Of a stretch of 64,000 nt of DNA, positions 1-64,000 are shown piece by piece. Positions within the stretch are counted from its first letter, which is position 1; every line of letters starts with the position of its first letter. Under the pieces are notes generated by a model that saw only the letters and a program-made list of their open reading frames with translations, ran no database searches and had not been told where the DNA came from. Source of the stretch: Microthyrium microscopicum (taxonomy: Eukaryota); assembly GCA_010405405.1 (NCBI GenBank), contig MU004233.1, forward strand, positions 1,962,539 to 2,026,538, given 5' to 3'. A program made the translations under genes and the position numbers.

Positions 1-237
1 TTATAAAGGTTGCTTAATTAGCAAGTTGTCTTATTTATATTTAGTTAGAGCTCTATTATAATATTAAAGAGTAAGATTAAAAGAACGTAACTATAGTTAA
101 GTTACTATGCTTCTATTTATACGTTTAGAGGATATAAAGTAATATTATTTCGTAGAGTTAACTATTCTTCCTTTATTATACTTTAAATAAGCTTCTTGTT
201 TTCTAATTAGTCTTTATTAAGTTTTTTCTTCCTTACC

Positions 238-271
238 TAATTAATTAATTAATTAATTAATTAATTAATTA
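238..271. repeat. (TAAT)n microsatellite inside the Gypsy 3' region; longer counterpart at ~35416-35466
   Basis: Directly visible. It sits at the equivalent position in both copies with different repeat numbers. Confidence 0.9.
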
Positions 272-3200
272 GGTAAGTTGTTTATTATAATAGCTATAGT
301 CTTACTAACTATATAGAGATAGCTACTCTAATTATTAACGCTTTTAATAATACTATTAGCTTTAATAGTTATATCCTTATTATTATTACTTCTCCTTATA
401 TATACGTTATTAACTATAATACTTCTTAATCTTATTTACTTACTACGTACGAGATAGCTATATATAAGGTTTACTAGAACGATATAAATAAGAGCTTTTA
501 TCTTTTTAATTAAGTTCTACTTTATTATTAGAATAATATTATTTATAACCCTTATCTTTATTTACTAACTACTTTCTAATATAAGAAGGTATATATAGTT
601 ATTAACTATTATAATCTATAAAACTATACTTTATTTAAGGTATTTTATATTAATTAGACTATACGTACTTTCTTAGTCTTTCTTAATTTATACTAACGTA
701 TTTATAAAGTAAGGCCCTTTATATTATAGTTAACTATTCTTCTAACTTCTTTAATAAGTGTCTTAACTTATTAAATGCCTCTTTTAAGGGGTTTACTAAT
801 AATTTATAGCTTAATGTTTATAGTATTATAATTTATTAGAGCTTCCTTAATATAATTTAGTTAACTAGTAGTTAAGCTAGTTATTTTAAAGCCTTAGATA
901 TTTATTATATGAATATTCTATAATTCTTTACTAAAAATAAGTAGAATAAAATTTATAAAAAGTAGTATTATACTTATTATATTAGCTATTCTAATTTAAA
1001 GAATTAGCTATAATATATAAGTTACGTTTAGCTTCTAAGATTTTATAATAATATATATTTAAACTATGTCTATAATAATAATATTAACTTAGATAAGAAG
1101 TATTTTTATAATAATAAGAAGAAGATCGCTAAGGAGGATAAGAATTCTTTACTATTAACTATCTATTTTAGTCTTTCTATTTCCTAAGGTATTACTTAAG
1201 TTTATCTTTCTTAGTAGTAGAGGTTTATTAAGTATATCTTATTTTTTTAGTTTTCTTATATTTTTATAATTTTCTAGTTTTATTTAGTAAGAAAGAGAGT
1301 CTTAGTATAAATAAAAGAAAAGTATTTTTATATATAGGTTATAGATAGTATTTTTAATTATATCTCTATAAAGTTAATTATTATAATAGAAGAGCTAGTT
1401 TTTAATTTTAGTTATACTTAAAGAATAGACTAGTTTAGTACTAATTTTTTATAATTATCTTATATATATTTTATTTTCTTTATCTATTTTATATAGGCTT
1501 TTAACTATTTAATAAAGTTAATTAGTTCTTTTATTATATTTAAATAACTTATCTATTTAATAATATAGACTATATAAAGTTTACTCTTTATTATCTTCTT
1601 ATATTTTTTAGTTATAATTTTTTCTATTAGTTATTCCTTTTATTTCTCTTTGTCTAAGTTCTTAACTAAGATTAGTAGTAAATAAAAATTATTAGCGTTT
1701 TAACTTAGAAATAGGTTATTTATTACTAGTCTAAGTAGGTTAATATAGAATTTCTTAATTTTTTATAGCATATTTAGTATAATTATATATAAGCTTACTA
1801 CTTTTATAACTTAGAACTTAGAGTAATAATAATTAAACTTCTTTTTTACTTATTTAGTCTTAGTATTTTTTAAGTCTAGCTAGACCTAATTACTAACTTT
1901 ATACTTAGGCGTTTAGATTTTTATTTAGTTAGCTTATTCTTATATTTTTTTTTAGGTAAAGGTTATAGTATTTTAAGCCTATTTTATAGCTTTTAAAATT
2001 ATATAAGTAGTTTTTTTCTTTTTCTTTTTTAAAGTATCTTTTTATTTAGATAAGAGAGCTTACTTAAGGAAGTTTAAGAAGGTAGAGTTTTTAAAGCTAT
2101 AGGATAAAAAGAAGAGTAAAAGTTTTATTATAAATAAGTATTATAAGTTAAGTATAAGTTAAAGTATTAGTATTAGTAAGAATTAGTTTAATTATATATA
2201 ATTTATATATATTTATACTTTAGCTTTAATATCTAAGTTTTATTATTCTATAAAGCTATTTATTTAAGGATAAAATATAATTAATAGCTATAGCTTTATT
2301 TATAGTAACGTATAGAACTTTATTTAGAAGTCTCTTATAAATACTAAATTATAATTATAGATAATTACGTTAGGAATACTATAAAGGAAATAGACGTATT
2401 ATAAGAAAATAGCTATAATATCTTTAGCTTCTCTTTAAGTAAGAAGGATTAGGATTACTTTTTTACTTAGCTAATTAGTAATAACTATTAAGATTATATA
2501 TTTATTTAATAGAGGAAGGTTTATTATAAAATTTATAAATAGTTCTTACTATTATTAGCTTAGAATAGGTAAAGGCTTTAAGAAGCCTCTTTTCTATTTA
2601 TAACTAATCTTTAATTAGCTATATATACTATAATTTCTTATAAAACGTTTTATATTAGCTATAATTTTAAGTTAAAAAAAGTATAGCTATAGAGCTTAAT
2701 AAGTACTTTTATAGCTAGGATAGCCTTAGGTTAAGGATATATAAGCTACTTATAGTATTATTATTTATAGAAGTTCTAAATTTAAGATTTATAGTTATCC
2801 TTTTTAGTAAAAGTAATCCTTACTATTAATTAAGTAGTTAGGAATAGAGATCTTAATATCTATAATTAATAGAGGAAACTTTTATCTACTAGCTTTAATT
2901 ATTTAATAGGCTACTTAATAAGTATTATTAGCTTATACTACCTTATTTTATTAGGTTACTAATAGTTTAGAAACGTTTAGTATTAGTAGTAGTAAATTAG
3001 AAATTAAAGCTTTATTAGTTAGTAGAGTCTTTACTAATTTATCTTTAATTACTATAGAAAGGATAGTAATATAAATAAGTAAAGCTTATAGTAGTTTAAG
3101 TAATTAATCTCTTTAGATATAAAGTAATTAGAAAGTTTTAGCCTAGATTCTTTTATTAGCTATATTTTAAGATATATCTTATTTATAATAAGAAAGACTA

Positions 3201-6200
3201 TCTATTATACTATTCTATAAACCTAGTTAGTACTTAATTATTATATTATACTTTATAAGTTTAATAGACTATTAGACGTACTTTTTTATAAGCTTTTATA
3301 GTTTTATAAAATATTTTAAGTTCTTATAATTAGATATTATTTTAAATTTCTCTATTACTTATAACTTTAAGTTCTATTCTTTTAGAGTAAGTATAATTAT
3401 AAGTATCTTTTTATTATAAATTAGGTAGTTACTTTAAGTAAAATTATACTTTTTAGAGAAATAGACTACTAGTTAAAACTTACCTATTTTATTCTTTTAT
3501 ACTAGTATAGCTCTTAAAGAATAACTAAAAAAGTTAGTATAGATAAAAGTCTTTCTATTATAGTTAAATAAGGCTAGTATTTAGTTAGTAGTAAAGAGCT
3601 ATTTTAGTTCTTTAAATATAGCTTTCTTTAAGTCTTTAAATAAGAAGAGAATATCCTTCTAAGTAAGTTAAATAAGAGATTTTATAATTATTTAAAAGTT
3701 TAGTATAAACTTATAATAGAAGTTAGTAAAGCTAAAGAAAGCTTAAACTCTATAAACGTTCTTAAGAGCTTTTTATTCTTAGATTACTTTAACTTTAGCT
3801 AAGTCTATTAAGATTCTTTATTTAGCCTTAATAATATAGCTTAAATATATTATCTAAGTAGTTATAAATTTATACTTCTAGATATTAAGATAGAGTCTTA
3901 CTTTTTATAGCTACTTAAGGACTTTATAAACGTAGGCCTTATATTACTTTCTAGTACCTAAGCTAAAGATTAAGATATTATTTAAGTATATAGAAACGTA
4001 ATTATCTAAGATATCTTAAAGGGTAGAGTTAATAAATCTTTAAAAGGTACTTAGAGTATTTAATAATCTAAATAGTATTATTATTTATTTAAATAAGCTA
4101 TATTATATCTAAAAAACTATCTTTTACTTATTACCTTTATATATCTAAATCTTATAGAATACTTAAGATATATCTAGCTTAGTAAACTATTATGCTTTTC
4201 TTAAAGCGTTTAGTATTTTATAGATAAGTAGTAAGAAGTAATAGTTCTTTATAGTTAACTTATTTAATATATAGTAGTTATAATAAAACTAAATTAATCT
4301 ATTTACTTTATAAATAAAGAGAACTAGTACTTTAGTAAGTAAGTTATTTATTTAAATAAACCTACTTTCTAGTAGATTATTAAGGATTCTTTTAAGGGCT
4401 AGTAATTTATCCTAATTTATAAAGTATAATATCTATTAAGGTAACTAAGGTTCTTTTCTATTAGCGTTTAGGATTAAGTTAATTTTATAGTCTATAGAAA
4501 AGCCTTAAATAAGTAGCTATTTATTAGCTAGCTCTTTTTAAAAAAGGTTAAGGTAATCTAAATACTATTTAGAAAGCTTTTTATAAGAGTTAATATACTT
4601 CTTTAAAGTAAGGACTTTTTATAAGTTATAAAGACTTATAGTAAAGACTTATATAATTAGTATTAAGCCTTTTTAAGACTATTTTACCTATTTTCTAACT
4701 TATTAAGTAAGCATTCTAAATACTATAGCTCTAATTACTATATAGTTATACTTCTTTTAAGAAGTCTTTAAACTTATAATTATATAACTTATTTCGTTAA
4801 AGACTAGCTTCTTAGGTTTTATATAAAGAATAATATCTTATTTCTTTATCTAAGGTAGGCTAAAGATTATATTATAGCTTAAAGTCTTTTTTATTATAAA
4901 GGCTTAAATAGTTTCTTTATAGCCTTTAATATTAATCTTTATAATTACTATTTTATAAATTTCTTTAGCTTTATTATTTATTTCTTTAATAAGAATTACT
5001 TAAGGTAGCAATATATATTTAAGTTTATATCTTTAAGTAAAGTAAAGACTTATAAAAGAATAGGTTAAGTAGCTACTATTAATAAAGCTTATATATAAAG
5101 AAAGTTAATTTACTATTAAAGATATTAAAAAGGGCTCTATAACTATATTTTAAGTAAAGAACTTTTAACGCTATTTTAAAATAATATTTTTATAATTTTT
5201 TAGTTTAGTATTACGTCTTTAATCTAAGTTTACTAGTTTTCTAATTCTATATTAGTAACGTTATATAAATTATTATAAGAGTTATTATTTTTTAGCTAAG
5301 TAGTAGTAGTCTTTACTAGCTAGCTACTCTAAGGAACGTTTAAAGTATTAATAGTACTAGCCTAGAATCTACTAGTATTATCTTATAGACGTTTACTTTT
5401 AGTAGTACTTTCTCTACCTTATTCTTATTTATAGCTAGCTTAACTATAGAAAAGATTCTAACTTCTAGATAATACTTAGGGCGTCTATTTATAATTCTAA
5501 ATCTTATAATTAGCTAAGCTATAGTAAAAATAAAGGTTATTTTACTTATAGTAGTTATGCTAGGCTTAGCTAGCTTTAACCTAGATATCTTTTATTACGT
5601 CTAGGTTTTAATTCCTAGATAATTAACTCTACTAAGTATTTATTTTAGTACTTAGTTCTCTTAGGCTATAATAACTTATATAAGCTTAAACTATTTAATC
5701 CTAAGTTTTTAAAGCTTCTTAAGTAAAGATATCTAAATTATTAGGCTAGAGGTAAGTAATTAAAGCTATTCTAAGACTAGAATCTATAGTATTTTCTAAG
5801 AATTATATCTAAATAGAGGTAACCTAAAATTATACTCTAGTATAGATAAGATATTACTAAAACTTAGCTTAAAAGATTCTTTATTCTTTGCCTCTTTATT
5901 AGATTCTTTAAAGGTTTATTAAAGCTCTTATTTCTTTATATAGGTTATAAAAGAGAAGGTCTATTTATTCTATAAATTTACTAAAACTTATAATGCTATA
6001 GCTAGTAGAATTCTAAATTTAAGAAAGGACTTATTAAGTAGTATCTTTTATAAGCTAGCTAAATATATAGTAGATTTAAGTATAGTTATTTATATAAATT
6101 TATTTATTAATATATAATTTTGCTTTAATTATTTAGCAAAAACTAGAATAAAGGGTTAAGTCCTTATATAAATATTATTTTAGGTTTAGGAGAGTTAGTT

Positions 6201-6973
6201 AGAAATTTTGTAATAGTAGTTAAAGTAGCTTATATTAAATAGCTAAAAGATTTATTAAAGAAGATAGAAGAAGAGTTACTAATCTAGCTATTATAATTAA
6301 AGTCTAAGGAGGATTAGCTTATAAAATTAGAAGAGAATAGTAGCTATAGTTAGAAGTTTCTCTAATAAAGAGTATAGTTAGTATTAAAGAAAGAGTTATA
6401 CTAAGTATTATAGATTTTTTCTAGAGTTATTTTTATTCTTATTATTACTATTAAGTTAGCATCTTATAGGCAATATTATTTACTTATTATATAAGGATCT
6501 TACTACTAGTATAAATATTAGTAAGCTATTTATTCTAGCTATTAACTTAGGCTTAGAGTTTAACGTAGACTACTATAATCTATTATATATTTTTATTTAA
6601 TTATATATAAATTTTATTAGTTAACCTATTTAGTTATTATAAAGCTTATTTATAACTAGTAGTAGTTATATATAATTATAAAATAGATAAATTAAGTATA
6701 TTATTAAGTAGTAAAATACTATTTATTACTTATTATAAGCTATTATTAGTTACCTTCTAGGATATATCTAAGTAGTTCTATAGCTTTATCTATTATTAGT
6801 TAATATATATAAAGTATACTTTTACGTTCTTATAAATAAAGCCCTTAAAGAACGTTTCTCTATCCTATCTAGTAATTATTAGGTAAGAAAGATTTTAGTT
6901 TACTATTCTAATTATTTATTAATAAATAGAGAAAGAGTAGGTAAAAAGAAGAGTTAGTTTTAAAGTTACTTAA

Positions 6974-7135
6974 TATTATAGATTAGATAATAAAGAGATA
7001 AGTTATATTATAAGCCTACTAAATAGGAAGGTAACTTAGAGAGAAAAAAGAGTTAAGAGACTCTTTAATCAAGGTATTTATATATAATAGGGGTAGCCCA
7101 AACGGGTATAGCTTTAGGGGGTTTAACCCCTAACA
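6974..7135 (-). repeat. 5' LTR (162 bp) of Gypsy copy 1
   Basis: Reverse complement matches 28551-28712 and 35977-36138, differing mainly by transitions. Confidence 0.93.
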
Positions 7136-7507
7136 TCTTTTTTAAATTTAAATTCTTATATTAGCTATAACTCTATAACTAGTCTAGCTAGATAAAATCT
7201 AAGACTAGATTTAGATTCCTTAACACTAGAGCTATAAAATAGTATATAAAACGTTCTATATTTCTTATATTTAGCTATATTTAAATATCTTAGCGACTCC
7301 TTAGCGACTTCCTTAAGTTACTTAAGTATTAACTTAAATAACTTAAGTATTTTATATTAAGGATTTAGACTCAATTTAGGTAAAAAATACCATGATTAGT
7401 ACTTAATTTAGACTAGTGCCTGCTAACTAAAAGACTAACTTGAGTCAGATTAGTCGACTCTGAGTCGAGTTAAACTTGAGCAAAGAGTGAGTCGGATGCC
7501 AACACTG
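7136..7507. mobile_element. Probable terminus of a hAT-like DNA transposon into which Gypsy copy 1 inserted
   Basis: RIP composition to ~7440, repeated subterminal GACTC/GAGTC motifs, and an end reading CAGTGTTGGCATCCGACTC on minus (CAGTG.. termini are typical of hAT elements). The partner TIR is not in the window. Confidence 0.45.
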
Positions 7508-8167
7508 CGCGTCATCGCGTGGTAAACACATTCCGGACTCCACAGACTCCACATTCTCGCGGCTCTCAACATCGTCAAAAAAAGGGGCGGTCGGCCATCC
7601 CGGCATTTTGGAATTACACATTCTTTTGGGACAAGATCTGCTTGGGAAATACGAGAAGTCGACGACTGATCTCGTCATACTCCAACTACACATCATGGCT
7701 TGAAGTTTCCAGGACTGACATGATGTTCATCTACTCCGTATCCTTCGACATCATGGTATGATATCAAGCTATATCATCAAACTGTTCGGTTTGCGTTCAA
7801 TGCCAACTTGAAGAAGCGTTTGAAAAACACCCTGCATTGTGGCTGCAAGTCTGCATCGAAGGCAGGTCCTAGTATTTATAAACCTCATCTTACCTGGCTA
7901 GCAACTGTCAACATCCTGTTGACAGGTGGATACCCAACTTCCAAGAAGGTACTGTTGACGCGACTAGTAGCGACCATGGAGAATTTTGACACACTACAGA
8001 GCATGGACAGTGAACTAGTTCGAGACGACATACCGTGCTTCAATGTCGAAGACACAATATTTAGCCAGTCGCGCCTAGCACATCAACTACTACATCTCTT
8101 TCATTCTCTATACTTTTCGCTCGTTCAAGTCGCTCTTTAGCAGTCATTCGTTTCGAAAGCTTCAATC

Positions 8168-11100
8168 ATGAAGACCCAACACTCGTTTATTTTGCAGTTA
8201 CTGCTTGTTTTGACTTTGTTCTCTGTACTGATATCGGCTGCTGCTGCGAAGCCAAAAACCTCCTCAAGCTCATCTAAGAAGTTGACCTCGTCGTCTACGA
8301 AGACATCGTCGTCGTCTAAAAAGACTTCGTCCTCCACTAAGACATCATCGTCTATTAAAACATCGTCCTCTATCAAACCTTCGTCGTCCTCTGTGAAGAC
8401 TTCGTCCAAAACGTCACTAGTCACGTCAACGCTACAGACCTCAGCTCTGTCCAAACCTGAGTCGTCTGTGTCAAGTTCGCCATCGGCTTCAATCTCTGGA
8501 TCAGCTACCATATCTGAGTCAACTTCATCCAGCTCTGCTCCAGCGATACTAGTTTCAGCAGTATCATCTTCATGCGGGCTAGCGGGCTATGATGGTATGC
8601 ATTCCATTGCCTTGCTAATACCCTTCTATGCTAACATTTGTTTCTACAGCCCAGAATCCTGCTGCATTCTACTATAATGGAAACGTAGCTGATACCACTA
8701 GCTGTGCGGCTATCTGTTCTTCACAGTCAACTTGCAAGTGCGTAAACCGCTGATATACTAATGAAGCCAACTTCTAATCATTACAACAGATCATTCGCTT
8801 TTGGCGGTAGTGGCACAGAATGTCTTACTTACGAAGCCATTGTCTCTGGAAACTTCGACGCTAACTCAGCAAGTCCTTATTACTTCTATGATATAACATG
8901 CTCATTTGCAACCTCGAGCTCTTTAGCAAGTTCGTCTAGCACAGTTTCATCATTTTCATCAGCATCTATCTCGTCATCAGCTACACTTTCGAGCTCAGCT
9001 ACAATTTCGACATTTGCCACAACCTCGACGACATCGAACTCGACGGTCTCAAGCTCAGCGGTAGCAAACTCAACAGTCTTAAGCTCGACATCAGCCTCAT
9101 CCTCATCCACATCTAGCGCAGCCACAGCAACCATCGCCGCAACAATTCTAGTCATATCCACTGATACGACCAGTGCATACGATGCTTACTCAGGCCTCAA
9201 TGCTCATGGAATACCATACGAGCTACTCATTGTGCCTTCAGGAGGCGCAGCTCTGCCTACTCTTAACTCATCCACTTCGAGCGCTAATTATGGAGGTATC
9301 ATAACACTGAGCGAACCAGCTGGTCTGACAACTGATCAATGGAACACAATGTACTCATATCAGGAAGCCTTTGGAGTTCGAATGGTTCGACTAACAGCGG
9401 ATCCATCAGGAGGTGGTGATGGTTCTAGTTTTGGTTCGTTACCTACTCTGGTCCACTTTTTCGTTCTACGGTTATACTAATGTTTGCTCATCATGTAGGA
9501 ACCACAGGTGCAAACGGAGATTCTGGCTGCTGTGGTGATAATGTTGAGCAGCTTGTATCTTTCACCAACACTACTGCGTTTCCAACTGCAGGTCTTGTCG
9601 AGTACGTAATCCAAATTGATACGTGGCGATCAATTGACTAACAATGCTCAGAAACCAAGGACGCAGTACTTTGAATATTTGGCATACTCCAGCCATCATT
9701 ACAGACGCCTCAAGCACTATCGAAATTGCCAAATTTGCGCCCAGCTCTGATGGCACCTTTGCTTCTGATACTGTGGCCGCTGTTATTAACACCAATGGCA
9801 AACGGCAGCAAATGGTCTGGTTTATAGAATTTGCTACTGACTGGTCGCTCACCTCCAACTTTATTATGCATGCTCACATCCAGTGGGTAACCCGTGGTCT
9901 ATGTAAGTCATACGAAAAGAAAAACGTACTGTACCACAATGAGTTCTAACATCTTGACCACAGTCATCGGTCAACGACGCATTCTTTTCAACAGTCAAAT
10001 CGATGATGTTCATCTCGAAACAGAGTTATACTATCCCTCGGATACACCCACGTGGTTCCGACTTCGAACCTCCGATTTGGATGCCCACGTGGCCTGGATG
10101 GCAGACCTTAACTCTCGTCTACCAGCTGGCTCTCTGTATCGCATTGAGCTAGGTCACAATGGCAATGGAAATGTCGAATACGCCACCCTCAACGACACTT
10201 CAGGAACCATTTGTACCCCGGAGACCTGGGTTCAGTACACTGGCACAAACTACGTCCCAACAGATCTCGAATTTCAGAAAACACTTGGAGCAGGCATCAG
10301 CATTTGGCCAACTACCCCTACATATCTTGAATGGAGTATGGAATGCTTGGCCCTCGATGAGCTTTTGAGCTGGTTCCTAGTCGCCGAAAACAGAGATGCA
10401 TTCAGCCATCTGTCTCATACATTCACTCACGAGAACGAAGATAATGTGACGTACTCGGATGTCGTCAATGAGATTCAGTATAATCAAGCGTGGCTTAGCA
10501 AGGTTGGATTCACCAGTGCGGCTTATTACTCACCAAATGGTATCATCCCGCCTGCTATTACCGGTCTACACAACGGAGATGCTCTTCAAGCTTGGTCAGA
10601 TAATGGTATCATTCACGCTGTTGGTGATTCTAGCCGACCAGTGCTTTATAATCCGGTAAGCAGCGATCTCTTCAATCATAGTATACTATGCTAACTAGCC
10701 GTTTTCAGATTAACGAGTACTGGCCTCTCATCACCAATGTTTCTGCCAATGGATTTGATGGAATGACTGTCGTTCCACGCTGGAGTAAGTATACCATGAT
10801 TCCCTCCCAGAAGTCGGTCTAACCTTGCCTAGCATTCCCAATTTACTTTGACTGTGATAATGTCGCTTGCAACTTGGTAGAGTGGGATGATACTGCCGGT
10901 GGAGATGGTAGCTTAACCGATCTACAATCCTACCTCCAAGAGGGATGGACCAAGGAATTATTGGGCCTCAAACAAGATCCGTAAGCTGCTTTGAAACATC
11001 AACAGCAGGCTGTGGACTAACCATGATTTAGATACATGTTTCATCAGGCCAATCTTCGACACGGAGACACTCAGGAGGTGACTATCGGACCCGTCTCTGG

Positions 11101-11610
11101 GTATCTGTCACTGTTGCAGATCTTTGTCGAGACTGTGCTTCAAGAGTTGACCAGATTGTAAGTTTTCACCTTATCTCCATCCTCATATGATCTCTCTTCA
11201 TTTACCACTCATACCCAAGCACAATTGCTAACTTACTACGATAGAACTACCTGGCCAGTCATCACCAAGAAGCACGATGACACTGCCGTCGCTTTCCTCA
11301 ACAGAATGGCACAAGAGTAAGTTACTACCCATCTCACCTCCTTTCATCGTCCTTTTGTACTAACAATATTCCCAGTCAATGCCTACCTGCAATGACCTAT
11401 TCCATCGCCAACAACACAATTACCAGCGTCAACGTTGTTGCAAAGCAAGGCTGGTGCAATGTTGCCATCCCAGTCACTTTCCCAGTGGCAGCAACAGCTG
11501 TCGGCGCAACAGCTACGGCCGAGCAGCTTGGATCTGATCCTCTGACTCTATGGACTGAAGTGGGGTCCAGTACTGTATCATTCTCATTGAGCGAGCCGAT
11601 AGCATTGTAG
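8168..11610 (+). CDS. Secreted Agd3-like carbohydrate esterase (CE18, galactosaminogalactan deacetylase family) with Ser/Thr-rich stalks and a PAN/apple-like Cys module; about 10 introns
   Basis: Signal peptide MKTQHSFILQLLLVLTLFSVLISAAAA. Motifs QIDDVHL, ELGHNGNG, SHTFTHE and PPAITGLHNGDALQAW match the Agd3 family. GT-AG introns such as 8595-8649, 8738-8789 and 9434-9498 join the ORF fragments. Stop at 11608-11610. Confidence 0.85.
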
Positions 11611-12013
11611 GATCTGTAGCATTGAGCATTGCATGGAAGGAAGCGCTGGTATTGGACGGCATGAGCTCTTTTGTCCTTTGGCAAATGAAGGTCTTGCGAG
11701 TTATTTAAACTGTGGAACTCTATCACAGTCTGTAAGTAAACATAATGGATATTGTTACATACTAGTAGTTGTATAAATCATAGTAACTACGATCAATCTT
11801 GTATGAAATAACGATAGCCATAACTGATCTAGAGCAATCGGGTTATTTGTTGGACCAAAAAGTGTTTTGCCCTTCTACTCCATATCAAAAGTCAGTATTA
11901 GGGCGACGTCCACAGCAAAGCCATCTCCTACTTCTAATCTATCTCTACCGCACTCTCATATCCCTTCATATCGTCATACATGGGCAAAAGACGGAAGAGA
12001 AAAAACGAAAGAT

Positions 12014-12053
12014 TGGGTCAAGTAATGTTTCATTGAAGAAACTGCATGTGTGG
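12014..12053. repeat. 40-bp sequence repeated in inverted orientation at 14515-14554 (37/40 identical)
   Basis: TGGGTCAAGTAATGTTTCATTGAAGAAACTGCATGTGTGG versus reverse complement TGGGTCAAGTAATGCTTCATTGAAGAAGCCGCATGTGTGG; all three differences are transitions. Confidence 0.88.
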
Positions 12054-12299
12054 GCTCCCTTTACCAAAATAAAACTCAACAATGGAAGGGCATTGGCTAG
12101 TTCTTCAGGAAGACTAGCAGATAATGATTCTCCAATAAGCGAATGACTGTAAAGGTGCACAAAAGAGCGGGATAGGATCGTCAAGAAAAATGGTAGTTAC
12201 CGATCTAATGTTTGTAATACCGTGAATATAATATAAGAACTTTGTCATCTGTAAGCCGATGTAGAAAGGGGAGTTCTCCTCAATAGCTTAAAAATAAAG

Positions 12300-13369
12300 T
12301 TATGCTTGTTCAGTTTCGTCCTCAACAGGTGGCAAGGCTGGTGTTTTATTCCAAACTGATCCCGAAATGCTTCCTTGAGCAATGGTGGATGCATTGCTCA
12401 TTCTTGTGCTTCCGCCTGTCTTCTGTGTTATTTTCAGCGTCTTTGCAACCAGCGGGCGTAGAGTTCCCAGACAACCCCCGATGACGAATAAAGCCGGCTC
12501 AATGGCAGAAACAAGTGCCCCAACGGTGCCTGTCTGAGGAGCCTCCACATCGTAAATGTCGCTTAGTCGTACTAATCGAACGATCGTAGCGATCAAACCA
12601 CCCACGCCGAGCAACAGAATGCCCGAAACGGTCAATTTGGTCCGAACATTCATTGATGGGGTGATGATCACATGCCGCAATGGTAATGCAACTACGATCA
12701 GGTCGAACGCCATGCTTGTTGTGACCTGCAAGTATTGTAGAATAGTGTCGGCCTTTTCAGAGTGGCATTTTTGAGGCTGGGTAAACAAAACAATGGCATA
12801 ATGTTGAGGCACGCCACAAAAAAAGAGGAAGAAGAAAAAGTGTACGGTTCCAAGTACGGTCGTAACCAGGACTGCCGAGTAAAGAATGAGGCGCTCCCAA
12901 GTAGCAGTTAGGAGGCGGAGGAATTGGAACCCGAGGGACAGCTTGAGGAAAATGTATTCCAGGATGAAAAATAGAATCATGATATGCATCAACTAGTCGT
13001 ATAAGCCAAAATCATTGAAAGAGACTGTAATGTACCTTCATATAATTTAAAGCCTCCGGGAAGCTAAGCCTCGAAGTGATGTGTGGAGCTAGTTCATGCA
13101 TTATCAAAAGGAAGATACAGCCGGCTGTGAGTAGTAGCTATTAAAATATATGAGTATGGCGTGATAGGGAGAGGGAATCTAGGAGATAGATATCATACCA
13201 CTGATAGTCCCATGAACCAATCATCCAGACCGAAAGATCGAACAACAAAGGCTCTGACGTATACTCTGAGAAAAAACAGTGGCCATATAAGGACCAGTGT
13301 GATGACTGCTGTTATAGAGATTGCCCACGCCAGTACATTGTCGGATGAGTATGTGATTCCAGGGGCCAT
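12300..13369 (-). CDS. PTH11-like 7-TM integral membrane receptor (no CFEM domain), 2 introns
   Basis: Exon 1 reads MAPGITYSSD...FLRVYVRAFVVRSFGLDDWF (PTH11 signature). The last exon has DLIVVALP, IATIVRL and IEPALFVIGGCLGTLRPL. Confidence 0.85.
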
Positions 13370-14368
13370 GACGGAAGATAGTTCTATGTTGCTTTCACTA
13401 TGGAGCCAATCAGTACATGATATTTACTTTCTAGAATGTCTTACAGACCTCGCTTTGTCTTATGCTATCTCGAGAACAAGTGGTTGTCCGTTACTAACAA
13501 CAGTTATAGAGCAAGTTAGTTGAGGGAAGCTGCGAAAATTGGACAAAACCACGAATAAATACACGGTCAAGCGTTCGGCAATGCTAACGTAGGGTACCAG
13601 TGATTGAAAGTGAGTCCTTGAGGAAAACAAAGTTTCGTGTTAGCTCAGGGGTACTGCATTACCATATATCATCTTCGATTCTTCTCAGTGATGCCGTAGC
13701 TCTGCATGCTCTGTATGCTGAAGAAGTCTCTTGGAGATTGATCTGTCTGAAAAGTCAACATCAGTTACGTTGGAAGCTTAAATCAAAGACCAGTTACATA
13801 TATTGGGTGGTCATATTTACTTGATGGTAACAAATTCGTCAATTGTCTGGTACCTAGTTGGCCTAGCTTGAATGGCTAAAATATCTATAACACCTAGAGC
13901 TCGTCCAAAAGACCTGGGCCAGTTGTTTTGGCAGCTCTATCCTTTTTACACTGTTTCAAAATCTTCATTCAATATTCAGCAGTGAGCCGGCTCAAAGTTG
14001 ATAGACACGAACCACGAAGTCGAGGAGTCAAGAATCCTGCATTCATCGGAATTGCACTATGCAACCTAACACGGATTACGCTACTCTACGTGATAGGAAA
14101 CCAAAGGTGGCATTGCAAAAAAGCTTTACATTATCAAAAGTAACAGCCAATGCTTGGAAGATTGGGACATGAATTTCTTTATTAGATGCCTAATAGTATG
14201 AGAAATGACTTAACTGTACTGCATGATTTGTGCTGATAGAACTGTATGAGATCAATCGTCAACAGGGGATGGAGAGATAGTAAACAAGAAAAGTAAGGAG
14301 AACTGCATTTACCTCAGTCGTTATGCGATATATACGAATTTTTGGGAATTTGTGCTCATTCAATATCC

Positions 14369-14491
14369 GCCTTGCTAGCTCAATCGGTAGAGCGTGAGAG
14401 TAAGCTAACTCGTTCCGTTCCAACACAACAAATCTAACCAGCTCATCAGCTCTTAATCTCAAGGTTGTGGGTTCGACCCCCACGTAGGGCT
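14369..14491 (+). tRNA. tRNA-Lys-CTT: tRNA-Lys(CTT) interrupted by a 50-nt GT-AG intron (14400-14449) between positions 31 and 32
   Basis: Joining 14369-14399 to 14450-14491 gives a full 73-nt cloverleaf: GCCTTGC/GTAGGGC acceptor stem, GCTC/GAGC D stem, TGAGA-CT CTT AA-TCTCA anticodon arm, GTGGG-TTCGACC-CCCAC T arm, T73 discriminator. Confidence 0.93.
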
Positions 14492-15511
14492 GTCAACTTT
14501 AGACTATGTCTAAACCACACATGCGGCTTCTTCAATGAAGCATTACTTGACCCATAGTTCTTTTTTTTGCCTTTTCTTTCTTTGCCAACTCCCAACTGCC
14601 AGGTCCATATGGTATGAATGATTGTCATGAGCGCATCATTTTGGTAAAGATGACAAAAAGGAAGAATAGATAGACAGTAATTCATTATTTTTGGTGTAGA
14701 TATAGCTATTGTTTATGATTTGTGGGCAGAAGTCTTTGAGTAAGTACTCCCAAGATATATTAATTTAGGTACACGTTCAATTGTTGGTATCTGTTACCAG
14801 AACTTTGCTATTGTAGATTAGAGAAATGTTTTCATGATTGTATGATGGGTATGACTACTATGCTGCAGTTACTTGCACGGCGAATCTCATGCTACTCGAA
14901 GTTCAAAACCACCGCATATCACAGCCTTGAAATATTATATCACACAATATAAGGACACAAGATAATTAGGTTGAATTCTGAAAGTAAAGTCACTAGTCCT
15001 GTTTTCTGGCTTGTCCAACGATTTGCTACCGTTAGTGATAGTGTCTATAGTATAATAGTATCACTCTTTGACGTCAAGAGGCTGTTTGTCCCATTCGCAT
15101 TCTTTGAACAGATAGATAATGAATGCCCTTAATAAACATAAAGCACACCACAAGAACTAGAAAGTGATGATATGTATCTTAGTATGCGGAAGCATAATAC
15201 TTATTTTCCTAGTCTGTGACTGATTTGTTTTTGAGATATCAAATCAGGGGAGAGCACCAATATAAGCATACAGTTTGTGAAGTGGCAGTTCGAAGCATTT
15301 ATTAATGGAGACCCCAAGGTAACTACCTACCCTAGAGTAACCTATCCTACCTCTGACACCGGTTTTTGAATTACATCCGCCATCATCGTGGCTCAATCCA
15401 ACTCAGTGCAGTTCGAGTCATCTATGTACTCGACAATCCAACAAAGCTTTCCAGTCAAGGTCTACAATAGACCTCCGCAGCAACATGTTTCGTTCTTGAA
15501 ATTGAGTACTA

Positions 15512-17143
15512 TCAGTACACGTCCTCCTCAATGTCCTCATCCGTATGAAAGCCCTCATTAGTATCAATATCCTCATCTGTATCAATGTCCTCATCCGTAT
15601 CAATGTCCTCATCCGTAGGCCCTCGCTCTGGATCCCGTGCTGCCATCGCACCGCGCAAGTCCTCGTGCGCACGCTTGTTGGCGGATTTCAGCAAGCTGTC
15701 AAAGTCATCTCTTGATAGCGTTACATCCGACGTGATCTCAAACTGGCCAGTTCGTGCAAAGTGAGCTTTGACTCGATCGACCACATCCCAGGGATATTCT
15801 AGCTCGAGAATTTCGCTCGGTTCTAAGTGGCTCTCAATCAACCACCGTTCTGCCAATTCTTGGGTGGGCAAGCCATTGAGGCTTATGTTGATATGTCGCA
15901 AATTTGGTTGATTGAGCCGAGACAACGTTTTGATCCACCTGAATCATGTTAGTATGATGGCCTCGAGAGAAGGTGTCAGAGGTTGGCATATTGCATATGA
16001 CTATCCAATCCCCACTTACCATTCCGAGTCAAAGCTGTCTGCCAGTTCGAATTGTGGGCAAAAGTTCACAGTCAACGTATGGGTAAGCGGACCCACGATT
16101 GGCATCGATGGTGGATTTGCGGTAAGCAAGTCATTGATGAAGTCGTTGTGAAGTTGTATTTCCAGCAGCTTGGAAGATACTGTTACGGCCGGATGCATCA
16201 TATGCGCTGTGGGTGGATATAAATCGTTACCAATTGTTCCTTCTATCCACAAACTGTCGATCAAATCGAAATTGTCTCTTTCAGTAACTCCTGCTTCATC
16301 AACTCTGAAAGTTTCGACGGTAGACTTGAGTAACCCTGCAGTAGCTACAACAGTATCCCAATCATATAGAACACCAGTTCCAAAGTGCACGTATTTCAGC
16401 TGCATAGGGATAGTAAGCAGAGGAAAGAGGAATGTGGGGTGAATCGAAGCGACACGAAGACCGTCTTTTGTCCAGTGAAGATGTTGTAGCTTCGGCATGG
16501 AACCGAAGACGGCATTAAGCAGTTCTGAATGACCGGGAGTATCCAATGCCATGTAGGTATGTACTTCCAAGTACTTAACGCGACCTAATCGGCTTTTGAG
16601 ATCAGTGGATATGCGAGCGAGATCATCTTTGAGGTCATCTCGATTTCTTTCCGATATCTCCAAATGTACCGATTGGCAGAACTCCCAGGCATCATCAGGA
16701 ATGCTTGGGCGATTCGAGGGGTATGAATTTATGTCGGCAATGAGACTCAGGGCGAGATGATCCAGGGCAATTGGTGGAGCGTACGTGAGGTTGACATGAT
16801 AGAACAGCAACGGGCGAGCGATTTGCCAGATACGGTGACACACTTGGGTCAACAGTCGAACAGTTTCCAGTCTTGGTGGTTGAAATCCGCAGGGAAATTG
16901 TTCGCAGCAAGCGTATCTCACTACCTTGTCGAGTATCTCATTCGGTAATTTGAGCAGTGGAAAGGGAGTCCGGTCGGAATCGTCGTTTGAGCTTGTGGTA
17001 GCTAATTCGTTCGCTGGATACTCTCGCCAATGTAGTTGCTGTACGCCTTGAGCGTATTGACTGGAATTGAGACGAGGACCGGCTGTAAAGCCTGGGTATA
17101 GCGCGGTTCTAGAGACAGTCATATTAGCTCCACTATCTGCCAT
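15512..17143 (-). CDS. F-box domain protein with acidic C-terminal repeat; one intron (15939-16019)
   Basis: F-box motif PLLKLPNEILDKVVRY...VCHRIWQIARPLLF. A GTAAGT...CTAAC...CAG intron joins the 375-aa and 137-aa ORFs in frame (EW|WIKTLSRLNQ). Confidence 0.8.
15529..15616 (-). repeat. Imperfect 18-bp coding tandem repeat (TDEDID), about 5 units
   Basis: Repeated ATCAATGTCCTCATCCGT units are visible. Confidence 0.85.
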
Positions 17144-17546
17144 TCTCTTATGCTTGAGATTGCCTAAGCCCGTGAAGTTGATCTTGAAGCCAGCTGAAGG
17201 TAAGCCGAGTGTTGATATGGAGACTCTTAGTGAAAGTTGATGTGATGTGTGTGGGTGTAATCTGAAGTTGAGCTCTACCCCTTAGGCATATGGGTACATG
17301 GCTCCTGCCTTGGAATGTCGGGTCTGGTCAGAGCTGGGTCGTGCCTGCCTGAAGAATGAGCGTGAATGATAAATTGGGAAGGTAAGACCGGCAGCTTGCG
17401 CTTGCTAAGGTACATGTAGGTAGTCTCCTCTATGTTCTACAGTAGACTGATTTCTTGAGTATGTTGACAGCTTGAGGACATTGAAAGCACTTTTGGAACT
17501 CATTTCAATATTCACCCTCCGTTAGTATTTATATTCCATGCCACCA

Positions 17547-19103
17547 TCATCTTGTCTTCTGCTTCCTTTCAATGATATAATCCTTCCCTCTCCAAACCTT
17601 ATACAACCCATACAATCCCGGAAACACCCAAAACCCAACAACCTTCCCCTTAATCCCCTTCTTCTCCAGCTTCTTCGGCGGCTGCTTAATCTTATCAAAC
17701 ACACTCGGCAGACTCTTCGTCGCCCCAAACTTCTCCCGCAGCGCCTCATATGCCTCCCGATCATAAATGCTCCAAAACTCCTCCTCACTATAGAACATTT
17801 GCGCATACAACCACTTCACCCCATCACAGTCTCGTACTCTCTTCTCCAACTCTCGATTCGCACCCGTATAGTCCTTGCCTTTTGGTACCGCGCCCCATAC
17901 GCCTACGTTTAGTAGCGTGTCTGTGTCGGCGGGGAAATGCTTGATCTTGAGACCAGTTTCTTGGAAACGGAGGGGGCAGAGCCAGAGGGGGTAAATTCCT
18001 AGGTCGGAATGTAGATCTGCAAGGAAGCCTGGTGCGCGGGGGATGGGGACGGCGACGTCTTCGACTATGTAGAGTTGTTGCTGGTTGCTGACGTGTAAAG
18101 CATGGAACATTTCGCGGGTGTGCAGATACTTGTCCATTATGTAGCGTAGGGGCGCGATGAAAGGGAGCGAGAAGTAGGTGAAGCCAAAACGGCCGACCCA
18201 GAAACCTCCACGGTCGTAGCGGAAGAGGTAGTCGGTTAGTGGCACGTAGTCGATCGCCGGTTGGCGAAGATTGTCGGAATCACTGGAAGATGGTGATGGA
18301 GGGGAAGCTTTGGGGGTCGATTTGCTAGGCTTGGGAGGGTTGCTTATCATCTTTTCGGCATGGACGTAGAACCAGGGATCATGGCGGCGGGTAAATCTAG
18401 TTATCTGTTGCTTGTTGGTATGCGACTTATCAACCATGCGGCCGGTAATCACAGCGCCTTTTGTCGGAGAGTACATGATGGTGTCGAGGAAGTCATTAGA
18501 CGAGGTTGGACCACCTTCGCGGACTATTGTGCCAACCGCGTCGTCGAAGCTGGTGACGAGGTGATATCGTAGCTCCACATAATCCTCTGCTTTAACAAGT
18601 CTGATATCCAGCCGCGTAACGACTGCGATCGTGCCGAGTGTACCAGCCGCTGCCTTGAACAGTTCATCTTCCCGTCCAACTTCCCGGGGAGCACCATCCC
18701 CAAGGATGCACTCAATCCTCTCAACTGTAGCATCTACGAACCCATATTTGAAACTACTGCTTTCGCCTGCAGATCCAGCAAAAGCTCCGCCCACAGTAAT
18801 GCCCGGAAATTCCGGAACAACCGGCGGGACTAGCCCCTGTGCCAACGTGGCTTTAAGTAAAGCATCGAATGGTACATTAGGCTCTGCGGAAACAATGAGC
18901 TTTTCCTTGTCGATGGAAAGAATGTTCTTCAACTCCACCAAGGATACACTAGAATCCGCATGGCGGGTGCTGTCGGAACGAGTAGAGTTGGTAGATCCAT
19001 GGTATATACGAAACTGCTTCCCAGAGTCGTGGAATCCTTTGATCTGTTCAGATACGGCGAGAGTAAGACGAGAATGTTTGGCTATGGCATCTTGGTCGTT
19101 CAT
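17547..19103 (-). CDS. FAD-binding oxidoreductase, Delta(24)-sterol reductase (DHCR24/DWF1)-like
   Basis: Motifs FRIYHGSTNSTR, EPNVP, VVPEFPGITVGGAFAGSAGESSSFKYG, YLFRYDRGGFW, PLWLCP and KWLYAQ. Intronless. First ATG at 19103 (the track start is GTG). Confidence 0.88.
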   Translation of the reverse strand: MNDQDAIAKHSRLTLAVSEQIKGFHDSGKQFRIYHGSTNSTRSDSTRHADSSVSLVELKNILSIDKEKLIVSAEPNVPFDALLKATLAQGLVPPVVPEFPGITVGGAFAGSAGESSSFKYGFVDATVERIECILGDGAPREVGREDELFKAAAGTLGTIAVVTRLDIRLVKAEDYVELRYHLVTSFDDAVGTIVREGGPTSSNDFLDTIMYSPTKGAVITGRMVDKSHTNKQQITRFTRRHDPWFYVHAEKMISNPPKPSKSTPKASPPSPSSSDSDNLRQPAIDYVPLTDYLFRYDRGGFWVGRFGFTYFSLPFIAPLRYIMDKYLHTREMFHALHVSNQQQLYIVEDVAVPIPRAPGFLADLHSDLGIYPLWLCPLRFQETGLKIKHFPADTDTLLNVGVWGAVPKGKDYTGANRELEKRVRDCDGVKWLYAQMFYSEEEFWSIYDREAYEALREKFGATKSLPSVFDKIKQPPKKLEKKGIKGKVVGFWVFPGLYGLYKVWRGKDYIIERKQKTR

Positions 19104-19704
19104 GGTCTTCACCGGATCTTGATCTAACGGCTAGTCAATGTGTAAGACAACTCCTGCGTGTCACGTTCCTAGCTCTTGATATGACAAAACAAAGATTAAA
19201 TAAAAGCAGGCATTGCGATAAACATGCGAAAGTATGTACAAGAAAAAGTGCAGATACGAAGAACGGTTTGGTAGTGACGAAGAGATCTGAAAAGATGGAG
19301 GAGGTTGGGTGGATCAACGACTAGCGCTGAAACAGAACTGCCCTATGGTATGTCAATGAATTTAGTATAAAATTGTGCCTTCTACTAGAAGACAAACAGT
19401 TGGGAAAGGTAAAGCTTAAGTAGCATTTAAAAATTGTTCTGGCGCCACGGAGTATCAAGCATTCAGATCGGGCGGCGCAAATAGAACATTGCTTCAACCG
19501 CCATAACCTTACCTAGTATGAAGCATCTCGGAATTGAAGAGAGTAAGATTTAATAGATACATATTTTACAGCTGTATCCAGCCAGAGAGAGTTCAATGTA
19601 CATTGATCCAACCTTCGTGGCTGATGCCTCCGTCTAGAGATGCATTTGACTGCCATGCAATGCATATAAGTGTGGTTGATATAATACAAGATTTCCAACT
19701 GCTA

Positions 19705-20499
19705 CTATGTCGCAGACTTTTGAGCCGCTGCCTCTTTGGCTGCCGCAGCTCTGGCATCCTTCCTCTCTTGAATTCTGCGCGTAGCCCGAACCTCCGCCTT
19801 CCGTCTCTCACCACCGTCAACCTTATGTCCCCTCCTAACCTCCCACAGCCCATCTCTCCACGCCAGCGTCGCCCTCGTCCCATCCTGTTGTGGCAGTGGC
19901 TCCAAATACCTTCCCTTCAGCGTCCGATGTTGCGGTCTCCACGTCACGCCATCGACCTTCTTCGCCTGCCCCAGCGGCACCGTTGGCAGCCTACTATCAT
20001 GCGGCACATTCACCGGAATCTCAAATTTGCCCGGCGTCCGTAGCAGCAGCGGGACTTGCTCATCAAAGCGATTCGTCTTGTCTGCGGGCGCATCAATCTG
20101 CACAACCTGGATGTGCCCGACACCATTGTGTACGTGGGCAAAGTCGCCGCCAATGCCATACACGCCTTGCCGGAAGCGCTCGCGCCACCAGCAGAGGTAT
20201 TTGCGCGCGCGCGGTGGCTCGATGCCTGCTTGGCGGAGGTCGTAGGAGGACATTTGAAAAAGGGAGTCCCAGGAGGGGATTTTGGACTCGTGCTCGGAGA
20301 GGTTGCGGCCGATGAGTTGGAGGAAGGTTTTGACGTCGGGGACGAATGGTGTGGGTGGTGGAACGGGGCGCGTGAGTAGACGGTTCTTGCCGCCGGAGAC
20401 GGATCGTCTACTTATCCATGATGTGGTGGTTTGTGATTTGAAGGAGAGGGTTCGGAGGGATTGGAGAGCGGTTTGGAAGGGGGAGATGGTGGTTGTCAT
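19705..20499 (-). CDS. FYV4: Mitochondrial small ribosomal subunit protein mS41 (Fyv4, IGR-motif protein)
   Basis: DVKTFLQLIGRNL...WDSLF...LRQAGIEPPRARKYL IGR domain, a mitochondrial-targeting-like N-terminus, and C-terminal GHKVDGGERR. Confidence 0.85.
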   Translation of the reverse strand: MTTTISPFQTALQSLRTLSFKSQTTTSWISRRSVSGGKNRLLTRPVPPPTPFVPDVKTFLQLIGRNLSEHESKIPSWDSLFQMSSYDLRQAGIEPPRARKYLCWWRERFRQGVYGIGGDFAHVHNGVGHIQVVQIDAPADKTNRFDEQVPLLLRTPGKFEIPVNVPHDSRLPTVPLGQAKKVDGVTWRPQHRTLKGRYLEPLPQQDGTRATLAWRDGLWEVRRGHKVDGGERRKAEVRATRRIQERKDARAAAAKEAAAQKSAT

Positions 20500-20860
20500 C
20501 TGGTGGTATTAGTGGCGAGTTGAGCAGCACTTGACAATAGACTCACATCTCCTGAGTCATCGAGTATATTGGCGACGGTCAATGGTCTGAGTCTGGGGTT
20601 TAAGGTGGGTTGTTGAGATGGTGAGCAGTTCGTAGATTTTTTTGGAAATGGATCATATTGAAGCTCGAAGCGCCTGGTCCGTGCATAATTGCCATTCGCG
20701 ACTTCAGCAGTTCAGCTTCAATATTCAGTAACTTTTCGCATGAATTCTCCTATATCGAGTCGTGGACTATCAGAATCTTTTCATAAGTTCCTAGTCATAG
20801 TGAACCATCTCTCCGTCTCTCCAGAATCTTCATATCATCGTCCCCGCTGCAGTGGTCGCC

Positions 20861-22127
20861 ATGGCTGCATCACCTATAACCACTCGAACTACGAACGAAG
20901 AGAATAAATCCAAACCAGCTGCCACAAAGACCTTGACATTACAGTCAAAGCAGGATGTCAAGGAAGCGGCGCCAGCCATGGATTCCTCTGATGAGAATGA
21001 AGACGATGGAGACGATGAGGACGGAGGCGACCTGGCAGTACAGATGAATGATCAGGTACGCCACAGGTTCGTCAAGGGTAAGTAGCACGAAACGACATGT
21101 GCTAAGCAATGAAGACTAAAGAGAAGCAGGTAAGAAGCTTGGTGAGGGTACTTATGCGAACGTATACAAAGGCCACTACCGAGACGATCCTACGAAGCAA
21201 GTAGCCATAAAAAAGATCAAGTTCATTCCTGGCAACACCGATGGGCTAAGCATGGACGCGCTCCGCGAAATCAAATGCCTCCAAGAAGTACGGCATCCCA
21301 ACATTATCAACCTTATAGCCATATTCTCCACAAAAGACCAGAACATCAATCTCGTCCTAGAGCTCCTACCACTCGGTGATCTTGAAGTCCTGATCAAAGA
21401 TAAAACAAACACTTTTTACAACGTGGCGGATATCAAAGCGTGGATGGGCATGCTATGTCGAGCAGTTTGGTGGTGCCATGAGCACTTCATCCTTCATCGC
21501 GATATCAAACCCAACAATTTGTTGATTGCCGCAGATGGAACTGTCAAGCTCGCCGATTTTGGTCTTGCGCGATCGTTTGCTGATCCATTCGTCAAAATGA
21601 CACCCAATGTCATTACATCATGGTATCGTCCGCCAGAGCTCTTTTTGAACGCTAGACACTATTCCAGTGTTGTGGACATTTGGTCAGTTGGATGCGTATT
21701 CGCAGAGCTGGTCCTTCGAAATCCATTCATGGCTGGCGAGACGGATATACAACAACTCGAGAAGATATACGAGGCTCTAGGCCATCCAACCGAAGAAAAT
21801 TGGCCGGGTGTTACATCTCTACAGTATTACATGAAGCCAGAAGTTCCGATTGTACGCACAAAAGTCGACATCATGGGCTATTTCCCGTCGCTGGGAGTTG
21901 TCGGTACTGATCTTATCATGGGAATGTTTGCCCTCGACCCAAATAAACGCTTGACCGCAAAGCAAGTCCTACAGCACAGCTGGTGGACAGATTTACCGAA
22001 GCCGACAAAGACGGCATTACTTCCTCGTGCTGGCGGCGGTGAGAAGCAAGTTGGTGAAGATTTGAAGCGCAAAGGTGGCGAGCTTGACAAAGCTGCGCGG
22101 AAACTCGATTTCGCATCCATGAGATGA
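20861..22127 (+). CDS. KIN28: TFIIH kinase Kin28/CDK7; one intron (21078-21129)
   Basis: KKLGEGTYANVY, VAIKKIK, MDALREIKCLQE, HRDIKPNNLL, LADFGLARSF, and C-terminal ARKLDF. Head-to-head with FYV4, about 360 bp apart. Confidence 0.92.
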
Positions 22128-23689
22128 GCACTGTGAAGTCTGACCGTGTTTGGCTTTGATAAGCTTAGACATCACTACATAATAGGGAGAGAACATGTTT
22201 TTCATGTTATTTTCTTGACATAAGTCAGATTCGCAGCGTTGCGATGGATCGTGGGATTGTCGCGCCCTGTCGCGATCTGACTTTAAACACCGGTCAGCTC
22301 TTGTCAGGGGTATGACAGCGAGATAGCGCAGTTCTTGCAGCCTCTGAACACTCTTGGCCCAAATAATCCCAAACGCGTTGATGGCAAAGTGTTGTCAAGG
22401 TTGGGCTGCTTATGAAGACACTGTGGGATTGCACCGTTGGCTTATGTCGCCAAGCAGGGCGCGCTGACAAAACGCTACGATGACTGACCACCAGATCAAA
22501 TCTGAATTGAAGAGAAAATGGACAGGCGTCCTGGTCCTGGTCCTTGCTGTGCATTTAACCATGGGGTTGTTGATTAGCCGCTGTCAAGCGATATGCATCG
22601 GATGCTGTTCTTGCTCGAAGCGACTGAATACGAATAAACATACGATATAGCTACAAATCTATTGCATTCTCCTTAAATTATGTCTGCTATCAACTGTAAC
22701 ACCACGGACTGAGCGAAATACTAAAATTAGGCCTATTTAAACGGCGCAGAGACGGCCTTATTCTTACCCCCATTCAATCTTTACATAGTGTATCATAGTA
22801 TGGAAAACATGGTAATATAAAAGTTCAACCAACGGTACAAAACTCCAATTCCAGTTGTTGAGTCCTTCCAATTTCTTGGGACCCGCCTCGTGCTGATGCC
22901 ACGCGACAAAGCTGCGCTAGGCTGCTCCCGCGGGTAAGTGAACCGCCGGTGAAACGTGGAACAATCTACATTCTCAACGGTCAGAGAGCTACCTAGGTAA
23001 GCTTTTCAGATTATCTGCAACTTCAATTTGTCCCGCCTTGAGGTTACATTATTTACATCATTATCATTAGTGGGGCTGGTTGGGTTGCTGCGCATTTGAT
23101 GCATCGGATGGGGAATGAAAATGCGTCAGGGCCCGTGTGGCAGTGCAATTGCGGGAGATCATCAGGTTTAAATCGGCATCGCCGTACTGTAAACATCAGA
23201 TCCGATCTCATGACAGGGTTAATATACAGGGGCATTGACACGAGGCGCAGTAAGCTTTCATATGTGGCATGACCTCACTCCGTTTTTGATGTAAACACAA
23301 AAGAGACAATCCAATGTCACTTGAAAGTCAATGGGGAACAGACTGGGAGAGAACTATGAAAGAATAAGGTAGTCTATACCATTAACATTTTCAGCAGAAG
23401 TATCAGAGTACTCAGTCGCTGGTACGTTCAGTCATGATCGTTCATCATGCTAAATAACAAGTGTTGCTTTGGAAAGTCATTACAGTAAAAGATTCAGAAT
23501 CTTCGCTCAAATATGCCGCTTCGCTAATTTGATGGGTCGTATATGCGAGTAAACCCACAAAGTCACCAGACTCTGTCATTATATGTACAGCCGTCATCCA
23601 ATGTCCAAGAGAATAAGAAGGGTATCCAACGTGTTGCCAAAAAGAGTTTCCATCCCAAAGAGTCGTGAATTATAAAGAAAGAATTTCGA

Positions 23690-25993
23690 TTATAGAAATG
23701 GTGGTGATGGCTCAATGATGTTGTCTGGCACCCATGGCCCACGCTCCTCAGGCGTAGCTCCCATCAACGCATACGCGCGCGCCATTGTCGTAACGTCCAG
23801 ATCAGTGATATGTGCTGGTCTGCCATCGACCGAAGGCAATGGCACACGCACTTCGTGGTCCGAGTTGAGCATCATGTCGTCCTTCCAGAGGCGACGCTGT
23901 CCGTCGTAGATACATACGACGCGCTTCTTCATCTTCATCTTCTCTGGGCTCGAGCCCCACGAGGTGGGATAGTTCTTGCGCTTCTTGCGCCCGCTTGTTA
24001 CTGCCGCGGCCATCATTTTGACACCGCCTCTGCTCAGGGTCAAGCCCGGACGACCTTTTTTGCTGACGCGGCCATTCGAATGCCATGAGCCGCCTGCGCC
24101 GCCCTCCTTTTTCTTCATGGCTTTTCGAGCGGTTTTGGCGTCCTCGTCCTCATCTTCATCGTCTTCTTCGTCTTCGTCGTAAGTGGCCGTTTCAAATTCG
24201 TTGGAGAGATTGTGTTTGCTAAGAGTTTCTTGAACGTCTTTGTCTTCCGCGATGGTGCTAAGGTGCTTTTCATTGATCGCCTCGGCTGGGTCTTCCTGTT
24301 GGACAACATGAAGTACACACTCGTCAAGATGTTCGTAGAACTCCTGAGCGCTTGGGAACGTGTGATTGCATGTTGAGCATATGCCAGATTGTTGGTTCAT
24401 GTTGGCGTTCTTCCTTGAAGTTGGGCTCTTTCTACGAGCATTGGGAGGCACTTGTTCCACGTTGTGAACAGATGTAAGATGGCGCTTGAAAACGTCGGCC
24501 CGATTGAAGCTCTTTTCTGAAGGTGTGCCAGACCCGACACAGAAACCACAAACCATGGTACCCTTGTAATGAGTGAGTGTATGTCTGTTCTTGTCATACT
24601 TGCGAGCAAACCCTTTTATATGGTACTCGCAAGTTTTGATGGGACATTTTTCCGGTCGTTCAAGTTGATGGGTAAGCATGTGAGCTTTAAGGTCCTTGAA
24701 GGATTTCCCGCAGTCTGGCACTTGGCAGACACCTCGGTCTCGGTCCTGATCTTCATGCTCAAGGCTTCCACTGCCTTGTGATGAATTTCTTGATGCTATA
24801 GATGCTGTAGATTGTCGTCGCCCTGGGGGATAAGCATATGGATGGTAAGCGGGATGCGGCGATTGGCGAGCTTCGCTCTTCACCTTGCGACCATTAGTGG
24901 AGGTGGGTCGAAGTGGTGGAGATGTTGGATTCGTTTCGAGAAAGTGAGGAGAAACCGGTCCGGCAGTGAGATCTGTAGGAAAGCTGGGCGCATACATTGA
25001 CTGTGACATGTAAGGCAAAGGCTGAAGTATTGATGGATCTGTTTTGCGATTGTTAGTTTTCTTGCTGTTGGAAAAGATTTGCGCAAAACAGGAGAACGAA
25101 CTAGAAAAATATTTTGAAGAATTTCTATCAGAAGGGAACGGAGATGGCAAGACAAATGGAAAGCTGTCAACCTGCTGACGCGAATATATCGGTGCAGGCT
25201 GAGTTGAATACAATTGGTTTGAGAGAAGCGAACTGCGTCGATTCTTTGAATGCTGCCACCTCTCAGATGCGAAAGGCGGTTGGTTCAAAGTACTAGAAGG
25301 CCTGGATGCAGACGCTGGAAGCCCAGGCGCTCTGAATCCAGGTGAGACGTCCATAATTGACGTACGAGATTCAAAGATGGGAGATGAACGTGAAGAATGA
25401 AATGTAGACGAAATAGATGAAAATGCAGGAGAAACGCTTGAATTGGGAGAAGAATTCGAAGGCGACTCACCCACAAAGTTCTTAACTTGATCGTGTTCCA
25501 ATGTGGGTTGGTATGTATGCTGGTACATTTCCGAAGTTGATGCCGGCGCATGGAGGGCAGCGTAGCCACCAGAGTATGATATGTTGGACCAGGGTTCTTG
25601 ATATTGAGGTTGCAAACCAGGCGACCCTATAGATGATGATGAAGTACTTTGAACCGAGGCGCCAGACTCGGAGGAAGCCGACAATCGTGGCTGAGCAAAA
25701 AGATCAACTCCATTTGACGAAACAGGGCTCCCTGTATGAGAGAGAAAGGGTGGTTGTATGAGATCATTCGAAGTATGACCATATTCACCGCCAAAGGCAG
25801 CGACGCTGGAGAAAGCTGGAGCAAGAGTAGCGAATTGACTATTGTCCATTGGAAACGTAGGTTGGAATTCGACCGGCGCCAGATAGCCACTGGTTGTTGT
25901 CGAGTACTCAGTATACGGTGCGGTTGAGTATTGACTATATGGCTGGCCAGAAGAGCCAGAAGAAGAGTTTGGATAATGTGGTTCTTGAGCCAT
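23690..25993 (-). CDS. C2H2 zinc-finger transcription factor with probable in-frame intron 25039-25470 and a 5'UTR intron upstream
   Basis: Fingers CQVPDC...HMLTH, CPIKTC...HTLTH and CGFC...HLTSVH, plus a C2HC-type CSTC...HLDEC motif. Also an acidic tract and basic NLS-like stretches. Confidence 0.9.
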   Translation of the reverse strand: MAQEPHYPNSSSGSSGQPYSQYSTAPYTEYSTTTSGYLAPVEFQPTFPMDNSQFATLAPAFSSVAAFGGEYGHTSNDLIQPPFLSHTGSPVSSNGVDLFAQPRLSASSESGASVQSTSSSSIGSPGLQPQYQEPWSNISYSGGYAALHAPASTSEMYQHTYQPTLEHDQVKNFVGESPSNSSPNSSVSPAFSSISSTFHSSRSSPIFESRTSIMDVSPGFRAPGLPASASRPSSTLNQPPFASERWQHSKNRRSSLLSNQLYSTQPAPIYSRQQVDSFPFVLPSPFPSDRNSSKYFSSSFSCFAQIFSNSKKTNNRKTDPSILQPLPYMSQSMYAPSFPTDLTAGPVSPHFLETNPTSPPLRPTSTNGRKVKSEARQSPHPAYHPYAYPPGRRQSTASIASRNSSQGSGSLEHEDQDRDRGVCQVPDCGKSFKDLKAHMLTHQLERPEKCPIKTCEYHIKGFARKYDKNRHTLTHYKGTMVCGFCVGSGTPSEKSFNRADVFKRHLTSVHNVEQVPPNARRKSPTSRKNANMNQQSGICSTCNHTFPSAQEFYEHLDECVLHVVQQEDPAEAINEKHLSTIAEDKDVQETLSKHNLSNEFETATYDEDEEDDEDEDEDAKTARKAMKKKEGGAGGSWHSNGRVSKKGRPGLTLSRGGVKMMAAAVTSGRKKRKNYPTSWGSSPEKMKMKKRVVCIYDGQRRLWKDDMMLNSDHEVRVPLPSVDGRPAHITDLDVTTMARAYALMGATPEERGPWVPDNIIEPSPPFL

Positions 25994-28550
25994 TGCTGAT
26001 TGTTTGGTTAAAAACTTGTTGGGCTAAGATTTGGTCAGCACACGCAAGCCACAGACAATCGGGTTTGTTGGCGGGCGTAAAGATCGGCGAAAAGCACTAA
26101 CCGTAGTGCAATGCAATCAATGGGAAAATGGACTTACCGTTGCCCAGTTAATTGCTCTCTGTCTTTGGTGGTATCACGACCACAAAAGTGAGGTTTCCAC
26201 AATCGATATAAATGGTGATTATCAGACTCAGACACCCAGGCTGACAAGATGAATCCTCCAGGCACGATTGGTGTATGAAATAGTTAGGCCAAGGATATAT
26301 TCGCAAGCCGGTGAACAACAGGAACCCTGTGGAGGTAGTGAAAACGTTGATCCCAAGAAGACCTCTAGGAATAAACTATAAACGTGAAGACTTGGAAAGC
26401 TTCATAAGATGTGGTATATGTGCAATAAGAGATGGGTGAGTAGTAAACAAGAAGCGTTGTAGATCGGACCTAGAATGGGAAGGGGACAATGAGGCTATCT
26501 ATAGGACATAAAGCAAGAGCATAGGGAAGCTTGGAGACAGGGCGCGTTCTAAACGGTAGTCGCGACATAGACCTTGAGCGGAGCAAGTAGGTACTGCGAC
26601 CGCAGCATGTTGCATGATTTCTTTTGGATGGTTGGATTCTCTGGACACTACTAGTTCGGCCCTATGGATATGATCAGGGGTGCAAATGAAGCTAAGGAAG
26701 ATGTCGAAATCAGAATTAGATTCAATTATAAAAAACACGGTAATAGTAGTAAGACTGGCGTGGGAGTGGTTGGCTTGACTGACGGGGTGTTAGCCAACCG
26801 CCAATTTTTGGCTTTGGCGGTACATGTAGCGCTCCGCCTTCTCGGGGGCCGCGACCATGAAAAACCTCAGGGTTCTGCTGAGAAGGGAGCGGTGTCCTGA
26901 ATTCACGCCTGTCGCGTTGACATGCTCGCTCTAACTCGACACCACAGACATCACCACCTCTGGCTCCAATAAAGAGCCATATCGTCCCGTTCTTGCAGAA
27001 TCCCCGCATGGTAGGTCCATGCAATGCCGGGTGTTTGGGCAGTGGACTGACGAGCATGGCTGCTTCTTGGACGGATTAATCACAGAACAATAACCAGTCT
27101 CTCTTTTGAGCCCTGCAGGCCTTGCCTGTCTTGGAACATGCAGCAAAATCTGTGGTGGCATCCGCATCCGATGTGGCTGGTTTACGGATTCCGCACTCTT
27201 CATACCAGGTAGTTTCTCTCCATGACAATGACCAATTCAGAACAGCTGTTCCAAGGGATCTATCAGCAACTTCCCTTCGAGCTCAGAAGCTTCTTGTACG
27301 AAAGTGGTAGCACAGAATAAAGCTTGGTTCAATTGAGGGAGAAGCCTGCTAGCATTTTCATGGAGCCGATCCACTCTGGAGGGTCGACAGCTCGCATCCA
27401 CAATAATAAGACCCTGATCCGTCGCTTAATTAGGAATAGTATTACACATAAATTGATAGTTCTTATGTAGCGCTAATAGATTCTATTAGCACTATATAAG
27501 AGATTTTAGCTCTAATTCTTAATAATGCGTTACTAGAATAGTATTACTATAGAGTTTATATAAACGTTATATCTTAGCCTTATTAGTAATAAAATCTTTT
27601 AAGAATTAATCTATTTTAAGTATATTTTTAAAGCTATAAGTAGAACTAAGAATAGCTAAGACTCTTAAGAGAGCTATAGGTTATAGAATACGCCCTAATA
27701 AAGAGATATAATCCTATAGTAGTAATTTAGCTATAGAAACTATTAGATCTAATATCTTTATATTCTATAACTTATATCTTTATATTCTAAAGCTTAATAT
27801 CTTCTTTAAAGCTAAAATGTCTTAATAATATAATTTTATACCTAGAATCTTAATTAAGAGCATGCTTAGCTTATTTAAAGTAACCTTAATAGCGACCTTA
27901 ACGTTTTTTCTACCTTTCTAAGCCCCTTAGGGCCCTACTATATAAAATACGCCTATTTAATACTCTAGTTACTAGTAGGCTATAGTGCCTATAGGGCTAA
28001 TAGCTTTACTACGCTAGTATTTAAGCTAGGGCTAGGATAATCTAACTAAATTAGTTAGGATCTATATCTATAATAAGGAATTATATAGTAGTAGTACTAG
28101 TAATGCCCTAAGTAGTTAGAAGAATGTATTTTAGAATAGTATTATTTAAGATTTTAAAGCAACGTCTAGTAGTAGAGCACCCTCTAATTAGACTATAAAG
28201 ACTACTCTAAAAGATAATATTTTATACTAGTATAAAAAAAAAGATAAATATTGTTTAAAGATAGTTCTTAGATCTAACCTATGTTAAGAAGCTCTAAATG
28301 CGTAGATTATTATTAAAAACTAGTATAATTTAAGGGTACTAAGTAGAACTAAAGCTTAGGAACTAATTAACGCTTATAGGTAAGAATAGGTTTAATACTA
28401 TAATATTATTATAATAATATTTAGTAAGCGTTCTAGCCCTATAATTAAATTAGATAAGACTTTACTATTATTAGTAGATATTATTACTACTCTATATATT
28501 TCTAAATTACTATTATAAGAATTCCTTAATTTAAATAGTACTAGTTTAGG

Positions 28551-28712
28551 TATTGGGGGTTGAACCCCCTGAAGCTATGCCCGTTCGGGCTACCCCTATT
28601 ATATATAAATACCTTAATTAAAGAGTCTCTTAACTCTTCTTTCTCTCTAAGTTATCTTCCTATTTAGTAGGCTTATAATATAACTTGTCTCTTTGTTATC
28701 TAACCTATAACA
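28551..28712 (+). repeat. 5' LTR of Gypsy copy 2
   Basis: TATTGGGGG (RIP of TGTTGGGGG)...TATAACA with an internal TATA-like tract. Confidence 0.93.
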
Positions 28713-31700
28713 TTAGGTAACTTTAAAACTAACCCCTCTTTTTTACCTACTCCCTCTTTATTCGTTAATAAATAGCTAGAATAGTAGACTAAGATCCCTC
28801 TCGCCTAATAACTACTAGATAAGATAGAGAAATATTCTCTAAGAGTTTTACTTGCAAGAACATAGAAGCATACTTTACGTATATTAACTAATAATAGATA
28901 AAGCTATAGAACTACTTAGACGTATTCTAAGAGGCAACTAATAATAGCTTATAATAAGTAATAAATAGTATTTTACTACTTAACAATACGCTTAATTTAT
29001 CTATCTTATAATTACGTATAACTACTACTAGTTATAGATAAGTCCTACAATAACTAAATAGGTTAATTAGCAAAATTTATATATAATTAAATAAGAATAC
29101 GTAATAGATTATAGTAGTCTATACTAAATTCTAAGCCTAAGTTAATAGCTAGAATAAATAGCTTACTAATATCCGTACTAGTAGTAAGATTCTTATATAA
29201 TAAGTAAATAATACTACTTATAAGACTTTAACTTAGTAGTAGTAATAGGAATAAGAATAACTCTAGAGGGAATCTATAATACCTAGTATAACTCTTTTTT
29301 TAATACTAGCTATACTCTTTGCTAGAGAAACCTCTAACTATAGCTACTACCCTCCTCTAATTCTATAAGCTAATCTTCCTTAGACTCTAATCGCAATAGC
29401 TAGATTAGTAGCTCCTTCTCTACCTTCTCTAATAAATCCTCTAGCTACCTAATATAAGCTACTTTAATCACTACTATAAAACCTCTAACTAGCTCTCCTA
29501 AACCTAGAATAATATTTATATAAAGACCTAACCCTTTACCCTAGTTTTTACTAAATAATTAAAGTAAAATTATATATTAATAAATAGATTTATACAGATA
29601 ACTACGCCTAAATCTACTATATATTTAGCTAGCTTATAGAAAATGCTACCTAATAAGTCCTTCCCTAGATTTAGAATCCTACTAGCTATAATATTATAAG
29701 TTTTAATAAGTTTATAGAATAAATAGACTTTCTCTTTTATAACTTATACAAAGAAATAAGAGCTTTAGCAAACCTCTAAGGGATCTAACAAAGAGGCAAA
29801 GAATAAAGAATCTTTTAGGCTAAGTTTTAGTAGTATCTTATCTATACTAAAGCATAATTTTAGGTTACCCTTATCTAAATGTAGTTCTTAGAAAACGCTA
29901 TAGATTTTAGTCTTAAGATAGCTCTAATTACTTACCCCTAGCCTAATAACTTAGATACCTTTACCTAAGAAGCTTTAGAGACTTAGGATTAAATAGTTTA
30001 AGCCCGTATAAGCTATTATAGCCTAAGAAGCCTAAGTACTAAAATAAGTACTTAGTAGAATTAACTATCTAGGAATTAGGACCTAGACGTAATAAAAGGC
30101 ATCTAGGTTAGAGCTAGCTAAGCCTAGCGTAACTACTATAAGCAAAATAACCTTTATTTTTACTATAGCTTAGCTAATTATAGAATTTAGGATTATAAAT
30201 AGGCGTCCTAAGCGTCGTTTAGAAGTTAGAATTCCTCTTATAGCTAGGCTAGCTATAGATAAGGATAAGGCAAAGGAGGCACTACTAAAGATAAACGCCT
30301 ATAAGATAATACTAGTAGATTCTAAGCTAGTGCTACTAATACTCTAAACGTCCCCTAGAGTAGCTAACTAGTAAAGGCTACTACTACTTAGCTAAGAAAT
30401 AATAACTCTTATAACGATTTATATAACGTTACTAACGTAAAATTAGAAAACTAGTAAGCTTAGATTAAAGACGTAATACTAAGCTAGAAAATTATAAAAA
30501 TATTATTTTAAGATAGTATTAGAAGTTCTTTACTTAGGATATAGTTATAAAGCCCTTTTTAATACCTTTAATAGTAAATTAACTTTCTTTATATATAGGC
30601 TTTATTAATAGTAGCTACTTAACCTATTTCCTTATAAGTCTCTACTTTGCCTAAAGACGTAAACTTAAACGTATACTACTACCTTAGGTAATTCCTATTA
30701 AAGGAATAAACGACGAGGCTAAAGAAATCTACAAAATAGTAATTATAAAGATTAACATTAAAGGCTACAAAGAAACTATTTAAGCCTTTATAGTAAAAGA
30801 GACCCTAAGCTATAATATAATCCTTAGCCTACCTTAGATAAAGAAATAAGATGTTATTCTCTATATAAAACTTAAGAAGCTAGTTTTTAACAAAATAAGT
30901 TATATAGTTATAAGTCTAAAGACTCCTTAGAAGAAGTATAACTACATAGCGATTAAGGCTATAATATTTAAGATACTTACTTAATAAGCTAGAAAGTAGG
31001 TAAGATAGTCTTAAGAAGGCTTAATACTAATTATATAAGTCTTTACTATAAGTCTTTATAACTTACAAAAAGCCCTTACTCTAAAGAAGTATATTAACCC
31101 TTATAGAAAGCTTCCTAAATAGTGTTTAGATTACTTTAACCTCTTTTAAAGAGAGCTAGCTAATAAATAGCCACCTATCTAAGGCCCTTTCGTAGACTAT
31201 AAGATTAACCTAATCCTAAACGCTAATAGAAAGGAACCTTAGTTACCTTAGCAAGTATTATACCCTATAAATTAGAACGAATTACTAGCCCTTAGAAGAA
31301 TCCTTAATAATCTACTAGAAAGCGAGTTTATTTAAGTAAGTAACTTACCTGCTAGAGTACTAGTTCTCTTTATTTATAAAATAGATAGATTAATTTAGTT
31401 TTATTATAACTACTACGCGTTAAATAAGTTAACTATAAAGGACTATTACTCCTTACTACTTATTTATAAGATACTAAATGCCTTAAGAAAGGTATAATAA
31501 TTTACTAAGCTAGACGTATCTTAAGCATTCTATAAGATTTAGATATATAAAAGTAATAAGTAGAAGATAACCTTTTAGATATAATATAGCTTATTTAAAT
31601 AGATAGTAACACTATTTAGGTTATTAAATACTCTAAGCACTTTTTAGAGATTTATTAACTCTACCCTTTAAGATATCTTAGATAACTATATTTCTATATA

Positions 31701-34700
31701 CTTAGACAATATCTTAATCTTTAGCTTAGGTACTAGGAAGTAACATAAGGCCTACGTCTATAAAGTCCTTAAGTAGCTATAAAAAGCAGAACTCTACCTT
31801 AATATCTAGAAGTATAAATTTATAACTACTTAAATAATATACTTAGGCTATATTATTAAGGCTAGACAAGGAATCTTAATAAACCTAGCTAAAGTTAAAA
31901 CAATTTAAGAATAAGAGGCTCCTAAGAATATTTATAGAGTTTAAGCTTTCCTTAGCTTTATTAACTTCTATTATAGGTTTATACTAAACTTTTAAATAAT
32001 TACGAAACCTCTTATTCAACTTACCTAGAAGGATATTCCCTTCTCGTTTAAAGACTTAGAGAAAGCTACGTTTAAGAAGCTAAAATAGCTCTTTACTATT
32101 AACTAAATGCTAGCCTTATTTAACTATAATAAAGAGACTCTTATTTATACTAACTCCTCTAGTTACTCTTTAAGAGCTATACTAGCACAAAAGGATAAGA
32201 TAAGCAAGTTTTAACTAGTAGCCTATTTCTCTAAAAAGTATAACTTTACTTAAAGTAACTACCTAATCTATAATAAAGAGATGCTTATAATTATACTTAC
32301 TCTAAAAGAATAGAACTTAGAGCTATAAATAATAGAGAAGTTTAAAGTAATATCTAATTATAAGAACCTAGAATATTTTATAAAACTATAGAAGCTTATA
32401 GAAAGGTACGTCTAATAGTCTATTAAACTTGCAAAGTATAATATAATAATTAAGTACTAACTAAGTCTACAGAATAGCGTAATAGATAGCCTCTCTTATT
32501 ATAAATAAGATATACCTTAGGACGTAGCTAATAAGAAGATCTAGGCTAAAACTTTCTAATTACTTTATACCTAAGGAGATTAATTACTTAAACTACTATA
32601 AGCCTTACTTATCTATATTACTACCCTTCCTATAGTAATTAAAGATAAATTAGCAAAGACTCTACTAGCTAATAAAGCTTTAATCCTTAGCTTACTATTA
32701 CTAATACTAAACGTCCCTAAACTATTAGTAACCTAATAGAATAAAGTAGTATAGGCTAATAATACCTATTAAGTAGCCTATTAAATAATTAAAGCTAGTA
32801 GACGAAAGTTTCTCCTATTAATTATAAGTATTAAAATCTCTATCCTTAACTACTTAATTAATAGTAAGGATCACCTTTGCTAAAGAAGATAACTATAAAT
32901 CCTAAACTTAGAACCTCTATAGATAGTAATACTATAAGTAGCTTATACGTCCTTAACCTAAGGCTATCCTAGCCGTAAAAGAACTTACTAAGCTTTATAG
33001 CTATATTTCTTCTAGCCTAGAATTGCGACTAATATAAGGCGTTTTATAAGAAATTATAGTATATATAGCCAATTAAAGGTTAGTTATAAGCAGAAAAAAG
33101 GCTTCCTAAAGCCTTTACCTATCCTAAACTAATAATAGTAAGAACTATCTATAAATTTTATAATAGACCTTCCTCTATTAAATAGATATATAATCTTAAT
33201 AGTTATTACTAATTAGCTAAGTAAAGGAGTAATCTTAATTTCCCTCGCTTAGAAAGAAGCTAAGGACGTTATAGCTATTTTCTTATAACGCGTCTATTTC
33301 CTCTATAGTATTCCTAATACAATTATCTATAATCGTAACCTAGCATTTATAGGAGACTTCTAGACGAAGTTTTGCGCACTACTATATATAGAGCTATAGC
33401 TATTAACTACATTTTATCCCTAGATAGATAGCTCTATAGAATAGTAAAACTTAGATATTAAAGCTAAAGTATGAATATATACAAATTATATATAATTAAA
33501 CTAGTTCTCGCTAATACTAATACTTTAACTTATACTTAACTTATAACGCTTATCTATAATAAAACTCTTACCCTTCTTTCTATCCTATAGCTTTAAAAAC
33601 TCTACCTTCCTAGACTTTCCTAAATAAGCTTCCTTATCTAAATAGAAGGATATTCTAAAAGAGAGAGAGGAAGAAGCTATTTATATAATTTTAAAAGCTA
33701 TAAAATAGGCTTAAGATGCTATAACCCTTGCCTAAGAAAGAATATAAGAATAAGCTAACTAAATAAGAATCTAAACGCCTAAGTATAAAGTTAGCAATTA
33801 AGTCTAGCTAGACCTAAAGAATACTAAGACTAAATAAGCAAAGAAGAAGTTTAATTACTATTACTCTAAGTTCTAAGTTACAAAGATAGTAAGCTTATAT
33901 ACAATTGTACTAAATACGTTATAAAGAACTAAGAAATTCTACGTTAACCTACTCAAACTAGTAATAAATAACCTATTCCTAAGTTAAGATACTAATAATT
34001 CTCATCTACTACTAATCTTAGTTAAGGACTTAGATAGAGAAGAACAAAAGAAGTAGCTAGTAAAGAAGATTATAGCCAAAAAATATAAGAAGATAATAAA
34101 GAGTAAACTCTATATAGTCTACGTTATTAAATAGGTAGGTTATCTAGATATAATAAAAGAACTAATTAACTTTATTAAATAGTTAGAAGCCTATATAAAG
34201 TAGATAGAAAAGATAAAGCACGTATAAGATAATTATAGAAGATTAATACCAAACTAGTCTATTCTTTAAGTACAACTAAGATTAAAAACTAGCCCTTTTA
34301 TTATAATAATTAACTTTATAGAGACATAATTAGAAGTACTATCTATAACCTATACATAGAAACACTTTTCTTTTATCTATACTAAGACCTCCTTTTCTAC
34401 TAAATAAAACTAGAAAATTATAAAAATATAAGAAAACTAAAGAAATAAGACACGCCTAATAAACCTCTACTACTAAGGAAGATAAACTTAAGTAGTGCCT
34501 TAGGGCATAAGAGGACTAAAGTAGATAATTAATAGTAGAGGATTCTTATCCTCCTTAGCGACCTCTTCCTTATTATTATAAGGATACTTCTTACCTAAGC
34601 TAATATTATTATTATAGACGTAGTTTAAACATATATTATTACAAAATCCTAAAAGCTAAACGCAACCTATATATTATAGCTAATTCTTTAAATTAGAATA

Positions 34701-35976
34701 GCTAACATAATAAGTATAATGCTACTCCTTACGAGTCTTATTTTACTTATTTTTAGTAGAGAATTATAGGATACCTACATAATAAATACCTAAGGCTTTA
34801 AGATAACTAGCCTAGCTATTAGTTAACTAAATCGTACTAAGAAAGCTCTAATAAATTATAATACTATAAACGTTAGGCTACAAATTATTAGTAAACCCCT
34901 TAGAGAAGGCATTTAATAAGTTAAAACGCTCATTAAAGGAGTTAGAAAAATAATTAGTTATAGTATAAAGGACCTTACTTTATAAATACGTTAGCATAAA
35001 TTAAGAAAGGCTAAAGAAGTACGTACAGTCTAGTTAATATAAAGTACCTTAAATAAAGTATAGTTTTATAGATTATAGTAGTTAATAACTATATATACCT
35101 TCTTATATTAGAGAGTAGTTAGTAGATAGAGATAAGGGTTATAAATAATATTATTCTAGTAACGAAGTAAGACTTAGTTAAGAAGGCAAAGGCTTTTATT
35201 TACGTTATTCTAGTAAGCCTTATGCATAGCTACCTCGTGCATAGTAGGTAGATAAGGTTAAGGAGCATTATAGTTAATAATATATATATAAGGAGAGGTA
35301 ATAGCAATAAGAATACGATCGTTAAAGCTAATAGTATTATTAAAAGCGTTAATAATTAGGGTAGCTATCTCTATATAGTTAGTAAGGCTATAGCTACTAT
35401 GATAAACGACTTACCTAATTAATTAATTAATTAATTAATTAATTAATTAATTAGTTAATTAATTAGGCAAGGAAGAAGAAACTTAATAAGGATTAATTAA
35501 AAGAGAAGAAGCTTATTTAAAGTATAATAAAAGAAGAATAGTTAACTCTATAGAACGATATTACTTTATACCTTTTAAATGCATAAGTAGAAGCATAGTG
35601 ACTTAACTATAGTTACGTTCTTCTAATCTTATTCCTTAATATCGTAATAGAGCTTTAACTAAGTATAAATAAGATAACTTGCTAATTAAGCAACCTTTAT
35701 AGGATTATAACTAAAAAGAACTAACATTATACGCTAAGAAAGGGGCCTTATATCTAGAATTTAGTCTAAAATAGGCAAAACACTAGTACGAAACTAATAG
35801 TTAACGACCTAAGCTTTATATTTTATACCTAAAAGTGAATGCATAGATCTATATGTTATAAATAGAAGCTCCATCATAAATCGTAAGAATAGTAAGCGTT
35901 AAATATAGCTAGATAAGATTAGGATCTCATAATCAACTTAGTATTTTAGCTAAAATTTTTTAGATGAAGGAAGTAA

Positions 35977-36138
35977 TATTAGGGGTTAAACTCCCTAAAG
36001 CTATGCTTATTTAGGCTACCCCTATTATATATAAACACTTTAATCGAAGAGTTTCTTAACTCTTCTTTCTCTCTAAGTTACCTTCCTATTTAGTAGGCTT
36101 ACAATATAACTTGTCTCTTCGTTATCTAACCCATAACA
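35977..36138 (+). repeat. 3' LTR of Gypsy copy 2
   Basis: Same length as the 5' LTR, preceded by a purine tract, ends CCCATAACA. Confidence 0.93.
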
Positions 36139-38329
36139 TTAGGTCCTCTATTACTATAGTATATATATGCTTAATCCCCTATTCCTAAGTCTCTAGTAGG
36201 TCTTAGCTTAGGCTTAAGAAGGGGTAGAAATACTCAAAATTCTATAGTAAGGTAAGTAAAGCGCTAAAAAACTTACTCTTATATTAATAAAGCTATAATT
36301 ATAATAACTTACTTTTTTATTAATACTAATAAGAACCTTAAAGAAGCAGATAAGCTAAAAAAGGCGTAGTATAAAGCGAATAGGATTTATAATAGTAATA
36401 GTAGTAATTATTTTAATAAAGATATATTAGATATAAGAAATATTAAGTTAAAGGTATTTAGATTAGAAGAATAGGCTACTTAAAGATTAGAGCGATATTT
36501 AGAAATAGTAAAGGATCTTAGCTTTAATTCTATAAATAGACCTAGATAAACATAATTCTAATATTCTCTATAAATTTTAGTAGTAGTTATAGATATATTC
36601 TATTTATAGCCCTTTATAATATCTTCTAAAAGCTTTAAAGGTTAAATAAAATACTAATCCTAAATCTTTAATATCTTTACTCCTTAATATCTATAGGTAC
36701 CTAACTATATCTTATCTTCTTTAATATCTTTAATAAAATAGATATCTTTTAAACTATAATAAATTAATAATTCTATCTAATTAAATATTCTAAAAGAATT
36801 TAAATAATTCTTAATAGATATTAGCAACGTCCTAAAATAAGAATTTACTAAGTTTGTATAGTAATACGTTAGGTAGTTAGTTAATAAGAACGAGATACTT
36901 AAATAATATATAATAAGTATTAAACTAATGCGTAGGCTTAGCCTAAAATTAGATATTTCTCTACGCTATAATCCTTTTAACTAAGCAAAAGATTGCTTAA
37001 TAGAAACCCTCTTCTTTGCTATAATATAGTTAAATTATCGCTTAATTAGATTTAATAGCCTATTAAATAGAACTATTATAATATTACTACCCTAATATAT
37101 AATATCTCTATATAACTATTATTTCTAATAGTATTAAAATAGCTAATAGAGTCTATCTTTAAGTCTAGACTTAAGTAATATTATTCTATTATTAATAGTA
37201 CTAAGATAACTAATATTAATAGAGAGGATTATACTATTAAGATAATAAATGGCTTAGCTTTTTATATAGTATCTTCTTATATAACTACTATAAAAAGCTT
37301 ACTATTAGTTCTCTTTATCTTTAGGTTAATAAATATTTACTATAATAGCATTAATAAAGCCCTAAAAGTAATCTCTATTACTACTATCCCTTATAATATC
37401 TATATACTCTTATATTTAATCTAGCGTTAAAAAAGGATAGAATTTTAAGAGCTTAGAGTAGTAACAATAAAGATAAAGAAGAGTATTATTAAAGTAGTCC
37501 TTTAACGTTATTAAGCTTTTATAAAACTATTATACTAAATTAAAATAAATATATAATTAAGCTAAATGTATAAGTAGTAATAATATTAGAAATTTAGCTT
37601 TATATAGAGGATTATATTATTTTTTAAAGGGCATATTTTAAAGATCTATTAGTTAAGCTAACTGTCTAATTTCTTACTTTAAGAACCTATTATATACTAA
37701 TTAGTACTATAGGCATTCTTTAATATAAATTTACTATACTAATATTATAATACTATATTACTATTACTAAGTAGATCTAAATGCTATTCTTAGTATCTAT
37801 ATCTAATAGGTAATTAATATTCTTAATTAATATAGTTTTAATTAATGGCATTAAGGAATTAGAACTATTATAAAGCTACATTAGTAGCTTTACTAGTAAT
37901 CTATTATATAGCGTCTATTTTAGGTATCTTAGGCTTTAAATTTAATAATTTTTAGATAGTTAATGGCTAAGATCTGGCGGGATTAAGGTTCAAAAAGCTA
38001 TAGGGGCAAAATTTGTATATAATCCTTTATCTCTGTTTAATACCCCCTAATAGGACCGACTAATCTACCCCTTACCTCTTTTGGCTGTCGGATAGCGTTT
38101 ATTAATTATCAGGTTTTCAGCTGTCGACCCTCCAGACTGATCCAAGAAATACCATGATATTAGACTCTCCACTGTTGAAAACACTTCACCAGGCTGCGGA
38201 CTCTGGAGCTCCAACGTCAATGAGATCAAGACAGGGCCAAGCGAGGTGCTCTTAGTTGGTGGGTTAGACAAGAATGAGCCACGGATCGGAAAGCTCCTTG
38301 CTTTGGTGTTCTCGGACTGGCCGTGCAGG

Positions 38330-40080
38330 GTGGTTGAGGAAGATTTGAGCCAGGATGCTTTTTCCGTCGCCCTTCTTCTTTGGACCAGCATTGCCGACAA
38401 AACAATCAAGCCAAACCGCTTTGGGGTGTGGGTCGACCTCTCAAGCAAAAAAGGCTTGATCCTGCCCTGGCTCTCGAGCCATTATTTGATCCATCCTAAC
38501 GGGATCATCCGTACCCAAGCTGCGGGGACCTCTTCCTGGGTCCCAGACAATAATCTGAAGTTCTGAACACGGGTGTTCCACCAACACACTACGCGAGTCG
38601 ACCATGTTCCCGGCACGCAAGACGTGCAGAAAGCGAGCCGTGTTGCATTATTGCCATCAGAAAGCATGTCCAAGGCGTCTCCTCCAATGAAGACGCTGGT
38701 TGGCAATTTCTTTGCTTGAAAGATGTAACAGGTAGGATAAGAGGAGAGTTTAGGAGCATACATTGTGTTGTCGAGTTATTGAGCAATGGATGGTGGTAAG
38801 CTTTCCCCACGGCATAGTTTGGCCGCTTTGCTCGCTAGGGAGGGTTTAAACCAAGATTGAAAGACCAATGTTTACTAATATGCTCCTTTGAAAGAAAAAA
38901 GAGTGGCATTCACGACTTCTGTGCGGTGAACCGTAGAATGAGGGAACTGGTGTTGTGTAACTGATTGGATGTGAAGCTTCCTCGGGTCAGTTCTTACGCC
39001 ATTTGACTCGTTCAAGATGGGCGGATCATGCTTCGAACCATGCTCATGGCTGTGCAGCCCCCTGTCCCGCCTAAAATTACACCGATGTTTTGGTTTTATA
39101 TTCGCCAAACCTTCTGATCATGAAATCGCTTCAATAATATGTTGGCACTGCCACATGCTTAAGCTCGTCCCAAGTACACGGGGCAGTTACCATTGCTCTC
39201 TCGTCATTCCAGAGGTGGGCCTCCAAGCGCAGCATAGCAGGTCTATTGCAGTGACCGACACTAATGTCCATGATGAGGACCATTCCAAGATGGGTGCTAA
39301 GGCGTCGTACAGTGCAGTTTGCATATTTTCCCCTGATAGGGCAGGTCTTTCACGTCATGATTCTGATCATTGGGTCTCATCGCATATGAATCTCGGCTTG
39401 GTAGACTATTAAACTGTCCCGCGTTCTGTGTTGGTCAACTAGTGGTAGTTAGTCAGGACTGAGGATGAAGATCTCCATGAATGTGAGTAGTGCATAAGGA
39501 TTAAGGAGTAGTATCAGAAGAGCCGAAACATGACACTTGGATTTATACTCGGCCCAAAGTTCTCACTGCAATTTGCAGATGAACAGTCTCATACTCATTG
39601 CGATCGTGGCACGTCGTTTCGCAAGAGCAGTGATTCGACTTCCATTCTTCGGTACTCGTTCTTGACGCTTCTGGCGCAAGTTTGCCCATAGGCGTTGATG
39701 GTCCCGTTCTGCGGCTTTCTGTTTCGACCAACGGAAGACGATTTGAATGTAATCTCTCTGCAGAAAAGACTTCAGGGTTTCGCTAGAGATCCCGCGCGGC
39801 GTAGCCATCGGTGTAATTGACCGCCCATTTCAACATAAATTGAGTCTTAAAAGCGCCACAGCGGTTTTGATGATTATGAACTGCATGTTCCCTGCCATAG
39901 GGCTGAAGCCAGATTGTTCTGGGCCCGGGTGATCGTCGATAACAATGCCTCATTCAGCATCCCTGCTGCATCTGCAGTTTGTCGCCGACCAATTTGGCAG
40001 CTTGCAATGTGCATTCTGTACCAACTCTCCAAGCATCAACGCCATGCGGTAGCCCGACATTCTGCTACATTATCTTCGGC
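38330..40080 (-). pseudogene. Possible heavily degraded protein-kinase-like (SRPK/CMGC-type) pseudogene
   Basis: HIHGDLHP catalytic-loop-like motif at 39462-39485 and LSAMLVQRRRATEKASWL resembling kinase subdomain XI near 38345-38400. Many stops and frameshifts. Boundaries are approximate. Confidence 0.3.
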
Positions 40081-41728
40081 TTGACTTCTTATCACATATT
40101 CCAGAAATGGGATTAGGAACCGAAGGATAGGCGCGCCAGTCTTGAGACTAGAAGTGGAGAGAAACCCTCTCACCTTCTTCTGCGATATAAACGGGCACTA
40201 ACCCCCGCTGGTGAAGTAGTCTATGGATTAGTGCCGACGATGATAGCTTCAGCGAATCGGCATTGACGAGTATGCCAACCAATTCGGCATTTCGCGATTC
40301 TTAGCTACCACTTACGTCTTGGTCGTTGGAGAACGTCGACTGGGATTTGGAAAGGTAAACTGTGGACAATTGGATGCTAGGCAGGATTGAACCAGACCCA
40401 GTCTAATCCCTTAACATCTGAAGCTGTAAGAGGACCATGCATTAGTTTGCGGGCACCTTACTCAAAAGGGTATCGTCAAAACGCCTCAACCCCCCAAACT
40501 CACCAGAATTCACCCCTTTGGCTCCACAAAACTGGACGGGAGTGGCTGACAGCTTGCTTGGTCATTGGTTATTTTGATGTACTAAAAACACCGAAAGGTC
40601 CTCCAGATGTTAAGGGATTATATTATTAACATATGATACGAAAGCATGGAGCTGTTTCAACCATCTCACGGCAAGCACATTCTTCAAGCTTGTTTCTTGG
40701 AACTTGGAAGGAACACTTGTTTGAGTCCGCTTTCTCTCAACTGCCGGCCTTGGCCCTTGGGCAGCGGGCAGGTGTTATGTTCTACGGGACTAATAAACGG
40801 AATATGCCGCATGAAAACGGGTTGACTTTTTTACATACTCATATTACACATTTTTACGTGCCAGCGCCCCTATTCACTAAACGATGTCCGTCTGAGACTT
40901 GTACTCAGTTCGCCTATGAGGTCAATTCTCATGTGACACCAAAACACTGTATTGAAACCTCCAAAGACGCTCAACTCTAACGGCTTTGTGGTGGAAAGCC
41001 ATGTGGCTGGAGACGGGTAACGATTGATCAAATGTCCCTAAATAGAGCTCCTTAGCTGCAGAGAGGCTGTGCCTTTTTTCCTTTTTGCGTAGGTTTTGAG
41101 GACTGCGCCACGAGTAGATGTTTACCGTCAAATGGCGTCGGATCTGGTATCCAATCAAAGGACCCATCTTACCATCAATTAACCACCTTTATCATCATTT
41201 GGAGTTCGCTAGCTGTTTTCTGGCGAAGCACCGTTAGCAAGCATCGATTGGTACGGCAAATCGAGCTGTAGATATTCAGCAATTATTTTTGGATGGGGAG
41301 ACGATGTTCTCCTTATCCCGTACTCTTGCCTTGGTGAGATCTCTTACCTCAAAGACGCCAAAGTAGCAAAAAGATAGGGGTTACACTTTTGTTTGGAAGT
41401 TGAGTAGAATAGTGGAAATTGACTTGGGGTCCGATAATTGGAAGAAGATGCACTGATTGGTTCTGCGGAGTCGTCTCCGCTCTCAATTCAATTGACGTAT
41501 ATTGACTAAGACGACTCATCAGGCCACAACATGGCTGACTTTGACAAGAGCTTGGCCAAGATCAAGAGACATATTTTCCAAGCTTGCATATTCCCGGAGG
41601 AGTCGGTACGAGTCGCGCGATCTTGTCACCTGCTTCACTTATCACCGGCGCTAGATCTATCTTAACAGCCTCTCCTCTCTGTCGCGCTAGAAAATATGAT
41701 CATTCCACGTATCATAGAGTAATTGCTC

Positions 41729-44487
41729 CAGGATCAGTTTCCACTCCCCCCTCCTAGAGGCCCCCCCTATCCAGAGGCCCCCCTAGCCACGCTAAAGGGC
41801 TTTAAGCCCAAGCTTTTAGTAGTAATGCTACCAAAAGCCTAGAATTAAAGCCTTCTAGGTCAGTATGCTAATAGATTTATACTTACGCTTTATAGACGCA
41901 AGATCTAGTATCTAAAGCGCGTTTAGAATGCATTAGTAAAGTAAAGATAAAGAAGACTTATAGATTCTATAGTTTTATAGGTAATTATACTACTAGATCA
42001 GTTTTAAAGAGCTAAAGGCAATATAAATAAGATATTAAGATTCCTATTAGTCTTGTTAGTTCACTAAAGTATTAATTTTACCTTAAATTCTTTAAAAATA
42101 CTACCCTAAGATAGCTAAAATATTAATATACTTAGTATTAAATTAGGTATTTAGATTAAAGAATAAAATACGTACTACTACAAGGAAGTTTACTATTTTA
42201 AAGCGCTTCTAATTAAGTACAATTAATATTAATAAGAAGAGGCATAAAATACGCTACAATTAAGCAAAAGGACGCTCTAAAGAGTACCCTTAGCATACTA
42301 AATCTATCTTATAAGTAAATAATAATAGCACTATAATCTAGCGGATTAGTATACTTAATCCTAATAATATTTATACCTATAGAAGGCTTCCTCTACTACT
42401 ACGATCAATTAGCTCATAGGTAAAAACCATTACTACTATACTTACTAAAGCAAGAAGTACTATCTTACTTTAAACGCTAGTTACTAACATATAAGATATA
42501 CTTTAACGCACGATAGGGTATAAACTAAGCACTTAATAAATTTATAAGACTAAAAGGAAGCTATTTAAGAGGTTAACTAACAACTTCTTAAATTCTTATC
42601 TTTAGTTTCCTTCTTATATTTAACACTTAAAGAAGGCTAATTCTAACGTATTTATAAAGGTTAATTTAGTAAGAGAAGAATAGTATAGACATATATTTAT
42701 CTACCTACGTGTTAGTTAAACTTTATAAGAATATATACCTAAAATTATCTATTTAGACACGTACTATTATAAAGAAGACTATAACTTACGTCTTACAATA
42801 GCTATAAGTATTAATAGTAATAAGGAATTATTAATTTATACGTAGGCAGTATTTAAAAGTAAATTAAACAAGTCTTAGAAGTAGTTCTATAGGTACTTAG
42901 ATAAAGTAATGTTAGGGATTAAGATTAGTAAAGAAGGAAGTAAGAAATATTTCTATTTACCTAAGGATCTTCCTATTAGCCTATTAGCTAGAATATCAAA
43001 TATTCTAGCCCTTAATAGCCTTAGCATACCTCATTAAACGCGTTAAATATTATAATATTATAATCCTATAGCACTTCCTATACCTTTATATCTTTTTACT
43101 TTATCTAATTTACTCTATTTTTAGTACCTTATTCTATAATTCTTTTAGATTATAATAAAGGCCTTTAAAATACTATCCCTAAGATATTCAAAAATACTAA
43201 TTCTAAGTAGTATATATACTACCTATCTAAGAATCTTGCTAAAGTAGTTAGAATAGCTAAAGGTAAACACCTTTTAGCGTACGTAAGCTATACCTCTTAA
43301 AATTAGTTTAACTACTTCCTATAATAAGATTATTAAACCTATAGGTATAAATTCTAATTAATAATTAAATCCTATCCTCCTAAACGATAAGTACTTAAAG
43401 ATTTTAAGAGTTTATAATATAGCGTAATAACTTTAAACTACGTTAAATTTACTAATGCTACTATACTTCCTACGAAAGAGAATTACCCTCTTTTTATACT
43501 TAATGCTATTTAGAACTATATTATATAAAAACGTATAGATTAAACCTACGCTATTACCCTTTCCTTTAAGCATTTATTAACCTACTATATAATTTTATAC
43601 TAGGCCCTTATATTATACGTATAAGACCTATTTTAAAAATATCTTAAGTTAAATAAAAAGCAATTCCTATTATGTATAGTTAATTCCTAGGGTAATAGTA
43701 ATAATAACGTCTCTAGAGCTTTAGCTATTATTAGAATACGTAAAAAAGATTAGAATAACTTAAAGAATTATTATATAGATCTTTATACTTATTTTTATAG
43801 CTATTTACACTAGTAAGATAAGTTATTTCCTTACTTATACGTTATAGCTACTATTTAGCATTTGCGTAGAGATCCTATAGAGTTTATAAACAGAATCTAC
43901 TTCTTATAGACTATTAAGAAGTACTATCTTAACTTCAAAGAGGGTAAAGAAGATATAATTAATTATATTATAAGTCCTATCTTAATTCTTAACCTTAAAT
44001 TTAACCCTAATCCTTCTCTTCTACCCCCTAAAATACTTAAAATTAAGACTTAGGGACTAAAATAGAAGAAGAGGAAGCTTATTAGTAGTATTTATACTAC
44101 ACCTAAAAATATTAACTAAAAGTATAGTTCCTATAGTAAGAAAGAACATAATTCTTAAGTCTATAAGATCTAGTAATTATGCGTATTTTAGTAGATAAAG
44201 TTAGGTATCTTTAAGCTTTATTTAATACCCTTTTTAATAGAAATTGACATATTTTTAATACCAAATCTAAGGTTATAATATAATCCTAAAGAATCCGCAT
44301 CCCTTCCTCTAGAGGCCCTCTAGATTAGCATCTAATTTAATACTAACTAATAACGCTATTACTAAAGCTAGCTTTTGTATAGTGTCTCTATACAAAAGAT
44401 AGCTTCAGCCATAGCGCGTCGGGATCCCTAAAGGGAGGTCTCTGGATAGGGGGGGCCTCTGGGAGGAGGGAGTGGAAACTTCTCCTG
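41729..44487 (+). mobile_element. RIP-inactivated Mutator-like element (MULE), 2759 bp
   Basis: Imperfect TIRs of about 55 bp (CAGGA..AGTTTCCACTCCC..AGAGGCCCCCCCTATCCAGAG). 10-bp TSD GTAATTGCTC (41719-41728) and GTGATTGCTC (44488-44497). Transposase relic IYLDTYYY...AISINSN...T*AVFKSK...S*K*F at ~42740-42900, consistent with the LDxCH/AVGxDG/AWAV/SWxWF pattern. RIP-mutated CX2CX4HX4C knuckle at ~44123-44165. Confidence 0.92.
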
Positions 44488-45399
44488 GTGATTGCTCTGA
44501 CAGCTATGTAATATTTCAATAGAGCTTGACTTTCAGGAAAACATAAAGAAACTCAGTCCTTTCCATCTGCTTGCTACGATAACATGCTCGATTGAGTGCT
44601 GCCCCTGGATCAGGCTGAAGCCTGTAGGTAGATGTTACACCATGAAATATTTTTAGGAACAATGAGACTCAAGGAAATAAAATCTACTACTGGCTTTGAT
44701 AGATAACAACCCCCGCTCAATTACCCTCCCAGGACTCTGTTCGAAGCTGTTGATTCGACATATCCCAGCCACTGCATTCGGGTTTAGACGTTGCATTTTC
44801 CTGCCAAGTTCCAAGATTGCGGTCTAGACTTGGTCGTCTTGTGAACGGTTATATCAAACATCAACCTGTATGTTGACTGTGACGGCCGGCCGGGCTTTTA
44901 TTCCCAGGAAATCGGCCAAATCAACAAGCTCTTTCGGTGGGTCCTCGCTCAGCAAGCCATATGATACTTGATCAATACCGTTTCTATACAAGGCAAATAG
45001 CTCTGAGCCATCATAGCCCCCTCTTCAGTCAGTCTGAACCTTCATTATGCCAGTTTCTTAGCTCAATGCCCGGACTTCTCGACGATTCGGTATTGTACCA
45101 GCCTCTGAGCTGTAAAGTTATGGTAAAGCGATTACTGAGATTTATTTCATCACGGTTACAGTACTAGTAGATAACGATACTATTTGGAAGTTATAGTCAT
45201 AGAGCAACCGCTATTCGCATTAGGCAAATGTAAAAGAACTTCAACAGACGGGTATCTTGAGTTGAGTATACCCATTTCCTACAAAAGTCCTTCAGACACG
45301 GTGCCTATGTTCTCGTACCAAAGGTTTCATCCATTAGACCCAAAACTATATGCGACACTAGCAAGCGTTAGTCGATTGCATAAGCAACGTGGTTTCATG

Positions 45400-48300
45400 G
45401 ACATAATCTCATGGATTGTAAGAGCCTCATCTGACTTTGGCGGGCAAACTTTTAGCCTTTCTACCGAGTCACTGTGTTGACTACCATCGACTAAAGGCTA
45501 TTCGCTTCCTGTGCCAAACGCGTCGCTCACTTGTGCCAAAAACAATGCTCTTTGGTCGTGTTTTGGTAGCGGAGCACTTTCGATGATATCGAGGAAATAG
45601 TCCTGGTGAAGTGTTCCTGAGGAAAGAACACACGCGCCGTGCAGGTCTCATAGACAACAGCGTTCAATGTGTTACTGGAGATTTGTCTAGATGTACCCCG
45701 ATATTTGGCCAGCCTTGAAAGGACTATCCCTTTAGAAGAACATAGCATCTCTATGTTGGCATATATTGAAATAGTAAGTTAGCTGTTCAGTGTCCATACG
45801 AATGATCTTGTATCAAATATCGTAAAGCTCCCTATGTAAAGCTTTTACAAGGCTATAACAGGCCGACTCCAGTGAGGCCGCACGAGGTGAGGTTAAGTGA
45901 AGATTAGATTTGCGGTACTGTTACTTTAACGTGCCGCTGAATGTCCATGAGAGCATCATTGAAGATCATACCTAAGTGGCACGGCATAAGAATACCGCTA
46001 TACTTCTCGTGCTCTATGAGGCCTTAATTCTCTCACGATACATACGCCAAACTTTTGAGGCTCAATCATGCTCAACGGGCGTTGATCTGGGAGAATAGAT
46101 TCGGCAATCCTCAACCGTGTCAAATTCTGCAACATCGTCAAATGTGCAAAGGCAACGTGTCCATTTACTGGGCAGCTAGGAAATTCTTAAAATACCTATA
46201 GAAATGGTGAACAAAGGCCCAATTGAGAGACGGGCTCATCGATAGAAGACCCTTTCTACCATCGATGCGGATTTCTGTTCGGTGATTCACTTGAAGAGGA
46301 AACTGTTGCATCGACATCGTGTTAAGATTTCTGGTAAGCTACGAGTTATGAAGAACGTTGTATTTTCATGGTAGGCCAATCGCGCCACACTAACCTCCAT
46401 CGACTTTCTTTTGTCATATATCAGATGTTTGTGGCCGTCGTGACGGCGGTACGATCTGTGGACCTTCTTTAACAGAGACGAAAGACCAGAAGTTGCGAAT
46501 CGTCCATAGTCCATGAAGATGTTGCCAAAAATAGTTCTGGATGTGAAAAGGGGCATCTGCTCCACAATAGAGACACATGTTAGCATTGGGTAATTGTCTG
46601 GGCCAGGGGAATATGGCTGCCCCACAAAATTTCTGATTCTTCGTCTTCGACCTAAAAATCACTGGCAAGAAGATCGTTGGTGGAGGTTGTGGTTGCGAGT
46701 CACGGTACGGATACTAGAGTCTACGATGGGATTGGTGTTTTTAGACGTGATAGCAACTCTTAGTGGAAAATAGCATCGGCTTAACCTTCCAAGATCGATC
46801 AACATATCACCATGAGAGCACCCGAGCAACATACTGTTACTCTAGGCACTCATAAGGCAGTCGTTGACTCATCGTTTGACAGAACCGCTCTGGGGGGTTG
46901 AAACGAGGATGGTTCTTCGTAACATGTGCATTCTATGCTCACTGTTGCCTAACAAGGAGCATTGATTGATCGATCCTGGTTCCATAGACCAAAAAAGTGA
47001 TGATATACTCTGACCTAGCTAGGCTAATTTTTCATTAGAAAGCCCTGATTACCTGGCACCGATCTTCATGAAGTCCTCATCATAATGTCCAAATGCTTCT
47101 TGAGAGCCCTGACGACGGGTCGCCGAAAAGCAATAGATTGAATTGATGCCGTGGATAAGATGATAGAACCTTTGCGAAACTAGCATGCAAAAGTCTTGCC
47201 ATCGACCAGCCATGCCAGCGATTCGTGTTGGAGGATCTTCAAACTTCCTGCTTGATAGCTAGTGCCCACGTCTGGCTCTTGCTTGGTGAAGAGATCGTGT
47301 AGCTCATAAGATTCCGTCTTTGTGTGCCAAATGCTGGCAAGCAAGTCATGTTTGGGAAGGACAATAGCTCTGGACAGAAGCTGCTCATGCAATCGCGAGG
47401 TCTTGCTCTGTTGATGGTTCGTCCTCCTAATGACAGGCACCTATATAAAGATCTATTTCTGGGTTAGTCAAATCACTCTCTATGGCATAATCGATACGAA
47501 TAGCGTCATTATGGGGAACAATTTGGGAGCATATGGAGACGAAGGCAGGTAATTCACTTGACGTGATGCTCAAGTCTAATCACCTGGAGAGATTAATGCT
47601 GGCTTAGTAGCATGCCGAGACTCGAAACTCTTCATCAGCCTCAATTTGCTGTATTTGCTGCAACCATCTCGACTGGCGTATCTTCCTTCACGCTGAGCTC
47701 CCAATTGGCTGTTTCTATTCTTTCCAGAAGTTACCTTTCCAATGTCATGGCCAAGAAATAGACTCGATGAGCTTAAGCCCAAATGGATGCCGGTGAAAAA
47801 ACATTCGGTGCAAGAGAAGCTGTTCCAAGCAAAAAACCTCTGCCCATGATGCTGAAGCTGCACCACGGGGTTCTTGCACCATGTACTCGGGAGCCTTGGA
47901 CCGGGATTTGTGACTATATTGGGTCTCAAGTCTCTCGGTCCTCGTTTGGCATTACTGAATAATGAAGAAGCTTGAAAGTATACCTAGATTTAGGCATCCT
48001 TATAAACGAAGCTCCAAGTCATCAGAAAATGAGCTGCTTGAAACTGGGAACAAAGCGATTCCAGCTTCAATAAGTTATTGCTCGACAAGATCATGTCTCT
48101 CGAGTTGAGTCCACAAGTCCATAGCAAATGTTCGCCACACTTCAGTAGAGTCTTTCTTGTGAACCGGTCACTGGATGTCTTGAAGCTGGGAGGGGTGCCA
48201 AAATGGAGCCCATCAGGGCGACTTGCATCGAGTCTAAATCGTTATTCGATAAAGCTTGAGAGCTTGTGAATTCTTGCAGGAGTCGACATAAATCCAGCCT
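45400..48300 (+). pseudogene. Possible degraded NACHT-domain (fungal NLR-like) pseudogene
   Basis: Motif relics appear in the expected order: RDTC*HW (46569-46589), LWLR (46687-46698), IDAVDK Walker-B-like (47142-47159), PRGSCTMYSGALDR (47863-47904). The P-loop itself is not recognisable and frames are broken. Confidence 0.3.
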
Positions 48301-49345
48301 GTAAACTCAGGCGCAACAGGGGCTCCACCCAACATTGAAGCACTACTGCTGCGGTGCATGTGCGTAACCGGTCACCAATTCCGGTTGAAGATATTGCTGG
48401 AATGAAGAGGACGCGCATAATCAAACACCGTCATGTTCTTTGTTATGGAGTGCAAGGAGAATGAAGCATGTACTAAAGAATAGATGAAGGGACAGACCGC
48501 CATTTATACAGGGAAATTAGTACTTGTGGGCAACGAAAAGGCAAATGTTGCGGTGAACTAGCAGATCTTTAATGAGCCGGGGCTGGGTAACGGGTTCGGC
48601 CCCTGTGCAGACTCCAGAGAGGATTTGGGCGTGCTTTAGTGGAGATCATCCTTCCGCATCAATTGTTACTTGTGGTAAGAAGATGGCTTGCTTTCTAGCG
48701 CAAGGCTGATTCTGTTCTTCTGCACGTTTTCCCCATTGTCGCGCGCATTAGTTATTCCTCCTAACCGGTGTCAGTAGCATTGCTTGCTATGCGGGTATCA
48801 GCTTTGCGGCAGACCACTTCAAGGCGCAGATAGAAGATGTAGACCGCCACGGGAATGGCCTCTCTTTTATCGCTGAGTTTGAAGCAAACTTCAGTGACGT
48901 GCTTGTGCAGCTCTGGGTTGGTGTTCTTGTCTGTTTTTGACTAAGTGCTGTGTTCTGCGAACCGATTTGGCCCCATGCATGTCAATTGACCGGAACTCTT
49001 CATAACCCCAATTCGGACAGCTTCGACTGCCAGCTCACGCGTGTGACCGGCAGTCTCCACAGGTTCTTTGGCATTCACATTCGACGATTTATCTTCTTTC
49101 GCAGAGCCCCCCGTTTCGGCCTATATTGTACAACAACTGCCTTGTGCCTTGTTTCACTGTGTGCTATATCGACAAACAATCGCGATTGGAACTAAGCCTC
49201 ATCTCAAGATCCCAGCGGTGTGAGGATCAAGCACAGCCTTTTGAGGCCGTACTTCACTTTACCCTTTCGCCCATATCTGCTATCTTCTTTATAGTACTGT
49301 TTGGCACCGAACCTAGCCGTTTGACCTGAGGCATTTTCTGGGGCA

Positions 49346-52057
49346 ATGGGTTCAGCATTTATGACAACTTCGTCATTCACTCCAACGCTTCAGTTATGTG
49401 GCAGTCCAACCCACCTAGGACCAAGAGACCTGGATTACGGAGAAAGCTCGTCGGCCTCTATCAGTTCTTATGACGGATCCATGGCCCATGTCGAAGTTAG
49501 CCCAGTTATGAGCCGTGGTCATTCAAATGATGGCACTGTTGGCAGCCTAGGAAGCTGGCAATTTATTCCTCAAACCCCATCTCCTCGAGTTGCTCCTTCG
49601 AGTCCTGAGCAAGATCGCGGCATGTCCTACTCGCCGACATACAGTAACCAAGATCTTTATACATCTCGACAAGATATTCAACAAGAAATCTTCATGGATG
49701 ACGAAGATTTCTTAACGCAATCATCTCAACCGAGTTCACAAAGTTAGTCCATCTTTGTTGTCATGTATAATCCAGCGCTAACTCTGAAAGATACCCAGCC
49801 GACCTCATGGGATAACTCAACCGTTTCTCAGTCAAGTATTGCTTTCAACTTCCAAGCGACTACCGCTCCAGTTTACCTCCCGCCAGCTTATCATGGAGCT
49901 ACAACAACAGGATTTATTCCCTCCCCCGATAGGATGGCCTGGTCGTCAATGGCAATTGATAATAATCAATTTCTAGGCTTCATGCCTGGGCCGTTGGATA
50001 ATATGGCCCAAGCACCTTCAATCAGCACCTTCCAGGCCGGAACTACTCAACCATTTACGACTGGTCCAGCTCTACTAACACACATGAGTTTCGATTCTAC
50101 AGCTGGCTACAACACTTCAGGCAATGGCTATTTGGGGAACGATCTTCAAAGGCAAAGATCTAGCTCTGGATCTTCATATGTACCTATGAACACCCCAGAT
50201 TTACTGCCGGTTGAGATGAGACACTCAACAGCTAGCACTATTCGACATGTGCCACATCAAAGCGTTGAGCCATTGTCGATAAGTCAGAGTTTTATTACAG
50301 ATACCGGCGCCACTAAGAGAGAGCACTCATTTTCACCCATAGACTCCACCATCAGAGCGAAACCCGCCCGTGCTAAGAGGAGAATAGATGGAGTCTTCAG
50401 TCATCCTGGCCATGAAGGAAGCTTTGGCGTTCTCAACTACTCGAACAATCTCAAAGTCGAACATCCAAAGTCTGGAGTAACAAAAAAGACTATTGCTAAA
50501 GGCCGAGGTGGACGCGAAAAGGGAACTTATAAGCTGACGCCCCAAAAAGCGCAAGAAGTGCGAGAACGGAGAGAACAAGGTGCATGCTGGACTTGCGCTC
50601 TGCAGCGAGATGTTGTAAGTGCCAAACTTCATTGTCAAGTTGTAACTTTACTGATCCAATTTAGTGCTCTCAAGGAGAAATATGCAATCGATGCCAGAAA
50701 CGAATTGAAAGAGGAGTGCTAGACAGCACCGATAGCCTGTGCTGTGTACGAGAGAAACTCTACGACTTCATGCAGTACTTCATACCACGTAAGCAGCGCA
50801 ATGAATCTTTCACTAACTTGAGCTAATCAGCATCAACAGATCAAATGAATGCTCACAATGATGAGAGGACCGTGAAACAATTCGCCGAAGCGCATATCAG
50901 AGGATTTACCAATCAATCCATCACGATCAAGATAACGCCAATCTGGTCCTTTCCCGGTGTAGAGTGCGAATTGTTCCTGTTCGAACCCAGAGATGCAGAA
51001 CTCCTGACACAGCGTGTGTTTTGGTTGAACCGGAAAACGAACAAATATGAGGCTAAAGAGTGCCAAAGCCCACCAGTCTCAGTGAAAAGGATTGGTTCAA
51101 ATCCAGAAGATCAACAAATCTATGAGAATTATTTCGACATGCTGGCGGGAAGCCCTGATTACATGCTCAAGTTCGCAGGCGACATATTATTCCGTGATCA
51201 AGTAGATCCATTCTTATCTCGCCTAACGTCGATGATGGTCAAGTACAAGCCACAAAAGAAAGCAGAGGTATGTTGATTCTTCTCCCGGAATAGCACCACC
51301 CCGTATCATTTGACTGACTATTTCAGGTGGACTTTATGCGACAAGTCAATAAGATGCTCTTGGCATCGTACTGCTTTGGACGAACCGTTATGATTCCGGC
51401 AAATCAACAGAAGAAACTCGAGCAGTTAACACAGCAAAACTACCAAATGTCCTTTGCTAGCAATACCATGCCAAAAATGGCCAACCGACAGCTGAAACAT
51501 ATCTTCCTTCGAATCGTCAACAAAACAATGGATTCAGTGCTCCGACGTCTCGACCGTGTTTACCGTTCGTCTAAGGGCAATAAAGAATGGATCATGGCCT
51601 TTTATGGAGTGCTTGGTCTGGCCATCGTCTTTGAGGATATGCAAAATACCGCCTGCTGTTTTCTCCACGGAGAATCGCAGAATGGTAGATTGACTGAATG
51701 GGATGCCCAACAAGATCTCCGGCAGATCATTGAAGCGATTGACCATAAATACACCTTTGTCACTCGACTCTTTAAAATGAAGTATCAAAAAGCGTTCAAT
51801 CCGTTAAAGGACTGGCAGCAGGGCTCAGTCAGAGACGTTCTAGGGGACGAGGGAACTGCTTTTGTCTCCGATGTGTCCAGATTAGTCACTGAAAAGTGTA
51901 GGTTTTATCAATATCCCAATCGCTCATTACTTGCTAATTTTCTCTAGGGGATTACATTGACGAACGCCAACGAATTGTACCCACGTTTACGAATTCTGAG
52001 ATGTATTACGGCCGACTTGTCTCACAATTTCTCAATTCTTTTCTGAGATCCTTATGA
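49346..52057 (+). CDS. Zn2Cys6-like fungal transcription factor, 5 introns
   Basis: The spliced product reads RREQGACWTCALQRDV|CSQGEICNRC...CCVREKL. GT-AG introns start near 49743, 50615, 50789, 51268 and 51898. Ends FLNSFLRSL*. Confidence 0.8.
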
Positions 52058-52503
52058 TGAAAAATACGTCCCATTGATGTAAGTATCAATGGTCTACTGC
52101 ATATCTTGGACCGTTGGAAGGTTGTCGAAAAGGGGATATGAGCTATGAGACACGACTTTATGACTGTGGTAATCAATGTAAAGCATCATTTGAAAGCTCC
52201 AAAGCTTTGTTTCTGAGCGTTCCGAGACTCGAAGTGAGTTCAAACAGATCAGGCTGATGGATGCCCAATGCGGCTCTGCGGATACACACGGACGGCTTCT
52301 CCCTAGTATATCTTGCATGTCATGTCATGATCACAAGATGCCTTTCCGGTCAACATCACTTCGGCTACATTAGCCACATCCGCTATGCAGCCTTGCACGT
52401 TTAACGTGTGATATATAATATAGCAAGGCTATCACTGTACGGTCTTGAAAAGCAGTATCAGCCTTATACACATATCATCCTACTTCCTATCTTCCATAGC
52501 CAA

Positions 52504-54208
52504 TCAACAACCCTTATCAAACACTTCCCTCTTGACGAACTTGACACTACTATTCTGCCTGCCTCCCAGAACGATCAAGGACTCCTTTGCCTGGTCGTAG
52601 ACCGGCCAGCCTAGCTTGGTGAGGCCTTGTTTGGGATCCTTTGCAAAAGAAGCCCAGGCGGTCATCATGGTATTGACTAGCTTCTTCTCTTCCGGGGTAT
52701 CAGGCTAGATCATCCAATATCAGCTACTCGTTCCGAGACATGGCGCAATGAGGCTCTGTAGCTCGCAAGAACTTACCTGCTTTGTGAGGAAAGCTTGTGT
52801 TCCAAAAACGTACGCAATATCTGAAACTTTTAGTATACTCTTGTCAATCTCATCTCTCATCCTCATGCCCACTTACCAGCTCCATGGAACGCGCCCTTAC
52901 TGCCTGCTACCTGTCAGTTCACTGCCTCTCTACAATGAAGCTCAACCTACCAATATCCGAATTTGGAAAAATCATCGAACTCAGATACCTCCAACTTGGC
53001 ACACCAGCCTTACTTCTCGTGCCCGCTGCTCCATTTGGTCCACAGCCTTGCGCGGCACCTCCAATCTGTCGTCTACTTACACCTTTTGCAGGTACTTTTG
53101 GCGGTGGTCTACTAGTCGCAAAGCTAATACCGCCCTCATCGTCTGTATTGCCCGTCAAATACGGCACCTTGACATAATTCCCCTTCGCCAATCGCTCCGG
53201 ATAGTCGTTAAACACAACCTTCCCATCCGCCAACGGCCGAAAGCTCACACTATCCGTCCCCTTCTCATTCCTAAACGCCTTCAAAATCGTCTCGGTATCT
53301 TTCCCACGCATACAAGCCAAACTCGCCGCACCTCCAACCTCCTCACCACCACAACTCACGCGCTTAGAAACAGTGAACCACTCCACACTCCCATTGCCCA
53401 CCGGCGTAGAAGTAGCCGGCACATTTCCACTCATCGGACTAATCGCGTTGACAATCGGATCTTTTGTCCACGCATACCCATACATATCCACACTAGCGCC
53501 GCCCGCAGATTGCCCAAACAGCATAATGCGCTCCGTATCACCACCAAATTTCTCAATGTTCGATCGCACCCATTCCAAACCGAGGCGCTGATCTAGCAAA
53601 CCGAGATTATAATCTGGCAGAAAGCGCGCTTTTGGAAAGCCAAAGATGTTGACGCGGTAGTTTATGCTGACGACAATGACATCTTGTTCGGCGGCAAGTC
53701 TTGCTCCATTATATGTAGGCGCGGCTGAATTGCCGGTGCTGAAGCCGCCGCCGTATATCCATACCATTACTGCCTTTTTGGCATTGCTGGATGTGGTGCT
53801 GTTGGAGGTTGAGGGCTTGGTCCAGACGTTGAGGGTGAGGCAATCTTCGCTGAAGGTATCGCCTGCTTGTCCGAGGATGGCTTTGACGATGTCGGCGATG
53901 GGGAGGGAGTGGTCGATTACACTGCCCAGCGGCGCGGCGACGTTGGCGGCACAGTCGGGGGAGAACTTGGAGGCGGCGATAGTCTTGTTTGAATTGTATG
54001 CTTGGGGAGCAGACCAGCGGAGGGGTCCAAGGGGTGGTTGGGCGAAAGGGATGCCGAGATATTCGCTGACGCTGGGCTGCCAGGTGGAGGCATGGCCTTG
54101 GATGGCGCCGCTGGTGGTGTGGACGGTTTCACCAATGACGTTACGTTGCTGGGGATGAGCGGTTGCTAGACCGGCGATTGCCAGGAGGGTGGTTGAGAGG
54201 AGCGCCAT
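52504..54208 (-). CDS. Secreted type-B carboxylesterase/lipase; 3 introns in the 3' part
   Basis: Signal peptide, YLGIPFAQPP, SEDCLTLNVW, WIYGGGF and GQSAGG nucleophile motif. Spliced exons supply GAFHGA|DIAYVFG (catalytic His) and end WASFAKDP...DKGC*. Confidence 0.92.
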
Positions 54209-54829
54209 GCTTGAGGGTAATGATCGTGATATCCTGAGGACGCCTTGGAGAGTTGAAACTGATCAAGATCTATGGCGGCCTCCATCGCTTTGTTATTGTG
54301 TGCTACGATCATATCACGGTATAAGACTGATGTTATGCCGATGCTGAGGACCGTAATGGGCAATGGTTCAACCAGTAAATTTATCGAGCTTCGTTGAGGC
54401 ATAGTAGATGCCATCTATATAGATTGGCAACTTTGAAGCGTGGAAACTGGGGACCAGTTAGTTGAAGTGCTTCACAGAGATAATTTGACATACCAATGAT
54501 GGGAACGCTCAGAAATAAGACCCAGCGACTAACAGCTCAAGAAATAAAGTAAGTAATGTCAAAGCATACCAAATATATCGTGTATGAGAAGATATGACCT
54601 GGTAGTTAGGGACGAGTCGTTGACCAAAGAAAAGATGAGATATAATTGAAAGAGAATAGCCGGTGGGGCAATAAAGTAATGGGTATAAGACATAATGATA
54701 TTTTCCAGGTAGGTTTTGTTATACAGTACTTTCATAAACGCCATGGTACCCTAACGGTCAGTACTCAGACACCGTTGCGCGTTCCTGAATCCGTTCCTGG
54801 CGTCTTTCCAAAAAAGCCTTAGTCTAGAC

Positions 54830-55558
54830 TTACATACCACCCATAGAAACTTCCCCGAATGGCTTCAAGAATGGCGCATCTTCGAAGTCAATGTCGACGG
54901 AATCTCTTGAGATCGAGAATGACTCTTGTTCCTTTCTCCGAGATCGTGGGATAGCGAACTGTCGACCTGGATATTGTGACTCGACTCCTGGAAAGGTAGG
55001 ATTGAAACGAATTTCCTCGTCCACATCTTCTCCATCACTGTGATCCTGATCATCCATTCGACGTTTGTTCTGTGGGATATATCGAATTAGTATGCCATGG
55101 TCTCCAGCGACACTTGCGTTGCTGTCTTGAGAGCCTGGCCACCACAAGTTGTTGTCATTAGCGCCACCGTACGACATTCCATAGCTATCCATATCGTCCA
55201 ATTGGGAGTTCTGAATTCCAAGTCCACCGACTTTATGAAGACCGCAGAATGGTTGAAGTCCTTGTGGCCGCGGCGGGGTTACGTTACTTCGAGATGAAGC
55301 TTGGTATGAAGCGATGGGAGCTAGTGGTGATGGGTCCTTGAATAATGATGTCTTGTGGGTTTTGTATCCTTCTGGTACTGCTTTACGAATGCGCATTCCA
55401 ACAGATAGTAGTGATGATTGAACGGCTGGAGTGAGTGTGGGCGCACGCTCTTGGCCTGCATTGGTTGCATTGGTTGATGTGGTGCCGGAGAAGAATGATG
55501 TTATTTGCGGCTGATAAGCTCGCTTGTGTTGATGGCGATCAGCTGTCTTGCGAGCCAT
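54830..55558 (-). CDS. Ribonucleotide reductase inhibitor, Spd1/Dif1 family
   Basis: VQSSLLSVGMRIRKAVPEGYKT Hug/Spd1-type motif, PIP-box-like QPQITSFF, and C-terminal DFEDAPFL. First ATG at 55558. Confidence 0.85.
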   Translation of the reverse strand: MARKTADRHQHKRAYQPQITSFFSGTTSTNATNAGQERAPTLTPAVQSSLLSVGMRIRKAVPEGYKTHKTSLFKDPSPLAPIASYQASSRSNVTPPRPQGLQPFCGLHKVGGLGIQNSQLDDMDSYGMSYGGANDNNLWWPGSQDSNASVAGDHGILIRYIPQNKRRMDDQDHSDGEDVDEEIRFNPTFPGVESQYPGRQFAIPRSRRKEQESFSISRDSVDIDFEDAPFLKPFGEVSMGGM

Positions 55559-55739
55559 GATGGGTTTGTGCTGCAATTTCGGTTTCGGTGTAGTATGTAA
55601 TTCGGCTATGGGCAATCTGGAGTGGGTTGGAATTGGAGGTTGTAATGGTTCAGATCAAGTCCTGATGGATGAAGATGTTGTCATGACGATACTTTCCTAA
55701 TCCGGGGTGTAATTGCGGAGAAGCTGCTTCACGAGGTGG

Positions 55740-55776
55740 ACGCGAATTTTCGCGTAAGAGTCGCGTAAAGACGCGT
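55740..55776. promoter_or_regulatory. Cluster of four MCB-like (MBF-binding) elements upstream of the RNR inhibitor gene
   Basis: ACGCGA (55740), TCGCGT (55750), TCGCGT (55761) and ACGCGT (55771), about 180-220 bp upstream of the ATG. Confidence 0.75.
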
Positions 55777-57960
55777 CCAGTATCAGCGAAATATATTTTC
55801 AAAATGCAGCATGTGATGCCTTGATAAGTCAGACCCAGACCTGATGCAATACAAACATCTCATTTTTATCAGAAATCTTATTCAGACTTCGTTGTGTCAT
55901 CACCAGCGTGGTTACTGCGAGACTACCTTGGTAGGTTGTAAAGACAAACTTTGAGGCGTAACATACAGTTATAGCTTAGCGCATGCAATAATCAGTCGCA
56001 TTTTGCAGATGGTACGTCTGATATATCTAATATTTTGTTTCAATAATTGTATCCCGCAACCTGCTGCCTGCTCTAGAGTACTCCAAAGCCGATTGGACCT
56101 TTGATGACCTCGCTCTTGGTCACTTCAGCCTCATGACCATTGCTTCATACACTTTCTGAAACTCCGTGTTAATGAGAAACGAGAGTTCAATCCTCCACGA
56201 AATAAGACCCGCGTTTTTGTGTCCCCACGTCGACCATGTCTACTTTGACGTGTGTAGATAATACTCCACAATGTCAGATTATCTCAGGTACATCTTGCAT
56301 AATCCACGTCAATCACCACCATTGGGCATGAAAATATCTCAGGCGCGATAGGTGTATCAGTCATAAATCAGACACTGGCTCTTGCGTGATAGTGACAGAG
56401 TATGGCAAGCGCTTGACCCTATGGATATTAACAGAACGTCAACAAGGAGCGATTTATGCTAACAACCACATATAGATTGGGCAATCGCAGTAGTAATGTT
56501 AATACTGATGAGCAACAACTTCTAACATTGGCATAAAGGAGTCCAAAGATGGAAAGTGACTAGAGGAGAATAGGGTAGTGTTAGTCCTGAATGTAATTTA
56601 TCTCTTAGAGTCGAAGCAAGTGCAACTGACCTCTGTCCAATTATGAAAGTCTCTCTTGTTTGAGATTGTAGTGCTCTTGCAATCTGATCAGACAACGAAG
56701 TAGTGTCGACTGCTTATGGCCCCAGACTGGAATGGATAGCTTAAACATTGCTGTAACCTCATGACAAGTCGCTGCTCGGCTTCCGCTAAAACTAGAATGT
56801 TCTCCCCATAAAATGTTGGTCTTTAGTTGATATTCTCTGATACGTCTTGCTAAGTGTCGAATCATACTGGTAGGCTCGACGTTATGGTCATTTGATTTCA
56901 TCCAATACATGCCGTCGCTGTAGTGATGTTGCCGTACATATCGACGAAATCAGCATCAGCGTTGAGTTATCTGGTACTTTCCTCGACCTGGGCAGTAACA
57001 TCTGTTCAAACTGTTTCCTGGAGCTCAAGACATCTCAGGACTCTCGTCCTTCATCCTCCTTCATTCTCATCGCTCATCTTTCAATCCAAATTTTCCTCGC
57101 TTCCATCCATCTTGTCCTACTTTCATTCATCATTTCTTGTCCAACCATTGGCAAGCTGCTTACTCGATCCTTTTCTTCATCAAACTGTGTTCCCTCTATT
57201 TCTGATACCCTTCAAGCCAAGGTTTCATGGCCTCTGGCCTCCTTTGCTTACAGCCTTATCTCTCTCATCTTTCATCGGCTTGTTCCAAGGCGACTTTCGG
57301 CATTAGTGCTCCGTTACCTTTCTTCAAGCCCATTTCATTGCCTCTTCCCCCAGATTGGATCTTGCTTGAAGGCCATTGTTCAGGAAAGCGTCTGCTGTTG
57401 ATGATAATGTATACCTTTGGTTTCGACTTGAAGAGTTTGTGGTGACTATCCGCTGTGCTGTTCACAAGGGCAGCAAAGCTAACACATTTGCCAGGCGCGG
57501 CTTCTATTCACAAGGCCATCATAGCCATGCTTGTTCACCTTCAGCGTTCTTCACTGGCACGTAAGCCCCTTTCATCAGTGCTACAGTCCGCTAACGCCAT
57601 CAGTTCGGTATGTGACTCTCACCTCTTTACCTTGAGAACAGTCGACTGATACCTAGGTTTTCCCCGTGCGTCCCGACGAGATGGAAACCGTTCAGTCAAT
57701 GGGTTGTTTTTCCTGCCTTTCAGTCAGTTCATCGAAAGCAACACCGAGAGATCCGGCTCCTTCAACAAAACACCGAACAATTGCTATCTCCGCTCCACAA
57801 AGTGCGCTCATTCCCATCTTGTCAAGGTATGTAGAGTCTCAGTCTCGACAGTCAAAGTTTACTGATCTATGCTTCGGTTGCTGATGCTAACTCGAGCTCC
57901 CAGGTTTTTGACTGTACCGTTCATCATCGACTCTTCGCCATCTCATAACGAAAATATGAT

Positions 57961-58207
57961 CAAAGGTGGGTGCTCCCCGATGACGAAAATACACGACTGT
58001 CTGAAGATATGGTGCGGGTACCTTGCATCATTGCCCACTTGAAGTGAGTGATGGACAAGGACTCTCGGCCATTAACCCCTCGGGGGAATGAGGATCTAGT
58101 GTTGAGTCTCCAAGGGGAACCTACTGAGTCTTCGGACTGACCCCCCTACACGCAGGTTCTTATACAACGGTCGGCGGAACCTCGGAACCATCTTTGCCTC
58201 CTTTTTT
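57961..58207 (+). ncRNA. Candidate structured non-coding RNA, family unassigned
   Basis: Closing helix CAAAGGTGG/CCATCTTTG, three to four internal hairpins including AGTC-TTCG-GACT, followed by a T6 run. Confidence 0.4.
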
Positions 58208-59519
58208 CAAACCATCGGCACGCTTATACCGCTATCTTGTTTCATTCCGTTCTTCGATTTTGTTCTTCGATTCTTTGGCACACTTCAGCCAACAACCACT
58301 CCAGAGATCACACACATATTGCATAACCACACCATACTCTGCATCACAACCACAATTCAAAGGTCAGAAAGGTGAGTTGTTTTCATTCTTGTGTGTAGTA
58401 CTTGTTCAAATCACAGATCTGTATATCGTCATCATTGTCAACGTTATCTACTTCCAGTGTATGGTGCGAGTCGAACGCTGAGCGCTAATCTATTCGCAGT
58501 TTCTCACTGGCGGCATGGACTTACTTTTCTTCAACGGTCGGCTTTAAGAGGTAAGGCAGAAAGTCAGCCCAGAATTTCCACATCACTCAACCACCCATCT
58601 GTCCAGTACCATCCCGCAACCATCCAGCCTCATGGCAAACGGCAACGCCATCGCCCAGCTAGCAGACTCGACAATGTCCTCATCCAATCATCGACTCGGC
58701 AATACCACGCCCGGCCTGCCAATCCCGCCTGCCAATCCGGCAAGATCACAGCATGGGTTACAACTATTCAACTCGACAGTGCCATGACCACTATCCAGCT
58801 GGGTGAACCATCGCACAACCCTCCAACTCGACACCACCTCAGGAGAAGTACCCATGACGTTCCTTCTATCCATTACTCCGTCAAAATCATTTGATACCAA
58901 GCAAACAACGATGTTGCCGACGCAGACAAACTGCTAAGCTGCTTGCACCACGACTCAACCAAACATTATCGCATCAAACTGTCTTTCTGGTCAGTCGGTC
59001 ATTTGCGCCTTCAAGCAGCCTAGTCAATCCACACTACCGTAGCATCACTCAGGTAGGAGCATTCCGAGGCTTGACCGGTACCACTCAACCACTCAACCAT
59101 CATCTTCGGCGACTGGAAGTGGTAAGCTATTCACGCATAATTGTATCGACCCCATTGACTTGCTAGAACAGATGGGCATGTTGCATTGGTTGGGGAGCAT
59201 AGGTTGGCTTATTTCAATAGTCAATAACACATCTTTCGATCCAATTCTTTGTACTCCACACCGCAGTGTGAATGCGAATCATCCAATATGCAGTATACCA
59301 ACAAATCTGGCTTCAAGCTCAGTTGGTATGAGTCCATCTGAAGTGCTCGAACTGTAGTTGATGTGACATTCGAAAGCGTGATCTTCCATTACACTCCTAC
59401 AACGCCGCCTCATTATTTGTCAACATGCAATCGTAACTCAAGAAGAATCATAAAGTACTTTATTTACGTCAGTGCTATACACAAAGACAGCCAATGGTAT
59501 CACCGAATGCATAAAACGC

Positions 59520-59670
59520 CATAAATAACTATATCGTTAAATAGTACGCTACATCGGCGCCCTTATCTTCTAATTCCTCGCATAATTCATTAATAAGTAA
59601 TTATTATACTTAACTAAACTCTATAACGTTCTATTCTACGTCTTTAGCGCTGTAATCTCTTCTACTATTG
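59520..59670. repeat. Small isolated RIP-mutated island
   Basis: Abrupt TpA-rich, CpA/TpG-poor patch within GC-balanced DNA. Confidence 0.5.
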
Positions 59671-61313
59671 TCATGGACCCCTGCAGACTCGCTATAGAGG
59701 CGCAGGCATCCCGCCACCAGCCACCTCCTCGCTGGCTCTGAACTCGCGGTACGCCACAGGAAGGCTCTTCGGCAACGAACCGCTGGGTCAACGCAAATAG
59801 TTCTTACCCTCTACCATAACGAGACGAAGCTGAATAGAGCTGAGGACGAGATAGAAAGGTGGCCTTAGCAAAGAAAGGATAGAGAGTGGTACTGGTCAGG
59901 AATGCAAAAGGAGGCTCTGCTCTCGTGCTGTCTGCAGAAGAGGGAAAGAGCTCTCAGCCCTGCAGACGTGGAATGTTTGGGGAAGGAACGAAACACCCAC
60001 AAGAGCCTCAAATCTTCAACTCCACTTCCACTTCTTCATCTGGCAATCTAATTCTTCAACACCATGCCGCACAATCGTCCAAAATTCTTGAAAGCCAATG
60101 TTTATTGCTTGGCTTAAAATAGATCCCACCATGTCTTCAATGTTACCACGAGGAAGCCCGGGCCTCTATTTAAGATTGTACAACTGAACTCGACGAGCAA
60201 TGGACTTGAGCCTACTACTAAGTACCATTTCGAAGGTGAAAGCTCCATCGTTGCAAGCGCAATACATAACCGCGCGACTCTAGATCAGATTTAGAACTTT
60301 AGAAGAGGCGAATCGCCAGTTTCGTTTTGGGCCCAACGTTTCTCCAAGCTCAAGATCAAAAATACAAACAGTCGGCGATGCCAATCAAGTCCATTTGGTT
60401 TTCCCCAGCCCAGTCTGAAACACCACATTCGCTTCTCCTGAGCCAATCGTGCCCTTCCGCCAGCTCTCCACCAAACATGCTACCGATCCCACTCCCGAAA
60501 AGCCATGTTCAAACCCTGTCCAGAGCTGCAATGTTTCTGCACCTGTAAACCGTGTTTCTTGACATTTTCGTGCTGTCTGGTCTTTGCGGGACGCTCTCCA
60601 AGACTCCAACAGACTTGCAGTTGTCGTGATGATCCCACTTCTGTGAACCTTCATCCGCTGCGAGCTCCCAGGGGTCTTCCCAGGTATTGCCATACAATCC
60701 AGATTCAATCATGGATGTTTCAGACTTGCGCTTTAGGAACAAGCTGGCGGCCAATCTCCACCAGTCAATTTACAAATGCCTACTTTCGGGGGTCCACTCG
60801 ACTTTGTACCCGATAGGACCTGAAGCCATTCTAGTCACCATTTTCGTTCTTGGGCGCGAATCATTCTTTTCATTCTATTCAGGTCTCAGGTCTGAGGACT
60901 CTTTGTACACCTTGGGTGCTCTTGCCATGATGATATCTTCTCGTCATCACTCACTCATTCATCTTTTGATTTCTCAATAGCGGATTGATTCCCTATTCAT
61001 TAATTCTCCTATTGTCTCTATCGTTCAGGACTTGACGTCCCTCCTCAATAATCTCCCATTGTACATTTTGATATTGTCCTAACACGCAAGCTCGTGAATA
61101 TATTCCCTCGACACCACAACATCTGTACCTACAGTCTTTCAAACAAACTCCAATTTTCCTGTAGAGCAGATTCTACTTTCCTTGCCATTTACATCGTCCC
61201 AACACCATCTCGAGAGCATGTGTAAGTTTGGAACTCGGACAATTCAACCCCGCGTACTTACAGACAATGTAGTGAAATTTCTCAGCAATCGAAAGAACAA
61301 ATCCGAGGAGAAG

Positions 61314-62294
61314 ATGCCTATCACCAGCAAGCGGCTGGCGGGTCCAGGCTATATCATTCTCAATGTCATTCGTGTTTTCAACGTCATCACATTGCTGGCA
61401 GTTATCGCCGCAAGCATCGTCATGGTCGTCAAGACCTTTACAGTATCCAAGTTCTTCTTCTTCGATGCTGCAACTCATATCATCAGCGCCATCTCTAGCA
61501 GTGAGTCAAACCATACGGTCTGTTCGGACAATTTCTAACAAGTGGCAGTGTTCCTCGTCCTATCCGAAAGCTCGTTCTTCAAGGACTTCTTCGCGAGAAA
61601 TTGGCCGATTCTGAGTCCATCACATGGCTTCAACTTCCTAGGTTTCGCCATGATAGTTCTCGGGAATAACATGCTCGGCAACTTGAACAAAGAGGCCACC
61701 AGCCAAAAGAGTCTAGGCCTTCCATTCTGGCGCTTGGTCATCGGATCCGGAATCGTAGTCTTCATCTTCGGTTTCGTCAACATCATTGCCGTACGTCTAC
61801 CCTACATCCCATACCTTCCAGCAAAACTAACCAATGTACAGAACTACGTCTTCCGCGATGCCAAACTCGGCGTAACAGCCCGCCAAGTCCGCGCAAAAGG
61901 TGCCGTCGCAATCTCAGACCGCGAAGTCGTCCTCGACATTGAATCCGAAAAACACCACTCCCCATCGATCGTATCCTCTTTCCCCGCCGGCTCCTCAATC
62001 TACAGCTCGCCCGCACCACGCAAATCGCCCGTCAAAGCATTCTTCCGCAGTGCTCGCGACTCGATCCTGCCATCATACCACTCACGAGCACCATATCCAA
62101 CGGCAGGCGCATATCCAGCAGCCACATACCCAACCAGCCCGATCAAAAGTCCAACCAAGACAGAGGCAGAGAGTCCACGCAGCCCGCAAATGAACATCTC
62201 GGCGCCGCTGAACATCAATCCGCAGTTTGCACACTTGATCAAGCCGCAGACTGCACATCACCCGAGCAATAGACGACCTGACGGATCCTTTTAG
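61314..62294 (+). CDS. Conserved fungal multi-pass membrane protein of unknown function; introns 61501-61548 and 61791-61841
   Basis: LAGPGYIILNVIR...FFFFDA...NWPILSPSHGF...LPFWRLVI, about four hydrophobic segments, a Pro/Ser-rich tail, and canonical splice signals. Confidence 0.82.
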
Positions 62295-62998
62295 GAGAAG
62301 GAGATGCGGGATCGTACAGTGTACTGGATTGGCGAAGAGAGCAAACCATTCTAAGGCGTTGCAGCATATTGACCAGACAGACACTCTTTTCATTTGATTT
62401 TTTGGGCGTCAACAGCATATACCCATTTTTGCAAGGCTATGATTTTTTAGCAGGTCTGATTTTTGTATGCCGGTCAGCGATTGAAGCGTTTGGCGTTGGC
62501 ATAAACCACTCATTTTGATGATCAATGAGGTCTGTTGTTGTATAGTTTCTAGTTGTGTGATAATATTCAGCATTATGATATTCCGAAAACGGTGCATGCA
62601 TTTTATGCTTTAAAGTGATAATCTGAAATTAGATTGTGATGATCATTGACGACCGGGCAAGATGATGATGGGTTCTAGGAGTTGGGAGCGAAGCGTCAAT
62701 TAAAGTAGTGGCTAAGCTCAGTGTGGAATAGCTGGTAGACCGTTTGTTCCTGCCAAGGGAACGCCTCCAATTTGCCCATTCTCAGTGCTCACCAACAAGT
62801 ATTGCAACGACATCACCAATTCTTTCTTGCAATTCAACTTCACTTCTTCATCACTCTCTTTAACTTGTCTATTCCTTCTCTACATCTTGCTTCTGACCAC
62901 TTGTCTTTCCTTTAACAAGCCCTTTACGACTTCGATACCGATCTCGACCCAACGCGCCTTCTACGATCCACCCCCTTAAATCGCGTTCCAAAATCACA

Positions 62999-63816
62999 AT
63001 GCAGTTCAAATCCGTCCTCGCCGTCTTCCTCCTCTCCGCAGGCAGTGCCATTGCCAGCACAAGCCCTCCAGCATGCATGCTCGCCGCTCTCAAGTCCGTC
63101 GATCCTTATACTGAAGCCTGATGGAAAGCAGTAGACTGACGGTGTCATTTATCATTTAGCAACCAGTCCAACCCTGGTGATATCAAGGGCACCTGCAGTT
63201 CAGCAAGTGCTGTACAAAGTGCCATTGGTACAGCATGCACCGCTTCCACTGACAAAAGTGCTGCCTACTCCGCCTTTGCCGACTCGTGCAAGAGTGCAGG
63301 CGTGACAGTCCGTACGTACATATAGGAACATCCCACTCCCGCCAACAATGGCAGCTCATGTACTCAACCAACCATACATACAATTCGCTAACGAGCCTTA
63401 TAGCATCTGTCGCAGCAACCTCATCAGGAACTTCAGCATCAGGTAAAGACCCTAACCAAGAAACCCCCTCGGAGGAATATAATGCAAACCAACAACGCCT
63501 CACCCCCATCTCGGAAGACCAGTCGTCATCCGAGTCAAGCTCATCTCCATCTGATTCCCTTCATGTTACATCATCTGCTTCCTCCAAGGAGTCTGCAACT
63601 TCATCGTCTTCAACATCCACTAACCTGCTCAACTCAGGTACCGGCTCTGGCAAGGGTTCTTCTGCCACTGGAACTGCTGCTGGCTCTTCCGCTTCAGCTT
63701 CAGGCTCTGGCACCACAAAGTCCAATGCTGCGGTCCAACACACCGGCTTTGGCGCTACTGGAGTGCTCGGCGTTGCTGTTGCTGGATTCGTGGCTGGTGC
63801 GGCTATACTTTTGTAG
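62999..63816 (+). CDS. GPI-anchored Ser/Thr-rich cell-wall protein with a small N-terminal Cys domain
   Basis: Signal peptide MQFKSVLAVFLLSAGSAIA; PPACMLAAL..QSNPGDIKGTC..C..C; Ser/Thr stalk; SNAA omega-like site and hydrophobic C-terminus. Two clear introns and a possible third. Confidence 0.85.
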
Positions 63817-64000
63817 GATGGTGTATACTTTGGTTGTGTATGATTAGTTTGGAACTGCAGAAAAGGCACATCTTGCATATCGAAAGGCCACTTGATGCAT
63901 GGCACTGGATAAGTGCTTGGGCGAATAACTTTAGACTGGGATTCTTGGCGAATAGGAGCAGTATGCTCATTGTTTGGGTTTTGTCGGTGTTTGTCGGTTA

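Follow-up and report, generated by a model that had tools for sequence, protein, structure and literature searches.

A Probable Spliceosomal Intron between Positions 31 and 32 of a Fungal Nuclear tRNA-Lys(CUU) Gene

A tRNA-Lys(CTT) gene on the forward strand of a 64-kb window of fungal DNA (the whole stretch that was analyzed, 64,000 nucleotides) is split between tRNA positions 31 and 32 by 50 nt that carry the sequence signals of a spliceosomal intron. We judge it reasonably probable that this is a real U2-type spliceosomal intron in an intact, probably expressed, free-standing nuclear tRNA-Lys(CUU) gene. The more far-reaching account, in which an expressed tRNA-Lys(CUU) with intact Pol III-type boxes is matured only via U2-type splicing of a 3'-extended precursor and its product is used in translation, is put forward more tentatively, as a serious possibility that falls slightly short of probable. 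[quoted passage not shown]

The gene was the sole one found in the 64-kb window by ARAGORN with introns allowed (tRNA-Lys(ctt), 14369-14491, intron i(32,50)); the default search, without introns, returned no tRNA gene in the window. Lowering the ARAGORN threshold added 10 calls, with introns of 7-2782 nt or of odd types (Pyl, SeC), which were judged to be noise. The Rfam tRNA model (RF00005) matched the sub-window 14300-14560 with 45.5 bits (gathering threshold 29, E-value 7e-09), in an alignment that spans model positions 1-71 and holds 57 letters in place of the 7-nt anticodon loop. Over the whole window Rfam gave no match at either the gathering or the E-value threshold, and the tRNA-Lys gene was missed. 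It should be noted that the split gene was found only by the intron-tolerant ARAGORN search or by Rfam on the 261-nt sub-window.

ARAGORN, Rfam and the cloverleaf fold agree on the two exons. The 5' exon (14369-14399, + strand) comprises tRNA positions 1-31, that is, the 5' strand of the acceptor stem, the D arm and the 5' strand of the anticodon stem. The 3' exon (14450-14491, + strand) comprises positions 32-73, with the anticodon loop, the 3' strand of the anticodon stem, the variable loop, the T arm and the 3' strand of the acceptor stem; the CTT anticodon lies at 14452-14454 and the discriminator base is T. The insert between them (14400-14449, + strand) reads as a spliceosomal-type (GT-AG) intron. 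Its removal in silico leaves 73 nt whose minimum-energy fold is a cloverleaf (-25.9 kcal/mol) with standard pairs at 21 of 21 stem positions, two of them G-U, and the anticodon loop CT-CTT-AA. Fold, Rfam and ARAGORN thus show what is expected of a functional tRNA-Lys(CUU): a complete cloverleaf, the anticodon CTT and the conserved D- and T-loop residues. Both internal Pol III-type boxes are also present, with a stretch at 14376-14387 in the 5' exon, which we take to be A-box-like, and GGTTCGACCCC at 14470-14480 in the T arm of the 3' exon, presumably a B-box. The fold of the whole precursor (-30.3 kcal/mol, z -1.17) was equaled by 25 of 200 shuffled sequences and indicates no special structure. 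The coordinates and letters of gene and insert given in the earlier note, and its claim that exact removal of the insert restores an intact tRNA-Lys cloverleaf, are borne out by these analyses.

The insert has a full set of spliceosomal signals. The putative 5' splice site GTAAGC (14400-14405, + strand) fits the extended fungal consensus GTRNGY, the likely branch site CTAAC (14434-14438, + strand) fits CTRAY and has its A (14437) 12 nt upstream of the terminal base, and the putative 3' splice site CAG (14447-14449, + strand) fits YAG. For the U3 snoRNA introns of fungi, an average distance of 15 nt from the branch site to the 3' splice site is given in the available sections of one study (PMC5832005). 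A second CTAAC (14405-14409, + strand) is too near the 5' splice site to be a likely branch site. The insert contains no T run of 4 or more. For comparison, we collected as window introns all GT..AG candidates whose removal fuses two open frames (minimum length 35 codons). This gave 16 distinct introns of 42-92 nt with a median of 51.5 nt (a stricter first pass gave 6), and the 50 nt of the insert lie within this range. GTAAGC starts 3 of the 16 (10656, 10981, and 50789), and CTAAC lies near the 3' end of 11, the others having CTAAT, CTGAC or CTGAT. The insert is typical of the introns of the window in size and signals, as had been claimed for its GTAAGC start, its CTAAC, its CAG end and its length.

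To control for chance, we examined every 50-nt stretch on both strands of the window (n = 127,902), with a loose test (GTRNGY at the start; CTRAY followed by 4-22 nt and a closing YAG) and a strict one (GTAAGY and CTAAC). GT..AG boundaries were found in 505 stretches, of which 9 passed the loose test and 3 the strict test, with true introns and the insert itself counted in. The intron likeness is not a product of chance, because the boundaries of the insert are set independently by the tRNA structure, and a random insertion would hardly bring all three signals at good spacing. A BLAST search of 13900-15100 against the window found no further copy of the insert in the 64 kb, and the sequence has no target-site duplication or direct repeat at the insert boundaries; both observations argue against a transposon footprint.

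A form of the gene joined across the insert was found in public sequencing data. Four of the runs retrieved (X1-X4) belong to the probable source sample (organism A), one (X5) carries the organism label B, and two (X6 and X7) are dominated by a third organism; contigs of X4-X7 were aligned to positions 13300-15700. X5 contains 39% of the sampled words, and its labeling as "RNA?" is an automatic guess, so that it may be DNA; none of the listed runs is recorded as RNA. In X4, one contig of 10,499 nt covers all of 13300-15700 including the insert, with no other letters and no gaps; X4 is probably the source of the window sequence, and this agreement is therefore no independent confirmation. X5, in turn, has two contigs on this region, with depths of 13.5 and 3.5. 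The deeper one (record 2, 249 nt, from a run only guessed to be RNA) consists of 14379-14399 joined to 14450-14677, again with no other letters and no gaps, and is entirely explained by these two pieces. Its joint, 14399|14450, omits exactly 50 nt with the ends GT..AG and has no alternative placement ("both" = 0), and GT..AG is oriented along the + strand, which is the tRNA strand. The predicted junction is thus present in one X5 contig, with 21 letters on its 5' side, below the 31 letters per side required for a bridge. Past the tRNA the contig continues for 186 nt into the flank of the same locus (14492-14677). The second X5 contig agrees with the window in all 111 nt that align to this region.

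Several points bear on how this contig is to be read. With words of k = 31 and a 3' exon of 42 nt, a contig is no proof that the junction and the flank come from a single molecule. X4 has no second record on the tRNA and its contig is unbroken through it, which suggests that no other locus in that genome shares 31-mers with the 3' exon, and the junction words are therefore unlikely to have been borrowed from a paralog. The contig starts 10 nt inside the 5' end of the tRNA, and such a start would be expected near an RNA end. The patchiness of X5 (no cover of 13300-14378 and 14678-15589; depths of 13.5 and 3.5) was considered as a sign of RNA and dropped, as holes are uninformative and the depth of a contig says little. 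Should X5 be DNA, or RNA from a strain that lacks the insert (label B as opposed to A), the contig would represent an allele without the intron, and splicing would not be shown; with DNA, too, the boundaries of presence and absence would fall exactly at GT|..|AG, as for intron gain or loss. In X6 and X7, many contigs of 31-36 nt (depth 93-642) match 14456-14494 with 0-1 differences and represent the Lys tRNA of the other organism, showing that the 3' half is widely conserved Lys tRNA sequence. A few pieces of low depth (2.3-2.5) in these two runs are identical to the window, stop short of the intron and are uninformative on orthologs; the fungus of the window appears to be a minor component of the X6 and X7 sample.

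The X5 joint does not by itself establish splicing, because the RNA label of the run is a guess and the strain may be one without the insert. This leaves room for an alternative that we consider unlikely: The gene would be a disabled or dispensable Lys(CTT) copy with a 50-bp insertion (possibly a very recent intron-like gain) that is not productively removed, and X5 would show, as DNA or as transcript, an allele or strain in which the insertion never occurred. The guessed nature of X5, the difference between its organism label and that of the source runs and the 21 letters 5' of the joint are all compatible with such an allele, and a tRNA-Lys gene of this kind could be a dispensable copy. The available parts of one review (PMC4090602) likewise describe odd-position inserts as occurring mostly in one of many synonymous copies and as being taken for pseudogenes, and in our case the terminator-like T run is far from the gene. 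The earlier note had also called for a search for similar genes: A pattern for Lys(CTT) genes interrupted at position 31/32 by 30-70 nt found 0 loci in metagenome, genome and viral contig collections, which hold few fungal genomes; the lack of a related intron-bearing locus there would fit a dispensable copy. Against a disabled copy stand the flawless exons, with all their stem pairs intact, and the low frequency of the combined splice signals in the chance control. Against an intron-less strain stands the agreement of X5 with the window over all 249 nt of the joined contig, 186 nt of which are intergenic flank, and over the 111 nt of the second contig, which suggests the same or a near-identical strain. 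The insertion itself would even then have boundaries exactly at the splice sites.

The flanks of the gene bear on how it is transcribed. A TATATA at 14329-14334 (+ strand), 35-40 nt upstream of the tRNA 5' end, may be an upstream promoter element. A typical tRNA gene transcribed by Pol III has a T run close behind it, which stops the polymerase. Directly after tRNA-Lys there are only three Ts, no run of 4 or more follows within the first 69 nt, and the first long run is a T8 at 14561-14568, 70 nt downstream; a nearby Pol III terminator is thus absent from this locus. Beyond it there are two T4 runs (14572-14575 and 14639-14642) and a T5 (14688-14692), the last just past the end of the X5 contig. 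The downstream flank in this contig (14492-14677, + strand) is continuous with the joined tRNA, and the contig continues past the T8. Such a passage could come from minor Pol III read-through enriched in a long-RNA library, from Pol II transcription, or from transcripts merged in the assembly.

Behind the gene lies a 54-nt element, which was the only non-self match when 13900-15100 was compared with the window by BLAST: It occurs at 14515-14567 (+ strand) and, inverted, at 12000-12053 (- strand), with 87% identity. The distance from the tRNA to the first copy is 24 nt, the second copy lies about 250 nt past the stop of a gene with a Fung_rhodopsin domain, and each is followed by a T-rich stretch. 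The element has no Rfam match, and the X4 contig fits both sites. It could be a terminator, a 3'-end element or a small repeat. A SINE or other tRNA-derived repeat, which the recurrence of the element might suggest, was rejected, as no tRNA-like sequence lies upstream of the second copy.

Taken together, these features allow for a second alternative, which we rate as quite improbable: The spliceosome would indeed splice the insert, acting on a Pol II non-coding or read-through transcript that happens to contain the tRNA sequence, and little or no functional tRNA would be released. Such a transcript would explain why the joined contig runs 186 nt past the tRNA and through a T8 of the kind that stops Pol III, and the 54-nt element that recurs behind a protein-coding gene would fit it as well. 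The start of the contig inside the tRNA, with nothing aligned upstream, argues against it, as do the intact internal A and B boxes and the whole cloverleaf. Nor was a host gene recognized on the + strand: The two open reading frames just upstream (13131-13523 and 13898-14143, both + strand) matched no Pfam family. In addition, a k-mer contig may merge overlapping transcripts, so that the long trailer and the joined tRNA may come from different RNAs.

The tRNA-Lys gene is free-standing: The genes on either side of it, both on the - strand, are about 2.2 kb apart. They are the Fung_rhodopsin-domain gene (Pfam-matched exon 12300-12992, with its 5' end probably near 13300) and a neighbor at 15512-17281 that has an intron of its own (15939-16019). 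The surrounding block is gene-rich (41-50% GC) and is bordered by AT-rich blocks (19-29% GC). In the same window, an Agd3-type deacetylase gene (about 8740-11610, + strand; PF25115, E-value 2e-94 on 9891-10694) has at least 6 predicted introns of 50-61 nt, and a Delta24-sterol-reductase-like FAD-binding gene (PF01565; 17547-19130, - strand) consists of a single exon. The best match of comparable length to the protein of the latter has 55% identity and the best match from a named species, in the Dothideomycetes, about 52%; identity rises to 59-60% in two longer unnamed proteins, which align with about half of the query. That the best named relatives are only about 52% identical indicates that the lineage, which belongs to the filamentous ascomycetes (Pezizomycotina), is poorly covered by public data. 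The AT-rich blocks (1-8000, 28000-38000, and 42000-44000) contain repeated elements, for example the pairs at 273-322 and 35365-35414 (-), at 3202-3281 (-) and 32406-32485 (+), and at 28667-28716 and 36093-36142; they look like transposon islands degraded by RIP.

In the ARAGORN prediction the intron follows tRNA position 31 and not 37/38, and the X5 joint at 14399|14450 allows no other placement. BHB pairing was not found at these boundaries, where only 1 of the 4 pairs needed for the central helix can form and 0 of 4 in the outer intron helix; of the 29 partial, BHB-like geometries that a brute-force scan detected in the precursor, none has cut sites at 31 and 81. The fungal endonuclease works by a ruler mechanism. 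A cut of this kind would fall 6 nt further on and would give a loop with the anticodon AAG on a Lys body. This canonical 37/38 reading (loop GTAAGC+A, with AAG, a Leu anticodon, on a Lys body) is contradicted by the X5 joint, which is 14399|14450 and not 14405|14456. With an insert that is not at 37/38 and no BHB at its boundaries, the tRNA endonuclease is unlikely to be the agent. Any route to a working Lys tRNA needs the same two bonds cut, the joint alone names no enzyme, and in some lineages eukaryotic endonucleases cut BHB motifs at odd positions, as described in the available sections of PMC4090602; a non-canonical tRNA intron removed by Sen endonuclease and tRNA ligase, as in nucleomorphs or Cyanidioschyzon, is nevertheless the least probable of the alternatives and can be given very little credence, as it would have to do without a BHB, miss the ruler cut, and carry by coincidence a set of spliceosomal signals that is very unlikely to arise by chance.

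In reviews, tRNA introns are removed by an endonuclease and a ligase and not by the spliceosome (PMC12530127; PMC13149111). The putative intron of tRNA-Lys resembles these canonical Sen/TSEN introns in that it lies in the anticodon arm of a nuclear tRNA gene and that its removal restores the anticodon stem-loop; it differs in its position at 31/32, in its GT..AG boundaries with CTAAC and in having no BHB. A pairing between anticodon and intron is possible in the tRNA-Lys precursor, and unlike that of the Sen/TSEN introns it would direct the cut that yields AAG and not the X5 joint. Inserts at odd positions are rare in eukaryotic tRNA genes and, as far as the available text of PMC4090602 covers them, are mostly taken as pseudogenes or else depend on a BHB or are very short. 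The tRNA introns of nucleomorphs and of Cyanidioschyzon merolae (PMC4090602, same sections) share with the present case an insert off 37/38 that needs precise excision, but they are 3-24 nt long (Guillardia nucleomorph) or BHB-dependent, whereas here we find 50 nt, no BHB and spliceosomal signals.

The closer parallels are found among the spliceosomal introns of fungal non-coding RNA genes, which are known from U6 (a Pol III transcript), U1, U2 and U5 snRNA, from U3 snoRNA and from ascomycete rDNA, according to the accessible parts of two studies (PMC5855946; PMC5832005). Like the introns of Schizosaccharomyces pombe U6, Rhodotorula U1, U2 and U5, fungal U3 and ascomycete rDNA, the insert in tRNA-Lys is a short GT-AG intron with a branch site in an otherwise intact gene for a structured non-coding RNA, and with S. 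pombe U6 there is precedent for spliceosomal processing of a Pol III transcript (as set out in the same parts of PMC5855946 and PMC5832005). [quoted passage not shown] Reverse splicing is the suspected origin of the introns in U6 and other fungal snRNAs (PMC5855946, in the sections available).

The full-text literature searched, mostly without subscription papers, yielded no report of a spliceosomal intron in a tRNA, in line with the earlier note, whose author knew of no established case. The sections consulted of the Kuraishia genome paper (PMC3879985) and of a paper on intron circles (PMC11146597) contain nothing on spliceosomal tRNA introns.

A further comparison is with the introner-like elements of the Dothideomycetes. 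These are recent gains of short spliceosomal introns and are defined by many near-identical copies. The present insert is also short, and it occurs in a fungus whose best named protein matches are from the Dothideomycetes; unlike introner-like elements, it has no second copy within the 64-kb window.

Returning to the spliceosomal reading, we propose the following scenario. A nuclear tRNA-Lys(CUU) gene would have gained an ordinary 50-nt U2-type intron between positions 31 and 32, probably when an intron was reverse-spliced into an abundant RNA, which was then reverse-transcribed and brought into the gene by recombination, the route suggested for fungal snRNA genes. Transcription would start near the 5' end of the tRNA; the internal A and B boxes suggest Pol III, and the long trailer leaves Pol II open. 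In a precursor that still has its 3' trailer, U1 would pair with GUAAGC, and the branch A of CUAAC (14437) would attack the 5' splice site. Joining of the exons at 14399|14450 would restore the anticodon stem and the CU-CUU-AA loop, and RNase P, RNase Z and CCA addition could then complete the tRNA.

This would be a new host class, tRNA, for a known kind of intron. Reviews, in the portions available, treat the three types of nuclear intron as separate: Spliceosomal introns occur in mRNAs and in a few snRNA, snoRNA and rRNA genes, and tRNA introns are removed by a protein endonuclease that recognizes structure rather than GT-AG (PMC12530127; PMC13149111). Spliceosomal maturation of a tRNA would break this separation. 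If the reading is correct, the tRNA-Lys gene would be the first tRNA to stand beside U6, U3 and rRNA as a host of spliceosomal introns, and it would show that such introns can enter transcripts with Pol III-type promoters, even those that are the most compact and highly structured. Lys decoding might then also be tied to splicing, as the earlier note suggested. The gene would further offer a clean and recent-looking case for intron gain by reverse splicing, as well as a natural substrate for studying how splicing competes with tRNA folding, with RNase P, RNase Z and La, and with the Sen complex. Further cases would probably be hiding elsewhere: Split tRNA genes of this kind escape default tRNA finders as well as Rfam scans of whole contigs and would be missing from routine annotations, and the tRNA gene sets of fungi may therefore be undercounted.
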